Origin: a virus
Strand: one strand, 5' to 3'
Virus record (IMG/VR): IMGVR_UViG_3300043788_000049
Location: 23,272-87,271 of that record
Length of the DNA: 64,000 nt
Under the pieces are notes generated by a model. The model was not told the DNA's origin and ran no database searches. It saw only the letters and a list, made by a program, of their open reading frames with translations. The position numbers were made by a program, and so were the translations under genes. Shown here in pieces: positions 1-64,000 of this stretch (within the stretch, counting starts at the first letter, position 1; each line of letters begins with the position of its first letter).

Positions 1-217
1 TATAAAGCGGGTGGGAGCCGTTTAACCACAAAATCCGGTGATGCGCCAGCGTGTCATGGCAAGACCTCGCGCCAAATGACTATCTGATGGTCCGGGTAGA
101 ATTTTCTGGCGATAGGGTCCCAAAAGAAGGTGACATGAAGCTTCAGTCTCTCGCGGATGCGCCCCGTCAGGGCTTCAAAATAAACCCAATCCTCAACTTC
201 TGGCGCTTTGATGGGGG

Positions 218-808
218 TCAGTTGGCGCTCTCGACATAGAGCGTCATCGTGGTCGAAACGCCGGTGGCGCCGGAGCCAGAGATCGCCTCAAGCGTCCAGT
301 AGATGAGCGCGGGGGTCCCGGACTGCAGGCGCAGAGAGACGACCGTCCCTGCTCCGGTCAGCGGCGAGCAGCGGGCGTAAGCCCCGTCGCCGCCCTGGAT
401 CATCGTGCAGGAGAAAGAGCCGAGATAGCCGGCGGAGCCGGTAGCGATGAGATAGGCCGCGCGATCGCCATTGGTCATGGTCGGCGCGGCGGCCCATAGA
501 TCGACCTGGATCGTCTTTGCGGGCCACGCGGTCGAAGTCGGATCGCTTGAAATCAGCCGAACGCCGGTCAGGATTGTCGGTAGACCTCCCGGCGATCCTG
601 GAGGCACGAAGGACGGGATGACGCCATTCGCGGGGGAAATCCATTGAGCGGCGGAATAGGCCGTAGTCTGGGTGGTAAGGGTGAAGCTGCTGCTCGGGTC
701 CGCATCGTTGATGGCGAAGGCGGGAGAGCCGAAGAGAAGCGCGGCCACTAAGGCCAGCCCAGAAAGGTAGGCCGCTAAGGCCAGCCCAGAGAAGATAGAG
801 CGCAGCAT
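218..808 (-). CDS. Hypothetical protein with N-terminal signal-like segment, Thr/Ser/Gly-rich (possibly virion-associated)
   Basis: ORF 218..826, likely start at MLRSIF; hydrophobic N-terminus ending PAFA. Confidence 0.6.
   Translation of the reverse strand: MLRSIFSGLALAAYLSGLALVAALLFGSPAFAINDADPSSSFTLTTQTTAYSAAQWISPANGVIPSFVPPGSPGGLPTILTGVRLISSDPTSTAWPAKTIQVDLWAAAPTMTNGDRAAYLIATGSAGYLGSFSCTMIQGGDGAYARCSPLTGAGTVVSLRLQSGTPALIYWTLEAISGSGATGVSTTMTLYVESAN
743..790. repeat. 27-nt-period tandem duplication (ggcc[a/g]ctaaggccagcccaga x2) encoding SGLALxA twice
   Basis: Copies at 743-763 and 770-790. Confidence 0.85.
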
Positions 809-858
809 CGTGGTGGTCCCTGCCAAGGCGGCCTTCGGAATAGCACGGCGCGAGCCTG

Positions 859-1245
859 TTAGGGAAGGATCAGCGGCGGCCCCTTGACCGTGGCGTCATC
901 GGGTGGGACGAGCCCGGTCTTTTGCTGAAATTCAAGATATTCGCCGGAATTGCAGGGCGTGAAGACGACGCGCGCGCGGTCCCAATCTGGCCTACCGCCC
1001 GAGGCGTCGGCGGTTTCACGGATTTGCGTCTTGACGGCTCTGGTCAGTAAATCATCGATCCGGACGTCCTGAGTGTGCCTACGACACAGATGGCAATCGT
1101 GCATGCTGACGATGGGCTTGCGGATTTTCTCGTGCCAGCCAACGAAGGGGACCAGAGCGCAAGGGGCATACGCGCCGTTTTCATCGCATCCATGCGAGTC
1201 ACAGCGAAACCCGAAGAGAGTGGTCCCTTCAACTCGACGTGCCAT
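859..1245 (-). CDS. Hypothetical Cys/His (zinc-binding-like) protein
   Basis: CDSHGC...CHLCRRH; start MARRVEG abuts the upstream stop. Confidence 0.55.
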   Translation of the reverse strand: MARRVEGTTLFGFRCDSHGCDENGAYAPCALVPFVGWHEKIRKPIVSMHDCHLCRRHTQDVRIDDLLTRAVKTQIRETADASGGRPDWDRARVVFTPCNSGEYLEFQQKTGLVPPDDATVKGPPLILP

Positions 1246-1871
1246 CAGCGGAGCGCCCACTGAACGATCGTGGCGATGAGGGCCACAAAAGCGGACGCGA
1301 CTATCGCTACTAAGCTCCAATCAAGCCGAAGCGGCTTGGAGGAGAATGAAACTTGTGATGGCTGCGTCCTTGTCAGGGACTGCCACACCAGATGCTCATT
1401 GAGCTTCTCGTTCTTGTCCTCGATCGCGCCGAGAACATCCATGGCATGGAATAAAGCTCCGGCGCTATCGACGTAATAAATGCCATGGGGCGGCCCATAG
1501 CCGTGGACGGTCAGCACATTTCCGCCCCAATGGATATTGTAGGCCATCAAAAGGCCATGAGCCGCCTGAGTCGGCGCATAATCCTTGAGCGTCTCGCAAT
1601 ATTCTCTGACCTTTGCGGCATGGTCGGGATTGGCAAAGACCGAATCAGCCGGACAATCGAGCTGGGGCGGAACTTCGGGGATGATGGTGGGGGCGGGGGC
1701 AGGCTGGCTATAGACGCCGGCCTGTTGATAGGTGCCGCCGCCATACGGCTGGGTTGCGAGAACTTGCCCCATCCCCGACAGCCCATTGCCGCCGCCGCCA
1801 TATTGGCTTAGGGCGTGCTGGTAGGCTTGGGTGGCGGCGTTCATCTGCGCGAGCATCGCTGGGTGCATCAT
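1245..1871 (-). CDS. Hypothetical protein, Gln/Gly/Tyr-rich N-terminus and C-terminal TM helix
   Basis: 208-aa ORF coupled to neighbours by stop/start overlap. Confidence 0.6.
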   Translation of the reverse strand: MMHPAMLAQMNAATQAYQHALSQYGGGGNGLSGMGQVLATQPYGGGTYQQAGVYSQPAPAPTIIPEVPPQLDCPADSVFANPDHAAKVREYCETLKDYAPTQAAHGLLMAYNIHWGGNVLTVHGYGPPHGIYYVDSAGALFHAMDVLGAIEDKNEKLNEHLVWQSLTRTQPSQVSFSSKPLRLDWSLVAIVASAFVALIATIVQWALR

Positions 1872-2197
1872 CCACCCGCCACGAAATCGAGCAGCTCGCG
1901 AGCGATTCGGATGAGGTCTGCAGGCGGGGAGCCAGTGGGTAGCGACGAAGCCGCCATTTTCAGGACCTCCATTCTGATTTCCGGGGTGGCGGCGCTTTTG
2001 CCGCCGGATAGCCCCGTTGTCTCTGCGGGACGGTCCTTCATGGACTGCGCTTTCATGAGCGCCTGACGGGTTTCCGGGTCGATCCCAGCGGGGAGGGCTG
2101 GCGGTGCGCCTTCGTCCTCGGCAGGGGCGTTCGGGTCGATCACCTGCTTGGGGTTCGGATTGGTCCCGTCAAAGACATGGACGCGCTCTAAGGGCAC
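1868..2197 (-). CDS. Hypothetical protein
   Basis: ORF 1868..2287, likely GTG start at VPLERVH after GGAG. Confidence 0.5.
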   Translation of the reverse strand: MPLERVHVFDGTNPNPKQVIDPNAPAEDEGAPPALPAGIDPETRQALMKAQSMKDRPAETTGLSGGKSAATPEIRMEVLKMAASSLPTGSPPADLIRIARELLDFVAGG

Positions 2198-2213
2198 ATG
2201 CTTCTCCTTCTTC

Positions 2214-2753
2214 TCAGTCTTCCGAGCTTCGAGGGTTGCGGCCCATTGGCGGGCGCGGCGCAGCCGGCGGCTTTCGGACGCCGCCACTTATCGAACCCTC
2301 GGCGACGCGCTTGGCGTAGGCCAGAATATGCTCGGCCAGCGCTTTCTGGACCTGAACGGGATCGTCATTGCTCAGAACAAGATTGCCCTTGATGTTCGAG
2401 CCCTCAATGTCGGGCGACCGGATGATAAGGGTTATCAGCTTCGAGTGGAACAGCTTCGCGATCTGGGCCAAATCCGCTTGGAGGGCGTGGCCGAGGGCTT
2501 CGGGGAGGTCCTTGGTGATCGGGGCGGCGAGGATGGCGGAGGCGATTTCCTCGTATATGAAATTGGCTTTATGGTCGGGACAATGAGCCCGCGCTATCTC
2601 CGCTGCCCGCTCGAAGGCGAGACGACGTTCAGAGCGGAGAACGCTCGTTGCCCTATCTTGACATTTACATTGAACGTCGGGGGCGCAGAGTAAGGCACAC
2701 CATTTTCGAGCCTCACTTTGTAATTCCCGCGCCCTCTCTTCCATCTCGCTCAT
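2214..2753 (-). CDS. Hypothetical protein
   Basis: Start MSEMEERA with AAGGGG RBS. Confidence 0.55.
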   Translation of the reverse strand: MSEMEERARELQSEARKWCALLCAPDVQCKCQDRATSVLRSERRLAFERAAEIARAHCPDHKANFIYEEIASAILAAPITKDLPEALGHALQADLAQIAKLFHSKLITLIIRSPDIEGSNIKGNLVLSNDDPVQVQKALAEHILAYAKRVAEGSISGGVRKPPAAPRPPMGRNPRSSED

Positions 2754-2956
2754 CTCATCCCCCTTTGGAGCTAGTGAAGAAACTATTCTACACGAACCAA
2801 GTACAGGTCCATGCAATATGATCAATCCGGCTTGACTTAATGCTTCGTCGAGGGTCATGGTATGTTCCCTATCCACCAGCCTTGTATATAATCCAAAGTT
2901 GCTGAGCAGTTACAGCAACTATTAAGCCAGTGATGAACCCGAGTAAAAACAACATC

Positions 2957-3343
2957 TCATTTCCCTTTGGAGTCGGTCAGCGCGGCGCGGGCGAGCAGCA
3001 CCATGCTGCCAGTGCGGAGATTAGGATTTGAAGCGATGTTCTCCAGCGCCTCCCGCAATCGCGCGAGTTCGGATTCGGCTTCCTCTCGCCGTCGGCTTGC
3101 GCTAGCCGCCCATATTCGCCAATGCAGCACATCATCCTCGAAAGGATGCGCGGTTAGGTTCAACCCCGCGACTGTATCTTGCGCCTCCTGCAGCGCGGCG
3201 ATGAGACGGCGGATACTTTTGGCATTGCGAACAATCCACGCGCCGAGATTTTCATAATCGGCTTCGCTGCTAAACTTCGCCGTCTGGTCTATGCGACTAA
3301 GCAATTCCCCAATCAGCGCTTCAATCTCGCTCGGATCGCTCAT
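2957..3343 (-). CDS. Hypothetical coiled-coil phage protein
   Basis: GGAG RBS; ELARLREALENIA...ARAAL motif typical of phage accessory proteins. Confidence 0.65.
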   Translation of the reverse strand: MSDPSEIEALIGELLSRIDQTAKFSSEADYENLGAWIVRNAKSIRRLIAALQEAQDTVAGLNLTAHPFEDDVLHWRIWAASASRRREEAESELARLREALENIASNPNLRTGSMVLLARAALTDSKGK

Positions 3344-3352
3344 TCGGTTCTC

Positions 3353-3562
3353 CTACGATGGGGAGGAAGGAGTGTTTGCTATTTTCTTCTTCGCCTCTTC
3401 AAGGCAATGAATGGCGACTTGGATGAGGTAGGCATTCCGCACATCTGTTGGGTTCTCCCACCACAGCTTTAGATTGCCCTCGGCTTCCCTGACGTTTTTC
3501 TGGGCAGTGTCGCCCAGAGGAAGAACAAATAATCCCATCTCCCTCTCCCTTTCTCTGCTCAA
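3353..3562 (-). CDS. Hypothetical protein
   Basis: Fits the tightly packed minus-strand array. Confidence 0.45.
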   Translation of the reverse strand: MSREREREMGLFVLPLGDTAQKNVREAEGNLKLWWENPTDVRNAYLIQVAIHCLEEAKKKIANTPSSPS

Positions 3563-3780
3563 TCAGGTGAACGCGGAACGAAGGGAGTAGTCATGCCATC
3601 GGCACTGGGGGATGTTGGGAAAAGTGGCGCACTTCCGTCTCTGATGTGTTTTATGAAGCGCTGTTGGACCTCATTGGTGGCAGTATCCCAATCCCATTCG
3701 ATGCCGGTCCAAGCACGAGATGTTTCCTCGTAAAGAGCCTTGGCGGCTTTAACGATCGTCGTTGCTGAAATAGCGCTCAT
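3559..3780 (-). CDS. Hypothetical protein
   Basis: GTAGGAGAACCG RBS, near-identical to the one before 3343. Confidence 0.55.
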   Translation of the reverse strand: MSAISATTIVKAAKALYEETSRAWTGIEWDWDTATNEVQQRFIKHIRDGSAPLFPTSPSADGMTTPFVPRSPD

Positions 3781-3815
3781 TCACGGTTCTCCTACGGCGC
3801 CCAAACGACACGCGG

Positions 3816-4022
3816 TCATGCCGGCCGCTTTGCGGCTTCGACAATCGACTGGACCATGAGGGCGTCGCGGATGATGGTCGCTACGGCCTCCTGGCGGGTT
3901 TTATAGCCAAGGCGGGCGATGAGGCGATCGAACAGGGCGAGGTCCGGCCCCTCGATCGTGACGATGGCCTGGATCCCGATTACCGGGCGCTTGTCGTCTT
4001 CGAGGAGATCATCTTCGGTCAA
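3816..4022 (-). CDS. Small ribbon-helix-helix-like DNA-binding protein
   Basis: VTIEGPDLALFDRLIARLGYKTRQEAVATIIRDAL resembles CopG/NikR RHH. Confidence 0.5.
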   Translation of the reverse strand: MTEDDLLEDDKRPVIGIQAIVTIEGPDLALFDRLIARLGYKTRQEAVATIIRDALMVQSIVEAAKRPA

Positions 4023-4246
4023 AGGCCAGCCTCTTCTGCTGTGAGGATTCGATTATCGCTGCGCCGGTCGAGTTCTTTGGCCGCAGCCCTGAATAATCCG
4101 GCCAAGCGGGCCGCGGGGATAAGATTATCGTCGTCGCGCTGGGTTGCAATGCGAAAGGCGTTGCCGTCGTCCAACTCGACGGTCAGATAAACCCAGACCC
4201 CGTGCTCGTCGCCGCCGTAGTTGATGGCGGTGGATTTGACTTTCAT
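4019..4246 (-). CDS. Hypothetical protein
   Basis: Start MKVKST overlaps the upstream stop (ATGA). Confidence 0.5.
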   Translation of the reverse strand: MKVKSTAINYGGDEHGVWVYLTVELDDGNAFRIATQRDDDNLIPAARLAGLFRAAAKELDRRSDNRILTAEEAGL

Positions 4247-4476
4247 TTGAGCGCCTCGTCGATCATCGCTTGCCAGAACCCTTCTGCAACCTCTGCCGGT
4301 TCTCCGATGATTTCTCCAACGCCGCATGCCGCTACCATCGCCTTGGTCGGCTCGCGCATCGCGGCGATGGCGTCACGCGCGACGGTGCGATGCCAAATCT
4401 TCTGGCGATGATCTAACTCGTCCCATGCATCGCGACCGGCTATCGCTATTGCCACGCGCTCAACCATCTCGCTCAT
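4243..4476 (-). CDS. Hypothetical phage protein (ERVAxAI...AIAAMREPTxAM...WQAMIDEAL type)
   Basis: Motif seen in many alphaproteobacterial phage proteins; similar segment in 8933..9409. Confidence 0.6.
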   Translation of the reverse strand: MSEMVERVAIAIAGRDAWDELDHRQKIWHRTVARDAIAAMREPTKAMVAACGVGEIIGEPAEVAEGFWQAMIDEALK

Positions 4477-4953
4477 TTCTTTCTCCACCAGTCCTCGATC
4501 CTGACGTCCTCGATACGGTGTCTCCGGGCATGCCGTTCGGCCCGGACTGATTCGGCGATCATGAAGGGCGCGATCATCAGCATCGGCAGCAGCCAAATCG
4601 GGATGGTGACAATCGCCAGGACGACGAGGATGATGGTGTGGCTGAGCGGCTCGTCCATTTTATTTCCCTCTCCCAATCCACCACCACAAAAAACAATATC
4701 CGCCCACGAATAGGATCGTGCCGAAGATGAACACAAGGCCGCCCTCATAGGAGCCCTCATTCATCCCAATTAACCGGCTGGCCGCGAGATTTTTGGGCGC
4801 GGGCGCATAAATCTAAGGTCAGAATATCCTTGCGGATTTGCGCGCCCTGCGCCCAGGCCAGCTCCCGCCACGAGTTGCGGTCTGTGACCATCCAGCCATC
4901 GACGATGAATAGAGCCGCCATGATCAGCACGTAGACGGCGACGCAGACCTTGC

Positions 4954-5184
4954 TCATGCCGGCATCCTCTCGATGAACATCTTGTTGATTTCGAACGATC
5001 GCTTTTTCCCCTCCCACCGCACGATCACCGTCTGGGTCGGGTAGTGATCCTTGATCGGGTCGGCCACCACGGTCCCGAAGTCCCCATAGAGGTCGAGCCG
5101 GAGCGAACTTTGCCCCAGGTGCGAGAGGCGGACGATTTCGCCTCTGCGGTAGCGATCGCCGGAGAGATAGGTCACGTCGCTCAT
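4954..5184 (-). CDS. Hypothetical SH3/KOW-like small protein
   Basis: RRGEIVRL...GTVV...VIVRWEG pattern. Confidence 0.45.
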   Translation of the reverse strand: MSDVTYLSGDRYRRGEIVRLSHLGQSSLRLDLYGDFGTVVADPIKDHYPTQTVIVRWEGKKRSFEINKMFIERMPA

Positions 5185-5477
5185 TTGTCCGACTTCTTGT
5201 CTTCTGACGCTGGTTTCTCGGCCAGATGCTCTAGAATCCGCTCAGCTAAGGCTTTCGCATCGGATGGGATCATGACGACAGAGGCACGGACGCCTACTTC
5301 CCTGCCAATATATTGGTCGAAGAAAAATATCCGAATGAGCCCAGGATAGACCATGAAGGCGGCGCTATTGCAGAAAACTGACGGAAAATCTCCATGCTTG
5401 GAAATTGTAATGTCCGCCTCCTGGCTCATGGATGGCCCTCGTTTAATCGCCTCAAATAATTCCTCGATGCGGCTCAT
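5181..5477 (-). CDS. Hypothetical protein (DUF3467-like pattern)
   Basis: SVFCNSA..LIRIFFFDQ..VRASVVMIPSDAKALAERI. Confidence 0.5.
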   Translation of the reverse strand: MSRIEELFEAIKRGPSMSQEADITISKHGDFPSVFCNSAAFMVYPGLIRIFFFDQYIGREVGVRASVVMIPSDAKALAERILEHLAEKPASEDKKSDK

Positions 5478-5776
5478 GGCTTTTTCACCCCCATGACGAG
5501 TTGCGCCCAGGCGCGGCCGTTGAGCGGGCACTGGTGATTGACTTCCGGCGGCTCGGGCTCCGGGAAGGTCGCCCCCACCGTCGCGCGGCTTCGTCGGTGC
5601 TCCGCGTAGCGCGCTTTATATTCCGGGCAATCTCTGGCGGTCATGCCGTCGAAAAGCTGGGCCTTGCACTCGCCGCAGGTCGCCAGCGGCTTGAGGGCCG
5701 GCAATTCGGGCAAGGGCGGCGGCACGGCGGCGGCGGTGACTTTGGGCTTGCGTGGCTTGCGGGGGGTCATCACCAA
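5474..5776 (-). CDS. Hypothetical zinc-finger-like protein
   Basis: CGEC...CP...CPL with basic N-terminus. Confidence 0.5.
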   Translation of the reverse strand: MVMTPRKPRKPKVTAAAVPPPLPELPALKPLATCGECKAQLFDGMTARDCPEYKARYAEHRRSRATVGATFPEPEPPEVNHQCPLNGRAWAQLVMGVKKP

Positions 5777-6240
5777 TTTCCTTCGCCGACGGCCTGACGG
5801 GCGATGAAGATAGCTTGGTCCAGCCGATCGATCGATGAGTGCGCCGGAACGGGATTGTTCTCACGCCATTCCTTGTGCGTCATAAACCGCGCGATTTTCT
5901 TGAGCGCGTCTTCCCAGACCTTCGCGACCCCTGGCTCGGTAAGCCGTGGTTTTGGGGCCTCCACCTTGGCGCAGGCGGAGTTGAGCCGTGCGCGCTGGGT
6001 TGGCGAAATGACCCCGTGGCCCTCGGACACCGCATAAACCTCGCCGCAAATATCGAGCAGTTCGCGGATGGCCAATTCGGAGGGGATCGTTTTTACCGGA
6101 TTGGCGAGCAAGGCCAAGTTCCGGGAGATCGAGGTCAAGACAGTCAGTTGGGTGATCTGAACCAATCCCCTCAAATCCTCTTTAGGAAATGCCCTGCCGA
6201 CTTCCCGAATCAGCGCGTTCACAGCCTCAAGATCGCTCAT
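5770..6240 (-). CDS. Hypothetical protein
   Basis: 156-aa ORF with GGAGG RBS. Confidence 0.55.
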   Translation of the reverse strand: MSDLEAVNALIREVGRAFPKEDLRGLVQITQLTVLTSISRNLALLANPVKTIPSELAIRELLDICGEVYAVSEGHGVISPTQRARLNSACAKVEAPKPRLTEPGVAKVWEDALKKIARFMTHKEWRENNPVPAHSSIDRLDQAIFIARQAVGEGNW

Positions 6241-6790
6241 TTCGCCCTCCGCGCGTGGCTATTCAAATACCGCTCCGGGTTCTTGATCTTCGTCGGCTTG
6301 GTCCCCGCCCGGCGGTGATATTTCGCCCATCGACGAACACCGCCTCGCACCGGCGGCGTCCCGGCCGCATCACGCTCGCTGGATTTGCTCATTCTGCTTC
6401 CCCCTCTTCCTGGCCGCCAGCCTTCGCTCCGCCAGATACTTCCTCAATTCCCGCGCCGCCTGCGCCAGCGCCTTCTTGGCGTCCGCCTCAGCCCATGCGC
6501 GCAGTTCTTCCTCGGTTATTTCCGCTCCCGCTGTAAGCTCTGCCGCCAATCCGGCCCGATCAATCGCGCCCAGACCTTCCCGATCAGCCGGCGACACCGC
6601 CGCTTCGACAGCCTATTACCCAACACCCTCGGAACCCCCAGCCCCAACAATTCCTCCCGCCACCGCTGGTCCCATTTCAGCAGCCACCCCTCCATCGTCG
6701 CACTCCCGAACGGCCCAGCAGCCCCGCTCCGGTAAATCCTCAGCACAACCCGCCGCGGACTTTCCTTCGACACAGCCCGGATCGGCCGCT

Positions 6791-7006
6791 TCATTTCGGG
6801 GCCTTCTTTCGCTCGCGGTATTTCTCGGCGCAGCCACTATCGCAAAACCATAGCCCGTAAACCTTGATCCACGTCCCGGCCTGTAGAGCCCGAAGCGCGC
6901 TCCGTCGCGAATAACCAAGCCCTAAATTCGCCTCCTGGCACCACGGGCAAACTACGCCCCAATCGGCGACAAGCTTCCCATCCCGCGTGTTGTTTGCCGT
7001 CATCAT
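6791..7006 (-). CDS. Small Cys-rich hypothetical protein
   Basis: CPWC...WFCDSGC; ATGA overlap with upstream gene. Confidence 0.5.
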   Translation of the reverse strand: MMTANNTRDGKLVADWGVVCPWCQEANLGLGYSRRSALRALQAGTWIKVYGLWFCDSGCAEKYRERKKAPK

Positions 7007-7506
7007 GCCACGTCCCTCATAATCCGCCGCGCCGTGATTTCGACATCCCGGTTCACAAGCCCAGGCCAAATCGCGATTAGCTTTTCCTCCATCGCCCGCG
7101 CCTGCTCGCGCGTCGCATAAGTCGCCATCTTGATCATCTTCGGCCTCACTCCGTGCTCCTGCATCCAGCAATAGACCGCGCTCTCGCGGCTGTGCATGTG
7201 CGAAAGCCTGCGGGAGGCCATATCCATCGTGATCCCCACATAAATCGGGCGGCGGTCACGAGGATCAATCCAATAATAAACGTGGTGGTAAACCGGCCAA
7301 ATTACGGGGTCCGCTTCTTCCCTCGCCGGTAGTCCTTCATGTAATCCCGCATATATTCCTTGTGATAACGCTGCCTGTCGAAGGGCTGCTTCGTCGCGGG
7401 CTCCGCAGGTTTCGCACTCGGAGGCTCCGGGGGAGGCACTGGAGCCACATTCGGCACAGACAATTTTTCCTCTTTCGGAGAGATGCTGCTTTTCGAAGGG
7501 CGACAT
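7003..7506 (-). CDS. GIY-YIG nuclease family protein with N-terminal CxxC-CxxC ribbon
   Basis: VYYWIDPRDRRPIYVGIT..RRLSH...EQARAMEEKLI..LVN. Confidence 0.75.
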   Translation of the reverse strand: MSPFEKQHLSERGKIVCAECGSSASPGASECETCGARDEAALRQAALSQGIYAGLHEGLPAREEADPVIWPVYHHVYYWIDPRDRRPIYVGITMDMASRRLSHMHSRESAVYCWMQEHGVRPKMIKMATYATREQARAMEEKLIAIWPGLVNRDVEITARRIMRDVA

Positions 7507-7592
7507 GCCGGCTCATCCCAAATGTGGACCTGATACGCGAAATGCCGGTGTTCGCAGATCGAGCACATCGGAGGCTCGGAGGCTTTAGCCAT
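7302..7592 (-). CDS. Small phage protein with CxxCxxxH N-terminus and FDRxxYxxEYMR C-terminus (likely DNA-binding)
   Basis: ORF motifs; promoter-like sequence directly upstream. Confidence 0.6.
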   Translation of the reverse strand: MAKASEPPMCSICEHRHFAYQVHIWDEPACRPSKSSISPKEEKLSVPNVAPVPPPEPPSAKPAEPATKQPFDRQRYHKEYMRDYMKDYRRGKKRTP

Positions 7593-7595
7593 CGT

Positions 7596-7640
7596 GTTAG
7601 ACCTAACGGCTGGGTTTAACGGCGTCAAGTTAGTTCTAAC
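7596..7640 (-). promoter_or_regulatory. Sigma70-like promoter (TTGACG on minus strand) flanked by two palindromic operators GTTAG-N2-CTAAC
   Basis: GTTAGACCTAAC 7596-7607; GTTAGTTCTAAC 7629-7640; cgtcaa at 7623-7628. Confidence 0.55.
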
Positions 7641-7854
7641 GCCAGGAGCAAAATATCGCAACTTGCCCGGAAATTTCTGGCCAGATACCGATCCGAAAAT
7701 TTGGCGAAATCGTCGGTCAGTAGCTGGCGGCGGATCGAGGCTTCTCTTTCCACAGGCCCCCGGGGTCGCGATTTGACCCCCTCCGGCTTTGAGGGGTGGG
7801 GGGCCGCGATCGTTCGAGGTCGCGCGGGATGGTCGCTATGCGGTAGCTACGCCC

Positions 7855-8583
7855 TCACCGCTCGTCAGGTTTACCTTTCGGATCAGAGGCTTGCTCGATT
7901 GGACTGCTACCTTCGCTAGGTAGAGCCTTCCCCTCGATCATCGGCGGGCCGGACTGCATCGCTGCGGCTTGTCGGATGAGGAACGCCACCTTCCGAGCCG
8001 CCTCGATCGAGGTCGAGACGCCAACGTTGAGCTGGTTGACTGTGACATTGGTTGGCGGTGGCTTGTCGTCAGCGAACGCGCCGGTGATTTTGAGAATGTC
8101 TACAAGGGCTTGGCGTTGGTCGTGCAGTTCGATGCGCGCGTGGCCGAACTTCGCGATGATGCCCTTGATGCTGGCTGCAGTTGCGGCGCTCATCTTCGAG
8201 CTGGGCGTCATCCGGACGTCTTCCTCGTAGCCCGTGACCTCGCCATCTGCATTGACGATCGCGCGCCTATCCCATTGAGCGATCTCGCGAATGTCCGTGA
8301 ATGCGATGGCTTCCAGGCGAGCCAATGCGCGTTGCTGCAGGTCGCCCGCTTTCGCTTGGCGGCGCACAAACCTGCGAGTTTGGGCTTTTACTCGGTCATC
8401 GAGGAGCTTTTGGACCTGAGCGGCGATGTCAGGTCGGTGTCTGCGGTGCCAAGCTTCTTGCTTGTTGTCGGAGAAGCCAGCGAGCCTATGGGCCTCGGCG
8501 AGTTTGTGGCCTTCAGCGATAGCGGCGGCGAAGGCGTGGTCACGCGGAGAGAGAGAGGCTCTTTTTTTTTGGTTTAAGGGCAT
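7855..8583 (-). CDS. terS: Terminase small subunit
   Basis: N-terminal HTH (FAAAIAEG..EAHRLAGFS), LEAIAFTDI, IELHDQRQALVDILKITGAF as in Terminase_2-type proteins. Confidence 0.85.
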   Translation of the reverse strand: MPLNQKKRASLSPRDHAFAAAIAEGHKLAEAHRLAGFSDNKQEAWHRRHRPDIAAQVQKLLDDRVKAQTRRFVRRQAKAGDLQQRALARLEAIAFTDIREIAQWDRRAIVNADGEVTGYEEDVRMTPSSKMSAATAASIKGIIAKFGHARIELHDQRQALVDILKITGAFADDKPPPTNVTVNQLNVGVSTSIEAARKVAFLIRQAAAMQSGPPMIEGKALPSEGSSPIEQASDPKGKPDER

Positions 8584-8719
8584 TTGGGGGAGGATATGTG
8601 TTTGTTGCCAGCAAGCCAAGGTGCGGCGGTTGCGGCGAAGTTGGGTTTGGGTTTAATGGCCCAACGCCTTATCAGAGGCGAGCGGTGGCAGGCAAAGGGG
8701 AAGTGGGAGGTAGGAGAGG

Positions 8720-8929
8720 ATGTCGGAACGAGAATGGCCGCTGGTGAGGCTTGAAGGGGCGAGAAAGCCTCATTGTTTTCATCGTGAGGGGGAATGGATT
8801 TGTATCCAGCCCACAAAGCGCATCGGTTCTGGTGAACCAAAGGTCGTAGCCGTGAAAGGAACCGTGCGTGATTTGGCGTTTGCGTGGCGAATGGTCGTCA
8901 CAAGAGCGAAAGCATTGGGATTGGAGTGA
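8720..8929 (+). CDS. Hypothetical protein
   Basis: GGAGAGG RBS, 69 aa. Confidence 0.5.
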   Translation: MSEREWPLVRLEGARKPHCFHREGEWICIQPTKRIGSGEPKVVAVKGTVRDLAFAWRMVVTRAKALGLE

Positions 8930-8932
8930 GGC

Positions 8933-9409
8933 GTGATGGCTGAGACGAGAGAAGCGGTTCTGGAGGCTTCCAATGGCGATGGTGGCTATGATGAGGAAGT
9001 CATTGTGGCCAAGGATGCGGCGAATGCGGCTGGGTTTGACCATGTAGGCGCATATTGCGGGACGAAGATGATGGCTGCGGCTATTGCGGCGCTGGATGCA
9101 CATCGAAAGGCTAAGCGTGAACCAAAGGCTTCTGAGGCCAGCGTAGCGATGAGGGTTGGAAGCGCGGTTAAGGCCGAATGGGAGCGGTTCATGATGGGTC
9201 CGGACGGCGATGATGCTGTCAAAGAGACCCGAGCGCTTGGTCGCGCGGCGTTGGCGGCGCTTCGCGACCCGAATCACGAGATGATCGAGGTTGGCCGAAT
9301 GGAGTTGGGCACCTGGCAGGATATCCCAGGGTCCGGATTGACGGTGGCGCGCGAGAAGATGCGGCGAAGATGGAATGCAATGGTCGAATGGGCGATAGCC
9401 AGAGGGTGA
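8933..9409 (+). CDS. Hypothetical protein
   Basis: GAGG RBS; AALAALRDPNHEMIEVG..WNAMVE like 4243..4476. Confidence 0.6.
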   Translation: MMAETREAVLEASNGDGGYDEEVIVAKDAANAAGFDHVGAYCGTKMMAAAIAALDAHRKAKREPKASEASVAMRVGSAVKAEWERFMMGPDGDDAVKETRALGRAALAALRDPNHEMIEVGRMELGTWQDIPGSGLTVAREKMRRRWNAMVEWAIARG

Positions 9410-9413
9410 TGAG

Positions 9414-9665
9414 TTACGCCCTCTTGGCGCGTAGCTCATCAAGGACGTCGAAGAGATTGGGGGGATCGGTGAATGATTGCAAAGTCCAGACCCCGAATCT
9501 ATTTAATCGCCACGTCCATCCAGCCTGATGACCATTGAGCGCGTTTAGCCAAAGCACGCCACCGCGCCGGCGAAGCTGGAAATCAATATTCTTTGGGCAG
9601 ATAGAGAGGGGTCCTAGCTCATCCTCCGACAGATCGCCAACGCCTGGAAGCTTCTCAATGCTCAT
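9414..9665 (-). CDS. Small protein with C-terminal PNLFD-ELR tag (member 1)
   Basis: Ends DPPNLFDVLDELRAKRA. Confidence 0.75.
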   Translation of the reverse strand: MSIEKLPGVGDLSEDELGPLSICPKNIDFQLRRRGGVLWLNALNGHQAGWTWRLNRFGVWTLQSFTDPPNLFDVLDELRAKRA

Positions 9666-9933
9666 GGGCCCGCAATTCCTCAATGATGTCAAATAGATTG
9701 GGGTTTGGGTCCAACCACACCGGACAAAGCGTGCCGTCGCACCCGTAACGCCACTCGTTCCCCAAAAATATGCGCTGCCATGTAGAGTCTGGATACTTAG
9801 AGCGATCTTCCGCCATCAGAGGGCCAAGGATGCTCGGATAAGCCAGCCAATCGCCATCTTCCGGCAGCGCATTGACCGCTTCCAGCTCGATCGCCGTCAG
9901 CCGCCGCGCGCCTTCTCGAATCATGACGCTCAT
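9655..9933 (-). CDS. Small protein with C-terminal PNLFD-ELR tag (member 2)
   Basis: Ends PNPNLFDIIEELRAHEH. Confidence 0.75.
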   Translation of the reverse strand: MSVMIREGARRLTAIELEAVNALPEDGDWLAYPSILGPLMAEDRSKYPDSTWQRIFLGNEWRYGCDGTLCPVWLDPNPNLFDIIEELRAHEH

Positions 9934-10208
9934 TTGCGCAACTCGTCCAAGATGTCGAAAAGGTTGGGGCCGACCATCGCCCGGAACTCCTCATCGGGGC
10001 TTATCTGTTGCCACTGATACGAGTGGCCGCTCGAACTCACGTTGAGGGCGCAGACGACACTATTCTGGGTATTGCGCAGCCAAATCTTGCCGTCAGCGGC
10101 ACGCTCTACTGTCCAGTTCACCTTCTTATCCAGCGCCCGCAGAGCCTCTAATTCAATCCGCGTTGTGATGAATCTTCCGTCATTTGGTTCAAGTGTGAGG
10201 ACCGTCAT
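9930..10208 (-). CDS. Small protein with C-terminal PNLFD-ELR tag (member 3)
   Basis: Ends VGPNLFDILDELRK; ATGA-coupled to the TylF gene. Confidence 0.75.
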   Translation of the reverse strand: MTVLTLEPNDGRFITTRIELEALRALDKKVNWTVERAADGKIWLRNTQNSVVCALNVSSSGHSYQWQQISPDEEFRAMVGPNLFDILDELRK

Positions 10209-10915
10209 TTGCGTAACCAGCGAACCGAGAAGTCCACATGCGCCAGATAGGGCCTGATCCTCAGCGTTGAGAAGAACTCGTTGCAAGCGTCCCGACATCC
10301 TTTGAGGCACCAGTCATCGATAATCACGAAGCCGCCGGGCACGACCAGATCCCATAGGTGGTCGAACGCGACCTTGTAGCTGTCGTAGAGGTCGCCATCG
10401 AGCCGCAGGATTGCGATCGGGCCAACGTAATCGACCGGAACTGTGTGCTGGAACCAGCCCTTGTGGATGTGCAGATCGTCCAGCGGATAGCCGATTTGCG
10501 CCATCAGCCCGATCACATCGCCCAATTTAGCATCGCCGAGCGCGCCAGCGGCTTCGAGCGCGCCATCGCAGCGCCCAGGCGGCAATTTCTGCGTTTCGCA
10601 CGCCCAGATTATGTCGTCCTTGTCGAACCGAGGCCACGGAATGCCCTCGAAACTGTCAAAAGCGTGCAAAGCCCGGCGGCGAGAGCCAAACTTGAGATTG
10701 GCGAGCGCCATCGCGCCCAGAGCTCCGCCCCGCCAACAGCCCAATTCAACAAATGCGCCCGGTATCGCTTCCTCCTCGCAATAGCGGACCTGATCAATTA
10801 ATGTCGCAATCCCGTCATACGTGACCATGGTGTGAAGCTTGATGGCCTCGATGATCGGCCACATGACCGTGTGCTCGTCGCGATAGCCGCGCGACATGAA
10901 CTGCGAGTGGATCAT
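10205..10915 (-). CDS. TylF/MycF/NovP-family sugar O-methyltransferase
   Basis: PGAFVELGCWRGG, FDSFEGIP, KGWFQHT, ILRLDGDLYDS, PGGFVIIDDW. Confidence 0.9.
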   Translation of the reverse strand: MIHSQFMSRGYRDEHTVMWPIIEAIKLHTMVTYDGIATLIDQVRYCEEEAIPGAFVELGCWRGGALGAMALANLKFGSRRRALHAFDSFEGIPWPRFDKDDIIWACETQKLPPGRCDGALEAAGALGDAKLGDVIGLMAQIGYPLDDLHIHKGWFQHTVPVDYVGPIAILRLDGDLYDSYKVAFDHLWDLVVPGGFVIIDDWCLKGCRDACNEFFSTLRIRPYLAHVDFSVRWLRK

Positions 10916-11032
10916 CGCGTCCCCGATCGAGATAGCCTGCGATGAGAAACATTGGTCCGATGGGCCAACCCCTGGGTAAATCATCATGCTTGATCCGGCG
11001 AGTTCCGTTGGTTAAGAGGCAGTTTATCACAG

Positions 11033-11236
11033 ATGGAGACGCGAGTGGAAACCCCGAGCGACAAATTGGACCGAGCGAAGCGCGATAAGCTGCTCGATAT
11101 TATCCGGCGAGTGATCGCCAACCCGGAGAACGCCAAGGAAGCCGCGGACGAGATCGCGCAAGACTGGTTTCCGATGATCAAGGTTGATGCCCGCGGCGCG
11201 ATACACTTTCGTGTGGGCTCGGGCCGCAAACGATAG
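11033..11236 (+). CDS. Hypothetical protein
   Basis: 67-aa ORF heading a short plus-strand cassette. Confidence 0.5.
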   Translation: METRVETPSDKLDRAKRDKLLDIIRRVIANPENAKEAADEIAQDWFPMIKVDARGAIHFRVGSGRKR

Positions 11237-11245
11237 GAGCGACCA

Positions 11246-11425
11246 ATGAAGCTGATCCTCGCGTTGTTCGTGGCCCTCGGCCTCTCGGGATGCGCCACGG
11301 GCAACTATCCGAGCCAAGACTATAGCTGGGAGCACCACGAGGACCATGGATGGGACCACCCAGACCATCATGGCGACTGGCGTCATCCGAATCACCGCCG
11401 GCTCAAACATCAGGCAAAGCCATGA
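11246..11425 (+). CDS. Small His-rich lipoprotein (not in ORF track)
   Basis: MKLILALFVALGLSGC lipobox, then EHHEDHGWDHPDHHGDWRH; AGGAG RBS. Confidence 0.7.
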   Translation: MKLILALFVALGLSGCATGNYPSQDYSWEHHEDHGWDHPDHHGDWRHPNHRRLKHQAKP

Positions 11426-11631
11426 GCATCATTTCCAGCGTCGATCTGGCCCGCAAGCTCGTCATCATGGCGTCCGGCGAGGAAGTCCCGATCACCAATA
11501 TGTTCGATCGGCACGGCGAGGAAGTGACCGACCCGCGCCGCGCCGCGACCGTCGTTGCCGGGCCATGTGAGGCGGGATGGATTGCCACTGTCCTTAGCGA
11601 GGAGGAGCGGGAGGAGTTGGAGCCAGCGTAG
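11422..11631 (+). CDS. Hypothetical phage protein
   Basis: VPITNMFDRHGEEVTDP..VAGP..GW; ATGA-coupled. Confidence 0.6.
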   Translation: MSIISSVDLARKLVIMASGEEVPITNMFDRHGEEVTDPRRAATVVAGPCEAGWIATVLSEEEREELEPA

Positions 11632-11902
11632 CGCGCAATTCCTCGATCACGTCAATGATGTTGGGGCCGGGCTCCTCCCACGCCTCAATGATCGGCCATT
11701 CCTCCAACTCGGGTTGGCGCAGATCGCGCGGCAGCCACCTGCCGTTGCTCATCAGAGCCCACACTCCTTGGATATTTCGTAGCATGAGCCCGTGGGCGTG
11801 CCGTGAGAGCACAAAATTAAGCGGAAGGTCTGAGCGCACTCGCTCGACCGCCCGTTCCTCAGCCTCACTCATCGGGAGGCAGTTAGGGTCATATCGGATC
11901 AT
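11594..11902 (-). CDS. Small protein with C-terminal PNLFD-ELR-like tag (member 4)
   Basis: EPGPNIIDVIEELRA near the C-terminus. Confidence 0.75.
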   Translation of the reverse strand: MIRYDPNCLPMSEAEERAVERVRSDLPLNFVLSRHAHGLMLRNIQGVWALMSNGRWLPRDLRQPELEEWPIIEAWEEPGPNIIDVIEELRATLAPTPPAPPR

Positions 11903-12147
11903 CGCCGCGCCCGCAGTTCGTCGAGGAGATCGAAGAGGTTGGGGGCGTCTACGGATAAGACGATCCAATGCCCGTCGAGCCCCGTTTCCTTTTCCCATGC
12001 CATTCTCGGGAAATGGCCATTTTCATCAACTGCGACGAAGGTGGCGAACTCGTAGCGAAACGTGCATATCCACTTGCCACCGCGAGGCAAAAGATCCGCG
12101 CCCGTGAAGATGCGCCCATCGGGCGTAAAGACCGGACTGCTAGCCAT
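11899..12147 (-). CDS. Small protein with C-terminal PNLFD-ELR tag (member 5)
   Basis: Ends DAPNLFDLLDELRARR. Confidence 0.75.
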   Translation of the reverse strand: MASSPVFTPDGRIFTGADLLPRGGKWICTFRYEFATFVAVDENGHFPRMAWEKETGLDGHWIVLSVDAPNLFDLLDELRARR

Positions 12148-12382
12148 CCCGCTTGGCCTCCAGCGCGCGTAGCTCCTCGATCACGTCCACAATGTCAGGG
12201 CCGGGAGGGGGCGGGTTCTTCCACGCATCATACTGCGCGGTCCAATCGATCCGGAGCGGATAGAGCCAATGAAGCACGAAGCCGAGAAGAAGCCCGAGCC
12301 CGAGGATCACGATTGAACCCATCATCACGATCGCCAGAAAGCCCAGGGCGATATTCACGACCATGTCGGGATCAATCATCAC
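12140..12382 (-). CDS. Small membrane protein with C-terminal tag (member 6)
   Basis: TM segment, then PPGPDIVDVIEELRALE. Confidence 0.75.
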   Translation of the reverse strand: MMIDPDMVVNIALGFLAIVMMGSIVILGLGLLLGFVLHWLYPLRIDWTAQYDAWKNPPPPGPDIVDVIEELRALEAKRDG

Positions 12383-13536
12383 GCACTCGGGTCCAGATCG
12401 AGCAACTTCCCGAACGGCGGCTTGTTCGAATAGCCTCCATATCGCACCCAGAGCACCGGACAGCCGGGTTCCTGGCCGAAGCTATGGCAGCACAGGTCGG
12501 TCAGATAAACGACGCCAGAGGCCTTGGGAGCGTGTTCTGCGGTCCATCGGAAGGCCGGAGCGAAATCTGTCCCCCCTCCAGGCTTCGGACACACGTTGAT
12601 GATGTCGCCGGCCTCGAACTCCAACGTCTCTTGGACCGCGCAATCGCAGAACCCGACAGTCAGCTTCTCGCACGCGCTCTCATCGAGGAAGCCCTGTAGC
12701 TCCGCCATGATCGCGGCCAGGGAGCGCTCGTCCATCGAGCCCGACGTGTCGACCCAAGCGACGATATGCGAGGGCGCGATCGAGCCCGACCCTGGAAGGA
12801 TTATCCCGTCGCCATAGTCGCGGCGCGACGGGCGCGTCCAATCGGTGTCAACGATGCGTGATTCGTCCGCCCAATCCCGGAATAGCTCCTTCCAGGTGAT
12901 CGTGGGCTTGTCCAAATCGGCCATCATCTTGACCAGGGGCGCGGGAATCGAGCCGACGTTCTTGGCGCGCGCCACCGCCATCGCTTGTCGCACCTGCACC
13001 TGGGCGCGGCGCTCGGCCTCCTTCATTTCCGAGGAGGCATAGGGCGGCGCAGCGTCCATCACCCCGCCGCACTTGCCGGGGTCGCTGCCATCGCCCCCCT
13101 TGACCTTCTTCGCGTTCTTGACCAGCAGGTTGTAGACCTGCTCGGTCGACATGCCCTCGTATTTCTGGTCGTAAAGGTGCGGGTTCGGCAGCTTGATGCC
13201 AGCGCGCCGCAGATCGGCGTTAATGACGAAATCGCCGGCAATGTTCCAGATGTCGCCCTGGCGATCGCCGCGGCGCGTGTGGTGGAGATAGCAAACGTGC
13301 ATCACTTCGTGCGCAAGGACAGCTTCAAGCTCCTCCATCTTCAGCTTCAGGACGAACGGCGCCCAATAGAACAGGCGCTTGCCATCCGTCGCCATCGTGT
13401 CGATGCCAGAGCCCTCGGGGCCCGGATGGACCCCCATGTGCATGATCAAGACGGCGAAGAATGGCTGGCTCATCATCAGCCGCGCCCGTGCCTTCAGGAT
13501 CTTCTTCTCAGCTTCGATCTGGTCTGGAGTCAGCAT
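12379..13536 (-). CDS. DUF2201-type metallopeptidase-like (HExxH) plus vWA-like domain protein
   Basis: TMATDG, LAHEVMH, WNIAGDFVIN; MIDAS DTSGSM, GGGTDF, YLTDL. Confidence 0.9.
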   Translation of the reverse strand: MLTPDQIEAEKKILKARARLMMSQPFFAVLIMHMGVHPGPEGSGIDTMATDGKRLFYWAPFVLKLKMEELEAVLAHEVMHVCYLHHTRRGDRQGDIWNIAGDFVINADLRRAGIKLPNPHLYDQKYEGMSTEQVYNLLVKNAKKVKGGDGSDPGKCGGVMDAAPPYASSEMKEAERRAQVQVRQAMAVARAKNVGSIPAPLVKMMADLDKPTITWKELFRDWADESRIVDTDWTRPSRRDYGDGIILPGSGSIAPSHIVAWVDTSGSMDERSLAAIMAELQGFLDESACEKLTVGFCDCAVQETLEFEAGDIINVCPKPGGGTDFAPAFRWTAEHAPKASGVVYLTDLCCHSFGQEPGCPVLWVRYGGYSNKPPFGKLLDLDPSA

Positions 13537-13967
13537 CAGAAATCTCCATCGGCGATCTGAGCGCAAGGGATTCCAAGCTTGCGCCATACATCCACGACGC
13601 GCTTCCTGTCCTCGAAAATCATGATCGGCTCGAACCCCGCCTCGCGCGCCTCAGCCAGCAACTCGACCTTGACCACGCTATCGTCTCGATAGTCGCCAGC
13701 CTTGCGCATGAAAAGGCCATGGATAAGCACTCCGTGCTTGGTCAGCCATTCCACTGTGAGTTGCCGGCACTCATCAGAGCGCCCCGAGAGGCACACGACT
13801 GGCGCAGGGAGCATCTGCGCCAGATCGATCATGTGAGGGATAGGCGCGTCGCCGTCGCACGCAGCGAAGAAGGCCCGCCAATCCTTTGGCTTCTTCTGGA
13901 TGTGATGCAGCCGATGTGACGGGTCCGAAAGCGTCCCATCGATGTCGAAAAACCATGCCCGCTTCAT
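13536..13967 (-). CDS. HAD-superfamily phosphatase (T4 PNKP phosphatase-like)
   Basis: FDIDGTL, SGR, LFMR..D.R.D..VK, FEDR. Confidence 0.9.
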   Translation of the reverse strand: MKRAWFFDIDGTLSDPSHRLHHIQKKPKDWRAFFAACDGDAPIPHMIDLAQMLPAPVVCLSGRSDECRQLTVEWLTKHGVLIHGLFMRKAGDYRDDSVVKVELLAEAREAGFEPIMIFEDRKRVVDVWRKLGIPCAQIADGDF

Positions 13968-13978
13968 TTTCTGCCCCC

Positions 13979-14974
13979 CTAGATCGAGATGTCCTGGTTC
14001 CGCGTCGCCCACTCGGTGTAGGCCTTGGTGGTCTTGAGCGAGGGATCGCGCTTGACCGCATCCGTGACCAGCGTCATCTCGAAGTCCTTGGTCAACCGGC
14101 CGCCATAGATGAGGATCGCTTCGAAATTTCCCCGATCCGCCTTGCGGGCCAGAGCGCCAACCACCGCAAATTGGGTGTTTGGAGCCGATGGAACCGCAGC
14201 CTTCCTCGGATGCGCGATGATCTCGGCCAAGGGCGGTAAGGTTTTATACGTCTGAATGAACGCCTCCAGTTCCGACGCCGCGCCCTCGCCAACTAATCCC
14301 TCGATCAGCTTTTGCCGAATATCGTCATCGGCATGGATGACCTTGGCGACCTGGACCCAGGACCGCGGCGACGGGAACGCCCGAACCTCGATGTTCTGCG
14401 GGACATTGTGGAGCAAGGCCGGCCGATAGCGCAGGAAGGCGCAGATGAGCGGTTCGATCAGCGCCTTGTTGGCCCAGGACTGCCAAGCGTCCATGTCCTC
14501 CTCGACGTCGATCCAGGCAAAGCGATTCGCCAAGCCAACCGGCATCTTGTTGACGCCGGAGCGGTCGATCTGCCGATTGCCCGCGGCGACGATCATTGTC
14601 CGGGGAGGCAATTTATGCAGGCCGACAGCCCGATTCCACACCAGTTGGAAAAATGCCGTTTGCACAGAAACGCTTCCCTGAACTAATTCGTCGATGAACA
14701 GCATCGTCGGCCTGTCGCCGTAGCTCTCCAGCTCCGTCAGCCACTTCGGCTTGGCCCAATCGACGCCCGCATCCGCCCGGAAGGGCAGGCCACGAACGTC
14801 AACTGATTCGAGCGTCGTCGCGCGCTCCTCGACCAGCACAGCGCCCAGCTCATCGGCGACCTGATAGACGCCCTCCGACTTGCCGATGCCGTTCTTGCCG
14901 GAAATCATCACCGACATCCCAGCCGCGAGATAGGCTTTCAGGCACTTCTTAGCCATCGTGACGTTCATAGGCAC
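13979..14974 (-). CDS. MoxR-like AAA+ ATPase
   Basis: Walker A GKNGIGKS, DVRGLP, Walker B LFIDE, AAGNR, LANRF, FPSPRSW. Confidence 0.9.
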   Translation of the reverse strand: MPMNVTMAKKCLKAYLAAGMSVMISGKNGIGKSEGVYQVADELGAVLVEERATTLESVDVRGLPFRADAGVDWAKPKWLTELESYGDRPTMLFIDELVQGSVSVQTAFFQLVWNRAVGLHKLPPRTMIVAAGNRQIDRSGVNKMPVGLANRFAWIDVEEDMDAWQSWANKALIEPLICAFLRYRPALLHNVPQNIEVRAFPSPRSWVQVAKVIHADDDIRQKLIEGLVGEGAASELEAFIQTYKTLPPLAEIIAHPRKAAVPSAPNTQFAVVGALARKADRGNFEAILIYGGRLTKDFEMTLVTDAVKRDPSLKTTKAYTEWATRNQDISI

Positions 14975-15037
14975 AACCCCTTTCGTCGAAGCCTAATCGC
15001 TTCGGACAGCCGGCGCGAGGCCGGCTCCCCGCTGCGG

Positions 15038-15265
15038 TCACAGCAGATGCGCCAGCCGATCGTTCAGCTTGCCCGGAGGCAGCGGGCGATCGCTCTCGAT
15101 CGAAGACGTGCCGTGGGCATAGAAGAAGCAGCGCGGGTCGATCCTCTCCGCCTCATCGGCCGCAACCCTAACCGCAGCCCTGGCGCGTTCATGGTCGGCG
15201 AACGGCCCAAGCAGCCAAGCCGTGCGCTGGCCGTCCTTCAAGGTGACGTAATAGCCTTTTGCCAT
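15038..15265 (-). CDS. Hypothetical protein
   Basis: YYVT..DG.R..WLLGPF..H..A; AAGGGG RBS. Confidence 0.65.
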   Translation of the reverse strand: MAKGYYVTLKDGQRTAWLLGPFADHERARAAVRVAADEAERIDPRCFFYAHGTSSIESDRPLPPGKLNDRLAHLL

Positions 15266-15289
15266 TTGGATTTCCCCTTTCCTCACTTT

Positions 15290-15390
15290 CCCATAAATGA
15301 GGCCGTAGAGCCGGTCAAGCGAAATCTGGCTGTTTCCCCCAATAATATGGGCGTGGGCAGTTGACATGCGCCAGAATATCATATCTAAGG
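15290..15390. promoter_or_regulatory. Divergent sigma70-like promoters
   Basis: TTGACC on minus (15313-15318) and TTGACA on plus (15361-15366) in the AT-richer gap between oppositely oriented operons. Confidence 0.5.
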
Positions 15391-15429
15391 AGCGTGGGGC
15401 GATCGTGTCCCAATCGAAAGGGGTTAAAA

Positions 15430-15624
15430 ATGTTAACCATTCACCGCACCGCCCAAGAATGCCAGAACCTCGCCGCTACCTTCGCCAAGGACGCCCTCGA
15501 AGCCCAGGAGCGCGGCGACGAAGGGATCGCCTGGGCCTTCATGGCCAAGTCAGCCTATTACGAGAATGAGGCCCTGGAGCAAATGAAGATCGAAGACCAG
15601 ATGGCCGAAGCCCTCGCGGCGTGA
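15430..15624 (+). CDS. Small acidic helical hypothetical protein
   Basis: AAGGGG RBS; first gene of the plus-strand operon. Confidence 0.65.
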   Translation: MLTIHRTAQECQNLAATFAKDALEAQERGDEGIAWAFMAKSAYYENEALEQMKIEDQMAEALAA

Positions 15625-15736
15625 AGGAGGACACCATGAGAATCACACCGATCGAATTAGCTCTGATCCTCGCCCTGGTGGCGCTGGCTGTCACCGTCTC
15701 TATCGCAACAACCGCAGGGGTGTGAGAATATTTGGC

Positions 15737-16015
15737 ATGAACCCCCACGCCCAGGCAGTCGAGGCGATCATGGAGGCGGTGGCGGAATATGCGCCGCCGC
15801 TGGATAAGCCTGTGGGGTTTCTCCATGAATTTCTCGACCGCGCGGCGTTATTGGACTTGGACGGAGCCGAAAACTATTTGCGGTGGTTGCTGAACTTGCC
15901 GACGGACACGCCCGGCATTCTCGTGCAACACGGATTCCGGTGGGAACGGGAGCCTAATAAGCGGCGCAGAGAGATCCTCGTGAACTGGCTCCGGCGCGTA
16001 AGGTTCATGAAATGA
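15737..16015 (+). CDS. Small protein with N-terminal HAxxVxAIL tag (member A)
   Basis: MNPHAQAVEAIMEAVAEY. Confidence 0.75.
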   Translation: MNPHAQAVEAIMEAVAEYAPPLDKPVGFLHEFLDRAALLDLDGAENYLRWLLNLPTDTPGILVQHGFRWEREPNKRRREILVNWLRRVRFMK

Positions 16016-16557
16016 CCAAGCGCCACGTCCACCACATCGACGGCAACCCCAACAACCACGACCTCGCCAATCTGAGGTTGGTAAAGGCGAGCGTTGGCGT
16101 GTCGCCGAACTTGAACCCGGTGCCGCTTGGGAAGCTCTACGGCCGCTCCCCCGGCTCGCTCCCTGCCGACTTCGAAGAAGCGATGGACCGGATTAATTCA
16201 TTCAACCGTCGCTTCAAAACCCGCCTCGTGAAGGTGACGCCCCCGCCGGCTAACAAGGAACATGCGGCGGAGGTCCAGAGCATTCTGGAGACGGTGTGCT
16301 CGGTGGACTTCGCGCCATCGCCCCAAGGATTGCCAGGGATGCCCACTGAGGCTGATTTCGCCTATGCAGCCAGTATGGACAGCGCGGGCCGCGCCCTTGG
16401 GCATGTAGGCCGTCTTGCTGCCAATCTCTGCGGGTATTCAGAGCAAGTATTCGATTGGACTGTTGGCGAGGGACGCGCTTGGCTAGGGGCTACTCGCTCC
16501 TTCCGCCGCGATTGGCTCCGAGGCAAGGTCGAGCGCGCCTTGAGGGCCCGCCGATGA
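16012..16557 (+). CDS. HNH-motif remnant fused to an internally tagged domain (member B)
   Basis: HVHHIDGNPNNHDLANLRLV at the N-terminus; internal EHAAEVQSILETV. Confidence 0.7.
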   Translation: MTKRHVHHIDGNPNNHDLANLRLVKASVGVSPNLNPVPLGKLYGRSPGSLPADFEEAMDRINSFNRRFKTRLVKVTPPPANKEHAAEVQSILETVCSVDFAPSPQGLPGMPTEADFAYAASMDSAGRALGHVGRLAANLCGYSEQVFDWTVGEGRAWLGATRSFRRDWLRGKVERALRARR

Positions 16558-16853
16558 CCCACGCCGCCGAGGTCGAGCGCATCCTGGCCCATGCCGAGGA
16601 GTATCTGGCTCCGCCGCAGCGGGTTTTTGATGCAGACTGGCTGACGGAGTGGTGCAAGGGCATGAGCGGTTTTTCGGCAGGGATCGCCGCCATATCCTGC
16701 GTGAGTTATTTCAAGCTAGATGAGCCAGAGGCGATGGTCGCCGACTTGCTTAACCGCCTTGGCTGGAGGGTGGCCGGAGCTACCGCGCGCGTCACAATCA
16801 TTCGCAATGCCTTGAGCATCTTTGGCGTCCGGACGAAGCAGGCTCGCCCATGA
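16554..16853 (+). CDS. Small protein with N-terminal tag (member C)
   Basis: MTHAAEVERILAHAEEY. Confidence 0.75.
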   Translation: MTHAAEVERILAHAEEYLAPPQRVFDADWLTEWCKGMSGFSAGIAAISCVSYFKLDEPEAMVADLLNRLGWRVAGATARVTIIRNALSIFGVRTKQARP

Positions 16854-17149
16854 CCAACGACGCCCATAGCGCCCAGGTGGAGGCGATACTGGAGCAAATC
16901 GGGGCGTTTGCCTTCACCCCAGGAACCAACCTGCGGGTCTGCGTAGGCCAAATCGTTCCAGGTGATGTGATCGTTTGGGACACATGCCAAAGGATCGTGA
17001 GAAAAGTCCGGCATACCGGCGGCCAATATATCGAAGTCTCAATGAGAGGCGTTGACGGTAAGGTGTTCGACGTCGATTGGGACGTCACTCATCACGTCGA
17101 AATCCTCACCCCGCCATTGCCGGAATGTATCGCAAGAGGCTTGCTATGA
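16850..17149 (+). CDS. Small protein with N-terminal tag and SH3-like body (member D)
   Basis: MTNDAHSAQVEAILEQIGAF; IVPGDVI..RIV..V. Confidence 0.75.
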   Translation: MTNDAHSAQVEAILEQIGAFAFTPGTNLRVCVGQIVPGDVIVWDTCQRIVRKVRHTGGQYIEVSMRGVDGKVFDVDWDVTHHVEILTPPLPECIARGLL

Positions 17150-17373
17150 ACCCCGCCGATCACAAAGCCGCCGTCGAGGCGATCGAGGCAAAGGTCGCGG
17201 AGTATGAGGGGCCAGTGCCTGCCCACGATCGCTGGACTGTCGATTTGGGTAGCACAACCATCACGCCACTCTTGAGCGGCAACTTTAACGTGCTGAGTGG
17301 GTATTACCTTGTCGCAACGCCGGAAGAGGCAGCAAAAAACCAACGAGCCTTTTGGGAGAACCTAGACCTATGA
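17146..17373 (+). CDS. Small protein with N-terminal tag (member E)
   Basis: MNPADHKAAVEAIEAKVAEY. Confidence 0.75.
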   Translation: MNPADHKAAVEAIEAKVAEYEGPVPAHDRWTVDLGSTTITPLLSGNFNVLSGYYLVATPEEAAKNQRAFWENLDL

Positions 17374-17618
17374 CCGACGCCGTGACCATCAAGTCCTTCT
17401 CCGAACTCGCCAAGGAATGGCGGACCCGCAACCGCTACTCCCGCCCCCAGCTCTCCGAGCTGACGGGATACTCCCCCTCGGCCATCCAGGACATCGAGGA
17501 GGCGATCTACCGCTCCCCGCCCCATCCGGTCAGCCCGGAGGTCATGCGGCGCTACCGGCTGATCTGCGCCGCGGTGGAGCACAAACTGACGGATTGGGAA
17601 TTTACCGATCGGGGATGA
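17370..17618 (+). CDS. XRE/Cro-type HTH regulator
   Basis: KEWRTRNRYSRPQLSELTGYSPSAIQDIE. Confidence 0.8.
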   Translation: MTDAVTIKSFSELAKEWRTRNRYSRPQLSELTGYSPSAIQDIEEAIYRSPPHPVSPEVMRRYRLICAAVEHKLTDWEFTDRG

Positions 17619-17619
17619 A

Positions 17620-17892
17620 ATGACCCACGCCTCACAGGTCCAGGCCATCCTCGATCGCGTCGCGGAGTGGGAGACGCCGCATGCCGCGGTGATCGAAGCA
17701 GCCTTGGAGCAAGCCGCGCACATGGCTCCGGGCGAAGCCTTACGCTGGCTCAACGCTCGCTTCGGGACGCCAATCCCGCAGTTTTGGGTCCAGCACGAGG
17801 TAGGAACGTGGGGATCGATAATAAAGATTGAGGAGCGCATCGTTTGGCTGCGGCGAAATTGCCTCAGCCCGACGCTAGGCTCCGGGTCTTAA
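17620..17892 (+). CDS. Small protein with N-terminal tag (member F; paralog of A)
   Basis: [17 protein letters not shown]; LRWL..P...VQH...WLRR shared with member A. Confidence 0.72.
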
Positions 17893-18064
17893 CCCGCCGG
17901 GACGCCGTCGCTCGACGGGCGTCCGAGATATGACGGGCCGGAAGCTTGCCGCCAGGATCAGCTCTCATGAACTCCTGGCCAACCTTCTTCGGGATTCCGA
18001 GTGTGGAATGGCCCGAGGCAGCAGCGGCCATCGCACGCCGCTGAGGTTCGCTGACGGCGGGCAA
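17864..18064 (-). CDS. Small basic phage protein
   Basis: [31 protein letters not shown]. Confidence 0.7.
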
Positions 18065-18065
18065 G

Positions 18066-18245
18066 TTAGTGCCTCGCCTTGGCGAAGGTTTGGGCCAAGG
18101 TCGCCATCCGACGAATGCGAGGGTTCTTCGAGTTCTTGGCTTCAGCCACGCGCGCTGCGGGGATTTTCTGGCCCATCGGAACGCCAAGGGCCCGGTGTAA
18201 TCCACCAGGGTGCCGCACGGCACCTGACATCCAACCTTTGGCCAT
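18066..18245 (-). CDS. Small basic phage protein
   Basis: [25 protein letters not shown]...ATLAQTF. Confidence 0.7.
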
Positions 18246-18853
18246 CAGAAGCCCTCCGGTTCGGGGATCTTTACCCAAGCATTACAGCACGCCGCGCCTT
18301 CAATTGTCTTATCGAGATCGAAAACCTCGGGCAACGCCTCGTTGAGCGCCTGATAAAGTTCGCATTCTGGAATGCCGGTCCCATCGCCATCCATGTCAGC
18401 CATCCGACAGTGCTGGCAGCGGACGCGAGTGTCGTAGACGTAGCCGGCCGTCGAGGGCGACACGGCACCGCGCAGGCCACGAGCAAGCTCTGCGGCGTTC
18501 GAGTCAACGATCGCTTGGCATGGCACACCGACAGCCCAAGGTTGCCAGAACCCGCAAGACGAATCGTCGGTCACTGAAAATTCGCTGCCAAGCAGGACGC
18601 ATCTGGCTCCGCGGACCGTGCCGTGCATGGAAGCTTCTGGGACGAATTGGGCACAATTCGAGCACTGGCCAAAATATCCCTTCCCGTCGAAGCCATCGCG
18701 CGGGGCCATATACAAAAACACGCTCCGATCCAGCCTTGGCTCGGCCTTGACGGGCTCCTCGCCGGCTTCGTTCTCGGCCGGAGCGCGGCGGCCGAGGTTA
18801 GATCCTGGTCTGACGGTGACGCGGACCGGGGTTGCGGCGAGGGGGCGGGCCAT
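18245..18853 (-). CDS. Cys-rich protein with two CxxC..C..CxxW units (HiPIP-like pattern)
   Basis: CSNCAQF..C..SCGFW and CQHC..C..CCNAW. Confidence 0.55.
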   Translation of the reverse strand: MARPLAATPVRVTVRPGSNLGRRAPAENEAGEEPVKAEPRLDRSVFLYMAPRDGFDGKGYFGQCSNCAQFVPEASMHGTVRGARCVLLGSEFSVTDDSSCGFWQPWAVGVPCQAIVDSNAAELARGLRGAVSPSTAGYVYDTRVRCQHCRMADMDGDGTGIPECELYQALNEALPEVFDLDKTIEGAACCNAWVKIPEPEGF

Positions 18854-19191
18854 CAGGCGTCTTCCTTTTCGTCAGGATCAGGCGCGGGGACGATGATAAA
18901 GCCGGCCAGATAGAGCCGCATCAGAATTTTGTCTGTGGCTCTGAGCAATCCCGTCCGCTCTGGCTTCGTTTCAATCTCGGTGTTGATGGCGTCAGCCAGG
19001 GCTATGCGCGCGGCCGCGCCGTGCCGGACCCGATCAGTCTTGACGTCGCTCATCTGGATGCCTGTGGATGCCGAACTGGTGGGGATGGTGCTTGTCCCAC
19101 TCGTATTGGACGACCGCGCCGCCACCGAACGCAGCCACAGCGCAGCCGCCAAGCGTGACCGAGAGAAATGCGCAGATGATCAGGAGCCTCA

Positions 19192-19434
19192 TCATTCCCT
19201 CTCCATTTCGGCGATCATCATAACCGCGATCTGAGTATAGAGGATGGAGCCTTCATTAAGGTGATGCTTTGTCGCGAAGATTTCCTCTTTGTCCGCCAGG
19301 ATGGTCCAGATGAAAAGTCCGTCACGGTCGCTATCGAAGCCCGCAACCAGGGTATCGGCGACCCGATCGGGGACATGGCGCTTGCGCAGCTCCACCCCGA
19401 CCTTGGCCTCCAGGACGTTGTGGCGCCCTATCAT
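19192..19434 (-). CDS. Hypothetical protein
   Basis: ATGA-coupled ORF. Confidence 0.5.
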   Translation of the reverse strand: MIGRHNVLEAKVGVELRKRHVPDRVADTLVAGFDSDRDGLFIWTILADKEEIFATKHHLNEGSILYTQIAVMMIAEMERE

Positions 19435-19631
19435 TTGAACAAAAGCGCCCTGACAGCCGCATCTTTTGCTTCCAATAACTTCCGTAGGGCGACCGTGCGC
19501 TCCGGATTCCGGGGCAGGCCCTCAATAAGCCTGTTCGCCAGGTCGCCAAATGGCTTGCTGACCTCCTGCAGCCCTGGCGGCAGGTGGTTGTAGCCGAAGA
19601 ACTGCATAATCGGTTCGTTTTCTTCTGACAT
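19431..19631 (-). CDS. Small helical-hairpin phage protein (possibly Acb2/Tad1-hairpin-like)
   Basis: FFGYNHLPPGLQEVSKPF..LA..LP.NPERTVALRKLLEAKDAAVRA. Confidence 0.6.
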   Translation of the reverse strand: MSEENEPIMQFFGYNHLPPGLQEVSKPFGDLANRLIEGLPRNPERTVALRKLLEAKDAAVRALLFK

Positions 19632-19843
19632 CAGGCTTTTCCTTTCATCATCGCGCCCAGCGCCGCGAGGCCGGCGAAGGTCCGGCGCATGGCCGCCTGC
19701 CGGTCCTTCTCAGACTGCGGCTTAGGAGGCTTGCCCATTGTCGCCATCGTGGCCGGCTGGGCCGGCTTCGATGTGACCTTGGGAGGACCCATGAGGGCCG
19801 ATGTCTGGGAGGGGACGAAGGCTTTCTGCGGGGCCAGATCCAA
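19631..19843 (-). CDS. Hypothetical protein
   Basis: AAGGAGG RBS. Confidence 0.45.
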   Translation of the reverse strand: MDLAPQKAFVPSQTSALMGPPKVTSKPAQPATMATMGKPPKPQSEKDRQAAMRRTFAGLAALGAMMKGKA

Positions 19844-20065
19844 GGCGGCCTCCTTTAGGGCTTGAGGGCGCCCGCCGCGGCGATCCGCGCCAGATTGACC
19901 GCGATTCCGCCGAGCAAATCGATCAAATTCTCGACGGTCGCCACATAGGAAGGATCGGATTGTCCCGCGAGCGCGACAGCTTCAGCTTTCAGCTTTGCAA
20001 CGACAGCATCAACGGCGTCAGGCGTAATCGGCGTGTTCATTTGCGTCACCTGTGTTTTAAAGCTT

Positions 20066-20368
20066 TTAGCCCAGCGCTTTCTCCGTGCGCCCGAGAGCCT
20101 CTTCAATTCGGCTCAAGTGCGCGTGAGAGTGTTCGACAATCGACCCGAGAGTCTCATGCAGTCCGTTCGGAACCGGAGTGGGTGCATTGCCGGGTTTTTC
20201 CGCCTGCTGCGGATATACGCCGCCTACGCGACTTGCGACCCTCTCGGCAGCATTAGCCAATTCAGTGATGCGGTCGATCACAGATTTCAACGCCAGGATG
20301 CGACCGGCTACGGTATTTTGGTCTACCGGAGCACTCGCCGTTTGTAGATTTGAATATTCAGCAGCCAT
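20066..20368 (-). CDS. Hypothetical coiled-coil protein
   Basis: GAGG RBS, helical pattern. Confidence 0.55.
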   Translation of the reverse strand: MAAEYSNLQTASAPVDQNTVAGRILALKSVIDRITELANAAERVASRVGGVYPQQAEKPGNAPTPVPNGLHETLGSIVEHSHAHLSRIEEALGRTEKALG

Positions 20369-20468
20369 TTTGTGCCCTCGTCAGTAATGCAGGATATAGC
20401 CCAGCAGGAATACCGTGGCGACCATCGGCAGCAGGAAGGCGTAGACGATCGCCACGTAAATCATAGCA

Positions 20469-20771
20469 TCACCAGCAGAGGCCGAATAGGCCGCAAGGCG
20501 CGCTCTTGGGCTCCGGCTTTGCGACTACCGGGGTTGTCTCGGGAGGATAGTGGTCGTGGTGATGGCGATGATGATGGTGGTGATCCCGATCGCGGTCATG
20601 GTGGTGGTGGTGACGTCCATCTCGGTCGTGGTCGTGATGCCCCCGGTGCCCGTGGTGATGCCCTTCATGATGACCCCAATGGCCCTCGCCCTTACCCTTG
20701 CCGTGGTGGGCAAGAGCCGGCGAGGCAACTGCCAAGGTGAGAATAGCAGCGCAAGCAAGTAGTCTTTTCAT
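20469..20771 (-). CDS. Secreted His-rich protein
   Basis: Signal peptide ending ALA, then a dense H/G/D/R tract. Confidence 0.65.
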   Translation of the reverse strand: MKRLLACAAILTLAVASPALAHHGKGKGEGHWGHHEGHHHGHRGHHDHDRDGRHHHHHDRDRDHHHHHRHHHDHYPPETTPVVAKPEPKSAPCGLFGLCW

Positions 20772-21604
20772 ATGGTTAAGTCTCCTTTGAGCTGGGAATA
20801 TCCCCTGTCGTCTACACCCGGAACCACACGCAACACAGAACTAGCTTTAAACGTCGCCGCGATATGCCGCGCGAGCGGCAACGGTATCTTAGCGATCATG
20901 GCGCTAGCAGCTTTTCGGGCCGGGCTCTTGCTACTGCACATGCGGGACAATGATGGCTGGGATTGGTTTAACCAATCCCCTCCTTGTTTGATGCCATCGG
21001 CAAGAGCGTCCCGGCCATTTGCGGCATAGGGCCCGAACCAAGAGCCATTGCCGCCGTTCTTCACGCCTTCCCTCGCCTGTCTACCGGCAATGCGCGTAAA
21101 GTCTTGGCCGCGCTTGGTTTGGTCGCTCCAGTTCATGCCGGATGTTTTGTAAGAGTGACCTATCGGCATAAGCGCTGGTATGTCGCCCCATAGGTAGAAC
21201 GAGCCGAAGTTCCAGCGCGCGCGACCGACCCATTTCTGAGCGCCACGCACGTTCTCGACGATCAGCGGAATATGCCGCCCAGCCGCATCGCAAGCCTCGC
21301 GCTGAATGCGAAAGCACGCCTCGAATAGTGTGTTATCAGGCGGCGGAAGCGCCTTCGCCTTCTTCCAAGGCATGGCGCGGTAGCTGTAGGCTTGGCACGG
21401 CGGCGAGGCGACGATCAGCGCTACATCCCTGAATTGGCTGCCGTGGAGCGTCAGCACGTCTTGGAGCACGAGCTGGCCCGGATAGCGATGGCCGCCATAT
21501 TCGTGGCGTTCGATGTCGAACCCGATGACATCGTAGCCCTCGGCGAGAAGACCATCGGTCCAGCCGCCGAGCCCGCAGAACAGATCAATCGCGAGCGGCT
21601 TCAT
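20768..21604 (-). CDS. DNA cytosine-C5 methyltransferase
   Basis: IDLFCGLGG (motif I), SPPCQ (IV), VENV (VI). Confidence 0.88.
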   Translation of the reverse strand: MKPLAIDLFCGLGGWTDGLLAEGYDVIGFDIERHEYGGHRYPGQLVLQDVLTLHGSQFRDVALIVASPPCQAYSYRAMPWKKAKALPPPDNTLFEACFRIQREACDAAGRHIPLIVENVRGAQKWVGRARWNFGSFYLWGDIPALMPIGHSYKTSGMNWSDQTKRGQDFTRIAGRQAREGVKNGGNGSWFGPYAANGRDALADGIKQGGDWLNQSQPSLSRMCSSKSPARKAASAMIAKIPLPLARHIAATFKASSVLRVVPGVDDRGYSQLKGDLTI

Positions 21605-21912
21605 GGCTGACACCGGAGAACCGCGCGCAAATCCGCCAACCCTATCTCCCCCCTGGCGAAAGCCTTGGCCGCCTCGCGCGCCGCCGCAGCGTCGTAGAGG
21701 CGTCGTGGCTGGCGCGGCTTGCGCTCAACCTTGGCAGGCTTCGGCTTACGCGCCCAATGCTGGCCCCTCGCGTCCACCAAGCGGCCGTTCAGCACCCGCC
21801 GGACCTGCGATTTCGATACCCCCACATGCCGGGCGATCGCCCCATTGCTCCAGCCCTCCTCGCGGAGTTCGCGGGCGGTCTGATGCCAGGGGATGGCGGC
21901 TCTATCGAGCAT
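21601..21912 (-). CDS. HTH DNA-binding protein
   Basis: ARELREEGWSNGAIARHVGVSKSQVRRVL. Confidence 0.75.
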   Translation of the reverse strand: MLDRAAIPWHQTARELREEGWSNGAIARHVGVSKSQVRRVLNGRLVDARGQHWARKPKPAKVERKPRQPRRLYDAAAAREAAKAFARGEIGLADLRAVLRCQP

Positions 21913-22504
21913 CAAACTTCGTCTTCTCGTTGCCCCAGACTGTCCAGCCTGAGCGGGATTGACGGCCGAAAAGTTCGAGATACGGCCCAGAGACCAAGCG
22001 CTCAATGCGCTCCTGGACGCAATCCGGTTTGCGACTGTGCTCGCGACGGGGCTCGATAATAGCCTGCCTAACCCCAGAATCGCGGCGCTTCGGCTTGCCT
22101 CGCGTTGCCAACAAACAGATTTCGGAATTTGAGCGCGTCCAATAACCGAGCGTCATATGCGGGTCGATGTCGTCGCGGAACATATCGATTTGGCCAGCAT
22201 GGGCCTTTACCCAGCAAAAACCGCAAGTCTTGTATTCAAAGCCCCACGCCTTGATCGTTCGGAACGACCATTCGATGACCGGCCAGCACGTCCAGAGGAA
22301 CAGCACGCAATCGTCAGCGGCCAAATCGGCAACCGGGAGCGCGTTCAATTCATGCTCGCGCATGACCTCGTAATGAGGACCGACTGCGCGCGAAGCATAG
22401 GCTGCAGGCGTTTTCTCAGAGCGTCCGCCCCACCACAAATTGAAGGCCCACGGCGGATCGGCCAAGATCGCCCCAAACTTGCCCGCCGGGAGAGGATCAA
22501 TCAT
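21902..22504 (-). CDS. MT-A70 family adenine methyltransferase
   Basis: ILADPPW, LFLWT, WGFEYKT, EHSRKP, YLELFGR, WGNE. Confidence 0.92.
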   Translation of the reverse strand: MIDPLPAGKFGAILADPPWAFNLWWGGRSEKTPAAYASRAVGPHYEVMREHELNALPVADLAADDCVLFLWTCWPVIEWSFRTIKAWGFEYKTCGFCWVKAHAGQIDMFRDDIDPHMTLGYWTRSNSEICLLATRGKPKRRDSGVRQAIIEPRREHSRKPDCVQERIERLVSGPYLELFGRQSRSGWTVWGNEKTKFDAR

Positions 22505-22875
22505 TTGCGTCCGCGCTTCGGAAATGACCTCGACGGCCACTTCGACTTCGGCTTTTCCCGCCCCGGCTCTTTGGCCAGGAGCCGGGCGCGGAAGGCGGCT
22601 TGCTCTTTCGTGAGCCGCTTCGCCTTGGCGGCATTAGCGATGTCGGAGCCAGCAGTCGTTGCCGGCGAGCCGAAGGTCTTGAGTGTGTGGCAGTATTTGT
22701 GGACCGCCCGGAGGTTAGCCAGATCGTCGGCGCCGCCGATAGACAAAGCGATTTCGTGGTCAAAATCACAGTTATCCAGAGCCCCGATCCGCAAGCCGCA
22801 TAGCGGGCAGATGGCCTGACGCGCCAGGACCGAGGCTCTCGCCAAAACGCCCCAATGCCGGCGCTTGCGCTTCAC
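22501..22875 (-). CDS. HNH endonuclease
   Basis: CPLCG..DHEIALSIGGADDLANLRAVHKYCH. Confidence 0.85.
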   Translation of the reverse strand: MKRKRRHWGVLARASVLARQAICPLCGLRIGALDNCDFDHEIALSIGGADDLANLRAVHKYCHTLKTFGSPATTAGSDIANAAKAKRLTKEQAAFRARLLAKEPGREKPKSKWPSRSFPKRGRK

Positions 22876-23354
22876 GGGTCGTCTTGCCTCGCTATTCCCA
22901 TGTCCATGCGCGCCTTGGACCCCTCCAGCATCTTGACCGCCACCGCCCGGAAGGCGTCGTAGGCCGCCAGGAACTCCTGCCGCTGCTCCGTGGTCATTTC
23001 GAGGCTTGTCGGGCCGTAGATGGAAACCCAATGATTGACGCCACCCTCGGTGGTGTTGAACTCCAGGCAGCGCTGGACGGGCGGGGGTGCGGGTTGTGAC
23101 GCGATTGCAGGGTGCCTAACTGTTTGCTCCGCGACGACCTTTCGCATTTCTGCCTCTAACCCCCTCTCGGCGGCGATGAGCTGTGCGCTCAGACCGTCAG
23201 CCAACGGCAGTCCATTACGGAGGGCCGGACGCACTTTCGTGGCATTGAACATCTGCGGTTTTCTCCTGAGTCGGGCCCCTATTTGATCGGCCCATAGGGC
23301 GACCGCCAGCAGGACCCCGATGGCGGCGGTGATGGCCCAATGGGCGGAGGTCAT
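22872..23354 (-). CDS. Hypothetical membrane-anchored protein
   Basis: N-terminal TM helix. Confidence 0.55.
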   Translation of the reverse strand: MTSAHWAITAAIGVLLAVALWADQIGARLRRKPQMFNATKVRPALRNGLPLADGLSAQLIAAERGLEAEMRKVVAEQTVRHPAIASQPAPPPVQRCLEFNTTEGGVNHWVSIYGPTSLEMTTEQRQEFLAAYDAFRAVAVKMLEGSKARMDMGIARQDDP

Positions 23355-24424
23355 GCGTGTCCTTCCAGTTCCTTCTTTCTTGCCTCGATGATCGCCAGCG
23401 CCTCGTGCTCGACGTCACTAGTCATATTGGGGAGGGAGTTGCGGAGCTTGCGCTGGGCCGGTTGTTTCCACCAACGGTCCAGTTCACCCCGATCCGTAAT
23501 CCGCCCGATCGTGAGAAAAACATAGTTCGGATAATCCTGACCGGTTCGCGCCTCGATCACATCCGCTAACGGGCCAGCGGGGACGGCTGGGTCCGCGTCA
23601 GCCGCCCCCGTCACGCCCGCGGAAGGCTCCAGAGCAGGGGTAGGACCCTGGGCTTCCGCGGGCGCTGGCGATGCTCCCTTGTCGATCGTGGAAGGAGCGC
23701 TCGCTTCGGTCGCCGGAGCGCTTTGCTCCAGCGTTTGGTGGACATGGTCGGCATTGAAGCCCGCGCGCGCCGCAGCGGCGGGGCTGAGCCGGCCGAGCAC
23801 GTTCGTCTTGGGGGTCACATCCTTGGCGTTGTCGGCGCCGATCGCCGAATCCTCAAGCTCGTCCTTACCGTAGGCACCCAGGAGAATATCTGGGCAATAG
23901 CGCCGGCACCATGCGCGCGCCGCCATATATGCCTGCTGTTGGTCGGGATCATTCTTCCAAAGCGGTGAATTTTTTGGGTTAATGTCCTTGAACTTTGGTG
24001 TCCGATATTCGAGGGCGTCGACCTCGCCCTTCATGTGGCCGGTGCAGATGCAGACGCGCTCTGGCCCTTCGCCTTCATAGGTAAACCGCAGGCGTTGTTT
24101 CAATGGAGCCCGGCGCTCGATGACGGCATGAAGAAGCTGGGCAAAATATCCTATCTGATCGTTGACGACATAAGACATTCGGGCAAGCGCAAAAGGCGAA
24201 AACCCCCACTCGTCCGCCTGAACGCAGATAGCCAAACACGATCCTATGTTACCACGTAAATAGAGCGGGACTGCCTTGTCGGAGACGGCCATTAACCGCG
24301 AGAAATCCATCATCTCGGCGACGTTCTTGAACGAAATGCCGCCGACCTTATCGTCAATTTTGATAAGAGCTGTCTTTTCCTGATCGATTTTGCTCTCGAT
24401 AGCTAAAACACGGTTGTCGCTCAT
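23351..24424 (-). CDS. recT: RecT-family single-strand annealing protein
   Basis: VP..LRGN...CLAI..QA..WGFSPF, SPLWK.DPDQQ..Y.A.R.W.RRYCPDILLG; near RecE-like gene. Confidence 0.82.
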   Translation of the reverse strand: MSDNRVLAIESKIDQEKTALIKIDDKVGGISFKNVAEMMDFSRLMAVSDKAVPLYLRGNIGSCLAICVQADEWGFSPFALARMSYVVNDQIGYFAQLLHAVIERRAPLKQRLRFTYEGEGPERVCICTGHMKGEVDALEYRTPKFKDINPKNSPLWKNDPDQQQAYMAARAWCRRYCPDILLGAYGKDELEDSAIGADNAKDVTPKTNVLGRLSPAAAARAGFNADHVHQTLEQSAPATEASAPSTIDKGASPAPAEAQGPTPALEPSAGVTGAADADPAVPAGPLADVIEARTGQDYPNYVFLTIGRITDRGELDRWWKQPAQRKLRNSLPNMTSDVEHEALAIIEARKKELEGHA

Positions 24425-24978
24425 TGTTGCCCCCATTTGCCCCAATATTTTACGGCCGCTGCGGAATACGCAGCGCTTGCTTCTTCCGGCGTTCCAAATG
24501 CGCCAAGATGGATGAGCGTGCCGTTAATTCTTATCTTCGCGTGCCACCGCACGGTCTTCCTAACGGCTCGAAAAACACCCCTAAATCCAGACGTATTGTC
24601 GATTTGCTTGTTGCGGTTGCGAGCGTTTTCAACCTGCGTTGCAGGTCTAAGATTTTTCCACCTATTGTCAGACTTAACCCGGTTTATATGATCAATTTCG
24701 GCGATCGGCCATTCGCCGGTAATTATCAGCCAGATTAAGCGATGCGCTAGATACAGCCGACGCTTAATCTGGACCGCGACATACCCCTTTTTACCAATGG
24801 TGCCAGCAATTTGCCCAGCCCACCTTTTGCGCCACCACAAAAGCTTTCGGCCAGTAAACCCAGGCCATTCTTTCCACCGTAAAATTCCTGTTTCGCTTTC
24901 ATATTCCAATATTGACCTGACAAATTGCGCCGACAGGTCGCTCTTCAATGGCTGGCCGTTATTGGCGAGAGCAGTCAT
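24421..24978 (-). CDS. HNH homing endonuclease with AP2 domain
   Basis: YLAHRLIW, IDHINRVKSDNRWKNLR, NTSGFRGV, HLGAFGTPEEA. Confidence 0.92.
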   Translation of the reverse strand: MTALANNGQPLKSDLSAQFVRSILEYESETGILRWKEWPGFTGRKLLWWRKRWAGQIAGTIGKKGYVAVQIKRRLYLAHRLIWLIITGEWPIAEIDHINRVKSDNRWKNLRPATQVENARNRNKQIDNTSGFRGVFRAVRKTVRWHAKIRINGTLIHLGAFGTPEEASAAYSAAAVKYWGKWGQQ

Positions 24979-25913
24979 TCCCCTTCCATCCTTAGCTTTT
25001 GCTCGATCACGCCGCGGCGGCGCTCGCTTATTTCCAGATATTGAACTTCCTCTTGATTTCCCCCAGGGCCAGCCCACAGGCCCGAGTTGAACGCCTTGAC
25101 GAAACGCTCCAGGGCAAAATGGTTTTGCTTTTCCCCTAAAACCAGATCGTGCGGCTTGAGCGTGACCATCCGAGCCGAATAGGGAGGGGTCTTGCGGACG
25201 AAGTAGAAGGAGAAGTCCTCGATCTCCTGACCGAATAAAATCCGGTGGCCCTCCGCGACTAATGCAGCTTGTTGCTGATAATTATATTCCCCGACGGTGC
25301 GAACGAGATCGTCCCACTTCACGCTCTGGGTTGTCTTGAGATCCAAGTAGTTGCCCGAATCAGTCGGGATGACGTCGGGCCGCGCGAGCAGCCAGATCCC
25401 CGTGCTCTCGTCCTGCCATGCCATGGTCATTTCTATCAAACCATTGAGCACTCCCGCGCGCACCAGGGGCAGCTTGCCCAGCCCCGTCGCCATGCCTTTG
25501 ATGTCCTCGACCATGTCGGGCGTCAGGACGGTCAGGTCCGCCTCGGCGGCCTCGACGAGCCACTTCTTGCATTTGAGAGAATTGCCGCTCCATGGCTTCT
25601 CGTTGCCCTTCTCGTCCGTGTAGGTTTCCGGCCGGATGACGAAGCTCTTGCGAAACTCGGATTCCCCCATGAGCAAATGGTGGGTCGCGCGCCCGATGAT
25701 GAGGTCTTTGTTCTCGGGCTTCTCGATCCGCTCCGGGTTGTAGGGCGAAAACGCCCAATAGTCGGCCTCCGAATCATCGAAGATTGTGCGGAGACTGGAC
25801 GAGGACAGGGTGGGACCGACGCAAAGTCGTCCACTATGATAAGCGGAAATTCCTACGTTCGAATAAACGCCGGGCCTGTCGATGGGCTGGCCGGACCAGG
25901 GGATGATCTTCAT
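24975..25913 (-). CDS. recE: RecE/exonuclease VIII-like PD-(D/E)XK nuclease
   Basis: LSSSSL, GRATH, ARPD..DLKTT, YNYQQQAA. Confidence 0.85.
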   Translation of the reverse strand: MKIIPWSGQPIDRPGVYSNVGISAYHSGRLCVGPTLSSSSLRTIFDDSEADYWAFSPYNPERIEKPENKDLIIGRATHHLLMGESEFRKSFVIRPETYTDEKGNEKPWSGNSLKCKKWLVEAAEADLTVLTPDMVEDIKGMATGLGKLPLVRAGVLNGLIEMTMAWQDESTGIWLLARPDVIPTDSGNYLDLKTTQSVKWDDLVRTVGEYNYQQQAALVAEGHRILFGQEIEDFSFYFVRKTPPYSARMVTLKPHDLVLGEKQNHFALERFVKAFNSGLWAGPGGNQEEVQYLEISERRRGVIEQKLRMEGE

Positions 25914-26104
25914 CGCCTTGCCCACAGCACGAGAAACGGCAGGCCGGTCACGGCGCACAAGACTAGCCCGAACAAAAAGCCGGGGATGCCGTGATGAAGG
26001 CAATATTCAGCTATTTGGAACCCATCGACGATGTCCGTGACAAACAAAACGAACATGGAAAGCACGGCAGTCATTATCCAAGCACCCAATAGATCTCTTT
26101 TCAT
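25910..26104 (-). CDS. Small two-TM membrane protein
   Basis: Two hydrophobic segments; ATGA overlaps. Confidence 0.55.
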   Translation of the reverse strand: MKRDLLGAWIMTAVLSMFVLFVTDIVDGFQIAEYCLHHGIPGFLFGLVLCAVTGLPFLVLWARR

Positions 26105-26439
26105 CTTACGCGCCCCTCCAGAGCCTTGACCGCCAATCCCAGCGCCGAACTGACCACGAGGCGCTTGGTCGCGTCCTCGATCTCGTCCATGCGGTCGAGG
26201 GTCCCACGAACCGTTTGTAGGATTGAGAACTCGTTGTCGGCCGGAATGAGGTTTCGATAGTGGCCTTTGTCGGGGACCAGAAAGCCGTCCCGAATCATCC
26301 GGCCGATCATCTGTGACGTCCCGCCGATCGAGGAATAATTAAACTCCGTCATCACGTCTCGGAAACTCGGCGATATGCGATGCTTGGCGATATAGCGCCG
26401 GTAGAAGGCCAGGATGTCGTTCTGTTGCTTGCTGGGCAT
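26101..26439 (-). CDS. LexA-like winged-HTH repressor (no peptidase domain)
   Basis: QQNDILAF..YI...ISPSFRDV...YSS......L..DGFL. Confidence 0.78.
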   Translation of the reverse strand: MPSKQQNDILAFYRRYIAKHRISPSFRDVMTEFNYSSIGGTSQMIGRMIRDGFLVPDKGHYRNLIPADNEFSILQTVRGTLDRMDEIEDATKRLVVSSALGLAVKALEGRVR

Positions 26440-26507
26440 TAGCCGGCGATCCTCGGTGGGGCCGAAGCGATTTCCATTAAACGTGTTCCCTTATGTTCCT
26501 TTCCGCC

Positions 26508-26570
26508 CAATTTAGTTTCCCCATTCGCCCCGTCAAGCCTTGACGCGCACAATTCCGACTATTTAAGTGA
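26508..26570. promoter_or_regulatory. Back-to-back divergent promoters sharing the palindrome CGTCAA-gcc-TTGACG
   Basis: 26531-26545 gives a TTGACG -35 on each strand with AT-rich -10-like boxes on both sides. Confidence 0.6.
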
Positions 26571-26602
26571 AAAATTATTTCCACCAGCAAACGGACCAAC
26601 CA

Positions 26603-27199
26603 ATGTCGGACATCAACGAAGACCAGCCCCCGAAGCGCAAGCCTGGGCGCCCTCCCGGCTCCAAAAATAAAACCTCGAACGGCGCAGAAGCAGCGCCTTC
26701 AAACGGTGAGGGCCACAACATCAAGCCGCTCACCGACGAGCAAAAGCAAAAGCTCTTTTTCGAGCACGTCGCGAGCTACCAGAAGGCCCTCAAGAAATTC
26801 AAGACGGCCCAAGCTGACCTGAAAAATGTGGGCAAAGTCATCAAGGGCGAAGGCACGAATCTCGCCGATGTGAAGCTGGCGATCGCGCTCGAAGACCCAG
26901 ACCAAGAGGAAGCGCTACGCGAGCGCATCCAGTCCCAACTCAAGGTCGCGGCGTGGCTCGGCCTGCCGATCGGCTACCAAGCGGGCCTTTTCTCGGCGCT
27001 CCCCGAGGTCAGCAATTCCGATCAGCGGCATTTCGAGGATGGCAAGCGCGCCGGCCTCAAAGGCGAATCAGCCAAGCCGCCAGATCACTTCGGGCAAGCG
27101 GCGGCCGACCACTGGCTCCAGGGCTATCACGTCGGGCAGGCCGTCATCCTCGGCAAGTTCAAGAAGAAGGGCGATGGCGGCGATGAGGCTCACGCCTAA
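26603..27199 (+). CDS. AT-hook plus GapR-like protein with C-terminal RMF-like motif
   Basis: KRKPGRPPGSKNK; GHN plus GapR-like helices; FEDGKRAGLKG..P.....WLQGY..GQ. Confidence 0.6.
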   Translation: MSDINEDQPPKRKPGRPPGSKNKTSNGAEAAPSNGEGHNIKPLTDEQKQKLFFEHVASYQKALKKFKTAQADLKNVGKVIKGEGTNLADVKLAIALEDPDQEEALRERIQSQLKVAAWLGLPIGYQAGLFSALPEVSNSDQRHFEDGKRAGLKGESAKPPDHFGQAAADHWLQGYHVGQAVILGKFKKKGDGGDEAHA

Positions 27200-27602
27200 G
27201 CGCGACCTGAACCAGGAGGCCCGGGCACAGGCCGCGATCGTCGATTTCATCAGGACGGTCGCCCCGCAATGCCTCTGCATCCATATCCCCATGGGCGGTC
27301 TCCGCACGAAATCGGAGGCCGCCAAGCTCAAGTGGATGGGAGCGATGGCCGGCGTGCCCGACCTCCTCCTGGTTGACGAACATTCGCTTTGCTACTTCAT
27401 AGAAATAAAAGGGCTTGAGGGCCGCTTGAGCGAAAGCCAGCTCGCCTTCCGCGAACTCTGCCGCGCGCGCGGCTGGCCGTGGGGCATCTGCCGATCAATA
27501 GAAGACGCGCGGAATTTCCTAGCGCGCTGGAAAATAGTGAACCGCGAGGTGAAGAATGGCGAAACCGAAGCAGCTACCCAGCGCAGAATACCTGCGAACT
27601 AG
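27183..27602 (+). CDS. VRR-NUC domain nuclease
   Basis: HIPMGG, GVPDL, FIEIK..GRLSESQ. Confidence 0.88.
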   Translation: MRLTPKRDLNQEARAQAAIVDFIRTVAPQCLCIHIPMGGLRTKSEAAKLKWMGAMAGVPDLLLVDEHSLCYFIEIKGLEGRLSESQLAFRELCRARGWPWGICRSIEDARNFLARWKIVNREVKNGETEAATQRRIPAN

Positions 27603-28116
27603 GTTTAACTACGATGAAGCCACAGGCATTTTAACCTGGAAACCAATAAATGCCTTTATGGGATGGGAGTATTCTTGGAATCGACGTTGCGCGGGTAAGA
27701 TTGCTGGAGCTATCAGTCTGGGGCATTACATGGTTTCCTTGGCTGGAGTTGGCAGCGTAGGTGCTCATCGTATCATTTGGAAAATAATCCACGGCGAAGA
27801 CCCTCCGCCGATGCTTGACCACAAAAACAGAAACCCCCTCATCAATACCTTAGCAAATTTACGCCCAGCTACGGCCGAACAAAACTGCCAGAACGGGCGG
27901 CTCCGATCTGACAACACCACGGGCGCGAGGGGAGTCTATCTTCACGAAAGCGGTCGATATCGTGTCCTCATCACCGCAGCCCACAAACAACACCACATCG
28001 GTTATTTCGCCACATTAGAAGAAGCCGTTGCCGCTCGAAAAATTGCGGCCGAGAAGCTTCATGGCGAATTTGCATCTCACCTTGCAGGGGATATTCATGG
28101 GGCCAGCGCCGCTTAG
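27556..28116 (+). CDS. HNH homing endonuclease with AP2 domain
   Basis: AHRIIW, LDHKNRNPLINTLANLR, NTTGARGV, IGYFATLEEA. Confidence 0.92.
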   Translation: MAKPKQLPSAEYLRTRFNYDEATGILTWKPINAFMGWEYSWNRRCAGKIAGAISLGHYMVSLAGVGSVGAHRIIWKIIHGEDPPPMLDHKNRNPLINTLANLRPATAEQNCQNGRLRSDNTTGARGVYLHESGRYRVLITAAHKQHHIGYFATLEEAVAARKIAAEKLHGEFASHLAGDIHGASAA

Positions 28117-28328
28117 CCATAGCGCACATGTCGCCGACTATTATCGCCACCACGCATTCGCGAACCGCGAATCACCCGCCGAATATTTCCGGCTCCATCG
28201 CCACCGCCGCACCCACCTGATTCTCTCCGGGGCGCCGATTCGATTCGTCGAGAAGCAGATCAGGATGCCGCGCGAGCCATCGCGGCCTGTGGAAAACCCT
28301 TAGAAATCCGAGAGCAGACGATGGCTTA

Positions 28329-28400
28329 TTGACGGCGAGCCAAAAGCTTGCCTACAAAATGCAGATCGGGCCACTCCAGCCAGAAGTGAGCCCGATCCTG
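28329..28400 (+). promoter_or_regulatory. Promoter-like TTGACG..TACAAAAT followed by stem-loop GATCGGG...CCCGATC upstream of the replication gene
   Basis: Direct reading of 28329-28360 and 28364-28397. Confidence 0.4.
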
Positions 28401-28490
28401 GATATCAACGTGTGCGCCCGGTGACATCTTGAATAAGCTTTCACCATACTTTTATTGCGGTTTCAAGTCGGCTCGCGAGGTATTGTCCTC

Positions 28491-29315
28491 GTGAGTTTCG
28501 ATCCAACCCTTATTGCCGATCTCGTTCGATCTGGCACAGACCCCGATCTGATCGCCAGAGTAGCCGCGGCACTGACGGCCTTTCCAGTGTGCAGCGCAAT
28601 AGCACCCGTTAGCGAACGGGAGCAAGCTACAGATGATGACCGGCAAAAAGTGCGGCGCGAGGCTGCAGCAAAACGTCAGGCGCGGTGTCGGGAGCGCCGC
28701 CGAGAGGCCGAGAGAGGGGCCCTCACAGCGTTACTTTTGCGTGACGCAGAGCGTGACGTCACGCGTGACAAAGCGTTACTTTTGCGTGACGTCACGCCCC
28801 CCGAAGCCTCGCGTGCGCGCGCGTTCTCTGTTGTCGAAGAAGAAGATAATTACCCCCCAGGTGCTTCGCACCTCCCTACCCCCACGAAAGAACTCAGCGT
28901 GACAAGCGTGACTATTCCTGACAACTCTGTTGACCTTTTTGGAGACAAACTAAAGTCGAAGGCCCTCATCAGAGCCGAGGGTAATCAAGCCCTGCTCGAT
29001 CGCATCACAGGCTTGTGGAACGCTTGGGCGGTGCAACATGGATCACCGCAGGTCCAAGGCTTGACCAAAGCGCGTGGCGTCCATTGCCGGCGGCGCATTG
29101 CCGATTTGATGGAATTTGGGCCAAAGACACCAGAGGAAGCTTTCAAATTCCTGCTCACAAAATGCGATCAATCTTTTTTTGCGCATGGCGCATCGAGAGC
29201 GCCGCTGAAATTCAATCAGCTAATGCGAGAAGACTTCATGATCGAAATGATCGAAGACGGTTTTATTTACAGAAAGCCGAACGGAGAAAAAAAATGGTCA
29301 AACGGAAAGATCTGA
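28491..29315 (+). CDS. Putative phage replication initiator
   Basis: RQARCRERRR basic helix, internal iterons, C-terminal WN..A....L...R domain; position in replication module. Confidence 0.65.
   Translation: MSFDPTLIADLVRSGTDPDLIARVAAALTAFPVCSAIAPVSEREQATDDDRQKVRREAAAKRQARCRERRREAERGALTALLLRDAERDVTRDKALLLRDVTPPEASRARAFSVVEEEDNYPPGASHLPTPTKELSVTSVTIPDNSVDLFGDKLKSKALIRAEGNQALLDRITGLWNAWAVQHGSPQVQGLTKARGVHCRRRIADLMEFGPKTPEEAFKFLLTKCDQSFFAHGASRAPLKFNQLMREDFMIEMIEDGFIYRKPNGEKKWSNGKI
28727..28796. repeat. Iteron-like repeats (candidate origin)
   Basis: AGCGTTACTTTTGCGTGACG at 28727 and 28772; palindrome CGTGACGTCACG at 28752 and 28785. Confidence 0.75.
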
Positions 29316-29884
29316 CGGTCATCGCAGGGGGCGGCGGCGTAGGTTCGGGCCCGACGACGAAGGGGAATTATCAGGCGCGCGCCTTGGAGTTCATTAAGAC
29401 GAGGGGCCTTGGCAAGGGCTTCGTGATCCGCACCGCATATCCGCTGGGCGAGCCGTCGAAGTGGCCTGTCAGGGATTTCCCGATGACCGAGGCGCAATGG
29501 AACGCTTGGATGATTTATCTGGCGCGGATTAATTTCAAAACGCATTTCGTTCGGTCGCAGGGCTTGATGACGGTGCCGGCGGAGTGGCCCGAAGAATTTG
29601 ATTCTGACGCGCCACTGAGTGACCGGGATTATCGACCGCTACCGAAGCCGTCCAGGGACTATCGGCCAGAAATTGCCAGGATGATGAAGGAGCTTGCCGC
29701 CTCGATCCAGTCCACAGCGGACGAGCGCCGGGCCGCAGCGAATCCACCGAGGACGCCCGAGCAGCACGAAGCGCATCTGGCGGCCTTGAGAACTAAATAT
29801 TACGACAAGCCTATCACCGAGCCGCTCCACCCGGCGATGCTCAAGCGGCCACCGGAGGCCGACTTTCCGGTCGAGGGGATTTAA
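29294..29884 (+). CDS. Hypothetical protein downstream of the initiator
   Basis: GGAG RBS, overlaps rep stop. Confidence 0.6.
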   Translation: MVKRKDLTVIAGGGGVGSGPTTKGNYQARALEFIKTRGLGKGFVIRTAYPLGEPSKWPVRDFPMTEAQWNAWMIYLARINFKTHFVRSQGLMTVPAEWPEEFDSDAPLSDRDYRPLPKPSRDYRPEIARMMKELAASIQSTADERRAAANPPRTPEQHEAHLAALRTKYYDKPITEPLHPAMLKRPPEADFPVEGI

Positions 29885-30096
29885 TGCCTGTGCTTCCGGT
29901 CCCGCCATCCCTTACCCAAGGGCTTCTTGAACCGGAAGGGCCATTCCTCCGCGCGGAGTTTGCGACGCCGTATCCCGCCAACCCAAGTAGTAAGGCCGAT
30001 GACGAGCATCACCAGGGCCATGAGGATGATAGCGAGCACGGCGCCCCCAGGATCAACAGGGGCGCTCACTGGCGGCAAGGTGACTTCGGTGGTCAT
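29881..30096 (-). CDS. Small membrane protein
   Basis: One TM helix, basic C-terminus. Confidence 0.55.
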   Translation of the reverse strand: MTTEVTLPPVSAPVDPGGAVLAIILMALVMLVIGLTTWVGGIRRRKLRAEEWPFRFKKPLGKGWRDRKHRH

Positions 30097-30101
30097 CGAC
30101 C

Positions 30102-30479
30102 CTACTGCGCGCCCTCGTGCGGGCCTCCGTCGATCTTATTGAGGCGCTGGAGCACGGTCTCCCAATGCTTCTTGTTGTCCGCCGCTTCGAGGGTCCGCTG
30201 GGCCTGCACGGCGCTTAGGGTCTGGGAGAGCGTCGCGAAGTTAGAGCTAAGGCTATTCAGGTGGACCTTCATGCCCTGATCGGGATCGGCGATGGTTGTT
30301 ATGACTTGATTGATGGCCTTCCCGTGGTCTGCAAGGGTCGTCTTCTGATCCTGTTGGGTCCATTGGATTTGGGACAGGGAGATGTCGTGGTCGTGGGTTT
30401 CTTTCACGATCCAGAGGACGCCGGATGCGATGACCGTCGTGGCAATGCCCGAGACGATCTTGCCAACGCTGATGTCCAT
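30102..30479 (-). CDS. TM plus coiled-coil protein (lysis-region)
   Basis: N-terminal TM helix and heptads. Confidence 0.6.
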   Translation of the reverse strand: MDISVGKIVSGIATTVIASGVLWIVKETHDHDISLSQIQWTQQDQKTTLADHGKAINQVITTIADPDQGMKVHLNSLSSNFATLSQTLSAVQAQRTLEAADNKKHWETVLQRLNKIDGGPHEGAQ

Positions 30480-30486
30480 TTGCCCC

Positions 30487-31077
30487 TCACGGATGCCGTG
30501 TGAAAACTTCAAAGGTCATGACCAGCGCGTAGATTAGCCCACCGGCGCCGATAATGTAACCCCAGAGGTCGCCCCGGCCCGCGCCGCGCGCCTCTATCAC
30601 CGTGAGGCGATCCTTCATGTCGTCGATGACCGACGTCAGCCCATCCACCTGCTTGGTGAACAACTGCTCAGTCTTTGTGATCGAATCCTTGGTGTTGTCG
30701 TTCTGAAGATCAACCAAAGTCTGGGCGGCTTTCAGCGCCGCATCGAGGGCCGTCTGCTTATAGGTGTCGGATTGAGTGAGGCGTGTCCCAAGCTCGGTGA
30801 ACCGGGTCCCGACGCCGACGAACTTTTCCTCATGAAGTAGCTTAAGGCTCTCGATCTTTGCCTCAGTCAGGTCACTGACATTCTTGGCCGCGATGTCGAC
30901 GTGCCGCGTGATCGTAATTTCCACGTCCTTGCTGATCTTCTCCATAGAATCGAGACGAACTTCTAGCTTCTCCCGGAGGGCGTTTGTGGCCTTCTCGACC
31001 AGCTCGTTGGTGAGCGTCGTCGGGTCGGGGATCGGCCGGACGATCATGTTCGGCGCGTCGTTGGCGGCGGCCATCAA
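30487..31077 (-). CDS. Coiled-coil protein with C-terminal TM helix
   Basis: PIPDPTTLT, ALDAALKAA, DDMKDRLTVIE..G, C-terminal TM. Confidence 0.7.
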   Translation of the reverse strand: MMAAANDAPNMIVRPIPDPTTLTNELVEKATNALREKLEVRLDSMEKISKDVEITITRHVDIAAKNVSDLTEAKIESLKLLHEEKFVGVGTRFTELGTRLTQSDTYKQTALDAALKAAQTLVDLQNDNTKDSITKTEQLFTKQVDGLTSVIDDMKDRLTVIEARGAGRGDLWGYIIGAGGLIYALVMTFEVFTRHP

Positions 31078-31217
31078 ATCCTCCCCGTTATGGCGAGGAT
31101 GATGACCACGACCAGGATAACGCCGACGAGGCTTAGGCCGCCGCCAACGCCAGCCCCGACATAGCCGAAGCCGCCAAAGATAACGATCAGCAGGAGAAGG
31201 ATGAGGAGGAGGGGCAT
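31074..31217 (-). CDS. DUF3309-like small Gly-rich membrane protein (not in ORF track)
   Basis: MPLLLILLLLIVIFGGFGYVGAGVGGGLSLVGVILVVVIILAITGRI. Confidence 0.65.
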   Translation of the reverse strand: MPLLLILLLLIVIFGGFGYVGAGVGGGLSLVGVILVVVIILAITGRI

Positions 31218-31506
31218 GTTATTGCAGGAGCCTCCCCGCCGTCTCAACGAGGATCACGCCGATGAAGCCCAGGAAGAAAGCCAGGATGCCGCTGGCGAAC
31301 CGATCAATCATGGCCGTCTCCTTCGCGGCTCAAAGGCCCATTCCATCAACGCCTTCTTCAACCTACGCCATTCCCGCACGTCTGCGTTCCGGGGGTTCGC
31401 CCTGGCTATGTCCTCCACGCTCTTACCGGGTTCTATGAAGGCAACGCGGCGCGCGGCCGCCTTCGCCTGCTCAATCAGGATGACGCGACGCCGTCGATGG
31501 GCGTCG

Positions 31507-31770
31507 TCACCCAAGCAATGTCGCAGCTCCAAGGGGGAAGAGTTGGACTAGATGCACACACTCGATCAGCATGAAGAAGACGACGATGATCGCGATGATC
31601 ACCGCTCCCCAGATCAAGATGTTGATCGCCCCCATCACAAGGCCGCCGGACGCGCCGAGCGCCGAGAGGATGGTCGGGAGAACCAGCTTGACGAACGCCA
31701 CAACCATGCAAACGACCACGAGCACGATCAGAATATGCTCGATCCAAGAGAGTGATGCACAGCCGCCCAT
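31507..31770 (-). CDS. Two-TM membrane protein
   Basis: Two hydrophobic helices; AAGGA RBS. Confidence 0.65.
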   Translation of the reverse strand: MGGCASLSWIEHILIVLVVVCMVVAFVKLVLPTILSALGASGGLVMGAINILIWGAVIIAIIVVFFMLIECVHLVQLFPLGAATLLG

Positions 31771-31786
31771 GGCAGTTGTCCTTCTG

Positions 31787-31987
31787 TTACTTCTGGCCCG
31801 GCCTCGGTTCGCTTGGCCCAGGCTTGAAGGTCGAAAACCAAGTCTTCAGACGCCCGGCTGAAGCGTCGAGCGCCGCGTCAACATGAGCCAGGGCGTCGGC
31901 GCCCTTGTTCAGGCCCGCGACCAAATCCGCTCGGAGCGCGGCAAGCTCCGCATCGATCTTCGCCATCGCCGTAGTGTGGTCGGTCAT
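31787..31987 (-). CDS. Small helical hypothetical protein
   Basis: Packed ORF with RBS. Confidence 0.55.
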   Translation of the reverse strand: MTDHTTAMAKIDAELAALRADLVAGLNKGADALAHVDAALDASAGRLKTWFSTFKPGPSEPRPGQK

Positions 31988-31990
31988 CGC

Positions 31991-32326
31991 TCACGGTCCC
32001 TTTGCTGGCGGCGTTGAGGCCGCAGCCACCGCCGAATTGAGCGCCGTCACCTGCGTGTTGATCTGCTGCACAATCGCTTCGACGGCAGCGTCGGGGGTCC
32101 CAGCCGTCGCGGCGCCCAACTGAGTGAGGAGAGACGAGATTTCCGTCGTGGCGCTCGTGATCGCCGTGGTGAGAGAGGCCATGGAAGCCTGGAGGTCGGT
32201 AAGAGCGGACATGATGGCAGTTCCTTGCTTGATGAGAAGCGCGAGAGAAGCCGAAATATTCTTCTGGCCCGCCAGAATGGCGTTCAGTTGTTGGTAGGTG
32301 GAGGGCCCGAAGCCGTCGTCACTCAT
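31991..32326 (-). CDS. Ala/Thr-rich coiled-coil protein
   Basis: IMSALTDLQAS...; heptad pattern. Confidence 0.65.
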   Translation of the reverse strand: MSDDGFGPSTYQQLNAILAGQKNISASLALLIKQGTAIMSALTDLQASMASLTTAITSATTEISSLLTQLGAATAGTPDAAVEAIVQQINTQVTALNSAVAAASTPPAKGP

Positions 32327-32386
32327 CCCATTGGTATACGCTAAAGTTCTGGAGAACCCAAGACGGTCGTATACCTACGGAGATAC

Positions 32387-33157
32387 TCAGACCGAGAGCT
32401 GGCCGCCGCCCATCGCCTGATAGGCTGCGACGATCTGGGCATAGGCAAGTTTGTTCGGGGCTGCGCCATTTGCTGCAATCCAATCCTTGGAAAGAATGCA
32501 ATAGCTTTCCTCGACATAGGTGTCCCACCACGCCCAAGTAAGTTGCTTAAGGCCGCCCCATGTGATGCAGGTAAGGCCGCGAAGAGTATATGAAATCGTC
32601 AAAAAACAATGTCCCCCCCATGAGCCGGGTTTGCCTCTGCCGACAGGACCGCCAGCCGGGACATCCCAAACATCCTGTGTTTGAGCCGAAAGCGGCATGG
32701 CAGCCCCGGTATAGACGCCGCCGAAAATTTCGATCCCATCCCTCACGCTTTCCTGGTTTTCAGGAGCCACGGCGACAAAGGCATCCGGCTTATGGCCCGC
32801 TAGACCGTTTTTGACCCACCACGTCAAAACATCTGCGCAGACACCGCCAACGTCCGATGTCGGATCGGAGGGGTCGTAACCACAGGATGCCTCATACATG
32901 GTCTCAACGGAAATGTCGGGCGGAGTAAATTCGGAACTAGCATTTAATGTCCAGACTTGTTCCTGGTGGCCAGCAGCAGCGCAGGTGCAATCACTGATTC
33001 GGTCGTTCAGGAGGACTCCCCAACTCGTCACGTCACGCGACCAATCGCAAACGTCCGGAGCCAGTGGAAGTTTTGCCGTATATGCCGATAGCAATGGCAA
33101 TCCTGGTAGCGGTTTCACTGGCAGGCGGCCGAGTTTCATCGCAGAATGGTCAGCCAT
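32387..33157 (-). CDS. Papain-like (C1-type) cysteine protease
   Basis: NDRISDCTCAAAGH (Cys), WGGHC (His), ITWG. Confidence 0.72.
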   Translation of the reverse strand: MADHSAMKLGRLPVKPLPGLPLLSAYTAKLPLAPDVCDWSRDVTSWGVLLNDRISDCTCAAAGHQEQVWTLNASSEFTPPDISVETMYEASCGYDPSDPTSDVGGVCADVLTWWVKNGLAGHKPDAFVAVAPENQESVRDGIEIFGGVYTGAAMPLSAQTQDVWDVPAGGPVGRGKPGSWGGHCFLTISYTLRGLTCITWGGLKQLTWAWWDTYVEESYCILSKDWIAANGAAPNKLAYAQIVAAYQAMGGGQLSV

Positions 33158-33252
33158 TGAATTTCTCCCAAGCCCTATGTTAAAAATGACGGAGCCGTAG
33201 GACGCGCTAACGCCCAACGGCTCCTTGACACTGAGCCTTCGTGAGAGGTCCA

Positions 33253-33855
33253 ATGCCATCCCTCAAAATATGCTCGATCCAAGGCTGCAGCAAACGCGTT
33301 GCGGGACGCGGATGGTGTATGACCCACTATTCCCGCTGGCGCATCAATGGCGATCCCCTGATCGTCCATTGCGTGATACCCCCAAAGGAAGCCGTTAAGC
33401 AATTCTTCGAAAAAGCGCTTTCTTATTGCGGCGAAGAATGCCTGATTTGGCCCTACAGTCGCGATCGGATGGGCTATGCGACAATGCACCGAGGCAAAGA
33501 AGCGCCCAACAATACCTGTTTTGTTTCCCGGCGTATTTGTTATGCAGTTCATGGGGCACCCCCAACGCCCAAGCACGAGGCCGCTCATTCGTGTGGCAAA
33601 GGTGGCCTTGGGTGCATCGCCCCGTTGCATTTGAGATGGGCGACGCACCGGGAAAATGTCCACGACGGGTTTATCCACGGCACCATAGGTCGCGGGGAGA
33701 CCCATCGCGGAGCCAAGCTTACCGACGCTGCGGTGAGGGAAATACGGTTGCTCGCTCCAGTGCTCACACATAAAGAAATTGCTCGGCGTTTCGGCGTAGC
33801 GGCCGCAACCATTGATTACGTGGTATGCCGCAGGACTTGGCGTCACGTCCTCTGA
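33253..33855 (+). CDS. HNH/His-Cys-box-like homing endonuclease, opposite strand
   Basis: CSIQGC..RGWCMTHY; CLIWPY; EAAHSCG..GCIAPLHLRWAT..EN; C-terminal HTH. Confidence 0.85.
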   Translation: MPSLKICSIQGCSKRVAGRGWCMTHYSRWRINGDPLIVHCVIPPKEAVKQFFEKALSYCGEECLIWPYSRDRMGYATMHRGKEAPNNTCFVSRRICYAVHGAPPTPKHEAAHSCGKGGLGCIAPLHLRWATHRENVHDGFIHGTIGRGETHRGAKLTDAAVREIRLLAPVLTHKEIARRFGVAAATIDYVVCRRTWRHVL

Positions 33856-34069
33856 TTCCTAGAAACCGGGCGGCGACGGAGGCTTGGTCTACGTAGTCCG
33901 CGGCCATCCGCGTCACTCATATTGTCACCCGCAGCCCAAATCTTGAACAGCCGCTCCCAGCGGTCGAACGCCTCGTCCCTGTTAACGTTGCGCCGGTGGC
34001 ACATTAGCCAGCCGGCGCAGAAGGAAAACAAAGCGGTGACCGGCAGGAACGCCCAGACCCAGCCGCACA

Positions 34070-34477
34070 TCACGCAATCGGCGGGAAGCCGCAGGCTTTA
34101 ATGAACGCGATGGCCCCGGCATAGCCGGCCGCGCTGATCGCCGCGATCGTATCGGAGTTCTCGAACGAGGCTCCGGTCACGACTATCTCCGAGGAATAGG
34201 TCGGAGGGGTTGTCGCCGCCGCCGCGAGCTTGATCATGGTGTGTGGCTTGAGCCACAGCATCCCGGCCGCATCCGCCGAGAGGACCATCCCGTCCGGGCT
34301 CGCCATGCAGTTCGAGAGCGTGATCGCCGTATTGTGGTCGGCGGGATTGTCTGGGTCCGAACCAGCATCCCAGATGCGCGTCTGGACTGCCAAGCTCGTC
34401 GGCCCGCTCTGCATAAGGGTGACTTTGTTGAGCGCCCCCGACACGACCGAGACGATGGTAAACATATTGACGGCCAT
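34070..34477 (-). CDS. Hypothetical protein
   Basis: GGGAG RBS, 135 aa. Confidence 0.6.
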   Translation of the reverse strand: MAVNMFTIVSVVSGALNKVTLMQSGPTSLAVQTRIWDAGSDPDNPADHNTAITLSNCMASPDGMVLSADAAGMLWLKPHTMIKLAAAATTPPTYSSEIVVTGASFENSDTIAAISAAGYAGAIAFIKACGFPPIA

Positions 34478-34491
34478 TGCGGTGCTCCCTG

Positions 34492-34890
34492 TCAGACCCG
34501 CGTTCCGTGGATGACAATTTGCTTATTGTTGATCGTGACGACCGGGAGCGGCAGCCCGCGGCGGCGCGCGCTGGCGGTGGTCGCCGGGGTGGCGTTGACC
34601 GCATCGCAGATGACCTTGGCGACCGCCTCGACGGGCACGATGACGGTGCCGGCGGGGCCATAGGCGGCAAGGACGGCGGCGACGCTCTCGATGGTCGGCA
34701 GGAAGCTACAGCCCGCAACGACGGCCGAGCGCACCGAGTTGATGAACGCCGTGACGTCCTGCTGGACGACAGGCGGCACGCCGCCAGCGCAAGCGGCAAG
34801 GCTGAGGGCCGCGGCGACCGGCAGGGCGTTGACCAGTCCCCGGAGGGCGAGCGATCCGGCGAAGATCGGGATAGCAATGGCCTTCTGCAT
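34492..34890 (-). CDS. Lipoprotein (possible spanin/lysis accessory)
   Basis: Lipobox LAAC; directly downstream of the holin. Confidence 0.55.
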   Translation of the reverse strand: MQKAIAIPIFAGSLALRGLVNALPVAAALSLAACAGGVPPVVQQDVTAFINSVRSAVVAGCSFLPTIESVAAVLAAYGPAGTVIVPVEAVAKVICDAVNATPATTASARRRGLPLPVVTINNKQIVIHGTRV

Positions 34891-34891
34891 G

Positions 34892-35269
34892 TCAGGCTCC
34901 CTTCTTGAGCTGCGCGGTTCCGCTGACGTTGCCGCTGACCACAACATTGTCGGTGATGAAGTCCGAGGCCGTGACGACCTTGTCGTTGTCGTTGTGGGCC
35001 GCATTGTTGGCGACCGCAGGCGTGGTGATGACGCTCACAACTCCAGGCGCGTGGCTGGCGGCCGTGATGACGGCGTCCGGCGTGTGCTGGTAGGACTTGT
35101 AGCGCTCGATCACGAAGCCGACGATCAGCATGATGATGGTGCCGAAGGCCGCGGTCGTCGAATCGAGGTCCGGCGAAGTGACGATGCCCTTGCTGACGAG
35201 CCAAGCGGCGACTGCGCCGGCAAGCCACATGGCTGCGCTGGTGACGGTGCTCTTAAGCTGCGGGTCCAT
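34892..35269 (-). CDS. Putative holin
   Basis: Two TM helices (..AWLVSKGIV..); close to the endolysin. Confidence 0.65.
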   Translation of the reverse strand: MDPQLKSTVTSAAMWLAGAVAAWLVSKGIVTSPDLDSTTAAFGTIIMLIVGFVIERYKSYQHTPDAVITAASHAPGVVSVITTPAVANNAAHNDNDKVVTASDFITDNVVVSGNVSGTAQLKKGA

Positions 35270-35419
35270 TGGGTGTTCCTTTTGGTTTTTTCCATGCTCC
35301 TGGTGGAAAAGAAGGAAGGCTAAAGAACGGCCAGTTTTTCCACCAAAGCACAAGTCGCCAAGGCCATTTGAACGCATACAGTCGAACACCTAACGGGCCA
35401 ATACCGAAACCGGGCGTTG

Positions 35420-35665
35420 TCATTCCACTCTCCAAATACGGACGCCTTCTTTAAGCTTTCGCGTCGTGAACTTGCGGCCGGTCTCGCGCGTGATCGCAGT
35501 CGCGAACGCGCTCAGGTTATGCTGGGTCCTCTCCGGGAATAGCACGCTGTCGCCTATTTCCATATCCCGCAAGATAGAGCGTTCCTGCGAGGGCGCGGGG
35601 ATCGGGACCCCCTTCTCGATCTCTGGGGCAGCGAACAACGCCTTATGGTTCAGGAAATCTGGCAC
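35420..35665 (-). CDS. Small DNA-binding-like phage protein
   Basis: IEKGVPIP..MEIGDS...RKFTTR...GVRIWRV. Confidence 0.65.
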   Translation of the reverse strand: MPDFLNHKALFAAPEIEKGVPIPAPSQERSILRDMEIGDSVLFPERTQHNLSAFATAITRETGRKFTTRKLKEGVRIWRVE

Positions 35666-35673
35666 ATGGTTCC

Positions 35674-36138
35674 TTAAAGGGTCTGGTCAAACTGTTTCAG
35701 GTTACTCGTTTGGATAATGTTAAGCAATTCAGCGGCATAGTGAATGTCCGTCGCATAGCCGCAGTCGTGGAGGGCCTGACAATACGCCTCGACGGTCGGG
35801 GCGTCGATGCAGAGCTGGTAGTGCGGTGTCACCAGCAGCGCCGCGTGCGCGTCGAAGCCCGCCTCGACCGTCGAGTAGTTCGCGAAGTTCTGCCATATCG
35901 CATAGACATGGCCGGAAGGCGTCTGCTCCTTGGTCATGCGCCGGGTGTAGTCGCCCGCCGCAACCTGCGCCACCGTGGCCTTGATCCCGAAGTAGTTGTT
36001 CGCCCCCGATGCGTATTTCCCCCATCCGCTCTCTAGCGCCCATTGCGCGATCGTGACCGAAACGAATGGGCCCCGCGGCCAGAACGTCTTGTGAGAGGCT
36101 TGGGCGGCCTCGATGATCTCGGCGGGAATGTCTGTCAT
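35674..36138 (-). CDS. Endolysin, GH73 glucosaminidase (FlgJ-like)
   Basis: AQWALESGWG, NNYFGIKA, GYATD..YA..L. Confidence 0.9.
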   Translation of the reverse strand: MTDIPAEIIEAAQASHKTFWPRGPFVSVTIAQWALESGWGKYASGANNYFGIKATVAQVAAGDYTRRMTKEQTPSGHVYAIWQNFANYSTVEAGFDAHAALLVTPHYQLCIDAPTVEAYCQALHDCGYATDIHYAAELLNIIQTSNLKQFDQTL

Positions 36139-36764
36139 CAGGCAGCCCTCCGAGACCACGTCGTCCTTAGTGCCATTTCGACAGCTTTCTGAGCTGCCAT
36201 CCCTCTATAAACACGGCCATGCACAGTGCCATATTTTAAGGTGCAACCGGATCGTTCGAATATTTCGGGCAGCGTTAGCGCTTCGCCTTTATAGGGATGA
36301 AGATGCGAGACGGTGCGGTTGCGCGCTTGTTCCTTTACGGTTGCCCAGCGGCAATTCCCCGGCTCGTAGTTGCCGTCATTGTCGATCCGATCAAGCGATA
36401 GACCACGGGGCCTTTTGCCCATGTCTGCAAGAAATGCCTCAAAACTATCCCACCGCGAACAAATAACAATGCCGCGATCCGCATACCACTTGCGGTTCTT
36501 TTTATCGCTAATTTTTACGCGCTGACGCATTGAGACCCATGCACTATAGGTAGTGGAGCGCTCGTTTCGCCTATTGTGGCCATGAGAGAGAGACCGCGCA
36601 GTTATGGCGCTGCGTGCGTAACAGCCGCAGGAAGTTGTATGACCACTCTTCACATGCTGGAGAGTTGTTTCGAATTCCTTTCCGCATTCGCATCTGAAAA
36701 CGCCACGCGTGATGAATCCGCGACCGCCAGTCCGTGGCAATCTCTGAATCAGCAATGGCGTCAT
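36138..36764 (-). CDS. HNH-type homing endonuclease
   Basis: CECG, SCGC, RGI.IC.RW.SF..FLADMG, LDRIDNDGNYEPGNCRWAT. Confidence 0.88.
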   Translation of the reverse strand: MTPLLIQRLPRTGGRGFITRGVFRCECGKEFETTLQHVKSGHTTSCGCYARSAITARSLSHGHNRRNERSTTYSAWVSMRQRVKISDKKNRKWYADRGIVICSRWDSFEAFLADMGKRPRGLSLDRIDNDGNYEPGNCRWATVKEQARNRTVSHLHPYKGEALTLPEIFERSGCTLKYGTVHGRVYRGMAAQKAVEMALRTTWSRRAA

Positions 36765-37204
36765 AGTCCCAGCCCCTCATGACTAATGAAACCTTGGCCA
36801 ACTTGGTCGATCATGTCGACCAACTGCTTTGGCGCTTTCATAGGTGTGCAGGCGTTTGGTCCATCGATCCAGAAGATAACGCCTCCGTCTCCTATTCGAG
36901 CCAGAACGGCCTTATCGCCGGATGGAAAGCCGGCCCCTGTTTGTGGGTTTAGGATGTAAATGCCGCGCAAGAACTCCCATTGGTCTCTATTTAACTCAAT
37001 CCAGGCTGTGCTGCCATTTGCGATAGCAAGCGCTTTAGCCTCTTCGATCGTCCTACAGGGGCCTCGTGGCGTCTGAGCCGCCGCCTTGTGCTGCATGTCG
37101 GCCATCACGAACAAGAGAAATATCACGATGGCCAGGACTGCGGCGATGAGCCAGTCGGTGCGGCTGAGATCCTCGGGCTTCTTCCGATACTGCCGCAATG
37201 TCAT
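36761..37204 (-). CDS. Membrane-anchored hypothetical protein
   Basis: N-terminal TM helix. Confidence 0.6.
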   Translation of the reverse strand: MTLRQYRKKPEDLSRTDWLIAAVLAIVIFLLFVMADMQHKAAAQTPRGPCRTIEEAKALAIANGSTAWIELNRDQWEFLRGIYILNPQTGAGFPSGDKAVLARIGDGGVIFWIDGPNACTPMKAPKQLVDMIDQVGQGFISHEGLGL

Positions 37205-38482
37205 TTACCCCCCCCAGATTGTTGCATCGGCGGTATAGTGGAGGAAGGCCGATGAGATGCTGGTGGTCGATCCATCGAAGAGAAATGAGGCTGTCGAGAT
37301 ATTGAATGGCGGCTGCGTGGCCGTGACGCCGGCCGTAAAGGCCGAACTGGTTTGCAGAATGACCGAAACCTTGTTGACCGTCCCAGCACTATCCCAATAG
37401 CTGACCGTGGGGACATTGCGCATCAGGGTCGGGAACATCACGAGGCCGGCATTGACGCCTGCGTTATTGGTGAGGGCCGGCCCTGCGATATTCAGCGTGG
37501 TGGCGGTCCCGGCGGAGCTTCCATTCGCATAGCTCTGCGCCCAGAAGCGGTAATTCCACTGAATGTCGCTGGCCGGATCGCGAACCTCTGGAGTGGGCGG
37601 GCTCGCATTGAGGCCGATGGTTGCGCCAGGGGTGACGCGCGCATCGAAGCCGGCGTTGAGAGTGAACGTCTTGCCGGAAGTCGAGAAGTTATTGCCAAGA
37701 TCCACAATGAACTCGTAGCCGGTGGTAGCTCCTGAATTGGCGGCAAAGGTGTAGGCTTCCGTGCAGCTCGTGTTGTTCAAGCACGCTTGCAGGTTGACCG
37801 AGGAAAGATCGGTTGTGGAGCCCGCCCAAGCTCCCCCTGCCGTAACCCCGCCATCCTGACCGCCTGTGGCGTATTTCGTCGTTAGGGTCGGCGTGATGGT
37901 CGCGCCGGAATTATTAAACCAGGGAAGTTGAAAGGTTACGGTCTGCCCCGCAAACTTTGCCGCCGTGTAGCTTTCGACAACGAACCGCAGTTTCACATCG
38001 GTTACGCTCGCTGCCCCGGTGACTTTGAGAGCGTTGTAGCCAAGAGAGCCAACCGGACCAGCAGACTGCGTCCAGGTCACGGCGGCGCCAGATGCGACGA
38101 CAAAGACACCCTCGGCGGTCCAATCCGCATTCCCCACGACAGTCGATGTCGTCCCGCTGGTTCCGTGGAACCATGCGGTTAGGGTGGCGTTCCGCAGAAC
38201 GTTGGTGAAGCCCTCGGTGTTGCCGGCGATCACCGCATTGCCGATGTTGTTGCAGCCGAAGGCTGACATCGAAGCCGTCCAGGTCAAGGCTTGAGCAGCG
38301 CCGTGGCAATCCGTCATCGTGAAGAAATGCTGGATGCCGGATTGGTCAATGCCGCCTGAAGGTTGCGAACCCGCAGTCCCCGACGATTGAAGGCGGTTGA
38401 TGTAATCCTGCGCCGCCGCCGGCTCGGCCAGCAAGGCGAATGGGGAGCAAGCCAGAAGGAGGCCGAGGCGGTGAGGCTTCAT
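37205..38482 (-). CDS. Tail fibre-like/carbohydrate-binding virion protein
   Basis: Thr/Gly-rich beta protein with fibre-type C-terminus (PTPEVR...YRFW...FPTLMRNVPTV); signal-like N-terminus. Confidence 0.55.
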   Translation of the reverse strand: MKPHRLGLLLACSPFALLAEPAAAQDYINRLQSSGTAGSQPSGGIDQSGIQHFFTMTDCHGAAQALTWTASMSAFGCNNIGNAVIAGNTEGFTNVLRNATLTAWFHGTSGTTSTVVGNADWTAEGVFVVASGAAVTWTQSAGPVGSLGYNALKVTGAASVTDVKLRFVVESYTAAKFAGQTVTFQLPWFNNSGATITPTLTTKYATGGQDGGVTAGGAWAGSTTDLSSVNLQACLNNTSCTEAYTFAANSGATTGYEFIVDLGNNFSTSGKTFTLNAGFDARVTPGATIGLNASPPTPEVRDPASDIQWNYRFWAQSYANGSSAGTATTLNIAGPALTNNAGVNAGLVMFPTLMRNVPTVSYWDSAGTVNKVSVILQTSSAFTAGVTATQPPFNISTASFLFDGSTTSISSAFLHYTADATIWGG

Positions 38483-39099
38483 CGGTTTGTCTGCGCAGTT
38501 GATTGGATCGTCGCGATTTGCGCCGAGGTCAGCCCAAGAGAGCTTTGGACCAAGGCCCAGATAGAGCCGCCGACCGGCCAGAACGCATCGCTATAGGCAA
38601 TGTTCTGAGAGTTGGTCGTGTCCGGCGGCACGGCGGCCTCGAAGGTTTCGAGCGTATAGCCCTGCGTCACGATCGCCCGCTTGGCTTGCCCCGAGGTAAT
38701 GGGCAGCGTGTTGATCGTCGGGGCAGCAGCAGTGAACTGGATGAAATTGATTGGTGTCACGCCAACGATGATCGGGTTAGGCGTCGCGACCGCGAAGATC
38801 GCGTTGGCGTAGAGCAGGCCATTAGTGATAAGAGTTTGTGTGCCCTGGACGACGTTGGAATCGCCATTAAAATCAATTGCTAACGTCCATGCACCAAGCT
38901 GCGCATTGTAAATTCCGTTCGTGGTCGCCGATGTATTTGCCCGGACGAGGATGCGGTCGCCGGCCAAAGTCTGATAACCATCGATCACGAGCAGACCGAT
39001 CATTCCATTCGTGCGGTCCATTGTCGTGGCGGCCTGACAGGGCGCTTTGATCGCCACCTGATCGGGAATGCCGCCGAGAATATCGAGGGAGGTCGACAA
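38479..39099 (-). CDS. Tail-associated protein
   Basis: KAPCQAATT..IDG..LAGDRILV..N....NGIY motif of fibre proteins. Confidence 0.65.
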   Translation of the reverse strand: MSTSLDILGGIPDQVAIKAPCQAATTMDRTNGMIGLLVIDGYQTLAGDRILVRANTSATTNGIYNAQLGAWTLAIDFNGDSNVVQGTQTLITNGLLYANAIFAVATPNPIIVGVTPINFIQFTAAAPTINTLPITSGQAKRAIVTQGYTLETFEAAVPPDTTNSQNIAYSDAFWPVGGSIWALVQSSLGLTSAQIATIQSTAQTNR

Positions 39100-39160
39100 G
39101 CCTGGACCTCAACCAATAGAGGAACGAGCCTGACGGATTACCACGGATAGCCGCTAGGGG

Positions 39161-39301
39161 CTACCGCCCCCGCGTATTGCGGGTGCCCGGTGGCGGCTTC
39201 GTGATCTTGACCACCTGGGGAGCCGAGCGGACCACGCGCCCGCTGGCGTCGCGGCGCACGATGACGACCTTGCCGGGGCGATGGCTGTAGATCGCCTTCA
39301 C
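39161..39301 (-). CDS. Small basic protein with RDxxG motif
   Basis: GTGA-coupled; VIVRRDASGRVV. Confidence 0.45.
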   Translation of the reverse strand: MKAIYSHRPGKVVIVRRDASGRVVRSAPQVVKITKPPPGTRNTRGR

Positions 39302-39528
39302 TTCTTCCCCCGCTCGGCCTCGATCCGGTGGACCTCGGCGATCATGTCGAAGATGTCGGGCTCCGGCGGGTCCTCCTCTTCGTCGAGCAGGCCGATATCC
39401 CGCAGATAGTCGTGGCTGACATAGGTGATGCCGCCCGCCCATGGGTGGTTAAGAGCGTGTCCGCCTGCCGGTGTTTCGAAGGCGTCGACGAGCAAGCCTT
39501 GCCAGTTCGGAGGATCGCCAATGGTCAT
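39298..39528 (-). CDS. Small protein with WAGGITYV motif and a degenerate C-terminal tag
   Basis: PWAGGITYVSHDY; PEPDIFDMIAEVHR. Confidence 0.6.
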   Translation of the reverse strand: MTIGDPPNWQGLLVDAFETPAGGHALNHPWAGGITYVSHDYLRDIGLLDEEEDPPEPDIFDMIAEVHRIEAERGKK

Positions 39529-42251
39529 CGCGGAGCCGGAGTAAAGATGCGGGGCCAGCGGGAGGGTAGCATTTCTCCCGGTTTCCAGAAATACTGCTGG
39601 CCTGTTTCCTTCCTAAGTTTTTCAGCTTGCTGCCAGAACTCACGGTGCGCATCCGGGTCGGTCGCATACTGCGCCTGATCGAGGATCATCCGGTTGAACG
39701 CCGCGCGGATCGGCCATGCTGTCGCGGCGACGGGCGTATAGCCTTGCGCAAATCGCCGCCCCGCCTTCGCGAAGACCTTGCGCCACGGCTGCTTCTGCGT
39801 GCCGGATTGCCAGTTGCGAAGAAGATCGAGGGCGCCCTGCCCGGCGTTGATGGGGAATGTGGCGACCGGCCCCGCCAGGGTTTCGAGCGGCCCTTGGCCG
39901 AAGGATGAAATGTCGGAGGTCAGGAAGTCGCCGAATAGACCGAAGGAGGCCGAGGTCGCCAGGGCGCGAACCCAGGTCGAGAAGCCAACGCGCGATGTAG
40001 GGTCCATAGGCAGCGCATCCTTGCCAGCGGCGATCTGCTTTAACTGGAGCGACATCATCCCCATCATCCAGAGGATCGGGATGAAAGCGGCGAGATAAGC
40101 GATGCCGTGCCAGTTGCTTCGGGCGAACTCGCGCTGGAGCCCGAGGGCTTGGGTGATCGTGTAGGTGCCAATGAAACCCTTGAACATGCCGAAGGATAGC
40201 GCGAGCGCTCTGGGCGCCCCCCCCGGCACCGTGCCGCCAAGCATTGTCGCCGAAAAGCGCATGGAGTGTTGCGGGACGGCGACCTCTCGCTCGCCCTGCA
40301 TATAGGTGTTGAGGTTGATCCCCACCTGCCGGGCGATCTCCTCGGCGGCCTCTTGGTCCTTGGTCGGATCGAGCGATGGGCGGCCATAGGCTTGCAGGAC
40401 TTCCTGCGGCTTCAGGCTCCCAGCATCGGGAATGTCGATCGGCCGGAGCCACTTCGCGGAGCCGACCGATGGCTCATAAAGCTCGGCGAGCTGCATGACC
40501 TTCCAGTCGCGCTCATCCATCCCGTAGCCCTGGAGCTTCGTGCGCACGCGCTCAGGAAGCCCGGACCAGGACTGCTTGATGTTGTCGGCGAAGAAAGCCA
40601 TGTGGCCGCGGAAGTTGGCGGCCTTGTGGGCATTGACGACCGGGATAAGGCCCGTCCAGTGGGTGGTGCGGTCGGGGAGCCAGCGCGACCAGTTCGCCGC
40701 CTTGGCGAGCGCGCCGGACTGGCGAGCGAGCGCGCCGATGTGGAAGGCTCCAGTCTCGATGTCCAAGCCAGCGCGGAGCATTTCGGCATGATTCGCGCCG
40801 CCTCGGATGAGAGCGCTAAGGACCGTCGGCACGACGTTCGCCCAGCCAATGCCGTTCAAATAGCGAGCCTGGGTCTGGATGACGGGATTGGAGAAGACGT
40901 GCGGAATGACTGCCGAGCCAAGCAATGCGCTATAGGCGTCATTGCGCAGGATCGTGCCAGCCATGGCCCATTTCCCCTCCGTAGCGTCCGCCCCACGGAA
41001 TTGCTCGTAGTAGCCGTCCAGAACTTTCTCGGCCCGCCTCACGCGACGGGTGAGACTTTCGTAGCGATCAGGATTGATCCGCGTTCCCTCGGCGTATTTC
41101 CCTACGAGGCTGGATTGTCCGCCGAGTTCCCGTTCAGCCTCTAAGGACATCAGCTTCTTCAAATGGACGAGCGTTGCCGGAGGGTTGGTGCCGAAAATCT
41201 CCATGAGCGCCGCCTCGCGGGCGATGCTGTGGGTGTGGTGCATCATCTGCGCGAAGAGAGGGCCGTCGCCGACTTCTTTATTGTAGGTCGCCGCAACGTC
41301 GGAATTCTTGAACTTGAAAAAGCGATGGTCGATGTGTGCGAAGGCAAGACCACCGCCGCCCTTGCCGCCATGCGGCTGTAATCGGGCATAGTGGCGGGAG
41401 GAGCCGTCTGTCACCTGATTGAGCCAAGCATGGCGAAGCGTTTGCAGCTTCTTCTCGCGCGGCATGTTGGCGGGGAATTTCTCGCCGGTGAGGGCGTCGA
41501 ACATCCCCGGCCAGTCCAGAAGCGGCTCCAGCCAGTTGGCATAAAGTTCGGCCGCGCGGACCTGCGGCTTGAGATTGGCCTTCTGGATTGCCGAATACTG
41601 AGAGGGCGGCATTCCCTCCGGGGCCTTTCGGCCAAAGCGAACCAGCGCGTAGGGATCCGCTTTCTGCGGGACGCCCCAATTCTCCATCTTTGGGATCATG
41701 CCACCCCAGCGGTTGAACTCCTGCCGGACGAATTCATTGCCGGTGATGTAGGCGTCGTAGACCGCCTTGGCCTCCGGGGTGCTGCGCTCGCCATAGGCCG
41801 CGCGCAGGATGTCCCGCTCCAGGGCTTTGTTGATGTGGTTGCCGCTGAGCTTCGAGCGCCGGAAGGCCAGGAGAAATTGGCCCATCTTCGCATGAGCTAT
41901 ACCGATCAGCGATTCGCCGCGAAAGCGCGCACTCGGAAAGCCGGCATGGCCGAAATCCTCAAACAGTGAGAACTCTGCGCCGATCAGGTCCGGCCGCCCG
42001 CGCGCATCGCGGTAGTTGACGATGTTGCGTGAGACGCGGTCGATGGCCCGGAGCTGGAACAGCGCGGCCCGCTCCTGGGCCATGCCGATGATGTCCTGCC
42101 GGCGCTGCAGTTCGGTCTGGGCTTCTTTCGGTGTCTTCCCGGTCTTCATCAAGCCGGCAAAATCGCGCAGCGTATCGTCGGCCTCTTCCTGGCTGATGTC
42201 GCCGCGGGCGAGCTGGCCTTTGACGCAATTTACGAAATCTTCGGCAGCCAT
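39525..42251 (-). CDS. Large internal virion (ejection) protein
   Basis: 908 aa helical protein, hydrophobic C-terminal region (ATSASFGLFGDFL, LAGP), terminal YFWKPG. Confidence 0.72.
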   Translation of the reverse strand: MAAEDFVNCVKGQLARGDISQEEADDTLRDFAGLMKTGKTPKEAQTELQRRQDIIGMAQERAALFQLRAIDRVSRNIVNYRDARGRPDLIGAEFSLFEDFGHAGFPSARFRGESLIGIAHAKMGQFLLAFRRSKLSGNHINKALERDILRAAYGERSTPEAKAVYDAYITGNEFVRQEFNRWGGMIPKMENWGVPQKADPYALVRFGRKAPEGMPPSQYSAIQKANLKPQVRAAELYANWLEPLLDWPGMFDALTGEKFPANMPREKKLQTLRHAWLNQVTDGSSRHYARLQPHGGKGGGGLAFAHIDHRFFKFKNSDVAATYNKEVGDGPLFAQMMHHTHSIAREAALMEIFGTNPPATLVHLKKLMSLEAERELGGQSSLVGKYAEGTRINPDRYESLTRRVRRAEKVLDGYYEQFRGADATEGKWAMAGTILRNDAYSALLGSAVIPHVFSNPVIQTQARYLNGIGWANVVPTVLSALIRGGANHAEMLRAGLDIETGAFHIGALARQSGALAKAANWSRWLPDRTTHWTGLIPVVNAHKAANFRGHMAFFADNIKQSWSGLPERVRTKLQGYGMDERDWKVMQLAELYEPSVGSAKWLRPIDIPDAGSLKPQEVLQAYGRPSLDPTKDQEAAEEIARQVGINLNTYMQGEREVAVPQHSMRFSATMLGGTVPGGAPRALALSFGMFKGFIGTYTITQALGLQREFARSNWHGIAYLAAFIPILWMMGMMSLQLKQIAAGKDALPMDPTSRVGFSTWVRALATSASFGLFGDFLTSDISSFGQGPLETLAGPVATFPINAGQGALDLLRNWQSGTQKQPWRKVFAKAGRRFAQGYTPVAATAWPIRAAFNRMILDQAQYATDPDAHREFWQQAEKLRKETGQQYFWKPGEMLPSRWPRIFTPAPR

Positions 42252-43417
42252 CAGACCTCACACTCCCCGATCAGCTTCGCCAGCACCCGCCCGCGCCCGG
42301 CGCGATTGAGGAATTCCTGCCGGGTGACGTAGCTGCCGTCTTCCATCGGGACCTTGTTGAACAGATCATCGGGGCCGCGCGTGGCGTCGTCAAACAGGGG
42401 CTCCGGCTGGGGCGCGGTTGGAGGGGCTTGTGCGGGTGGTGGGGGCGCAGCTTGCGCCCCCTTCGGGAACATCGCCTCGATGGCCGGCGGCCCTTCCGTC
42501 TCCAACACCTGCCCTATGCGCTGGTCGAGCGGCTCTGGCGATTGCGAGGCCGCCACCGTCGCATGATGCAGAGCTTGGCGAACCACGCCTTCCGCAGGAC
42601 TGCCGCGATGTGCGGCCAGCGCCGCCTCGCCCTCGATCCGTAGCTTGTTGGCCTTGGCCTCTCCCTCCTTCTCGAAGGAAGAGAAGCTCCCGCCCTTATC
42701 TCGTGAAGCAAGATGGTCATCGTCATGCGGATAGGGCTTCTGGTAGAGATCGGGCGGCGGGTTCTTGGGGTTCTCGTGATCGATCGGCTTTAGCCATTTG
42801 GCCCAATTGTCCTGGTATCCCTGCCATGCGTTCGGCCCTATGTTCTTGGCAACCCATGCTTCCTCCGCAGGTTCGGCCCAGCCAAAGTGGGCGATCGGAT
42901 AGGCGCGATCATCCGACAGGCCGGCAGCCGTCAGAAGATTGAAGACGTGCTTCTCGACCTGCTCGTGGACGACCACAGGGATGGCCGGGTCATATTTCAC
43001 GCCATCGACCTCGGCCTCCTTCGGGACGTGGCGATCGACATTGGTCACGCCGTCGTTGGCGTTGTTCGGCCCCGCCCCGTAGGGCACATCGTTCTCGCGA
43101 TTGATCTTCGGATTGGCGATGGCGCCGGCGACATAAGGGTCGGCCAGGACGCGATCGACCTCGGGAATGCCGGTCAGGGGCTCGGCCCCAGCGGCGATCT
43201 GCGGGCGTTCGAGGGGGTGCCCGGCCGGGATGGGCTGGCCGATCTCGGCCTTGGCTTTCTGGATCAGGTCATGCCCAGCGCGGCGCAGCGGGCGCGGCAC
43301 GCCGGCCGCGTCGTGCCTTTCATAGAGATTGTAGACCTCGTTGAGCACGCGCGCTGCGGCCTCGTGGTCCAGGCCGGACGCCGCGGCGATCGCCTCGATG
43401 CAGTTATCGAACGCCAT
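42251..43417 (-). CDS. Virion-region protein with HExxE metalloprotease-like domain
   Basis: DVPY.AG....DG...VDRH.P...VVHEQVEK...AH...E...DLY.KPY. Confidence 0.55.
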   Translation of the reverse strand: MAFDNCIEAIAAASGLDHEAAARVLNEVYNLYERHDAAGVPRPLRRAGHDLIQKAKAEIGQPIPAGHPLERPQIAAGAEPLTGIPEVDRVLADPYVAGAIANPKINRENDVPYGAGPNNANDGVTNVDRHVPKEAEVDGVKYDPAIPVVVHEQVEKHVFNLLTAAGLSDDRAYPIAHFGWAEPAEEAWVAKNIGPNAWQGYQDNWAKWLKPIDHENPKNPPPDLYQKPYPHDDDHLASRDKGGSFSSFEKEGEAKANKLRIEGEAALAAHRGSPAEGVVRQALHHATVAASQSPEPLDQRIGQVLETEGPPAIEAMFPKGAQAAPPPPAQAPPTAPQPEPLFDDATRGPDDLFNKVPMEDGSYVTRQEFLNRAGRGRVLAKLIGECEV

Positions 43418-43418
43418 T

Positions 43419-43682
43419 TTATAGCTCGATTAGGAAGAGAGGCGTCAAGGCGCGACCAGTGCGCTCATCATATTCATGATCGACCCACGTAATGCCGCCG
43501 GCCCAAGTGTTCACACCGCCTTGGATGACCTCCCCGATCTGGGCATAATCGGGCCAAGTGATGGCTGGCGCAGGGAACCACGATTGCCCGGATGGTCGTA
43601 TGGCAGAGCTTTGAGGTCGCGTGCATCCGACCAGAGCCACAGGAGCGCCTAAGAGGACGGCAAAAAATCTACGTCTATCCAT
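43419..43682 (-). CDS. Small Tat/lipoprotein-signal protein with GGITWVDHEYDER motif
   Basis: MDRRRFF twin-arginine, LVGC lipobox. Confidence 0.55.
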   Translation of the reverse strand: MDRRRFFAVLLGAPVALVGCTRPQSSAIRPSGQSWFPAPAITWPDYAQIGEVIQGGVNTWAGGITWVDHEYDERTGRALTPLFLIEL

Positions 43683-46600
43683 TATCTCCGAACCTCGATT
43701 TGATGAGCGGCATGATCCTATCCAGAATGTCCATGATGTCCTGGGTGTGATTGCGGACCATCGGTCCTTTCCCTTGGACAGTCGGCGGAATGGCGTCGAA
43801 GGCCAACCTATACCTCATCTTGATCGAATGGACCCCGACCTCCGAGGATCGGTCGATCGCGGTGATCGCAATTACCCTGGCCTTATAGACTACCTTCACG
43901 CCCGGCGAATGGACAGTGCCTCTCGGCGCTATCTCCCGCGCCTCGATGACGCTGCTGGGGAAGTCCTCGAAGTCGAACCCGCCGTGGGCGTGCCTGAAGA
44001 ACTCTGGGCCGCCCTCGCCGGGTTTGAGCGGATATTTCGGGCCACCGCCGCCAGAGGGCGGGATCTCCAAGACGATCGGCGGCACGACCGGAGGCAGCAC
44101 GATCGGCGGGGTTGGAGGCGCTGGCGGTGGAGGCGGCGGCGCGCTCTGCGGAATGCCGAGCGTCGCGATTTCGAACATCGGGTCCGGCGGCGTCCAGGTC
44201 GCCAGGACGGTCGGCAGCGACAACCTGCCGCCAATCAGTGGTGGGTTCTGCGGGGTTGGCCCGCTCGGGGTAAACTTCGGCCCGACGATGGGCGCAGGAT
44301 CAGGCGGGAGCCATGCGGTCAGGAATGCCGCGAGCTGGCCCGCGCCGCTTACGGGTTGCAGGGGAGGAGCCGACGGTGTGAACCACTTGACGCCCCATTG
44401 AGGAGCAGGATCAGGCGGTATCCAAGCCGCGAGGATCGCGGGGAGTTGCCCCGAGCCACCGATCAGCGGCGGGTTTGAAATCCCCGATGGCGTGAAGACG
44501 CGGGTTCCGAGTTGCGGCGCAGGCTCAGGCGGGAGCCAAGTCGTAAGGACCGCTTGGAACTGCGCCGAGCCGCCGATGAGGGGCGGGTTCGCCTGCGGGA
44601 CGAGCTTCGGCCCGAACTGCGGGAGTGGATCGGGCGGCAGCCACGCGTTGAGGATCGCGTCCGGAACCCTCGATCCGACAGGCGTCGGCTGCGGGGCGGA
44701 TGGCGTGAAGACCTTCGTCCCGAGTTGCGGGAGTGGGTCTGCAGGCAGCCAGGAGTTGAGAACCGCGATCGGGATGCGCGCGCCGATCAGCGGCGGGTTC
44801 TGAGCCGCCGGACCAGAGGACGTTAACTTAGGTCCAGACTGCGGAGCGGGGTCTGGGGAACCCCATGTCGTCAGGACGCCGGGCAACCACGGGTTGGCTG
44901 CGAGCACGGGCGTCGGCGGGGCGCTTACCGGGAGACCACTCGGCCCGAGAAGGACGTATGCCGGGTCCTGAGCGAACCAAGCGAACGCCGGCCACTGTTG
45001 CTCGCCGGGAGGGATAACCTGGGATGTTGCCGGGCCGGAAGCAGTTAGTTTGGGACCAAATTGCGGGGCCGGATCGGGAGGAGCCCATGACGCAATGATC
45101 GCCGCGAATTGGCCAACGTTGCTTACTGAAAGCTTTGGCGGGGCTGATGGCGTGAACTGCCGCGTCCCCAATTGCGGGAGTGGGTCAGGCGGTATCCATG
45201 CCGCGAGGATCGTTTGTAGCGCCGCAAGGCTTCCGCCAATGACCGGCGGGCTTTGCGGGTTTGGCGCGCTGGGGCCGTATAGGTCGATCCCAAGCGCTGG
45301 TTGGGCGAACCAGGAATAGACGCTCTGTTGGTTGGCCCCGATGATCGGCGGCCGCTGCGGGGCCGGCCCCGAGGGGGTGAGCTTCGGCCCCCATTGCGGG
45401 GCTGGATCAGCCGGCGTCCATGAGGCGAGGACGATGGGCAGCCAGGAATTAGCCGAGAGTTGCGGCGCGGGTGGCGCAGACGCAGTTAGGTTCGGACCAA
45501 GGACGACATAAGCCGGCGCTTGCGCGAACCACGCATAGGCAGGCCACTGTTGTTCCCCTGGCGGGATGACCTGGGAGGCTGCGGGTCCAGAAGCGGTTAG
45601 CTTTGGACCGCCTTGCGGCAGAGGATCGGGCGCGGCCCAAGTAGCAAGGACCGTCTGGAGCCATGGATTGCTGGGGCTGAGATAGGCGGCCGCGGTTGGC
45701 TGAGGGACTATCTTGGGCCCGAACTGCGGAGCGGGATCGCTGGGCGTCCAAGTGGATAGAACAGAAGCTAATGTGCCGCGACCCGCGAGCGGTGGCGCTT
45801 GCGGCGTAGGGCCGGACGGCGTGAATTTTGGACCCCATTGAGGAGCCGGATCGGGCGGCATCCAGGCGGCAAGGAGGGCCGGAAGCGCTCGGGCCCCACC
45901 GACCAGCGGCGGCGGAGTCGGCGCAGACGAAGTTAGCTTTGGACCATACTGCGGGGCCGGGTCTGGAGGCGTCCAAGTCGCGAGGATGGACGGAAGTGCA
46001 GGCAATCCGCCGATGACCGGCGGGGCCTGCGGTGTCGGTCCAGACGGAGTGACCTTGGGACCCCACTGTGGCGCGGGATCAGGAGGAAGCCAGTCATTCA
46101 GCGTCGCTTGGAACTGGCCGGCCCAACGATCGATGAGTGGTGGGTTCTGCGCCGCCGGGCCGCTCGGGGTAAGTTTCGGGCCCCACTGTGGAGCAGGGTC
46201 CGGAGGCAGCCACGCGACTTGGGTTGCCGTTAGGTGCTCAGGCTCGCCGCCAATGACCGGAGGGTTCTGGGGAGTTGGACCAGAGGGTGGGATCAGCAGG
46301 TTCGGCGCATACGGCTGTTCGTCGAGGCTGAGATTGAAGTTGGCGGCTGCCGCCGCATCCCACACGCCGAGGATGGCCGGGAGTCTGCCGAGGCCAACGA
46401 GAGGCGGATTCGTCGGGGCCGCGATCGGGATGCCCAGCGGGCCGAGGAGGACATAGGTCGGCGCTTGCGCGAACCACGCATAAGCGGGCCAGCTCTGTTG
46501 CCCTGGAGGCGGGGGCTGAGCTACTGGCGCGATGATGGAAAATCGCTGTGTTTGCGCCGGCTGATCAACTGGCGTCCACGCAGCAAGGATCGTCGTGAGA

Positions 46601-47025
46601 TTTGTTTTGCTGCCGCCGGTCAGGGGTGGGGTCTGTGGGGCAGGACCGGAAATCGGTGGAACCAGCCGCTTAGCCTGGAGAGGTTGCTGATTGCCAATGT
46701 GCCGGGGGAAGTCCGCAGCGGTGGCGGCATCCCAAGTGCTCAGGATCGAATAGAGATTATGCGTGGTGGCGCACGGCGCCCCCGGCCCCGAAATTGGCGG
46801 GGTTAACCGCTTCGCTTGGAGCGGCTGTGCGGCCCCTATGTGCGGCGGAAAGTCCGCGGCGGTTGCGGCGGCCCAGATCGCCATCGTTGCGACGAGCGCG
46901 GCCTGGAGACTACGGAGGGGCGGATTGTTAACCGCCGGCCCCGCCTGTGGCGGGACGAGCTTTTTCTGCTCTAGCGGCTGCTTGTTGCCAACATTAGGCT
47001 GGGGCGGATCGTAATAAATGCCCAC
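43675..47025 (-). CDS. 1116-aa proline-rich repeat protein (virion region)
   Basis: About 16 WxPPDPAPQxGPK units plus other repeat types. Confidence 0.8.
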   Translation of the reverse strand: MGIYYDPPQPNVGNKQPLEQKKLVPPQAGPAVNNPPLRSLQAALVATMAIWAAATAADFPPHIGAAQPLQAKRLTPPISGPGAPCATTHNLYSILSTWDAATAADFPRHIGNQQPLQAKRLVPPISGPAPQTPPLTGGSKTNLTTILAAWTPVDQPAQTQRFSIIAPVAQPPPPGQQSWPAYAWFAQAPTYVLLGPLGIPIAAPTNPPLVGLGRLPAILGVWDAAAAANFNLSLDEQPYAPNLLIPPSGPTPQNPPVIGGEPEHLTATQVAWLPPDPAPQWGPKLTPSGPAAQNPPLIDRWAGQFQATLNDWLPPDPAPQWGPKVTPSGPTPQAPPVIGGLPALPSILATWTPPDPAPQYGPKLTSSAPTPPPLVGGARALPALLAAWMPPDPAPQWGPKFTPSGPTPQAPPLAGRGTLASVLSTWTPSDPAPQFGPKIVPQPTAAAYLSPSNPWLQTVLATWAAPDPLPQGGPKLTASGPAASQVIPPGEQQWPAYAWFAQAPAYVVLGPNLTASAPPAPQLSANSWLPIVLASWTPADPAPQWGPKLTPSGPAPQRPPIIGANQQSVYSWFAQPALGIDLYGPSAPNPQSPPVIGGSLAALQTILAAWIPPDPLPQLGTRQFTPSAPPKLSVSNVGQFAAIIASWAPPDPAPQFGPKLTASGPATSQVIPPGEQQWPAFAWFAQDPAYVLLGPSGLPVSAPPTPVLAANPWLPGVLTTWGSPDPAPQSGPKLTSSGPAAQNPPLIGARIPIAVLNSWLPADPLPQLGTKVFTPSAPQPTPVGSRVPDAILNAWLPPDPLPQFGPKLVPQANPPLIGGSAQFQAVLTTWLPPEPAPQLGTRVFTPSGISNPPLIGGSGQLPAILAAWIPPDPAPQWGVKWFTPSAPPLQPVSGAGQLAAFLTAWLPPDPAPIVGPKFTPSGPTPQNPPLIGGRLSLPTVLATWTPPDPMFEIATLGIPQSAPPPPPPAPPTPPIVLPPVVPPIVLEIPPSGGGGPKYPLKPGEGGPEFFRHAHGGFDFEDFPSSVIEAREIAPRGTVHSPGVKVVYKARVIAITAIDRSSEVGVHSIKMRYRLAFDAIPPTVQGKGPMVRNHTQDIMDILDRIMPLIKSRFGDNG

Positions 47026-47057
47026 AGCCGTTTGTCTCCAAGGCTACGAAGCGAACC

Positions 47058-47948
47058 TTATCTCCTAATGACGACAAAGTCCGGGTTCTGGGCTCTTATA
47101 TCAAATGGAGGCATGCGCTGAGGGTAAGGAGGCGGGTTCACGGGGCCAACGGCTGCGGCCGCGCCAACCAATGTCGCGAATATTTCATCTTCAGGCCAGA
47201 TCAGAAAGCCGTAGGGATCAGCATCTAAGTTAGCTTGATCGGTATCCGACAAATTGCGAGTATAGAAATAAGCACAATAAACATCCGCGTTCAGGATCGC
47301 ATTATCACCGCCGGCTGGCTCGCAGGCCAAGCATATCTGAGAGGTAGCCGCAGGCGTTGTCTTGGTGCCGTTTGTGAAACCGCATAGGTACGACACTCCG
47401 TTAACGTAACCGAATTGTGTGTCTTGCGTCATATTAAAGGAACCGCCACAACTGTTGGTTTTTCCAGTTGTCCAACTCGCCGTCGCGAATTGTGAATAGG
47501 TGCTGCCCCCATTATATTGTAGAACAATACCATTACCCGTGGTTCCCGTCGTATTTGCGCGAAAACCCATGAATATATATGGCGGGCTCCACGAATTGTG
47601 GTCGCTGATCGCAATGATTGGAGCAGCTGCGCTTGTATTGGAATTCGCCGAGACAAACCCACGCCAGTAAAACGAAAAATAATTCCCGGCATAAAATGTT
47701 GGTGGAGTCGTCCCAATCAACCCAGCGGTAGCCGTGGTTACAGCGGCCACGCCTTCCTGATCCACAGCGGTCCCTGTGCCGCTTTGGAAGGTCAGCGCGC
47801 CGCCCATGCCCGTCAGATTTACTCCTCCGACAATCCCCGGAAGATAACAACCGACTAGTCCTTGCGCTAACGGGTGTGACCAATCAATTCGGGGAATGCC
47901 CGGACTCAGCCATCTAGGTTTTGGTCGGACTAGGATAGGAAGCTGCAT
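47058..47948 (-). CDS. LamG/ConA-like virion protein
   Basis: IDWSHPLAQGLVG, beta-rich, YVNGV, RNLS..L..DPY. Confidence 0.6.
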   Translation of the reverse strand: MQLPILVRPKPRWLSPGIPRIDWSHPLAQGLVGCYLPGIVGGVNLTGMGGALTFQSGTGTAVDQEGVAAVTTATAGLIGTTPPTFYAGNYFSFYWRGFVSANSNTSAAAPIIAISDHNSWSPPYIFMGFRANTTGTTGNGIVLQYNGGSTYSQFATASWTTGKTNSCGGSFNMTQDTQFGYVNGVSYLCGFTNGTKTTPAATSQICLACEPAGGDNAILNADVYCAYFYTRNLSDTDQANLDADPYGFLIWPEDEIFATLVGAAAAVGPVNPPPYPQRMPPFDIRAQNPDFVVIRR

Positions 47949-47960
47949 CGCAGCCCCCGG

Positions 47961-48443
47961 TCAATATTGGATCGCGACGGGCGCCGCTTTGATGACATTT
48001 CCCGTCGCCGGCAGTGTAGCCCCGGCGTGGCTATTGATGAAAACCTTGTTGCTCCAGAAGGGCACGCGGACAAGCCCGGATGCCTGAGAAACACTGTTTG
48101 TTGCGTAAGCCGACACAAACAAAGGAATGATGAAATCAGGGGCGCGCGGCAGGTCAGTGTTCGAGACAGTCGCCTCGAACGTAGTGCCCCCATCCGGGGA
48201 AAACAGAAACCACCCGGCAAGATAATTTGGGGCGGCGGGAGTGAATGCCCCGCCCGATTGAAAATAGACCTCGGCCCATATGGCGTTAGCGTAGTTCGTT
48301 TGGGTGAAGACGCCACCCGCGCCGCCGACGCTGGATGCTGTGCTGGTAGCCGTCGCAAGGGCGTTCAGTTCCGTTGACAGGAGATTAAACGGCGTCGCGA
48401 GAAAGCCATTAGTGCCAGCGCTCTCTAAGAAGTTAGTGGGCAT
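47961..48443 (-). CDS. Virion structural protein
   Basis: ELNALA, SPDGGTTFE, N..G.TL...GN. Confidence 0.6.
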   Translation of the reverse strand: MPTNFLESAGTNGFLATPFNLLSTELNALATATSTASSVGGAGGVFTQTNYANAIWAEVYFQSGGAFTPAAPNYLAGWFLFSPDGGTTFEATVSNTDLPRAPDFIIPLFVSAYATNSVSQASGLVRVPFWSNKVFINSHAGATLPATGNVIKAAPVAIQY

Positions 48444-48895
48444 CAGGTAAGCCCTCCGGCTGCGGTCAGGTCATTCTGATTGAAGGGACCCCCATACCCA
48501 TTCGCTTGCCACCAGGGTTGCACCGTTCCTTGGGCGAGCGCCGTCAGATTGGTGATGGTCGCCCCTGCGTGATTGGAAAAATACGACAGGAGCATCCCAT
48601 CCACGATGTTCGCGGTGTTGGCGCTGCCGCCGAGAAGAGGCCCCGATATGGAGCAAAGAGCCAGGAGGTTGGTTTGTTGGGCCGGCAGGAGCGCTGCGAA
48701 TTCTGTCCAATTGAAACAGTTGGCGATTTGGGCGCCGGTCGCATAAAGGGTCGTAGGCACAACCCCCGTCACGGTCCAAGCATTGATGTTGGCGAGCTTT
48801 ACGGCGGTCGTCTGCCCGGTGAGCGCGGAGCCGGTCACGCCGCCGGGGACCGTGCCGGTGTTCCAGGCGTTGATGAGGGCGGTATAGTAGGCCAT
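48443..48895 (-). CDS. Virion-region hypothetical protein
   Basis: Coupled ORF with GAGG RBS. Confidence 0.6.
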   Translation of the reverse strand: MAYYTALINAWNTGTVPGGVTGSALTGQTTAVKLANINAWTVTGVVPTTLYATGAQIANCFNWTEFAALLPAQQTNLLALCSISGPLLGGSANTANIVDGMLLSYFSNHAGATITNLTALAQGTVQPWWQANGYGGPFNQNDLTAAGGLT

Positions 48896-48904
48896 TCGAT
48901 CCTC

Positions 48905-51094
48905 TCAGAACTGCGTCACGGAATAGGAAGCTTGCAGGATTGAGTTTGGCGTGTAAACCGTCGTCTTGGTCCCAGCCAGCAGGCTGAAGCTGGTGTCGCT
49001 CGTCGTCTCACAGACCGTGATATAGCCGAGGGCAGGATAGACGCCGGTTACTACATATGGAACCGAACCGCCGCCGTTATTGAGGTTTATGGAAAGACCC
49101 GCGAACATATAGGTGATGCTCAAGACGTCCAGATAGACGACATCAGTCTGCCCCTTGTAGGATACCGTCAGACCACTGACATTGCTGGTGGTGAGATTGG
49201 TTCCATAGCTTGCAAACGTGTGAGCCCATCTCGCGAAGTGTGTCGCGGGAGCGCCGGTGTTCCAATCCGTAACCTGATAATCGACATTGCCGAAGACGGT
49301 ATTGTAAGAGCCAAGAGCGCCAAGCGACCCTAGTGCGGTGACTTCAGTCGGCGTCAGGCGCGGCGCCTTATCAAATGCCGGCTGCGAACCCCAGAATTCC
49401 GTATTGTCATTCGACCATGGCTTGTTGAAAGGCGTCGAGGTATGGGCCAGAAAAGGCGTCCTATCCCATTCGCCCCCACCCGTCGCTAGGCAATCGTTAA
49501 ATTGTGGCGCGGCTCCATTGGAGCAAGTTATGACCGTGAACCCCTGGATGGAGCGACCGTTGCGTACATTCGGAGCGTAGATAGTGTTCCCGTTATCTCT
49601 GAAAATAAGTCTTGCCGTTGTATTTGGTTGGATGTCGATGATAATCGGTTCGCTTTGGTAGTTTTGCCCAAAGGTATTTGCATCAAACGTAATATCCCCG
49701 GCACTTGCTTCTTGCACTATAAAAGGAAAGGATTGAGCGCAGTAGAATAAAGCTAAGTTAGGTCCCGTAGGACTGTTCGACGGTTTATAAGTGGTCATCC
49801 CCGGGTCATAGTTAAAGTACGACCGTTGAATTAGGGATTTCGCATCTCCAGTGAATCCAGAGAAACTATCCACAAATGTCGTACAGCCACCTGGATTCTC
49901 TATATGAACACCGAGGGTATTGAATGCCGTTCCGTAGAATACTGTTACGCGTTCCGCTCCATATACTGTTGTTACCGCTTGAATCTCATTTTGGAAATCT
50001 GTTGCGGTCGCTACGTTCGCATTGTTGTAGTTACCGACAATCCAATTCTGCAAAACCTGAAACGTCCCGACGCCGGTGCTCGTGTTGAACTGCGTCATGG
50101 TCGCCGGAACGACGCCAAAGTGGGCCGTGTTGAACATCCACGAATTATAGACGCAAGCGCTGACCAAATTTGACCCGATCGTTGGACAACCGGTTATCGT
50201 CGAATCTGGCGACGCAACAACGGCGGTGAACGTCAATGTGAATGTGTTTCCGACCGGAGTCGCCGTGACTGATGAAACACTTGATATAGAAAAAGAGTTT
50301 GATTTGCCCGACACGGCTGATGGGTTGCCGCCAAGGACCGTTACCGCTCTACCCATGCTCGAATTGTAGGCGATCGTTGCGCCTATGCTATCCTCAACCG
50401 CGTCGTTTATGTCGTTCTGGGCTTGTGAGAAATAGAGGCCATTATAGCAATTGGTGAAAACCGACTTTCGGATCGTGTTGCTGTCCGCTAGGTTCGAATT
50501 GCCATTCGCCCCTGTTTCGAAGCATGAGTAGAAATTTTCGACCCAGACATTTTCGATAAGCGTTCGAGAGGTTCCGCCGGAGCCCCCCGCAACACCGATC
50601 CCGACTCCGTTCGCGTTAAGTTGCCCTCTATAGCCGTTGTTCGGCCCTTGAATGAGCACGTCAGTGACGCCCATTCCCTGGCCTGTGCCAACCCATAAGG
50701 CGACACCATTATTGAAGTTGGGGCATATGCGAGTGCCCCAGCCCTCGTGATTTGCCCCTCCGCTTGGCTCGCCCGCAAGCGTCATAGAGAAGGCGAATAT
50801 TGTCGGATTGGATAAGCTTGAGCGGAGGTTGCCCGGAGCATCGAGGAAGAGTGACGAGGTGGTTTTGTAGCAGTTGCCGGTAGGAGGGAGATAGACTCTC
50901 TGAATCCCCGCCGCGTATGCCGCGTCTATCGTTGCCTGAATGGCAGCCGTGTCGTCGGTTGACCCGTTGCCTACCGCGCCGAAATCCTTGGCGTTGACGC
51001 TACCCCAATAGTTTTGGAAGGTCGTATTTGCGTAAACCCCACTGTAGACGAAACAGACGAGGCCAATCAGAAAGACTTTCAGGGCCTTCGTCAT
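48905..51094 (-). CDS. Tailspike/depolymerase-like beta-helix protein (pectate lyase 3-like)
   Basis: VNAKDFGAVGNGSTDDTAAIQA; Asn/Gly/Thr-rich, lower GC. Confidence 0.8.
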   Translation of the reverse strand: MTKALKVFLIGLVCFVYSGVYANTTFQNYWGSVNAKDFGAVGNGSTDDTAAIQATIDAAYAAGIQRVYLPPTGNCYKTTSSLFLDAPGNLRSSLSNPTIFAFSMTLAGEPSGGANHEGWGTRICPNFNNGVALWVGTGQGMGVTDVLIQGPNNGYRGQLNANGVGIGVAGGSGGTSRTLIENVWVENFYSCFETGANGNSNLADSNTIRKSVFTNCYNGLYFSQAQNDINDAVEDSIGATIAYNSSMGRAVTVLGGNPSAVSGKSNSFSISSVSSVTATPVGNTFTLTFTAVVASPDSTITGCPTIGSNLVSACVYNSWMFNTAHFGVVPATMTQFNTSTGVGTFQVLQNWIVGNYNNANVATATDFQNEIQAVTTVYGAERVTVFYGTAFNTLGVHIENPGGCTTFVDSFSGFTGDAKSLIQRSYFNYDPGMTTYKPSNSPTGPNLALFYCAQSFPFIVQEASAGDITFDANTFGQNYQSEPIIIDIQPNTTARLIFRDNGNTIYAPNVRNGRSIQGFTVITCSNGAAPQFNDCLATGGGEWDRTPFLAHTSTPFNKPWSNDNTEFWGSQPAFDKAPRLTPTEVTALGSLGALGSYNTVFGNVDYQVTDWNTGAPATHFARWAHTFASYGTNLTTSNVSGLTVSYKGQTDVVYLDVLSITYMFAGLSINLNNGGGSVPYVVTGVYPALGYITVCETTSDTSFSLLAGTKTTVYTPNSILQASYSVTQF

Positions 51095-51247
51095 GATAGT
51101 GGCCTCTCGTCAGGGGCGACCCCCCTCCCGTCGTCAATGGATCGCCTGCGCCCGTCGTCAGAAAATCTGTTGGGATAGCGGATGCCGGGAATGGCCTATT
51201 CCTCATGACCAGAAAGAATGCCGACGTGGAGAGCATCGTCAGGCCGC

Positions 51248-51745
51248 TTAGACGCCTTCGGCGTAGTTGATGCCGGCACCCCAATTGGTCAATGAAGCGG
51301 CGGCGGCGGGCAGATATAGCGCGAAGCCCGAGGTCGAGCCGGGAGGCATATCGATCTGCTCACGCGGGGTCGCGACCCAGAGATAGCCGTTCAGCACGTT
51401 GAAGTTGTCGCCAAACATGACGACCCTCGCGCCGGCGCCCTCAGTGGAGGCATTGATGCCCGTCGTTCCCGCTGCTCCGGTGGTTCCACCGGCCAGGATC
51501 GAGGCGGTCGCGTCGCCGAATTTCAGATGCTTCGGCGTTACCGTCACTAATGACGGAAAGACTGAGACCTGCGTCACAGCCTGGATACGCTGCTGCGCCG
51601 AGGTCGCCGAACCCTGCTGCGATGCCCACATGCGCATGATCAAAAGATCAATGTTCGGCGCGGCAGGCGGGTTCATGAAAATGAGCGTTACGGGATTGTT
51701 GGTGATGGAGAGGCCATCAAACCCTACGGAAAACTCGCGCGCCAT
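51248..51745 (-). CDS. Virion structural protein
   Basis: Beta-rich, FNVLNGYLW..P.E.I motif; AAGGTGG RBS. Confidence 0.6.
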   Translation of the reverse strand: MAREFSVGFDGLSITNNPVTLIFMNPPAAPNIDLLIMRMWASQQGSATSAQQRIQAVTQVSVFPSLVTVTPKHLKFGDATASILAGGTTGAAGTTGINASTEGAGARVVMFGDNFNVLNGYLWVATPREQIDMPPGSTSGFALYLPAAAASLTNWGAGINYAEGV

Positions 51746-51788
51746 GGGTCCACCTTATAGGTTTGAGGACTGTCCTCAGAGGGGCATT

Positions 51789-52892
51789 CTACTCGGACTC
51801 TCGGTAAGCCGCCACGATATTCTCAAAGCGGTCCTTTTTCCAGATGATTCTCTGGTTGGGGCCTGACCACGGATATTGCCCGACCCCCATTTCTATTCCC
51901 ACATATCGATCCCAAAACTCGGGCGTATTTGCGTAATAGGTGCTGCCCTGATCCTCGACCGGGATAAACATCATCCAGGGAGCCTTGCTGTGAACGGCCA
52001 GGGTCGCCGGGCCATTGGAGACGAAGCAGTTGAGCTTGGCGTTTTCATAGAGCGCCATGCGGAAATCGAGATCGCGTGAGGCTTGCGGTGACGTGGTGAA
52101 ATCGCCGAAGGGCTCGTCCGCCTTGGCCGTGTCCCGAACGATGACGACATGCTCTCCGTGCCGATCGAGATATTCGGCAAACAGCCCCCAGGCAACCAGA
52201 TCGCTATTGCGTTGCGGCCACTTGCCGCTCTCGCGGAGAGTGATCGTCACCGATCCGGGGTGCTGATTTGATTGAATGACTGATCGAAGGAGCGGGACCT
52301 TCTCGCCCTCCTCCGCCGCCTCGACGATCACTCTGGGCGTGAAGTGGCGGGTTCCGCGTCCCCGGCATGCGGCGGGGTCCTCGACCGCGCCGATCATCGG
52401 CAAGGCTGGCCGGAAGACGTTGTTGAGCCACATGGATAGAGTGTCGGTCGGCGTCCTGTGCTTACCGAACTCAGTCCAAAAGCCGACCTTGAGCGGCGCA
52501 GGAGCGCCCAGCCGGACGCGCCTCATTTCCATGGCGATCAGCCAAACGATGAAATCGTAACCATTCGGGTCGGTCGCCATGTTGTAGCAGACGTAGCTGG
52601 CGTCGAGACTTTGGTCTTGCTCCGGCGATTGCCATGCGGCGATCGACTGATCCAATTCCCCGTCGAGGTTCTTAATCGCTTTCTTTAGCTCGTGCTCCAT
52701 CAGCGCTTCGCCGGCAAACCCTCTGCTTTGGACATTGGTTGGATAGCCGTCTTCGTCTCGACCGCAGCCGATGAGGCATATGGCGATCCCGCTGACCGGG
52801 GTCAGTTGCACAAGCTTATGATATGTCTCGATAAGCTGAAGGACCTCTGGGGAGCTTTGGTCCCTGGTTGGAATGATGCGAGTGACAGACAT
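51789..52892 (-). CDS. Glycosyltransferase-like (GT-B/GT9-like) protein
   Basis: VTITLRES..P.RNS...W; RMALYE.A.LN.FVSNGP..LA resembles the GT9 nucleotide-sugar-binding half. Confidence 0.5.
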   Translation of the reverse strand: MSVTRIIPTRDQSSPEVLQLIETYHKLVQLTPVSGIAICLIGCGRDEDGYPTNVQSRGFAGEALMEHELKKAIKNLDGELDQSIAAWQSPEQDQSLDASYVCYNMATDPNGYDFIVWLIAMEMRRVRLGAPAPLKVGFWTEFGKHRTPTDTLSMWLNNVFRPALPMIGAVEDPAACRGRGTRHFTPRVIVEAAEEGEKVPLLRSVIQSNQHPGSVTITLRESGKWPQRNSDLVAWGLFAEYLDRHGEHVVIVRDTAKADEPFGDFTTSPQASRDLDFRMALYENAKLNCFVSNGPATLAVHSKAPWMMFIPVEDQGSTYYANTPEFWDRYVGIEMGVGQYPWSGPNQRIIWKKDRFENIVAAYRESE

Positions 52893-53206
52893 CAGATGAA
52901 GGCCCTCCGACTACGGCTGAATGTCTTCCAGCCATAATGGCCGAAGATCCTCACTCGCCCGCGCACATATTCTATCCGCTTGGCGACTTCCTTCATGTCG
53001 ACATCGTTGCGCATGACGGGAAATTCGAACTCGCCATTGTGGGTCTCATACTGGCCCGCGCCGAATGTCCACATCGCGCCGTCGCTGTCGGTGATGAGAA
53101 AGGCCGGCGGAACCGTAACGTAGTTCTCTGATTTGTTCTCGCGCTCGTAGCGCACGCCATTGATCACGCCCGCGAGGATGCCTTTGTCGAAGAGAAGTTC
53201 AGCCAT
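52892..53206 (-). CDS. Hypothetical protein
   Basis: AAGGAG RBS. Confidence 0.6.
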   Translation of the reverse strand: MAELLFDKGILAGVINGVRYERENKSENYVTVPPAFLITDSDGAMWTFGAGQYETHNGEFEFPVMRNDVDMKEVAKRIEYVRGRVRIFGHYGWKTFSRSRRAFI

Positions 53207-53217
53207 AGCGGCTCCTT

Positions 53218-54120
53218 TCATTGCGCGACGAGCGGGCCGAGTTGCCGCCAGGGGTTAAACGGAAGGAATGGCGTATAGACAACGACGATGAGGCCCGCAG
53301 CGCCGGCATTGCCGGTCCCGCCGCTTGTCGTGCCGCCGCCGCCATAGAGCGTGCCGGGGACGCCGTTTCCGAAGGTCGAGTTGTTGGCGGTGCCCGCACC
53401 ACCATTGCCGCCGCCTGGGCCGTGCGTTCCATCGTAGGTTTGTTTCGTCGCGCCGGCCGCGCCGTTCCCATCGAGTGTTGCTAAGGGGCCGCCGCCACCG
53501 CCGCCACCGCCATTGAGGCCCGCCGTCGCAGCCACAATTGACGTTCCGCCAGCAGCGTTAACGCCACTGCCGCCCGTGCCACCCGTCCCCCCCGACCCGC
53601 CGGTTGTCGATGAACCAGCGGTGACGCCGGTTCCTCCGTCTGCGCCGCCACCGCCGCCGCCAGCTCCAGGAGTGACGCCGCCCGTGCCGCCAGCGACGCC
53701 GCCTACTTCGCCATCCGCATTGGTTCCGCCTGCGCCGCCGCTGCCATCGCCGCCCGAGGTCGTTCCGCCTGCCCCGCCGCCTGCGCCGCCGGAATGTTTA
53801 TTCGTCCCGGTTCCGCTCGCCGCCGCGCCACCCGCGCCGCCATTGAGACCGGAGGAGACGCCTGCCCCGCCTTTCGCGACGACGGCCGATCCGTTCCATG
53901 TAGTGTCGCCACCGGGACTTGTGCCCGCTGCAACGCCGGCTGCGCCGACGACATAGTTAATCGTGCCGGGGGTAATCGTCTCATTCGGCGTCTGCGACCA
54001 AGCGCCGGCGCCGCCGCCCGTTCCGGCCTGATCGCCACCACCGGCGCCAATGCAATCGGGCGTGACCGGAGAGACCGGGAATGGCGAGGAAGTGCCCGAT
54101 GTGATGATGACCTGCGTCAT
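53218..54120 (-). CDS. Glycine-rich tail protein
   Basis: IGAGGG..GGGAGA; GGGGGGG; G.AGLIVV.Y glycine-rich domain. Confidence 0.7.
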   Translation of the reverse strand: MTQVIITSGTSSPFPVSPVTPDCIGAGGGDQAGTGGGAGAWSQTPNETITPGTINYVVGAAGVAAGTSPGGDTTWNGSAVVAKGGAGVSSGLNGGAGGAAASGTGTNKHSGGAGGGAGGTTSGGDGSGGAGGTNADGEVGGVAGGTGGVTPGAGGGGGGADGGTGVTAGSSTTGGSGGTGGTGGSGVNAAGGTSIVAATAGLNGGGGGGGGPLATLDGNGAAGATKQTYDGTHGPGGGNGGAGTANNSTFGNGVPGTLYGGGGTTSGGTGNAGAAGLIVVVYTPFLPFNPWRQLGPLVAQ

Positions 54121-54590
54121 CCGACCAACCAATGCCAACTACGCCCCAACCAGCCTTCCTTATGCGGAGGGGTCAGAACGCCCTTGACGAGCCTCCAATC
54201 GAAGCCGGCCTCGGGATGCTGAACGAGAACGTGACCTGGGCCTATGTGCTCGCCGCTATCGCCGCAGGTCGGATCGGCGTGGATGAAATTCACCACATGG
54301 CCGTCAGGGTGAACAACCGCATGGCGGCTTGCCATTGGGTCGGGCGCTTTGGCGAACCCTGCGTGCTGGGCGACATGATCGTTGAGCGCATGGGCGTGCG
54401 GGAACCCGTCGTAGGTCGCGTGGTCGAGGTAGACCATCCCCTCGCCGGGATGGAGCCGTTCTTCGTGCCACGCATATTCGCCATCGTCATCTGCATCGAT
54501 CACGCGGCGGCGCTCGCCGGTCGCTTTCGAATAGACGACGAGGTTCTTGGTTGCGGTAGGGCGAAGATGGCGGGTGAGATGGCGGGTCAT
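54117..54590 (-). CDS. Tail-associated hypothetical protein
   Basis: HAVV..DGHVVN.I.AD motif. Confidence 0.55.
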   Translation of the reverse strand: MTRHLTRHLRPTATKNLVVYSKATGERRRVIDADDDGEYAWHEERLHPGEGMVYLDHATYDGFPHAHALNDHVAQHAGFAKAPDPMASRHAVVHPDGHVVNFIHADPTCGDSGEHIGPGHVLVQHPEAGFDWRLVKGVLTPPHKEGWLGRSWHWLVG

Positions 54591-54997
54591 AGCCTGAAGA
54601 TCGTCTTACCTGATTCCCAGCCGATATGAACGTCACCCGCCTGTGGCGAAAAGGGAAATTTGCCGCTACCGAGGGTGTCAATATGGGCGATCAGCCGGCT
54701 CGTGGCTCGGGAGCCGGTATCCTGGTAGACGACGATGAAATCGACGGAGGCCGCATCGACCGCCTCGATGACGACGCTATTGGCGCAGGCGACGCCGTTC
54801 TCCCCCGTCTTGCCCGTCAACACGACGCTCTTGGACACCACCGCCGCGCCGAGGTCGGCCAGAAAGCGATCCTTCTGGATATTGGCCTTGCGCTGCTTGC
54901 CATCGCAGAGGACCGCGCAGATTTTGTCCTCCAGCCACTTAATCTGGCCGCAGAGGAAGGCTTCACGCCCTTTCTCAAAGAGACTGTTCGCCATCAT
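54587..54997 (-). CDS. Minor tail protein-like
   Basis: ANSLFEKGREAFL.G.I.W..D; LTGKT..GV..A; LIA.ID; P.GDV.I.W. Confidence 0.65.
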   Translation of the reverse strand: MMANSLFEKGREAFLCGQIKWLEDKICAVLCDGKQRKANIQKDRFLADLGAAVVSKSVVLTGKTGENGVACANSVVIEAVDAASVDFIVVYQDTGSRATSRLIAHIDTLGSGKFPFSPQAGDVHIGWESGKTIFRL

Positions 54998-57900
54998 TCG
55001 ATCCTTGCGCCAGTGATCATGCCGGTTTCGTCGCGTGAGAAAGAGACCTTCGTCTTGTTCTCGGCTCCGACCGTCGCCCCGGTGATGAAGCCATTCTCAT
55101 CGCGAGAGAAGGAGACGCTCTTGGCCCCGCCCTCCATGCACTTGACTGCGGCCTTATAGGCTTTCTCAAGCTGGTCCGCCATTTCTTGGGTCATGACGTG
55201 AGGCGGTTCGGGGACGCCAGCCTCTTTCGCGGTGCGCGCGGCGGCGGCGATTTCCTCATCGGTCGCCAGCAAGCGGTCGTAGACGCCGCGCATTTCTTCG
55301 GAGATCGGACGCCCAAGGCGCAAGAGGCCACGGTAAATCTTGCGCAGCCAGTCCTTGAACATCTCGAAGACGCGGGCGAGGCCTTCCGATGGAGCTTTCC
55401 CTGAGGCCAGATAGTCCTCGAAGCCATCAGAGAACTTTTCGCGGTGTTCTGGCGTGAGGCTCTCGCGGTCTTTGGCTCCCACAAAGGCTAGCGCCGTGGC
55501 GGCGTCTGCCTTGATCTGGGGTGAAGCGTCCGGCGCGGAGGCATCCTCCAGCAGCTCGTCGAACCAAAGATGCGAACCCTCGTGCATGACTGTCGAGGCG
55601 TCCGCCGTCTCGAACAGCTTGATGATCCGCTGGTTGCCCTGGAAGGTGATGGCCCCGCGCTGCGCGCCGCCGGGTAGCGCCGGCCCTTGAGCCAATTCCT
55701 TCTCAGTCTCCGGCTCGATCGTCGCCGCGGGGTTCGGCGCCTTCATCGAATCGGATAGCGCTTTGATCTTCTGAAGCGTCTGCTGGTATTCGGCCTCCTT
55801 CGGCCATTTGCCGGCGGCCAGCTTTTCGAGCTTCTCGAGGTCCTTGCGCCGATCGGCCAGCGCCGTCTCGGTCGCCTTGGCCCTGCTGGCGATATTGCCC
55901 AGGAGGTTCTCAAAACGCCGGATCAGGCCGCCGGGGTCCGTCTCCTTATTAAGTATGGTCTGGGTCGGCGAGCCATAGGGGTCCGTGCCCTTGAGCATCG
56001 GCGTGCCCTTTAGATAGAGCCCGTCGCTGTCGTATTGGGTCTGGACCTGCATCTGCATTTCAAAGCCGGACAACTCGCCCAGGTTGATGATTTTGGGCGT
56101 GTAATAGCGGCTGGCGTCCAGAGCCAGCACGGTCTTGAGGATGGCTTCGCCAGCCGCCTTGCGCTCGGTGATCACCTTGCCGCCGACCGTGATCTTGAAC
56201 TTGTCGCCGGCAAGGTCCTGCACGCGATCGCCGTCGGCCTTCTCGGTCGGCAGGCGCTCCTCGTAGGTGGCGATGGCCGCGCGACTGGCGTTGATCTGCC
56301 AGGAGGCGCGATCGACGTTCTGCTTATGCGCGCGCCGCTGGGCGGAGAGTTGCCGAGCCTGCCGATCGAGTTCCGCCAATTCCATGATGCGAGTATCGCC
56401 GGAGGCCGCCGCCTTCATTTCCGCCGCCTCGGGGAGCGGGTTGTCGATGTCCTCGGCGTGGCGCGAGCCCTTGGCGCCCGACAAGACTTGGCTGATGAAC
56501 TTCGACTTCGTGTCGAGCTTTTGCCACATGAAGGCGTCGAACGAGCGCTTGGTCACGTAGCGGAAGATTTGCACCTGCTTGTTGAGGTTGCCTTGGCGGA
56601 CAATGCGCCCGTCGCGCTGTTCGACCTCCGCCGGCTTCCATGGCGCATCCAGATGGTGCATCGCGATCAGGCGATCCTGAACGTTAGTGCCGACGCCCAT
56701 CTTTCCCGACGAGCCGATAAGGACACGAATATCGCCAGCGCGGACCTTCTTGAATAAGCGCCCCTTGGCAGCATCGTCCTTGGCGTCGTGGATCGCCGCG
56801 ATCTGCTCCGCAGGAATGCCCTTATCGACCAAGCGCTGTTTGATGTCGGCATAGAGGTCAATCTTGGGTTGTTCGATCTGCGCCGGGTCGCCCATCTCAT
56901 CCTCGATAGGCTTCTTTGCCGCCACTTTGGTCTGCGGCACGCCCATGTCGAGGAAGACCATCTGGACAGTGCCCGGCTCTTTGCCCTTCTTCCAAATCTC
57001 GTGAATATTTTTAACAGCGAGCGCGATCTTGCCTTTGGGGTTGAAATCGAAATTAGGATCGATAAGGCGACCGTCCGTCGCAACCTTGCGTCCGGCCGTC
57101 ACGACCGAGAGCATGTTCGGTTGGCCCTTCTCAGGCCGCTTGCCTTTCAGACTCTCCGCCAATTCCACGAGCTTCTGAATGTGCAGTTCTTCCTCTTCCG
57201 AAGGGGTCGCTTGGACAATCTCAATCCCTGGTCCGCCCGCTTTGGTCCGAACCTCGGGCCGCGGCAGTTTGAGCATGTCCGCCGTCTTGGTGTCGGCGAT
57301 CTCGGAATAGAGGCTGATGAGTTCTGGAACGTTGACGAATTTCGAGAAGGACGAGACTTCCTTGAAGGTCCGGCCGTCCGCTGAAAGCTCCATGTTGTTG
57401 ACGACCTTGCCGAAGGTCGAGGCCCAGGCATCGAAGTTCTCCAGCCCCGCTTCCTTCAGACGGTCGAGTTCGAGATAGCGCATCATCGTCCAGAGTTCGG
57501 CCATCGTGTTGGAGACGGGAGTGCCGGTCGCGAACACCGCTGATCGGCCGGGGCGCTTTTGTTCGAGGTAGCGGATTTTGAGGAACAGGTCCTCAGCCCG
57601 CTGGCTGTCGCCCTGGGCGAGACCCTTAACATTCCCTAACCTACTGGAAAAATACAGATTTTTGAAAAAATGCGATTCGTCGATTACCAAATGATCGATC
57701 CCGGTCTCTTCAAATGAAACGCCAGTGTCCTTGCGTTCCTCGTTCAGGAGCTTTTGCAGCTTGTCCTCCAGTTTCTTCTTGGCCTTTTCGAGCGCCTTGA
57801 CCGTCGGCGAGCGCTTGTCATCGGTGTCGGCAATCTCCGCCTTGCGCGCCCGCTCCAATTCGTCGAGTTGCTCCTGGATGAAATTCTGCCGATGCTCCAA

Positions 57901-60900
57901 GCTTGTGTTGATACGCCCGAAGGCGGAATGGGTCATAATGACGCCATCCCAATCGTTCGCTGCGACCTTGGCGATAAACGCCTTCCGGTGCTCTCTAGTC
58001 ATTTCCTCCTTCTGAGCAACCAGAATTTTGGCGTTTGGATAGGCTTCGATGAACTCTCGGGCGAATTGCTCCAGCATATGGTCGGGGATAGCAAAAGCGC
58101 CTTTATTGATGAGCCCTAAGCGCTTCTGTTCCATCACAGCGGCAATGCTCGTGACGGTTTTTCCACTTCCAACACTGTGCGCCAGAAGCGTATTTCCACT
58201 CTGGACAATGCGCCAAACTGCATCCTTCCGATGCTTACGATCGGCGAATTTGGGATTGAGGCCGGGGAAGGTCTGGTGGGCGCCGTCGAATTGCCGCGGG
58301 ACGAGGTTGTTGTAGGTCCGATTGTAGATGGCCTCCAGGCGCTGCGCGCGCTCCGGATCGGCGAAGGCCCAGGCGTCGATGCCGCGCTCCGGGTCGCCGG
58401 TGAAGGCTTCCTTGAGCGCCTCGACGCGCACGCGCGCCGCCTCGGTTGCGCCTTGGTCGACCTCATAGACATCAGGATTGCTGCTGACGTGGTTCCGGAC
58501 GGTGATCTGGCGGTTGTTGATCGCAGCGTCGATCACATCGTCCACGCTCACCCGGTCGGTCCCGTAGGTGGTGTGGGCAGAGGATGAATACTGGCCGTGC
58601 TTGACCTTCCAGCCGCCGGTGACGGGAATGGTCGAAATCCGGGTGTTGTAGCCGCCGATCTCCTTGATGAACGCCTCGTAGACGTCCGCCGGGATCCATG
58701 GGGCCCCGAACTGCGCCATGATGTCCGTGCCGGTCAACGGGGTCGGCTGAACCTTCTCCAAGGCCGCGACATTGCGTGAGTAGGCCGGGTCGCCATCGGC
58801 AATGACGCGGGCCTCTTCGAGCTTCTTGACCACATCGCCGGAGAGATAGCGGTCCGCCGGCTCCCATTGCCGCCCGTTCGGGTTCTGGAAGATCAGATCG
58901 CCTAGCGCTTTCGCGGCGGCTTCCTCGCTCCCGACATTGAGCATCTGGCCGATCTGTTGCAGATCGACGCGGCCGGTGGCGTCGAGCGTCGCCGCGAGCG
59001 CATCGGCGGGGCCATTGATCTGGCGCTCCTTCGGCGGGGCGATGATGTCCTTCTTCTGAATGTCGGCGGGCTTGGCCGTGCCCGTCTCGGCGTCATATTG
59101 CTCGATCGCCGCGACCTTCCAGGAATCGGGGTCATCCTTGAATGGCGCGAAGTTTGGCGTCTTGGTGATCGTGACCGGCTCGCCCGCGCGCGTGAGGCGC
59201 TTGGTGGTCTTTGTTTCTTCCTTGTTGATCGGGCCATGCGCCTTGACGAACTGGTCATAGGCTTCGCGGAGTTGCTTGCGGAGAGCATCGGCCTTGTCGC
59301 CACCCGAGAGTTGCTCCTTGAGCAAGTCGTTGACGATATCGCGAATGCCGGAGAGCTTCTTGACCCTGCTTTCGTCATCCCCGGATAGCCTCTGCTCGAC
59401 GCCGCGGCCCTGCTCGCGCCGATAGACCTTGCCGCCCTTCGAGAAGTAGGCCCCTTCCTTGGAGGCTCCCGGCTCAATATCGCGCTGGTCGATGACGGGC
59501 GGCCGCGGCGAGCCTCTGGGGACGAAGGCTCCTTCCCGCATGGTCGCGCCAGCGCCGTGGATTGCCATTCCAAGGTCCTGCGGGTCGCCTATTAGCACCG
59601 GCTCATTCTTGGCATACATCGAGCCCATCAACCGCATCTCGCCCAGCATCATCTTCGGATGGTCGGCAAAATACTCGTTGATCTTGACCGGCCCCTCGGG
59701 AGTCGAAATCTCCTTGAGATTGGTCCAGTTCTCGCCCGGATAGTCCGGCTCGCCGGGGACCTTCTTGCGCAGAAAGATAATGTCGGTCGTGACCTCGGTG
59801 CCGGCATTCCCCGCGAATGCGCCCTTGTCTCCGCCGGGCAGGCGAATAGCGCCAACGAAATCCGCCGTCTTGGAAAGCTCGCGGCGTGTTCCCGCGTCCA
59901 CGCGATCCATCGTGTAGCGCGACGTGATGAACGAAACGACGCCGCCGGGGCGAACCTTATCGAGCGACTTGACGAAGAAGAAATCATGGATCGGATAGGA
60001 GCCGTAGGGCTTTTCGGTCAGATTGAAATTGCCGAACGGCACGTTCGAGATTGCGAGGTCGAAGTAATTGCTGGGCCGCTTCAGCGTCTCGAAGCCCTGG
60101 ACGTTAATGTCAGCATCCCCGTAGAGCGCCTTGGCGATCCGGCCGGTCAGCGAGTCCAGCTCCGTCGCGGTCCAGGCGGTGCGGCTCGCGAGGCTGTCGG
60201 GGATCAGGCCGATGAAGTGCCCAACGCCCGCGGCCGGTTCGAGCGCGAGGCCGCCGTTGAACCCCAAATGCTGGAGAGCGCCCCAGATGCCGCGGATGAC
60301 GTCGGGAGACGTGTAATGGGCATTGAGGGTCGAGGCGCGCGCGGCGGCGTATTCCTCATCGGTGACGAGCGCTCGGAGGGCGTCGCGCTGCTGCTTGAAC
60401 TCGGGCCCACGGTCGGAGAACATCTTTTGGGCGAACGCGCCCCAGCCGGTGTATTTGACGAGGGTCGCCTTTTCCTCCGGCGTCGCCTCGCGCGCCTCGT
60501 CCTCGATCAGCTTGAGAACCCGGATGGCGTCGATGTTGGCGTTGATCTTCGTCTTGGGGCCACCGACGCCGACTTGGTCATCGGGAGTGATGCGATAGTT
60601 CGAGCGGGTGCGCTCCGCGATCTTCTCCTCGGCCTCGGCTAGTCCTGCGCCTCGGGGGTCGGTTGATGGATCTGGTCGTGCCTCACCTGCTCCTGGACCT
60701 CCGCTTGGCGGCTTTGTAACTCCCTCACTCGGTCCAGGTAGGGCAGCTTCTGCACCTCCGGCTTGTTGTGGTGCTCCGCCATCAGGTGCTCGTCCATCTC
60801 CGACGCCGAGTTCCCCACCCCCTCCAGATAGCTCTGGAGGTTTCCGGATGCGCTTAGGTCTTTGAGGACGTGCGGCATTGCCTCCTTCAGGTATTGGTGG

Positions 60901-63900
60901 TGCTCCTGGCCGTATCTCTCCGCCGTCGGGTTGTTGAACATTGGCTTCCTCGCCAGTCGGGATGGGTGCGGGCTCGGTTATCCCCGGTCCCCACTCAGGG
61001 TCCTTGTTCCAGGCGTTGTCGTAAAGCTGCCGTCCCAACGCCATCACGTCCTTGTAGTGAGCGAGATTGGCGGGGTCTGACAGATCGAGGCGCTTGACCG
61101 GCTGTCGGATCGCATGGGCCTTTCTCATCACCTCGGCGATCGGCTTCGGGACGATCTGCAATTCCGCTGACGTGCCGTCCCCCAGACCGACTTGCAGGTG
61201 ATAAGCCCGGTAGCCCTCCTTGCTCGTCTCCATGGAGCTTTCAGCTTCCAGGACGCCGCCGGTGCGGTCGAGCTTGGCTAGGATTTCATCCATCGCGGCG
61301 CGAGTGTCGACGACGATGCGCGCGCCGAGGTAATCGGAGATTGTCGAGGCCGGGCGCCCCTTGACCTTGATCTTCTGCTCTAGGCCGGACTTGTCCTTGA
61401 CGCGGCTGTTGTAGACATGGGCGCCGTCGATGCCCGCGACCAATTGGCGCAACCCCTCGTCCAGCCGGGGTTTATTCTCTTCCGCAGCGGCATGGAGGGC
61501 TTGCCAATCGTTGCTCCCCTGAATAATTAATTTATTGGTGGAAGGGTCAATGTCTCCCAACCGGAAATCCGAAAATCGAGTGATCGCCGGCCCCTCGAAG
61601 ATTGATGGCGGCATTTCGCGGGTGATTGAACTGCCCAACGGCTCGGGCAGGGTCGAAACTTGGAAGCCCGGCGTCGGCTGGGTCGAGGGCGGCGCTTCGC
61701 CGGATGAATTTATCGGGGCGATGCCGGTATCCAAGGCATTGGCCGCGAGAGCCGGCATTCCCTCATCCGAACTCTGAGCCAGCCGGATTTCGACATTCTG
61801 CTTCGAATAGAGGTCCCAGGCGTCGCCCGCGCCGGTGCGCGCCGCGCGCGCGTTATAGCGGGCCGCCCAGACCGTCGCCGCTGCGTCTGCCACCGCTGGG
61901 TCCGTGCCCCCCGCGATCAGCTTCCGCCGCACGTCCTCGTAAACCATCTGGGAAGGCCCAGGAGGGGCAACGGGCGGCGCGGTGGCTAGATCAGCCTCCA
62001 ATGCCTTCGCCTGCTCCTGGCGGCCTTGCGGCGTGTCCAGATCGGGTGTTTCCGGCTCGGCGTCGGTGCGATCGAGGTCCGTGAGGTTGAAACCGTCCCT
62101 GGCGATCAGTTTCGCCACTTCATCGAGAAAGACGCGCGCGGCCTTACGGGGCTCCATCCCATCCACCACGCTCGACGCCGCGCGGTTCAAGGCCGCCGAA
62201 ATCGGCCCCGATCGGGTGGCAAGTTTCTGGAGCAATTGCCCAAGCTGCGCGGCTTGCTCGGCGCGGTCGGCATTGGTGTCGACAAGAACATTCCCCTGGC
62301 CCTCGATCCGCTCCGCCTCGCGCGCCAGAGTGGCGAAGATGCGCTTGTCCTCGCTGATGAGCGACATCGCGGCGCCGTAGACCTGCGCGCGCTCCTGGTA
62401 GAGCGAGCGGGTCACTTCCTCCTTGCCGAATAGCGTCTCCTGGACTTCCCTGGCGAAGCCGGCCGAATTGGCGTCGGCAATCATCATCCGGGCTTCGTTC
62501 TCGTTTTGCGGCTTGAACTTCGCCAATTCCCCCATGACCGCCGCATGGTTCTCCTTGCCCGGCATCATATTGCCGACCAGGGCCGCGTGGTTCTGCGGCA
62601 CAACGCCGTTGAGCGTCATTTCCCAAGCGGGGTCCGAAAGTTCGGAGAGGCCCTTGGCCTGCCGCAGTTTGCCCGACGTGATCGGCAGGCTGTCGTCCCA
62701 CATATCCGGGCGGTCGCGGAAGACGCGCGCAGTGTCGAGCGCATCGCCAGAGCCTTCCTGGATATTCTTCTTCGCCGAGATTGCGCGGGCATCGGCTGGC
62801 GTCCAGCCGTCCTTCTCACGCAAAAGAGCGCCGGTCATGCGGATCGATGATGTCAAGTTTTCCGCCCTCAGATGCGTCTCTTCCGGGCGCTTTGTTTGAG
62901 CGGCATTCTGGGCGATTTCCTGGGCTTCTCTCCTACCGACATAGCGGCCTTTGGAGGTAATGAAGCCGTCCAAGCCGATGGCGTCGATGTCCTTTATGTC
63001 GATCCCGGCGGCCATCGCCTTCGCATAGGCATCAGAGTGAAGAGGCCCTGTGAATACGCGACCATCCTTGGCCTTGATCGCCGATGAGACAATGCGCTCA
63101 GGACCTGTGGCCTCTTGTTCGGACAGAAGCCGCTTCGCCAGCCCAAGGCGCTGATGGCCATCAACAATGGTCCGCGTCCCATCGGCGCTTTCGTAAACGA
63201 CGACGTTCCCCGCCGCGAGCGGGTCCCAGCGCTGCACGCCCGAGAGCCGATCCGTCACGCCCTGCTGGTTGGCCCCGCCCTTATATTGGAACGCCTGGGC
63301 GTCGGTGCCGAGAGTGCGGGGATCGAAGCTCGTATAGGTGATCGGCTTCCCCTCGACCATTTCGGTGTGGCCGGCGGCGCGCTCGGGAAAGCCCTGGTGA
63401 TCCGGGATGACGGCGATCGGCCCGGCCGGCGGCGCGTGCATCGGCGGCTGCGGCGGCGCGACAATGTCCGGGTTCTCAGCGTGCCGGACCATTCCCTCGT
63501 AGGAGCGGAGGTTTTCTTCCGCCGGCACGCCGGGGACTGCCGGCGGCGAGGCAAGGTGATCGTTCTCGGCCCGATCGACGAGGCCGTGGTTGGCGGAGGT
63601 CTGCGGGGCTTCGCGATCGGCGGCGGCGGGCGGGACGAAGGGCTTCGGCGGTCCAGGCAACGCCTTGGGAGGGCCGGTGGGCGCGGTTGGCGGCGCGGGC
63701 TCCTCGACCTTCGGGGGCTTTCCCGTCGCCGCGGCGCGCGCGGCCTCACGGGTCGAACCGACCGGCAGCCCGTTATCTTTCTCCCAATCCGCGACGCTAT
63801 CCCAGAATTGCTTGGCTCCCGGCGATGTGTCCTCGCCTCCATTCTGGGCCATGCGGATGAAGTGGTTGATCCCAGCCTGACCGAGAAGGCGCCCAACTTC

Positions 63901-63975
63901 CGAGATGCCCTGCATGAACCCAGACGGGACCGCGCCGTAGAGTGCGGCCGTCCCCACATCGCGAAGCGCCGGCAT
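54994..63975 (-). CDS. DarB-like large polyvalent protein: ParB-like, RelA/SpoT, N6-adenine MTase, SNF2 helicase, zincin-like domains (frame open to the window edge, so possibly longer)
   Basis: IVDGHQR; SRVK..DYLGARI..GYRAYH..ELQI; NAHYTS, LEPAAGVG, NVPFG; AHSVGSGKT, DESH, ATGTPVSN, EQRDGRIVRQGN; HEGSH. Confidence 0.9.
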   Translation of the reverse strand: MPALRDVGTAALYGAVPSGFMQGISEVGRLLGQAGINHFIRMAQNGGEDTSPGAKQFWDSVADWEKDNGLPVGSTREAARAAATGKPPKVEEPAPPTAPTGPPKALPGPPKPFVPPAAADREAPQTSANHGLVDRAENDHLASPPAVPGVPAEENLRSYEGMVRHAENPDIVAPPQPPMHAPPAGPIAVIPDHQGFPERAAGHTEMVEGKPITYTSFDPRTLGTDAQAFQYKGGANQQGVTDRLSGVQRWDPLAAGNVVVYESADGTRTIVDGHQRLGLAKRLLSEQEATGPERIVSSAIKAKDGRVFTGPLHSDAYAKAMAAGIDIKDIDAIGLDGFITSKGRYVGRREAQEIAQNAAQTKRPEETHLRAENLTSSIRMTGALLREKDGWTPADARAISAKKNIQEGSGDALDTARVFRDRPDMWDDSLPITSGKLRQAKGLSELSDPAWEMTLNGVVPQNHAALVGNMMPGKENHAAVMGELAKFKPQNENEARMMIADANSAGFAREVQETLFGKEEVTRSLYQERAQVYGAAMSLISEDKRIFATLAREAERIEGQGNVLVDTNADRAEQAAQLGQLLQKLATRSGPISAALNRAASSVVDGMEPRKAARVFLDEVAKLIARDGFNLTDLDRTDAEPETPDLDTPQGRQEQAKALEADLATAPPVAPPGPSQMVYEDVRRKLIAGGTDPAVADAAATVWAARYNARAARTGAGDAWDLYSKQNVEIRLAQSSDEGMPALAANALDTGIAPINSSGEAPPSTQPTPGFQVSTLPEPLGSSITREMPPSIFEGPAITRFSDFRLGDIDPSTNKLIIQGSNDWQALHAAAEENKPRLDEGLRQLVAGIDGAHVYNSRVKDKSGLEQKIKVKGRPASTISDYLGARIVVDTRAAMDEILAKLDRTGGVLEAESSMETSKEGYRAYHLQVGLGDGTSAELQIVPKPIAEVMRKAHAIRQPVKRLDLSDPANLAHYKDVMALGRQLYDNAWNKDPEWGPGITEPAPIPTGEEANVQQPDGGEIRPGAPPIPEGGNAARPQRPKRIRKPPELSGGGGELGVGDGRAPDGGAPQQAGGAEAALPGPSEGVTKPPSGGPGAGEARPDPSTDPRGAGLAEAEEKIAERTRSNYRITPDDQVGVGGPKTKINANIDAIRVLKLIEDEAREATPEEKATLVKYTGWGAFAQKMFSDRGPEFKQQRDALRALVTDEEYAAARASTLNAHYTSPDVIRGIWGALQHLGFNGGLALEPAAGVGHFIGLIPDSLASRTAWTATELDSLTGRIAKALYGDADINVQGFETLKRPSNYFDLAISNVPFGNFNLTEKPYGSYPIHDFFFVKSLDKVRPGGVVSFITSRYTMDRVDAGTRRELSKTADFVGAIRLPGGDKGAFAGNAGTEVTTDIIFLRKKVPGEPDYPGENWTNLKEISTPEGPVKINEYFADHPKMMLGEMRLMGSMYAKNEPVLIGDPQDLGMAIHGAGATMREGAFVPRGSPRPPVIDQRDIEPGASKEGAYFSKGGKVYRREQGRGVEQRLSGDDESRVKKLSGIRDIVNDLLKEQLSGGDKADALRKQLREAYDQFVKAHGPINKEETKTTKRLTRAGEPVTITKTPNFAPFKDDPDSWKVAAIEQYDAETGTAKPADIQKKDIIAPPKERQINGPADALAATLDATGRVDLQQIGQMLNVGSEEAAAKALGDLIFQNPNGRQWEPADRYLSGDVVKKLEEARVIADGDPAYSRNVAALEKVQPTPLTGTDIMAQFGAPWIPADVYEAFIKEIGGYNTRISTIPVTGGWKVKHGQYSSSAHTTYGTDRVSVDDVIDAAINNRQITVRNHVSSNPDVYEVDQGATEAARVRVEALKEAFTGDPERGIDAWAFADPERAQRLEAIYNRTYNNLVPRQFDGAHQTFPGLNPKFADRKHRKDAVWRIVQSGNTLLAHSVGSGKTVTSIAAVMEQKRLGLINKGAFAIPDHMLEQFAREFIEAYPNAKILVAQKEEMTREHRKAFIAKVAANDWDGVIMTHSAFGRINTSLEHRQNFIQEQLDELERARKAEIADTDDKRSPTVKALEKAKKKLEDKLQKLLNEERKDTGVSFEETGIDHLVIDESHFFKNLYFSSRLGNVKGLAQGDSQRAEDLFLKIRYLEQKRPGRSAVFATGTPVSNTMAELWTMMRYLELDRLKEAGLENFDAWASTFGKVVNNMELSADGRTFKEVSSFSKFVNVPELISLYSEIADTKTADMLKLPRPEVRTKAGGPGIEIVQATPSEEEELHIQKLVELAESLKGKRPEKGQPNMLSVVTAGRKVATDGRLIDPNFDFNPKGKIALAVKNIHEIWKKGKEPGTVQMVFLDMGVPQTKVAAKKPIEDEMGDPAQIEQPKIDLYADIKQRLVDKGIPAEQIAAIHDAKDDAAKGRLFKKVRAGDIRVLIGSSGKMGVGTNVQDRLIAMHHLDAPWKPAEVEQRDGRIVRQGNLNKQVQIFRYVTKRSFDAFMWQKLDTKSKFISQVLSGAKGSRHAEDIDNPLPEAAEMKAAASGDTRIMELAELDRQARQLSAQRRAHKQNVDRASWQINASRAAIATYEERLPTEKADGDRVQDLAGDKFKITVGGKVITERKAAGEAILKTVLALDASRYYTPKIINLGELSGFEMQMQVQTQYDSDGLYLKGTPMLKGTDPYGSPTQTILNKETDPGGLIRRFENLLGNIASRAKATETALADRRKDLEKLEKLAAGKWPKEAEYQQTLQKIKALSDSMKAPNPAATIEPETEKELAQGPALPGGAQRGAITFQGNQRIIKLFETADASTVMHEGSHLWFDELLEDASAPDASPQIKADAATALAFVGAKDRESLTPEHREKFSDGFEDYLASGKAPSEGLARVFEMFKDWLRKIYRGLLRLGRPISEEMRGVYDRLLATDEEIAAAARTAKEAGVPEPPHVMTQEMADQLEKAYKAAVKCMEGGAKSVSFSRDENGFITGATVGAENKTKVSFSRDETGMITGARIE
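60639..60941 (-). CDS. TnpV-like small protein overprinted within the giant ORF (other frame)
   Basis: RYGQEHHQYLKE..P..L..L..SG.L..YL..V...A.E; GAGGA RBS 5 nt before ATG. Confidence 0.65.
   Translation of the reverse strand: MFNNPTAERYGQEHHQYLKEAMPHVLKDLSASGNLQSYLEGVGNSASEMDEHLMAEHHNKPEVQKLPYLDRVRELQSRQAEVQEQVRHDQIHQPTPEAQD
61550..61777 (+). CDS. Antisense nested small protein next to the RelA/SpoT domain
   Basis: AT-rich stretch plus GGAAGG RBS; RVIELPNGSGRVETWKPGVGWVEGG reads as globular while the opposite frame is a S/P/T linker. Confidence 0.5.
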   Translation: MSPNRKSENRVIAGPSKIDGGISRVIELPNGSGRVETWKPGVGWVEGGASPDEFIGAMPVSKALAARAGIPSSEL

Positions 63976-64000
63976 GAGACCATTATCCTCGCCGGCCGCC

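Follow-up and report, generated by a model that had tools for sequence, protein, structure and literature searches.

Why do six small proteins, encoded close together in an uncultured soil phage, end in nearly the same peptide, and what could this peptide serve for? The genome of this phage is complete (87 kb, exactly 87,271 bp, with direct terminal repeats). The window, i.e. the whole stretch of DNA analysed here, comprises 64,000 nucleotides of it, and all coordinates refer to the window. The six genes, A1 to A3 and B1 to B3, lie in the following neighbourhood, given from its upstream end:

13979..14974, minus strand: MoxR-type AAA+ ATPase, with which the co-directional block begins (phrog_1297 ATPase, E 5.7e-79)
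13536..14012, minus strand: HAD-family (PNKP-type) phosphatase (PF25109, E 9e-30), absent from the relative G001
12379..13587, minus strand: protein with a DUF2201_N metallopeptidase-like part (PF13203, 3.4e-37) and a DUF2201 vWA-like part (PF09967, 2.6e-22)
12140..12382, minus strand: B3, with a membrane anchor (about 34 hydrophobic N-terminal residues) and a Pro-rich linker; tag at 12167-12199
11899..12147, minus strand: B2, soluble family member; tag at 11911-11943
11594..11902, minus strand: B1, soluble family member with a Pro-rich tail after the tag; tag at 11633-11665
11033..11631, plus strand: opposite-strand block of three small genes, one of them lipoprotein-like, which together with the TylF gene divides the array into two triplets
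10205..10987, minus strand: TylF-type O-methyltransferase (PF05711, 3.3e-38), 82% identical to its L063 homologue
9930..10208, minus strand: A3, soluble family member; tag at 9936-9968
9655..9933, minus strand: A2, soluble family member; tag at 9670-9702
9414..9665, minus strand: A1, probable family member with a weak body signal; tag at 9429-9461

The preliminary description of this DNA had proposed a C-terminal tag common to these six open reading frames, and this was confirmed. The motif P-[ND]-[LI]-[FIV]-D-[VIL]-[LI]-[DE]-E-L-R stands 1–14 residues before the stop codon of all six, every one on the minus strand, and a search for its strict form in the entire genome of 87,271 bp gives six occurrences, against none in 100 triplet-shuffled genomes. 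The Asp and Glu of the tag are nearly invariant. The helix has about ten residues and a net charge of -2 in every copy, is preceded by Pro- and Gly-rich linkers and in most cases has a short basic end behind it. The proposed translational coupling of the two triplets was found as well: the end of one gene and the start of the next have 4, 8 or 11 nt in common for DUF2201 and B3, B3 and B2, B2 and B1, TylF and A3, A3 and A2, and A2 and A1. For A1 the start is an ATG, and the resulting 83-aa form was used here; a TTG at 9692 is also possible. The A-triplet of the source genome is coupled to the methyltransferase, not to DUF2201.

So far, the tagged family is known from only three phage lineages, the source phage, G001/L173 and L063/L024. 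The first relative, G001 (98.8 kb), has a DUF2201 protein 58% and a MoxR protein 57% identical to those of the source phage, and in L173 the DUF2201 gene directly follows the MoxR gene. Behind DUF2201, after a 4-nt overlap, G001/L173 carries six coupled genes, all of them with a related C-terminal helix in the shifted form W-D-A-I-[DE]-E-L-R-A, in which the D, E, L and R of the source tag are conserved. The position of the array directly after MoxR/DUF2201 is thus conserved in two diverged phages. The opposite-strand block is missing from G001, whose six genes are contiguous, and is 84–94% identical in L063. The lineage L063/L024 is closer to the source phage, with about 82–86% nucleotide identity in the flanks of the array.

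Searches beyond these lineages gave the following results. Positions 9000–15000 had no blastn match among cultured phages, and the best tblastn match with DUF2201 reached only 32% identity. No family in Pfam-A or PHROGs matched the six proteins, C7 (a possible seventh member, see below) or eight proteins of the relatives at E<0.04; a profile of the six matched only themselves among 1.84 billion protein representatives, and a word-indexed homologue search with A3 returned A3 alone. At the DNA level, a degenerate tag pattern gave one unrelated internal match in three contigs of IMG/VR, and in metagenomes (89 stretches) and genomes (78) essentially chance-like singletons, with the exception of L063 and L024. 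The corresponding pattern for the W-D-A-I tag found G001 and its twin only, plus two chance matches. A search of sequencing runs listed one soil DNA run with scraps and no RNA run, and is silent on expression.

Is it the peptide that is conserved, or the nucleic acid beneath it? If the DNA or RNA were the conserved element, be it for recombination, for coupling or as promoter of the next gene, the peptide would be incidental. Each tag sits 3–45 nt upstream of the next gene start, and between the source phage and L063 the tag together with this start is the best-conserved DNA (92–96%), as this explanation would predict. However, the tag copies within the genome are only 58–76% identical, and in the sum of all pairwise comparisons synonymous differences fall on 62 codon positions and residue changes, mostly among L, I and V or between D and E, on 51. 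As the copies differ mainly at synonymous positions, we conclude that the peptide is under selection and that no DNA repeat is present, in agreement with the earlier suggestion. Furthermore, G001 holds the same residue pattern in a different sequence, and a promoter and terminator scan at the tags gave nothing above shuffled sequence. A conserved nucleic-acid element is therefore hardly conceivable as the explanation.

The bodies in front of the tags had been described as six unrelated ones. This does not hold for four of them: leave-one-out profiles from which the tag had been removed recover A2, A3, B1 and B2 at E 2.5e-8 to 4e-3 (2.5e-8, 1.1e-4, 3e-4 and 3.6e-3, respectively) and rank them above some 4,900 background ORFs. 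With a tag-less profile across both phages, B2 is found at E 0.014 on rank 2. For A1 the relationship is weak (E 0.81; z 2.1–2.2 to A3 and B1). Among pairs of soluble bodies 35% reach z>2 against shuffles. No variation occurs at Trp44 and almost none at Trp51; the source phage and G001 also have an L-P motif in common. A profile made from nothing but the six bodies of G001 gave no matches; such comparisons require tag-anchored alignments. Judged by these sequence comparisons, A2, A3, B1, B2 and, with a weak signal, A1 are paralogues that have diverged within one orphan fold, in which a short helix is followed by a four-strand Trp-rich sheet. The preliminary description had named paralogy of the bodies as a ground for its own refutation, and in part this ground exists. 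Since most bodies are paralogous, common descent alone accounts for some of the shared tags. The claimed dissimilarity stands for B3, between whose body and those of the soluble members no similarity is seen (mean z 0.03); with the tag removed, neither B3 nor C7 shows homology to the family (mean z about 0). Together with r2 of G001, these are bodies without detectable similarity that nevertheless carry the helix, which supports the view that the tag occurs on at least three mutually dissimilar types of body: soluble Trp-rich, membrane-anchored (B3), and C7 or r2.

Structure models give a similar picture. The AF2 model of A3 (m6a362a88a086) has a helix at 17–24, strands within 32–69, a linker at 74–80 with pLDDT<50 and a second helix at 83–91. 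That of r5 from G001 repeats this layout with an identical order of secondary structures, again with a linker of pLDDT<50 and a confident terminal helix. In both models the tag is thus predicted as a separate helix on a flexible linker, consistent with the modular element that had been suggested. Fold searches with the small proteins gave no significant match (the best Z value of VIA-align was 4.2, to an unrelated immunity protein), and the ESM Atlas yielded no usable one.

These findings permit a simpler account, in which the array is an ordinary family of tandem duplicates, the helix is merely the most constrained element of one domain, and the word tag is an over-reading. The recovery of four members by tag-less profiles, the body pairs above z 2, the Trp residues and L-P motif, and the agreement between the A3 and r5 models are all what one would expect from it. 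As a complete account we nevertheless consider it unlikely. A disordered linker parts helix and sheet in both models, and the helix also occurs on B3, r2 and C7. The comparison with L063/L024 weighs against it as well: among neighbours that are 82–94% identical, the tags are identical at 12 of 12 and 14 of 15 positions, and the bodies at 29–36% only, a pattern that uniform constraint on one domain would not produce. Moreover, the L063 gene at the position of A3 joins the A3 tag to a body of the A2 type (z 19 to A2, against 2.8), so that a body has switched tags. The idea of an unchanging tag on bodies that are swapped from one close relative to another is therefore supported. The C-terminus of B1 is also kept in L063. 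Because the junctions of tag and next start are the best-conserved DNA and the bodies between them cannot be aligned, these junctions may be the points of recombination. We do not claim concerted evolution of the tags with a partner, since lineage-specific gene birth and death would explain the similarity of the tags within one genome equally well.

As the helix is kept by selection while the bodies diverge or are swapped, we read it as a docking element. Each protein consists of a variable body, a flexible Pro-rich linker and a constant C-terminal helix, and the array is a hypervariable one in which bodies diverge or are exchanged between conserved junctions and selection on the peptide keeps the helix. 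This anatomy, the selection on the peptide, the conserved place of the array and the turnover of bodies against constant tags are what the analysis shows; docking, its partner and the arms race are what we deduce. The helix would bring every member to one common partner, and the bodies would supply differing specificities or activities, probably under arms-race pressure. That a constant docking helix on variable bodies serves one shared partner is our best explanation, to which we give about an even chance of being right. Amphipathic encapsulation peptides had been named before as an analogy, but amphipathicity is dropped as an argument here: the hydrophobic moment of the helix (0.43–0.47) is not markedly above that of its shuffles (0.37).

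The same helix could instead hold the proteins to each other. In that case the members would self- or co-assemble into a helical bundle bearing mixed variable heads, and no external partner would be needed. The hydrophobic positions 1, 2, 4, 5 and 8 form a broad face, typical of helices buried in bundles and not of those on a surface, and six translationally coupled members in both phages would suit a stoichiometric assembly. The best Foldseek match, though weak and not significant (E 0.3, prob 0.2), is Borrelia Pur-alpha, a four-strand-plus-helix unit of the PUR/Whirly-like kind that dimerises through helices. On the other hand, 2.5–3 turns are short for a stable coiled coil, and with a net charge of -2 in all copies like charges would come to lie face to face. 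Some chance has to be granted to an oligomerisation helix, but a rather small one.

For a docking helix, the MoxR AAA+ protein and DUF2201 come first as candidate partners, since translational coupling joins the array to them in each of two diverged phages; it is gene linkage only that favours them. The MoxR translation shows a Walker A motif (G-K-N-G-I-G-K-S) and a Walker B motif (F-I-D-E-L), and in DUF2201 the H-E-x-x-H motif (H93, E94, H97) and the MIDAS residues D280, S282, S284, T340 and D364 are invariant among 16 homologues. MIDAS sites of vWA and integrin I domains bind acidic ligand residues. The intact MIDAS of DUF2201 and the nearly invariant Asp and Glu of the tag were counted in favour of docking. 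Co-folding of DUF2201 with A3 scored 0.01, against a mark of 0.32, and was used neither for nor against a contact. Many phages have MoxR/vWA pairs; for the DUF2201 type no function is known, none of the four papers that mention it being concerned with function. DUF2201 has homologues at 44–48% identity. At 80 more distant phage loci bearing DUF2201, taken from IMG/VR, no such arrays were found; the pair can thus do without them. A bolder version would make MoxR/DUF2201 a hub for remodelling or proteolysis and the tagged proteins its interchangeable receptors or cargo: the bodies would seize host proteins, for instance those of defence, and the helix would plug into the hub, perhaps via the vWA MIDAS or the MoxR ring. 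An N-tagged array on the other side (proteins at 15722-17892) could act similarly, and the whole would be a phage analogue of the viral F-box/PRANC families. This version is speculative, and we think it probably wrong by a wide measure.

A degenerate seventh copy of the tag had also been reported:

39298..39528, minus strand: C7, small gene after the gene of a 908-aa virion protein (phrog_684); degenerate tag-like helix at 39328-39360

Its segment P-D-I-F-D-M-I-A-E-V-H-R is indeed present near the C-terminus, behind a Pro- and acid-rich linker. The match to the tag profile has an E value of only 30, the body is unrelated to the array proteins, and G001 has no counterpart; C7 is therefore a possible copy, not a proven one. 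A similar C-terminal helix, Q-D-I-M-D-I-L-D-R-I, is found in a 1116-aa protein at 43675-47025. Both bear on a further explanation, that the helix is a virion-targeting signal by which its carriers are packaged, either in the capsid or on an internal virion protein, to be ejected into the host like the internal proteins of T4. The location of C7 in the structural module, directly after a virion protein, and the helix of the 1116-aa protein would fit this, and the internal proteins of T-even phages are likewise a diverse set with only the capsid-targeting sequence (CTS) in common (PMC3012670). The six genes themselves, however, lie in the MoxR/replication-side module and are coupled to non-structural genes, C7 is a weak match missing from G001, and the T4 signal is N-terminal and cleaved, in contrast to the C-terminal tag. 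Virion targeting is very improbable here.

The locus shows a constant module and variable cassettes that assort independently in a phage hypervariable region. For a docking helix, the tag would be a bait for finding the partner, and the variable bodies would be candidate host-directed effectors. Should the partner be the ATPase/peptidase, phages would encode a targeting system of a new type; with any other outcome, the family would be a lineage-restricted orphan one of modest importance.

Several known systems resemble the array in part. The T-even internal proteins, diverse and fast-evolving products of a plastic locus, have one short constant peptide in common, the CTS (PMC3012670), and the array is like them a set of diverse, fast-evolving small proteins with constant junctions and variable middles. 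The T4 CTS, however, is N-terminal, is removed by the prohead protease, directs its late-gene products to the scaffolding core and has no sequence similarity to the tag. The array has a C-terminal helix, mostly paralogous bodies and MoxR/DUF2201 instead of head genes as neighbours. A T4-type N-terminal leader of about 10 residues with a prohead-protease site at its end is absent, the N-termini not being shared among the six and the common segment lying 1–14 residues from the C-terminus. The capsid-targeting analogy thus finds little support. Encapsulin and BMC cargo also carries short terminal peptides or helices on linkers across unrelated proteins, with a different motif, and neither encapsulin (PF04454) nor BMC shell proteins (PF00936) were found in the complete 87-kb genome, in a search whose controls responded. 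Poxvirus ankyrin/PRANC F-box-like and BC-box proteins, which form multigene families, combine variable target-binding bodies with a constant C-terminal docking helix for eukaryotic cullin ligases; the source phage has no ubiquitin-like system, and this analogy is one of architecture only. In SspB, the C-terminal XB peptide docks on the N-domain of ClpX. The tails of SspB and NorD are short C-terminal peptides on flexible linkers, and by analogy the phage tag may be such an AAA+-docking tail: it too is parted from the body by a flexible linker (pLDDT<50, Pro/Gly-rich), with MoxR and vWA genes immediately upstream. For docking of a C-terminus on a MoxR ring there is a solved precedent in NorQD, where NorD docks on the NorQ ring (PMC13036017). 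There it is the vWA protein that docks by its own C-terminus; in the source phage the putative docking helix is placed on six separate small proteins.

The record is complete, comprising 87,271 bp with direct terminal repeats, of which bases 23272–87271 form the window. Scraps of this phage were found in one soil metagenome run. A blastn search with 9000–15000 gave no close cultured relative, and among cultured phages (tblastn) the best identity to the DUF2201 protein is only 32%. Along the minus strand the genes follow in the order MoxR, phosphatase, DUF2201, B3, B2, B1, opposite-strand block, TylF, A3, A2 and A1, where A1–A3 and B1–B3 are the six small tagged ORFs, and they overlap by 4–11 nt along DUF2201/B3/B2/B1 and along TylF/A3/A2/A1. 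The most likely start of A1 is the ATG at 9665, giving an 83-aa form.

13979–14974, minus strand: MoxR-type AAA+ ATPase
13536–14012, minus strand: HAD/PNKP-type phosphatase
12379–13587, minus strand: DUF2201_N metallopeptidase-like and vWA-like protein
11033–11631, plus strand: short opposite-strand block of three small genes between the two triplets
10205–10987, minus strand: TylF-type methyltransferase

Within the opposite-strand block, one gene combines a lipoprotein-like signal (…L-S-G-C) with a repeat rich in His, Asp and Trp. A 2993-aa ORF (54994–63975, minus strand) dominates the window at its right end.

As the preliminary description had stated, all six ORFs end in the shared helix P-[ND]-[LI]-[FIV]-D-[VIL]-[LI]-[DE]-E-L-R, and this strict motif occurs six times in the genome versus not once in 100 triplet-shuffled genomes. 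DNA identity among the copies is only 58–76%, and their codons show 62 synonymous differences versus 51 residue changes, the latter being conservative. The earlier view that selection acts on the peptide, rather than that a DNA repeat is present, is correct, and a nucleic-acid element, contradicted by the synonymous differences, is hardly credible. Asp and Glu of the tag are nearly invariant in the alignment. The helix has a net charge of -2 and usually a basic end, and its hydrophobic moment is not higher than in shuffles.

The tagged family is not represented in Pfam and PHROGs, and it is absent from collections of 5.8 billion and 1.84 billion proteins, save for the window's own. Searching three collections with a degenerate DNA version of the tag returned chance-level singletons, apart from two short contigs of one soil metagenome, L063 (three tag copies) and L024 (one copy). 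A third lineage, G001, was reached via the DUF2201 protein; no such array is present at another 80 IMG/VR loci, whose DUF2201 homologues are at most 46% identical. The family is known from these three lineages only.

L063 and L024 belong to a close relative, their flanks being 82–86% identical to the window in DNA; in L063 the TylF protein is 82% identical and two of the small plus-strand genes reach 84% and 94% protein identity. At the A3 and A2 positions the tags are identical in 12/12 and 14/15 residues, with almost the same codons, yet body identity falls to 36% and 29%, and blastn does not align the bodies. In the first of these genes, an N-terminus and a tag of the A3 type enclose a body homologous to that of A2 (z 19.4) and not to that of A3 (z 2.8); bodies and tags therefore assort independently. 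Misassembly at the tags is unlikely, since these share no long exact words. The junctions, consisting of a tag and the start of the next gene, are 92–96% identical and look like the points of exchange.

G001, a complete phage of 98,782 bp (L173; L174 contains its twin), is more distant (DUF2201 58%, MoxR 57% identical). Directly after DUF2201 it has six translationally coupled small genes (4-nt overlap), all of which close with a helix related to the tag, in most cases of the form W-D-A-I-[DE]-E-L-R-A-[ST]-E-A-R-R; thus array position and count of six are common to both phages. TylF and the opposite-strand block (84–94% conserved in L063) are absent from G001, and their insertion has split the window array. 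Divergent from MoxR lies a second array (15722–17892, plus strand) of six proteins that have a helix in common at the N-terminus, H-[AS]-x-x-V-[EQ]-A-I-[LM]-E-x-x-x-E-[YW]-x-x-P. At least five copies occur at the corresponding place in G001 (L173 about 3222–6222, minus strand); therefore the MoxR/DUF2201 core is flanked by both arrays in two diverged phages. Compared with the window's MoxR, that of G001 (L173 8867–9940, plus strand) carries a 28-residue insertion (residues about 69–96) between R-G-L-P-F and V-x-W-A-K-P. As the inserted H-A-D-K-V-Q-S-I-L-D-Q-M-E-V-Y-A-G-P fits the motif of the neighbouring array, it hints at a functional tie between the N-terminal helix and the ATPase.

The bodies had been described as unrelated, which stands for B3 and C7, the candidate seventh copy, but not for A2, A3, B1 and B2, nor, more weakly, for A1. 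Once the tags were cut off, Smith-Waterman comparison with shuffled sequences as reference gave z 5.0–5.4 for A2–A3 and A3–B2, and 2.1–2.5 for A1–A3, A1–B1 and A3–B1; the three phages together have 13 soluble members, and 35% of their body pairs exceeded z 2, where only a few percent are expected if unrelated. Leave-one-out profiles from tag-less alignments recovered the bodies of A2 (E 2.5e-8), A3 (1.1e-4), B1 (3e-4) and B2 (3.6e-3), ranking them above some 4,900 background ORFs; A1 was weak (0.81). Profiles trained on one phage picked up members from the other: r5, a G001 array protein, at E 2e-3, B2 at 0.014 and several more in the top 20. Conserved in the body alignment are an L-P motif and two Trp, one of them invariant and the other nearly so. 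B3, which has about 34 hydrophobic N-terminal residues, C7 and the G001 array protein r2 resemble no other body (mean z about 0, tag-less versus shuffles). The tag is thus carried by a single family of diverged paralogues and, besides, by two or three unrelated bodies at the least. That the array is an ordinary paralogue family, its last helix simply the most constrained part, is improbable.

AlphaFold2 models of A3 (pLDDT 71.5) and r5 (77.9) agree in layout, with a short helix at the N-terminus followed by a meander of four strands, 7 residues with pLDDT<50 and a confident C-terminal helix. In nearly all members the ten residues preceding the tag helix include 1–6 Pro/Gly. Neither Foldseek (best Pur-alpha, E 0.3) nor VIA-align (best Z 4.2) found a significant fold match. 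Several features suggest that the tag is a constant module with a job independent of the body: the helix is detached on a flexible linker, the peptide is strictly conserved as against the fast turnover of bodies, unrelated bodies carry it, and all members of each phage have their lineage's version of the motif. The simplest such job, with about an even chance of being the right one, is docking on one shared, putative partner. A helix for self- or hetero-oligomerisation ranks first among the rivals, before the paralogue family, a virion-loading signal and the nucleic-acid element, and is itself unlikely. As candidate partners for docking, MoxR and DUF2201 are favoured by their linkage and translational coupling to the array in two diverged phages, and a C-terminus that docks on a MoxR ring is known from NorQD (PMC13036017). 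DUF2201 retains its H-E-x-x-H and a full set of MIDAS residues; such sites bind acidic residues of their ligands, and the tag has the nearly invariant Asp and Glu.

Bearing on virion loading is the structural module, where C7 lies:

39525–42251, minus strand: 908-aa virion structural protein (phrog_684, E 4e-85)
39298–39528, minus strand: C7, whose C-terminus bears a helix like the tag, preceded by a Pro-rich, acidic linker
38479–39099, minus strand: 206-aa fibre- or decoration-like protein

The degenerate seventh copy proposed earlier does bear a similar helix, but it matches the tag profile weakly (E=30) and is missing from G001. There the homologue of the 908-aa protein is 43% identical and the gene order is the same, C7 being inserted between the 908-aa and 206-aa protein genes only in the window's phage. 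In the same module a 1116-aa protein (43675–47025, minus strand; without PHROG match) ends, about 15 residues before the stop, in Q-D-I-M-D-I-L-D-R-I-M-P-L-I, which resembles the tag with two mismatches. C7 and this helix are hints of a virion-loading signal, for which T4 internal proteins (PMC3012670) are a precedent; we consider it quite improbable.

In architecture the tagged array is like the T4 internal proteins (a constant targeting peptide), AAA+ adaptor tails (a tail tethering to an AAA+ ring) and viral receptor families (a constant C-terminal docking helix). However, it belongs to none of them, because its peptide sits at the C-terminus and is no cleaved leader as in T4, the phage genome has no shell gene, there is no sequence or fold match, and the vWA protein does not itself carry the putative docking tail, in contrast to NorQD, where a C-terminus docks on the MoxR ring (PMC13036017). 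Specific to this locus are the MoxR/DUF2201 coupling, the demonstrable swapping of bodies while the tags stay fixed, and the N-terminally tagged array across the ATPase.

Follow-up and report, generated by a model that had tools for sequence, protein, structure and literature searches.

Pairs of a MoxR AAA+ ATPase and a metallopeptidase-vWA protein have been described in jumbo phages, and a role in assembly and processing has been predicted for them (Iyer et al., 2021, PMC7824862). N4-like phages have the same pair (PHROG 1297 and PHROG 1314). Peptide binding by vWA MIDAS sites by way of an acidic residue has published precedent. Other vWA-MoxR systems have been linked to a zincin peptidase and to a small, fast-diverging protein with a conserved C-terminal peptide (Kaur et al., 2020, PMC7159879). 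In NorQD, the pore mouth on the N side is made up of the helix-2 inserts, which also hold the vWA finger (PMC13036017).

The locus described here belongs to the uncultured phage genome IMGVR_UViG_3300043788_000049 (87,271 bp) and occupies positions 9414-17892 of the window, that is, of the whole 64,000-nucleotide stretch that was analysed. A core of AAA+ ATPase, HAD phosphatase and DUF2201 HExxH-vWA protein lies between an array of C-terminally tagged genes on the minus strand and an array of N-tagged genes on the plus strand (Table 1). The arrays encode two fast-evolving sets of small proteins (75-181 aa), each united by one acidic amphipathic helix. We tentatively posit that these helices are docking handles for a common receptor, most likely the neighbouring MoxR/vWA-zincin machine, and what ties the tags to that machine is suggestive evidence that falls short of being decisive.

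TABLE 1. Features of the tagged-array locus and its core (window coordinates).
Feature	Coordinates	Strand	Basis
C6, C-tagged, 83 aa	9414..9665	-	C-tag motif
C5, C-tagged, 92 aa	9655..9933	-	C-tag motif
C4, C-tagged, 92 aa, ATGA-coupled to TylF	9930..10208	-	C-tag motif
TylF-type O-methyltransferase	10205..10987	-	PF05711, E 3e-38
Islet: 67-aa ORF, 59-aa lipoprotein-like ORF, 93-aa PHROG 12097 protein	11033..11631	+	interrupts C array
C3, C-tagged, 102 aa counted from ATGA-coupled start	11594..11902	-	C-tag motif
C2, C-tagged, 82 aa	11899..12147	-	C-tag motif
C1, C-tagged, 80 aa, N-terminal transmembrane helix	12140..12382	-	C-tag motif
DUF2201_N zincin (HExxH) fused to DUF2201 vWA-like domain	12379..13587	-	PF13203, E 3e-37; PF09967, E 3e-22; PHROG 1314
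HAD phosphatase, PNKP type	13536..14012	-	PF25109, E 9e-30; PHROG 415, 505
AAA+ ATPase, MoxR-like, 331 aa	13979..14974	-	PHROG 1297, E 6e-79
75-aa protein, first gene left of divergent gap	15038..15265	-	PHROG 20105
Divergent intergenic gap, 164 bp, promoter-like hexamers	15266..15429	both directions	read from sequence
N1, N-tagged, 92 aa	15737..16015	+	N-tag motif
N2, 181-aa ORF: HNH_3 remnant, then internal N-tag, then body	16012..16557	+	N-tag motif
N3, N-tagged, 99 aa	16554..16853	+	N-tag motif
N4, N-tagged, 99 aa; G001 orthologue exists	16850..17149	+	N-tag motif
N5, N-tagged, 75 aa	17146..17373	+	N-tag motif
Probable XRE-type HTH protein within N array	17352..17618	+	HTH_31, E 4.5e-5, below cut-off
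N6, N-tagged, 90 aa	17620..17892	+	N-tag motif

All genes named in the initial annotation are present at the positions assigned to them. The left-hand genes had been taken as one leftward run; they do not form a single unbroken operon, as plus-strand islets at 8933-9409 and 11033-11631 break it. Neighbouring array genes are chained together by ATGA overlaps, and the start of C1 overlaps the stop codon of the DUF2201 gene, an overlap likewise formed by the first C-tagged gene of a related phage, G001. Two hairpins are located at 14975-15037, after the 75-aa PHROG 20105 gene. Immediately downstream of the C array come the small terminase gene and the structural genes. The TylF gene is specific to this phage, with no counterpart in G001, and the 93-aa PHROG 12097 islet protein has a homologue there. 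None of the tagged proteins matched an entry in PADLOC, Pfam or PHROG. The same phage encodes a 2,993-aa DarB-like protein.

According to our analysis, the ATPase is probably a MoxR-type AAA+ protein of the helix-2-insert clade (clade 7), an assignment made by fold and motifs only. Across 21 homologues, little or no variation is seen in Walker A (GxxGxGK), Walker B (hhhhDE), sensor 1 (AAGN) and the Arg columns. An AlphaFold2 model of the G001 orthologue (pLDDT 88.8) had NorQ (9qh4, 9qhd) and CbbQ2 (6l1q) as its top Foldseek matches (E ~1e-9, TM-score on target 0.63-0.66), and it contains a helix-2 hairpin (E61-65/E96-100) between Walker A and the Walker B strand as well as a short pre-sensor-1 EE--EE hairpin at 143-148. 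The 'MoxR-like' label given earlier is thus supported by fold and motifs, but not by Pfam scores or a PDB sequence match: Pfam AAA_5 scored 12.1 bits for the window protein and 21.6 bits for that of G001 (cut-off 22), bpMoxR 14.3 bits (cut-off 27), Pfam AAA was likewise below threshold, and a sequence search of the PDB returned no match.

The vWA partner is encoded downstream on the same strand and has an intact MIDAS (DxSxS..T..D, read as DTSGS...T...D). Its two Pfam domains score far above their cut-offs (PF13203, 129 bits vs 23.2; PF09967, 79.7 bits vs 26.4), and HEVMH, DTSGS, GGGTD and LTD are all kept in G001. The ATPase gene is upstream of the vWA gene and on the same strand in every locus with upstream DNA available. 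The HAD phosphatase between them (PF25109, 104 bits vs a cut-off of 27.6) has the DxDGT motif as FDIDGT and a likely start at the ATG at 13967, giving 143 aa. The insertion is particular to this phage; neither G001 nor any of the 40 other viral loci compared has the gene. The AAA-DUF2201 interval and its flanks are an insertion hotspot with variable genes in many phages.

A divergent promoter had been proposed near 15.3 kb. The gap at 15266-15429 holds TTGACA on the plus strand (15361-15366) and TTGACC-17-TATGGG on the minus strand (15318-15290), so that hexamers point both ways and the region is a candidate divergent promoter, plausible but weak; a promoter scan found 1 site vs 2.7 expected by chance. 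The XRE regulator of the initial annotation falls short of the Pfam cut-off (HTH_31, 24.1 bits vs 27), but its gene is 65% identical to the G001 counterpart and is the best conserved gene of the N array.

The six minus-strand tagged proteins (80-102 aa) share C-termini of the form [GP]-P-[ND]-[LI]-x-D-x-[LI]-[DE]-E-L-R, with a helix consensus of hydrophobic-[DE]-x-[IL]-[DE]-E-L-R-A. In a six-frame search, the pattern [LIVF]D[VIL][LI][DE]ELR gave 6 matches in the window and 6 in the whole 87,271-bp genome, all of them C-termini of minus-strand ORFs at 9414-12382. The six plus-strand proteins are united by H-x-x-x-V-[EQ]-x-I...Y/F..P (N-proximal helix consensus H-A-x-x-V-[EQ]-x-I-[LM]-x-x-x-x-x-Y-x-x-P), and the pattern H..(.)[AEQ]V[EQ].I matched exactly 6 times, every time on the plus strand (15746-17649). 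The earlier count of six N-tagged genes therefore stands, but the tag is N-terminal in five of them and internal in one: in N2, which is ATGA-coupled to the preceding gene, it spans residues 84-103 of the 181-aa ORF (16261-16320). Both tags are confined to the locus in this phage and in G001, and no other protein of either genome carries one, the DarB-like giant and the structural proteins included.

Codon entropy at position 3 is 1.54 bits for the C-tag, vs 0.81 and 0.35 at positions 1 and 2, and 1.42 bits for the N-tag, vs 0.93 and 0.96. Third positions are thus far more variable than the first two, which indicates that the peptide, rather than the DNA or RNA, is what selection conserves in the tags. 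Between the bodies of the proteins there is hardly any relationship: without the tags, cross-genome profile signal is absent, pairwise matches are weak, and the N-tag bodies fall into at least two distinct types. Mean identity of the C-tag is 0.69 and 0.62 within the two genomes vs 0.51 between them, whereas the N-tag is unchanged from one to the other. A C-tag that is uniform per genome but different between genomes fits co-evolution with one receptor per genome or host. Of the proposal that the tags are recognition or assembly signals, their handle-like character on variable bodies holds up, given peptide-level conservation, unrelated bodies and a genome-specific C-tag.

Among billions of proteins, the only relatives come from one 99-kb phage (G001) and two short fragments. 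An 854-bp metagenome contig bears an orthologue of C6 (P0007), and a 905-bp contig one of N3 (P0014). G001 carries 6 C-tagged and 11 N-tagged genes, which removes 'six of each' as a conserved count. It is collinear with this phage genome-wide, and the synteny of the two tag-bearing genomes is therefore inherited and not independent evidence. In 38 other viral, 70 metagenome and 1 MAG loci, the AAA/DUF2201 pair has none of these tags beside it. It is also present in 303 isolate phage records; none of the three isolate loci sampled from these has a tagged array, and in isolates the pair sits amid replication genes, not head genes. Two unrelated, divergent AAA/DUF2201 loci have small-protein arrays of their own with a different common C-terminal helix: at least 12 such genes are interleaved with the pair in one (L076), and 7 lie 6-9 kb downstream of it in the other (L009).

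A further hint comes from the ATPase of G001, which contains a 28-aa insertion found in no other of the 21 homologues and missing from this phage's own ATPase. With the N-tag profile, the insertion reaches 21.4 bits, whereas the highest score among 20,000 shuffles is 15.8; in the model it forms a helix that tops the helix-2-insert hairpin (E61-65/E96-100). If the helices are docking handles, small proteins of a changing repertoire, be they adaptors, clients or substrates, would use them to dock on one receptor, most likely a hexameric MoxR-type AAA+ ring with a vWA co-factor that is joined to a zincin peptidase. A conserved acidic residue of the handle would be captured by the vWA MIDAS site or by a groove close to it, the ring would remodel the bound protein via its helix-2-insert face, and the HExxH domain may clip it. 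That the tags serve this chaperone/peptidase is suggested by the coupling of C1 to DUF2201 in both phages, the G001 insertion and the arrays at L076 and L009; the more than 100 tagless pair loci and the collinearity of the tag-bearing genomes count against it.

Alternatively, the arrays might be ordinary paralogues of a hyperplastic region, each array having formed from a single small gene by tandem duplication and fast divergence, in which the helix is the core of the fold and the adjacency to ATPase and vWA genes reflects an insertion hotspot. We consider this possible, if doubtful. The C-tagged proteins are all 80-115 aa long, are encoded in tandem on a single strand and have invariant or near-invariant Trp and Gly residues upstream of the helix, and the AlphaFold2 model of C5 is a single beta-plus-helix unit, with beta strands and a C-terminal helix (residues 80-91). 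Because of this uniform size, Trp pattern and model, the C-tag helix may belong to a common fold and not be a free handle. The variable inserts in the AAA-DUF2201 interval of many phages also agree with paralogy. The faint similarity of the tag-stripped bodies and the different types of N-tag bodies speak against it, as does a C-tag version that is uniform within a genome though the bodies are very old. Moreover, the N-tag also occurs inside the G001 ATPase, inside the HNH-remnant ORF and weakly inside a membrane protein, which is not how the core of a fold would spread.

It is less probable, and in our judgement rather unlikely, that the helices are handles for some other receptor, either a host hub or another phage protein, with the arrays encoding effectors for early host takeover or anti-defence. 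Such effectors would suit arrays that are made of small orphan genes and surround a divergent control region with an HTH regulator, acidic amphipathic helices are of the kind used for hub docking, the DarB-like protein shows that the phage invests in counter-defence, and most AAA/DUF2201 phages do without tags. However, this reading would make mere coincidences of the G001 ATPase insertion and of the link between the C array and DUF2201, the tags fit no known hub-binding motif with which they were compared, and database matches for the tagged proteins are lacking. A beta-clamp-like 'NLFD.L' reading of the C-tag does not hold for G001, whose version is '.[WE]DAIEELRA'. Virion-targeting or processing signals, comparable to T4 capsid targeting and serving head loading or assembly trimming for delivery with the DNA, are a markedly weaker candidate. 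A conserved terminal peptide on variable, arrayed bodies, the terminase and structural genes next to the C array, and the role in virion assembly or processing proposed for phage MoxR and peptidase-vWA pairs (PMC7824862) would be in line with them, but the tags are restricted to the locus, an internal N-tag in the ATPase and in a longer ORF is a misfit with a cleavable leader, and isolates keep the pair among replication genes. Least credible is pairing of N- and C-helices into combinatorial heterodimers, which had also been proposed from the six plus six genes of this genome and is compatible with both tags being amphipathic helices. Each helix has a net negative charge (about -2 to -3), the C-tagged and N-tagged genes are equal in number in one phage (6/6) but not in the other (6/11), and the change of the C-tag between genomes while the N-tag stayed the same speaks against co-evolving partners.

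The docking handles that we favour recall the capsid-targeting sequence of T4 internal proteins (polymorphic IP loci) in that one conserved terminal peptide is joined to unrelated small bodies in a variable array; unlike that sequence, the N-tag is internal in two proteins (N2 and the G001 ATPase) and no virion protein is tagged. NorQ-NorD and CbbQ-CbbO are the nearest solved folds, with helix-2-insert and pre-sensor-1 hairpins and a MIDAS-bearing partner. They have one dedicated client each (cNOR or Rubisco) and no peptidase domain, whereas many small clients are proposed here and the ATPase sequence similarity is below Pfam thresholds. With the described phage MoxR/metallopeptidase-vWA pair, the locus shares the two-gene core, intact Walker motifs, HExxH, MIDAS and gene order. 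It differs from it in the two flanking tag arrays, in the HAD phosphatase that splits the pair, and in the N-tag-like helix that the G001 ATPase bears on its helix-2 insert; we found no description of these three features in the literature searched. The locus also resembles the peptide-processing systems that accompany vWA-MoxR ternary conflict systems (Kaur et al., 2020, PMC7159879; FxSxx-COOH type), which likewise combine MoxR, vWA and zincin with small, fast-diverging proteins whose conserved part is a C-terminal peptide, here six in number. Among the locus proteins scanned, there was neither a radical-SAM enzyme nor an AP-ATPase, nor a third core component. In contrast to those bacterial systems, the setting here is a phage, the peptidase is fused to the vWA protein, multi-copy arrays take the place of a single precursor, the motif is helical (..D.[LI][DE]ELR) and not FxSxx, RxD or poly-acidic, and an N-terminal tag family exists besides the C-tags.

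The initial annotation described two arrays of small tagged genes flanking an AAA+/vWA core, and these arrays are real: the whole genome holds six C-motifs (a conserved C-terminal helix on small minus-strand proteins) and six N-motifs (a helix on plus-strand proteins), all of them at this locus. Within the tags, variation is concentrated at codon position 3 and much lower at positions 1 and 2, so selection acts on the peptide, and a repeat or recombination linker acting at the DNA or RNA level was rejected on the same grounds. A beta-clamp-like motif, 'NLFD.L', was also considered for the C-tag and discarded, being absent from the version carried by a sister phage (G001).

Apart from the tags, the proteins show weak pairwise matches only, and profiles of the tag-free bodies built from either phage found no match in the other genome. 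The C-tagged proteins have a common size of 80-115 aa and a shared Trp pattern upstream of the helix, and an AlphaFold2 model of one of them (pLDDT 72.7) consists of strands and a confident C-terminal helix; on these grounds they may be very diverged paralogues. The bodies of the N-tagged proteins are of at least two kinds. No known family was found for the tagged proteins in Pfam, PHROGs or PADLOC, a Foldseek search of BFVD gave no match with E below 0.1, and the best Z in a VIA-align comparison with 48,161 chains was 3.8. Elsewhere in the window, a tail-anchored membrane protein (1245-1871, minus strand) contains an internal F.NPDHAAKVR..CE stretch with a weaker likeness to the N-tag, which is kept in its positional counterpart in the sister phage (G001 97997-98428).

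The genes of the locus are listed in the table; within each run they are linked by ATGA or GTGA overlaps, including those between the DUF2201 stop and the start of the first C-tagged gene and between the TylF stop and the start of the fourth.

Genes and features of the tagged locus (window coordinates)
Feature	Position	Strand	Remark
75-aa PHROG 20105 protein	15038-15265	-	two hairpins after
AAA+ ATPase	13979-14974	-	
PNKP-type HAD phosphatase	13536-14012	-	
DUF2201_N/DUF2201 protein	12379-13587	-	HExxH and intact MIDAS motif
First trio of C-tagged genes	12140-12382, 11899-12147, 11594-11902	-	
Islet	11033-11631	+	between C-tagged trios
TylF methyltransferase	10205-10987	-	
Second trio of C-tagged genes	9930-10208, 9655-9933, 9414-9665	-	
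ORF	8933-9409	+	beyond last C-tagged gene
Small terminase gene	7855-8619		beyond ORF 8933-9409
164-bp gap, then 64-aa ORF, then 29-aa hydrophobic ORF		+	
N-tagged genes	starts 15737, 16012, 16554, 16850, 17146	+	tag internal in 16012
HTH gene	17352-17618	+	between N-tagged genes
Last N-tagged gene	start 17620	+	

The two adjacent GC-rich hairpins (14975-15037) separate the 75-aa gene from the ATPase start and could be an attenuator or processing site. The hydrophobic ORF (15637-15726, plus strand) lies after the first plus-strand gene and ahead of the N array, and is preceded by a strong AAGGAGG Shine-Dalgarno sequence. The ORF with the internal N-tag has as its N-terminus an HNH_3 core remnant, HHIDGNPNN..NL (16012-16090, plus strand), which probably derives from a homing endonuclease that decayed and became fused in frame. 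The record as a whole (87,271 bp, G+C ~60%, window bases 23272-87271) is an IMG/VR phage with 127-bp direct terminal repeats, whose other genes encode a small terminase, RecT, an exonuclease, virion proteins and a DarB-like protein of 2,993 aa (window 54994-63975, minus strand). The latter matches antirestriction, methyltransferase and helicase PHROGs and is probably a counter-defence protein delivered with the virion. A match in a MAG suggests that the host is an alphaproteobacterium. Small His-rich proteins with a signal peptide or lipoprotein-like N-terminus occur in both phages, with extreme His-rich runs at window 20469-20771 (minus) and 11246-11425 (plus) and, in the sister locus L002, at 14560-14805 (minus).

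The sister phage (98,782 bp) is collinear with ours; identity ranges from 28 to 88% among shared proteins and lies at 40-88% for most core genes. Its locus follows the same layout of ATPase, DUF2201 and six C-tagged genes, and its divergent array comprises eleven N-tagged genes and the same HTH gene. The HAD gene is absent between its ATPase and DUF2201, and our TylF has no counterpart there. The N-tag is the same in both phages; the C-tag of the sister phage is a different version, uniform internally (.[WE]DAI[DE]ELRA[ST]E). Orthologues of C6 and N3 occur on two contigs of < 1 kb, and a word-indexed search of 5.8 billion proteins placed tagged proteins in the two phages and these contigs only. 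When 1.84 billion representatives were searched exhaustively with an N-family profile, the same phages alone were returned, plus a repeat protein (P0027) judged to be a chance match. The exact C-tag DNA pattern had no match in IMG/VR, and no phage in the isolate collection matched at the nucleotide level.

The ATPase-DUF2201 pair is distributed far more widely. The ATPase lies upstream of DUF2201 in every locus with upstream DNA, so the pairing is general, and a gene of the pair is present in 303 isolate phages (N4-like, jumbo, Thermus and Roseobacter), usually amid replication genes. The pair occurs without tags of this type at 38 further viral loci, at 70 loci from metagenomes and at one from a MAG, and the three isolate loci sampled had no arrays. 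A motif-blind survey recovered two divergent AAA/DUF2201 loci with same-strand arrays of small proteins sharing another C-terminal helix. L076 is a metagenomic phage contig of low GC content (34%). Its small proteins that end, right at the stop codon, in ..[FY].E[FW]...KLE.LL number at least 12 (1754-7714, plus strand) and are interleaved with AAA, DUF2201, helicase-like and DNA-polymerase-like genes. In L009, seven small proteins (17175-20140, plus strand, and 1736-2032) bear a near-C-terminal [GS]PH..T[IL]LKA.E helix, the array lying 6-9 kb downstream of DUF2201; homology of this array to our C family was unsupported (hhalign probability 0.15%). A background control on RecT neighbourhoods of viral contigs returned the sister phage only. 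Two further AAA/DUF2201 loci (L110 1418-3277, plus; L038 7592-10392, minus) contain tandem Cys-rich or zinc-ribbon-like small paralogues.

The ATPase falls below the Pfam threshold, and its catalytic motifs are conserved across 21 homologues. The model of the sister-phage ATPase (pLDDT 88.8) has both the helix-2-insert hairpin and the pre-sensor-1 hairpin, and its nearest solved folds are NorQ and CbbQ2. Among the 21 homologues, this ATPase alone (L002 6277-7350, minus strand) has an insertion of 28 aa, placed at the hairpin tip of the helix-2 insert. The insertion is modelled as a helix and scores 21.4 bits against the N-tag, with 0 of 20,000 shuffles above 15.8. This is the only direct physical hint of a tie between the N-tag and the ATPase/vWA machine.

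The initial annotation took the tags for client or assembly signals of the ATPase and vWA-peptidase. That the helices are docking handles for this neighbouring machine is the best supported reading, and we hold it tentatively. Peptide processing has a published precedent (PMC7159879). The main rival, possible though on the unlikely side, is that the proteins are paralogues diverging fast within an insertion hotspot and that the helix is their fold core. That the helices are handles for a receptor of the host, or for some other one, appears improbable, and a role as virion-targeting signals distinctly more so. Pairing of N- with C-helices, also proposed initially, is very unlikely given the charge of the helices and the copy numbers. 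Should the link to the machine fail, the locus still displays strong peptide-level conservation of terminal helices over otherwise unrecognisable paralogues, a pattern that recurs without explanation in the accessory regions of phages.

Extending the docking-handle reading, we posit, as a rather doubtful proposal, that short terminal helices are read by the phage MoxR/peptidase-vWA pair, acting as a programmable hub. The fast-evolving small proteins with N- or C-handles would be interchangeable adaptors or substrates for the machine to dock, remodel or clip. The N-handle would work at the ring's helix-2-insert mouth and, in one lineage, would have been incorporated into the ring itself. If true, this would for the first time assign a function to a pair of genes conserved among N4-like and jumbo phages, and a hub with lineage-specific tails near the same pair in other phages would constitute a widespread, undescribed addressing system. 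The pair occurs in hundreds of cultured phages, N4-like and jumbo phages included, without a known function or client. The locus bears on what MoxR/vWA machines target during phage infection, and, small as it is, supplies candidates in the form of twelve short proteins with two handle peptides that are defined. The pore mouth of NorQD is made up of the helix-2 inserts, which also clasp the vWA finger (PMC13036017); in the sister phage the same handle appears to sit on this very part of the ATPase ring, the one by which solved MoxR complexes hold that finger.

Follow-up and report, generated by a model that had tools for sequence, protein, structure and literature searches.

A constant N-terminal helix on diverse small proteins of a phage operon beside a MoxR ATPase and VWA-peptidase gene pair

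Introduction

Why should six small phage proteins, encoded side by side, share one short helix when most of what surrounds it differs from protein to protein, and what might the helix be for? The question is raised by an operon within a 64,000-nucleotide stretch of viral DNA (here called the window) that is part of a complete 87-kb phage genome. An earlier reading of the window (the original prediction) described a tag with an invariant His and an amphipathic helix, carried by interchangeable cargo domains, and likened it to the N-terminal capsid-targeting sequence of T4. Here we ask how well the tag is defined, whether it is kept in a related phage, and which partner it might have.

Results

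Organization of the operon

The operon occupies positions 15430–17892 of the + strand and is translationally coupled, with ATGA start/stop overlaps at the A/B, B/C, C/D, D/E and E/HTH junctions (Table 1). The HTH gene product matches its family with an E value of 3.8e-5, which is below Pfam's cut-off. Judged by its profile match, the N-terminus of B is a remnant of HNH_3 and not a complete HNH_3 endonuclease domain; only profile positions 20–42 of 46 are matched, with 22.6 bits against a cut-off of 24.8. A GC-rich hairpin 3' of F is no more stable than shuffled sequence (z -1.45), and no terminator is supported there.

Table 1. Features of the leader operon and of the genes divergent from it (positions in the window)
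Feature	Position	Strand	Description
VWA-peptidase	12379..13587	-	DUF2201_N putative metallopeptidase + DUF2201 VWA-like protein (N4 gp25-like); candidate leader receptor
ATPase	13979..14974	-	MoxR-class AAA+ ATPase (N4 gp24-like); divergent from array; no leader insert
Promoter-like site	15354-15382		near U1; consensus match only
U1	15430..15624	+	first operon gene, 64 aa; no leader, no family
U2	15636..15725	+	29-aa hydrophobic peptide gene; no leader
A	15737..16015	+	92 aa; leader 15746-15799, then helical body (predicted)
B	16012..16557	+	181 aa; internal leader 16261-16314, then A/F-like body ending 'WLR'
HNH_3 remnant in B	16024-16092		residues 5-27
C	16554..16853	+	99 aa; leader 16560-16613; body fold uncertain, probably helical
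D	16850..17149	+	99 aa; leader 16865-16918, then SH3/KOW-like beta-barrel body (predicted)
E	17146..17373	+	75 aa; leader 17161-17214; no relatives of body
HTH gene	17370..17618	+	82 aa, XRE/HTH_31-like; no leader; embedded in array
F	17620..17892	+	90 aa; leader 17626-17679, weak second leader-like helix, A-like body

The leader is conserved as a peptide

The copies in the window, all in this one operon, follow the consensus H-A-x-x-V-[EQ]-x-I-L-x-x-h-x-x-Y-x-x-P. Five of the six are N-terminal, with the His at residue 3–6 of A, C, D, E and F, and a weaker copy is internal to B (His at nt 16261, residue 84). The strict pattern of the original prediction has exactly five matches in a six-frame translation of the 64-kb window, all at these N-termini. 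When HMMs were built from five copies each and run against a six-frame translation of the entire 87-kb genome (1,707 segments), the omitted copy ranked right behind the training copies (E 8.5e-7 to 5.9e-3), the best non-member reaching only E >= 0.33. By pattern and HMM together, all six copies of the proposed common tag were thus recovered in their places.

The leader is predicted to form a helix of about 18 residues, which opens with an N-cap residue followed by His1 and terminates at Pro18. Its conserved face comprises His1, Val5, Ile8, Leu9, a hydrophobic residue at 12 and Tyr15, with Ala2 and Ala4 flanking; these residues fall on a single side of the helix (300–100 degrees) and the opposite face is acidic (positions 6, 10 and 14), in agreement with the amphipathic character proposed for it. 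His, Val and Ile are invariant in 18 of 18 copies (six in the window, 11 genes of a sister phage described below, and an insert in the ATPase of that phage), and the invariance claimed for the His extends to all of them. We also considered an ATCUN-type metal site (X-X-His), which was dropped because no more than three of the 17 copies (those of C, F and the sister-phage gene r01) have the His as their third residue.

Mean identity among the leaders is 41.5%, and in the 12 residues that follow it falls to 7.4%, the level expected by chance, which bears out the proposal of a distinct, selectively maintained module on diverse bodies. At the nucleotide level, the 48-nt leader cores share just 21–32 positions, and identical leader residues are specified by identical codons in 59 cases against 46 expected from codon usage. 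By these comparisons the conservation is that of a peptide and not of DNA. Homologous-recombination 'linker' sequences are ruled out because the DNA identity of the cores is too low. The broader idea that a nucleic-acid signal, whether a repeated DNA or RNA site or such a linker, is translated by chance would fit the recurrence of the motif at gene starts with ATGA overlaps, but it is contradicted by the same low core identity and by free synonymous-site differences between copies; the sister-phage copies also preserve residues and not bases, and positions 15400–17900 have no DNA match in a collection of 50,697 phage records. We regard this explanation as exceedingly improbable.

Leaders persist in a sister phage while bodies change

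The sole related genome found is a complete 98.8-kb phage, IMGVR_UViG_3300037840_000227 (the sister phage), and the core genes of the two are 57–65% identical. It has 11 leader-first genes at the same place, divergent from its MoxR-type ATPase gene, giving 17 leader-bearing genes over the two complete phage genomes (six in the window and 11 in the sister phage). In all 11 the protein starts 2–5 residues ahead of the His and the start and stop codons overlap. An HMM from the six window copies alone finds nine of the 11 at E < 0.01, and it also finds the insert in the sister-phage ATPase (E 6.9e-4). The array starts divergently beside the ATPase gene in both phages, and the HTH gene has a counterpart at the matching place of the sister-phage array, the two being 65% identical. 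The family is carried by these two genomes and one fragment only, and the synteny therefore amounts to about one evolutionary observation.

The original prediction had suggested looking in related phages for a leader that persists while its cargo varies, and the sister phage provides such a case: C and r04 are identical at 14 of 19 leader residues, with nothing detectable in common beyond the leader. For D there is an ortholog, r02 (body E 7.6e-6), and for A a weak counterpart, r01. Otherwise the bodies are mostly unrecognisable to one another, even in a search with all 17 sequences, although residual similarity exists within subgroups, as for D and r02 and for r06 and r09 (E 4.8e-4). A and F had been singled out as the only members alike beyond the tag; the likeness is there but weak (E 0.36 for the bodies alone), and it is not confined to this pair, the C-terminal half of B having the same C-terminal 'WLR' motif. 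None of A, C, D, E and F is assigned to a family by Pfam or PHROGs, and the Pfam matches to the six proteins consist of the HNH_3 fragment in B and a chance-level match in C (E 0.17). In structure models of modest confidence, the body of D is an SH3/KOW-like barrel (pLDDT 0.65) and A is all-helical, the latter call being a low-confidence one (pLDDT 65); the ESM Atlas model of C was unusable (pLDDT 0.49). The bodies thus appear to be of two or more types, among them an SH3-like barrel and a helical one.

Searches for further relatives covered proteins, genomes and metagenomes. F has no tblastn relative in phages, and A has none in a word-indexed search of 5.8 billion proteins. An exhaustive HMMER search of 1.84 billion representatives with a six-protein profile returned only the six proteins themselves and repeat-driven noise (prosaposin repeats and two further repeat proteins, one of them fibre-like); a leader-only match, at about 25–36 bits, lies below significance in this search, and other carriers are therefore not excluded by it. 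A degenerate leader DNA pattern matched 14 IMG/VR stretches, among which the sister phage alone is real, and at least 120 genome stretches, where all of the matches listed are single chance matches. Neither the ATPase nor a 907-aa virion protein gave a match when each was used singly for a pattern scan of IMG/VR, a metagenome scan with an ATPase alignment found two distant loci only, both without leaders, and the leader profile found nothing meaningful in the PDB (best E 0.08). Within the searches run, the family appears to have no relatives beyond the sister phage and one fragment.

A leader copy inside the sister-phage ATPase

The ATPase gene beside the array matches 833 phage records; a PDB sequence search with it gave no match. 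Homologues of the ATPase at 44–47% identity were also found, and its nearest cellular homologues belong to Hyphomicrobiales (Mesorhizobium, Devosia and Aurantimonas among them), no more than a hint at a possible host. In an AlphaFold model of the sister-phage protein (pLDDT 92.5) the fold is best matched by NorQ and CbbQ (Foldseek E 5e-10 to 4e-9), and the model places the neighbouring gene product, nearest to NorQ/CbbQ, among MoxR-class AAA+ ATPases whose helix 2 carries a beta-hairpin insert. The sister-phage ATPase has a 28-aa insert bearing the leader motif that is unique among 61 homologues. The insert is modelled as a helix (residues 67–88) at the tip of the helix-2-insert hairpin (strands 62–65 and 96–99), which lies between the Walker A and Walker B motifs. 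At third codon positions the insert agrees with the leaders no more often than chance would give, and it is therefore not a recent DNA copy.

The insert has a leader score of 14.8–19.3 bits; across 1.23 Mb of sequence surrounding 80 other ATPase homologues, no score exceeds 10.4 bits. No leader is present near the same ATPase in these 80 other phages, and the ATPase/VWA pair therefore works without one. The window phage's own ATPase has no insert, so a copy on the core component is not needed. On the partner side, no insertion peculiar to this clade points to a receptor site in the VWA-peptidases of the two phages.

Complex prediction with the ATPase, the VWA-peptidase and a 34-aa leader gave 'weak support', with a median score of 0.38 that falls in the tool's range 'more often wrong than right unless the guess was likely beforehand', the best control scoring 0.03. 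The score mark is reached by 58 of 80 solved complexes and two of 110 mismatched pairs; passing scores of 0.60 or below include only seven of the 80 solved complexes, plus both of the mismatches that passed. The runs share at least 27% of contacts and the partner pLDDT is at least 55, the score being given without a contact list. When the VWA-peptidase chain was swapped and the insert-bearing ATPase chain kept, the leader score fell to 0.03.

Discussion

As far as its sequences tell, the operon is a clade-specific multigene family with a constant N-terminal helix of about 18 residues, which would be joined to small domains that diverge fast or are exchanged, SH3-like barrels and helical bodies among them. 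The presence of the same helix inside the sister-phage ATPase suggests a docking tag for that machine. Our preferred, still tentative, interpretation is that the leader is a shared docking helix, probably for the adjacent MoxR ATPase and VWA-peptidase pair. The helix would be a protein–protein docking module that brings varied small proteins to one phage-encoded partner, most likely the neighbouring MoxR AAA+ ATPase / DUF2201 VWA-metallopeptidase pair, and the leader may be the peptide captured by the VWA-peptidase co-chaperone. Once docked, the cargo might be remodelled, cleaved or assembled.

A rival history would be that of ordinary tandem paralogs, in which a small ancestral gene multiplied and the first helix is a slowly changing structural core or folding nucleus, the tag having no separate function. 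Conservation of the first helix could reflect no more than its having evolved more slowly than any other part of old tandem paralogs, and this we count against docking. The array is indeed tandem and translationally coupled, body similarity is weakly retained within subgroups (D/r02, r06/r09, and A, F and B with their 'WLR'), and codon identity in the leaders is slightly over expectation. These points are opposed by the predicted fold classes, which differ between the SH3-like barrel of D and the all-helical A, by the C and r04 pair, which has closely similar leaders on unrelated bodies, and by the motif inside an unrelated ATPase, where it is kept at the peptide level; the conserved residues moreover form one face of exposed type that ends at the Pro linker. 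We consider this history rather unlikely. Another alternative keeps the adaptor role and replaces the partner: the helices would bundle with one another, and in the sister phage with the six copies of the ATPase ring, to give mixed oligomers. The spacing His1-Val5-Ile8-h12-Tyr15 is that of an a/d heptad pattern, and the arrangement agrees with the rule for effector-associated domains (EADs), in which a copy on a core component is matched by copies at the termini of diverse proteins from adjacent genes (PMC7159879). Such bundling is, in our view, quite unlikely: the complex score collapsed without the VWA-peptidase despite the insert-bearing ATPase, the window phage has no core-component copy, two heptads would be short for a stable coiled coil, and Pfam has no matching family for the six proteins, whether of EADs or not.

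The EADs of bacterial MoxR-vWA ternary conflict systems, whose function as a coupling adaptor is a computational prediction, were described by Kaur, Burroughs, Iyer and Aravind in 2020 (PMC7159879). Like the leader, they are small non-enzymatic helical modules that occur at the ends of diverse adjacent-gene proteins and also, in the case of the leader in the sister phage only, on a core component, with lineage-specific expansions and a tie to a MoxR/vWA pair. In the phages, the adjacent-gene copies are the 6 + 11 genes with unrelated bodies, and the core-component copy is the sister-phage ATPase insert; outside its six genes the window phage has one weak match (E 0.12). EADs are domains, whereas the leader is a single helix, in phage; its core-component copy sits on a helix-2-insert hairpin in one of the two phages, and its cargoes are domains of 50–100 aa without enzyme signatures and without a Pfam sequence match. 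Membership of a described EAD family finds no Pfam match in the six proteins, B's HNH_3 fragment and C's chance match aside.

To our knowledge, neither NorQD nor CbbQO has a tagged client family. These systems, NorQ/NorD and CbbQ/CbbO (PMC13036017, PMC9976466), resemble the phage pair in the ATPase fold and in a partner gene with a VWA-like domain, and differ from it in that the phage partner is a DUF2201 metallopeptidase-VWA protein (N4 gp25-like); NorQ is only about 16% identical to the phage ATPase in sequence. Solved structures of NorQ/NorD show the helix-2-insert hairpins binding the VWA partner's finger (PMC13036017), and the hairpin that makes this contact is the site of the leader copy in the sister phage.

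The comparison with the T4 capsid-targeting sequence fared less well. Both are short N-terminal amphipathic tags on otherwise unrelated small phage proteins, and the leader is at the extreme N-terminus in five of six window copies and all 11 sister-phage copies. A cleavable targeting leader of the T4 type, which would deliver cargo to the prohead or to a protease and then be removed, is also consistent with the N-terminal position, the Pro-containing junction, the I-[LM]-E of several copies and the putative metallopeptidase domain encoded nearby. The I-x-E site is nevertheless missing from C, E and F, so that, unlike in T4, there is no invariant cleavage site; the operon is apart from the structural genes and in opposite orientation; one copy is internal to a cytoplasmic AAA+ ATPase; and the one cross-link that emerged joins the leader to the MoxR ATPase/VWA-peptidase module and not to the capsid. 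The prohead protease types Peptidase_S78 and CLP_protease were not found in the complete genome, with positive controls, whereas in a Peptidase_S77 search the control was silent. With a non-structural operon, no detectable S78/ClpP-type prohead protease and an (I/L)-x-E that is not in all copies, the analogy is not supported, and we judge capsid targeting very unlikely. Encapsulin cargo-loading peptides and the N-terminal trafficking domains of polymorphic toxins likewise combine a constant short terminal module with interchangeable cargo; the parallel is one of analogy only, there being no nearby shell protein or secretion system and no sequence likeness.

Returning to the docking helix, a second tag family lies on the other side of the MoxR ATPase / VWA-metallopeptidase module, in an array of proteins with a C-terminal 'PNLFD-x-L-x-ELR'. 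Both the N-terminal leader array and the C-terminal tag array are kept in the two phages, flanking the ATPase/VWA-metallopeptidase genes. An extended proposal, which we think unlikely as it stands, is that the two tag families are address labels for a phage client-processing machine that they flank. Capture of the tag would fall to the VWA-peptidase, and remodelling, release or cleavage of the clients to the AAA+ ring; the clients may be fast-diversifying small effectors of host takeover or anti-defence, and the sister-phage ATPase would then display the tag on its helix-2 inserts as a built-in mimic.

We know of no function or substrate for N4 gp24/gp25-like MoxR ATPase and DUF2201 VWA-peptidase pairs. 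Such pairs occur in many phages, and the leader family offers a concrete, testable handle on what these machines act on, the same helix being grafted onto the ATPase element that holds the VWA partner in NorQ/NorD. The family is also a clean natural case of a constant module, minimal at 18 residues, attached to cargo that changes rapidly, as one would expect of phage proteins engaged in an arms race with their host, and the leader helix could serve as a portable tag. If the address-label proposal is true, the tagged proteins would be the first proposed clients for the widespread, uncharacterised N4 gp24/gp25-type gene pair.

A leader shared by the proteins of a divergent operon

The 87,271-bp IMG/VR phage genome that supplies the window (bases 23272-87271) is complete, with direct terminal repeats. 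No DNA-level match to the region was found among phage records, the phage is without close relatives, and its large virion and replication proteins have at most about 27-37% identity to anything in cultured phages. The leader operon is a + strand island flanked by - strand genes (Table), with the order U1, U2, A, B, C, D, E, an XRE-type HTH gene, and F. Genes A-E and the HTH gene are translationally coupled, since ATGA start/stop overlaps are present at A/B, B/C, C/D, D/E and E/HTH.

Five of the proteins open with the pattern M-x(1-4)-H-[ASK]-x-x-V-[EQ]-x-I-[LME]-x-x-h-x-x-[YWF], and B has a weaker copy at residue 84. The original prediction of a tag common to six proteins is real beyond chance: the strict pattern has five matches in the window translated in all six frames, all at these N-termini, and when each copy was omitted from an HMM it was the next-best match genome-wide every time (E 8.5e-7 to 5.9e-3), the best non-member in the whole genome having an E-value of at least 0.33. 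The amphipathic helix with an invariant histidine, also predicted, is upheld by alignment of 18 copies. His1, Val5 and Ile8 are invariant, and Ala2, Leu9, a hydrophobic residue at 12, Tyr15 and Pro18 are frequent. Plotted on a helical wheel, the conserved positions share one side (300-100 degrees) and the opposite face is acidic, with a net charge that is mostly -2 to -3. The histidine follows an N-cap residue (D, T or N), and proline terminates the helix.

Upstream of its leader copy, B contains an HNH_3 endonuclease fragment that matches profile positions 20-42 only, under the Pfam cut-off, and is probably what is left of an endonuclease gene formerly between A and B. The putative B product is either a 181-aa fusion or a shorter form from an internal start. 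A 208-aa product, Gln/Gly/Pro-rich at the N-terminus and with a membrane helix at its other end, has a weak leader-like internal stretch at about residues 82-101 (P-D-H-A-A-K-V-R-E-Y-C-E-T-L-K-D-Y-A-P-T; E 0.12 in the genome), in which Tyr replaces Ile; this could be a degenerate copy or a chance match.

Table. Locations of the leader operon, its neighbours and related features (window coordinates unless a stretch of sister-phage DNA, L002 or L003, or the further stretch L004 is named)
Feature	Location	Strand	Remark
208-aa product	1245-1871	-	
C-terminal-helix family	9414-10310 and 11594-12382	-	six copies, two triplets
DUF2201_N putative metallopeptidase + DUF2201 VWA-like protein	12379-13587	-	left of island, divergent
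HAD/PNKP-type phosphatase	13536-14012	-	left of island, divergent
MoxR-type AAA+ ATPase, N4 gp24-like	13979-14974	-	left of island, divergent
U1	15430-15624	+	first gene of island
U2, 29-aa hydrophobic peptide	15636-15725	+	strong AAGGAGG ribosome-binding site; just upstream of A
HNH_3 remnant in B	16012-16092	+	first 27 residues; C-terminal half of homing-endonuclease domain; in-frame fusion upstream of paralog
XRE-type HTH gene	17370-17618	+	no leader
~2,990-aa ORF	54994-63975	-	
55-aa ORF, sister phage	L002 3956-4123		hydrophobic C-terminal stretch
XRE-type HTH gene, sister phage	L002 7409-7633	+	no leader
ATPase with leader-like insert, sister phage	L003 10001-11074	+	insert at about residues 66-93; identical peptide in L004 1568-2638
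C-terminal-helix family, sister phage	L003 12241-13897	+	six copies, directly after VWA-peptidase gene

The leader persists in a sister phage on different bodies

No homologue of gene A came up in a word-indexed search of 5.8 billion proteins, nor one of gene F in phage genomes. When 1.84 billion representatives were searched exhaustively by HMMER with a profile of all six proteins, the matches consisted of those six and of noise driven by repeats. One product of that search, the fibre-like P0010 (1,175 aa, with an NHL-repeat C-terminus), contains more than 15 times a unit (...H-Y-A-Q-H-S-D-A-I-Q-T-I-L-K-D-L-D-G-Y...) that matches the H-x3-[VI]-x2-I-L-x2-L-x2-Y of the leader; its E-value of 1e-4 is a product of repeat summing alone and the likeness is probably convergent, the repeats being nonetheless a lead that this type of helix can serve as an oligomerising unit.

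An IMG/VR pattern scan based on the six-protein alignment identified one relative, the complete 98,782-bp IMGVR_UViG_3300037840_000227 (the sister phage), and a second contig carries the same ATPase as this phage. Its ATPase is 57-63% identical to that of the window phage, and from a start divergent from the adjoining ATPase gene runs a + strand operon of 11 leader-first genes, in all of which the histidine lies 2-5 residues past an ATG, GTG or TTG start codon overlapping the previous stop. An HMM of the six window copies alone recovered nine of the 11 at E < 0.01. As in the window an HTH gene lies mid-array, and at 65% identity between the phages it is conserved far above the tagged genes around it and may regulate the operon. 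U2 has no sequence counterpart in the sister-phage operon, where a 55-aa ORF was noted. No leader was found near 80 more distant ATPase homologues (1.23 Mb of surrounding DNA, 10.4 bits at best), in the other 13 IMG/VR pattern matches, or among the matches listed from prokaryote genomes (at least 120). As far as these collections show, the family is restricted to one small phage clade.

The 48-nt cores of the leader copies are identical at only 21-32 positions, and the same residue is encoded by the same codon 59 times, against 46 expected from phage codon usage. The low nucleotide identity and near-expected codon choice indicate that the copies are old and are kept by selection on the peptide. 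Mean pairwise identity falls from 41.5% in the 18-residue leader to 7.4% in the following 12 residues, and the bodies are mostly unrecognisable to one another even in a search space of 17 sequences. C and the sister-phage protein r04 have 14 of 19 leader residues in common and nothing detectable beyond. The only links between bodies are D/r02 (E 7.6e-6), r06/r09, r07/r09 and, weakly, A/F/B/r01 (r-numbers denote sister-phage genes), so that the resemblance claimed for A and F alone stands in part: the two are linked, weakly and together with B and r01. In an Atlas model (pLDDT 0.65) the D body superposes on SH3/KOW-like barrels (EF-P N-domain, DUF1918; TM 0.62-0.65), and its 'R-x-G-D' stretch is also in several sister-phage members; for A, a low-confidence prediction (pLDDT 65) is helical throughout. 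As far as such models can be trusted, one leader thus stands before at least two fold classes. The proposal of a persistent leader on interchangeable cargo is thus consistent both with the 11 sister-phage genes and with these models, in which a single fold throughout was not seen. The cargoes are small domains evolving much faster than core genes, as would be typical of host-directed early proteins.

A copy of the leader within the sister-phage ATPase

The sister-phage ATPase has a 28-residue insert (...G-A-H-A-D-K-V-Q-S-I-L-D-Q-M-E-V-Y-A-G-P...) that is unique among 61 aligned homologues, being missing in the window ATPase and the other 59. It was found unguided by the window-only leader HMM (E 6.9e-4), and scores 14.8 bits with a 17-copy leader HMM; over the whole sister record it is the sole match besides the 11 genes (19.3 bits, E 1.9e-4). 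At third codon positions it matches the leaders no better than chance, and so it is not a fresh DNA copy. A confident AlphaFold model (pLDDT 92.5) folds the insert into a helix (residues 67-88) that caps a hairpin located between the Walker A and Walker B motifs and built from strands 62-65 and 96-99. The best fold matches are NorQ and CbbQ, and the hairpin is therefore the helix-2 insert, the defining mark of MoxR-class AAA+ proteins. In the NorQ/NorD structures (2026) helix-2-insert hairpins line the N-terminal pore mouth and hold the VWA partner by its 'finger', a mode that the authors presume to be general to AAA+/VWA pairs (PMC13036017).

A proposed docking role and its alternatives

We propose that the leader is a docking helix for one common phage-encoded partner, most probably the pair formed by the ATPase and the neighbouring VWA-peptidase (the DUF2201 protein). 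The accepted model for MoxR-vWA couples is that a client peptide is captured by the vWA protein and that the complex is remodelled by the ATPase (PMC7159879). The leader would be the peptide captured by the VWA protein, and the helix-2-insert copy of the sister phage could serve as a built-in mimic, perhaps tightening or gating the ATPase-VWA contact. A complex of the sister-phage ATPase, its VWA-peptidase and a 34-residue leader, predicted with an alignment for each chain, was graded as 'weak support' (median score 0.38, best control 0.03), by a mark that 58 of 80 solved complexes and 2 of 110 mismatched pairs reach, only seven of those solved complexes and both passing mismatches doing so at 0.60 or below. 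Contact agreement between runs was at least 27% and partner pLDDT at least 55. Swapping the VWA-peptidase chain while keeping the ATPase dropped the score to 0.03, which suggests that the leader is modelled on the VWA-peptidase; the prediction is a hint of docking, short of proof. Counter to this reading, the ATPase of the window phage is without the insert and 80 other phages use the same gene pair without leaders; no clade-specific feature marking a receptor site was found in the VWA-peptidase, and array-ATPase synteny, seen in two genomes, counts as roughly a single evolutionary observation. A second small-protein family, with a common C-terminal helix (P-N-L-F-D-x-[LI]-[DE]-E-L-R-A), is located such that two tag families flank the ATPase/VWA-peptidase module in both phages.

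The gene arrangement fits a simple array of tandem paralogs that have diverged behind a first helix serving as structural core, a possible but rather unlikely account that leaves unexplained both the leader copy in the ATPase and the near-identical C and r04 leaders on unrelated bodies. Self-association, with the leader as a homotypic adaptor resembling the effector-associated domains (EADs) of bacterial MoxR-vWA conflict systems, agrees with the architecture rule of Kaur et al. (PMC7159879) and with the a/d residue spacing, but the complex control did not favour it and the window phage has no core-component copy; we consider it improbable. The analogy to a cleavable T4 capsid-targeting leader, drawn in the original prediction, is not supported: searches for a prohead protease of S78 or ClpP type came up empty, an invariant cleavage site is absent and the operon lies outside the structural genes. 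We consider it very doubtful. A DNA or RNA signal was excluded, as core nucleotide identity is low and the freedom of synonymous variation contradicts it, and is scarcely credible.

The ~2,990-aa ORF has SNF2-related, Helicase_C and RelA_SpoT Pfam regions and no RNA polymerase Pfam match was found, and because of this the label 'N4-like' is unwarranted from gp24/gp25-type genes alone. In logic the leader family is closest to the EADs and, by looser analogy, resembles T4 targeting sequences and encapsulin cargo-loading peptides, although by sequence it belongs to none of these. What is new is a single helix as a putative adaptor, an adaptor family of this kind in a phage setting, the grafting of a leader copy into an ATPase helix-2 insert, and a connection that may exist to the uncharacterised gp24/gp25-type pair.
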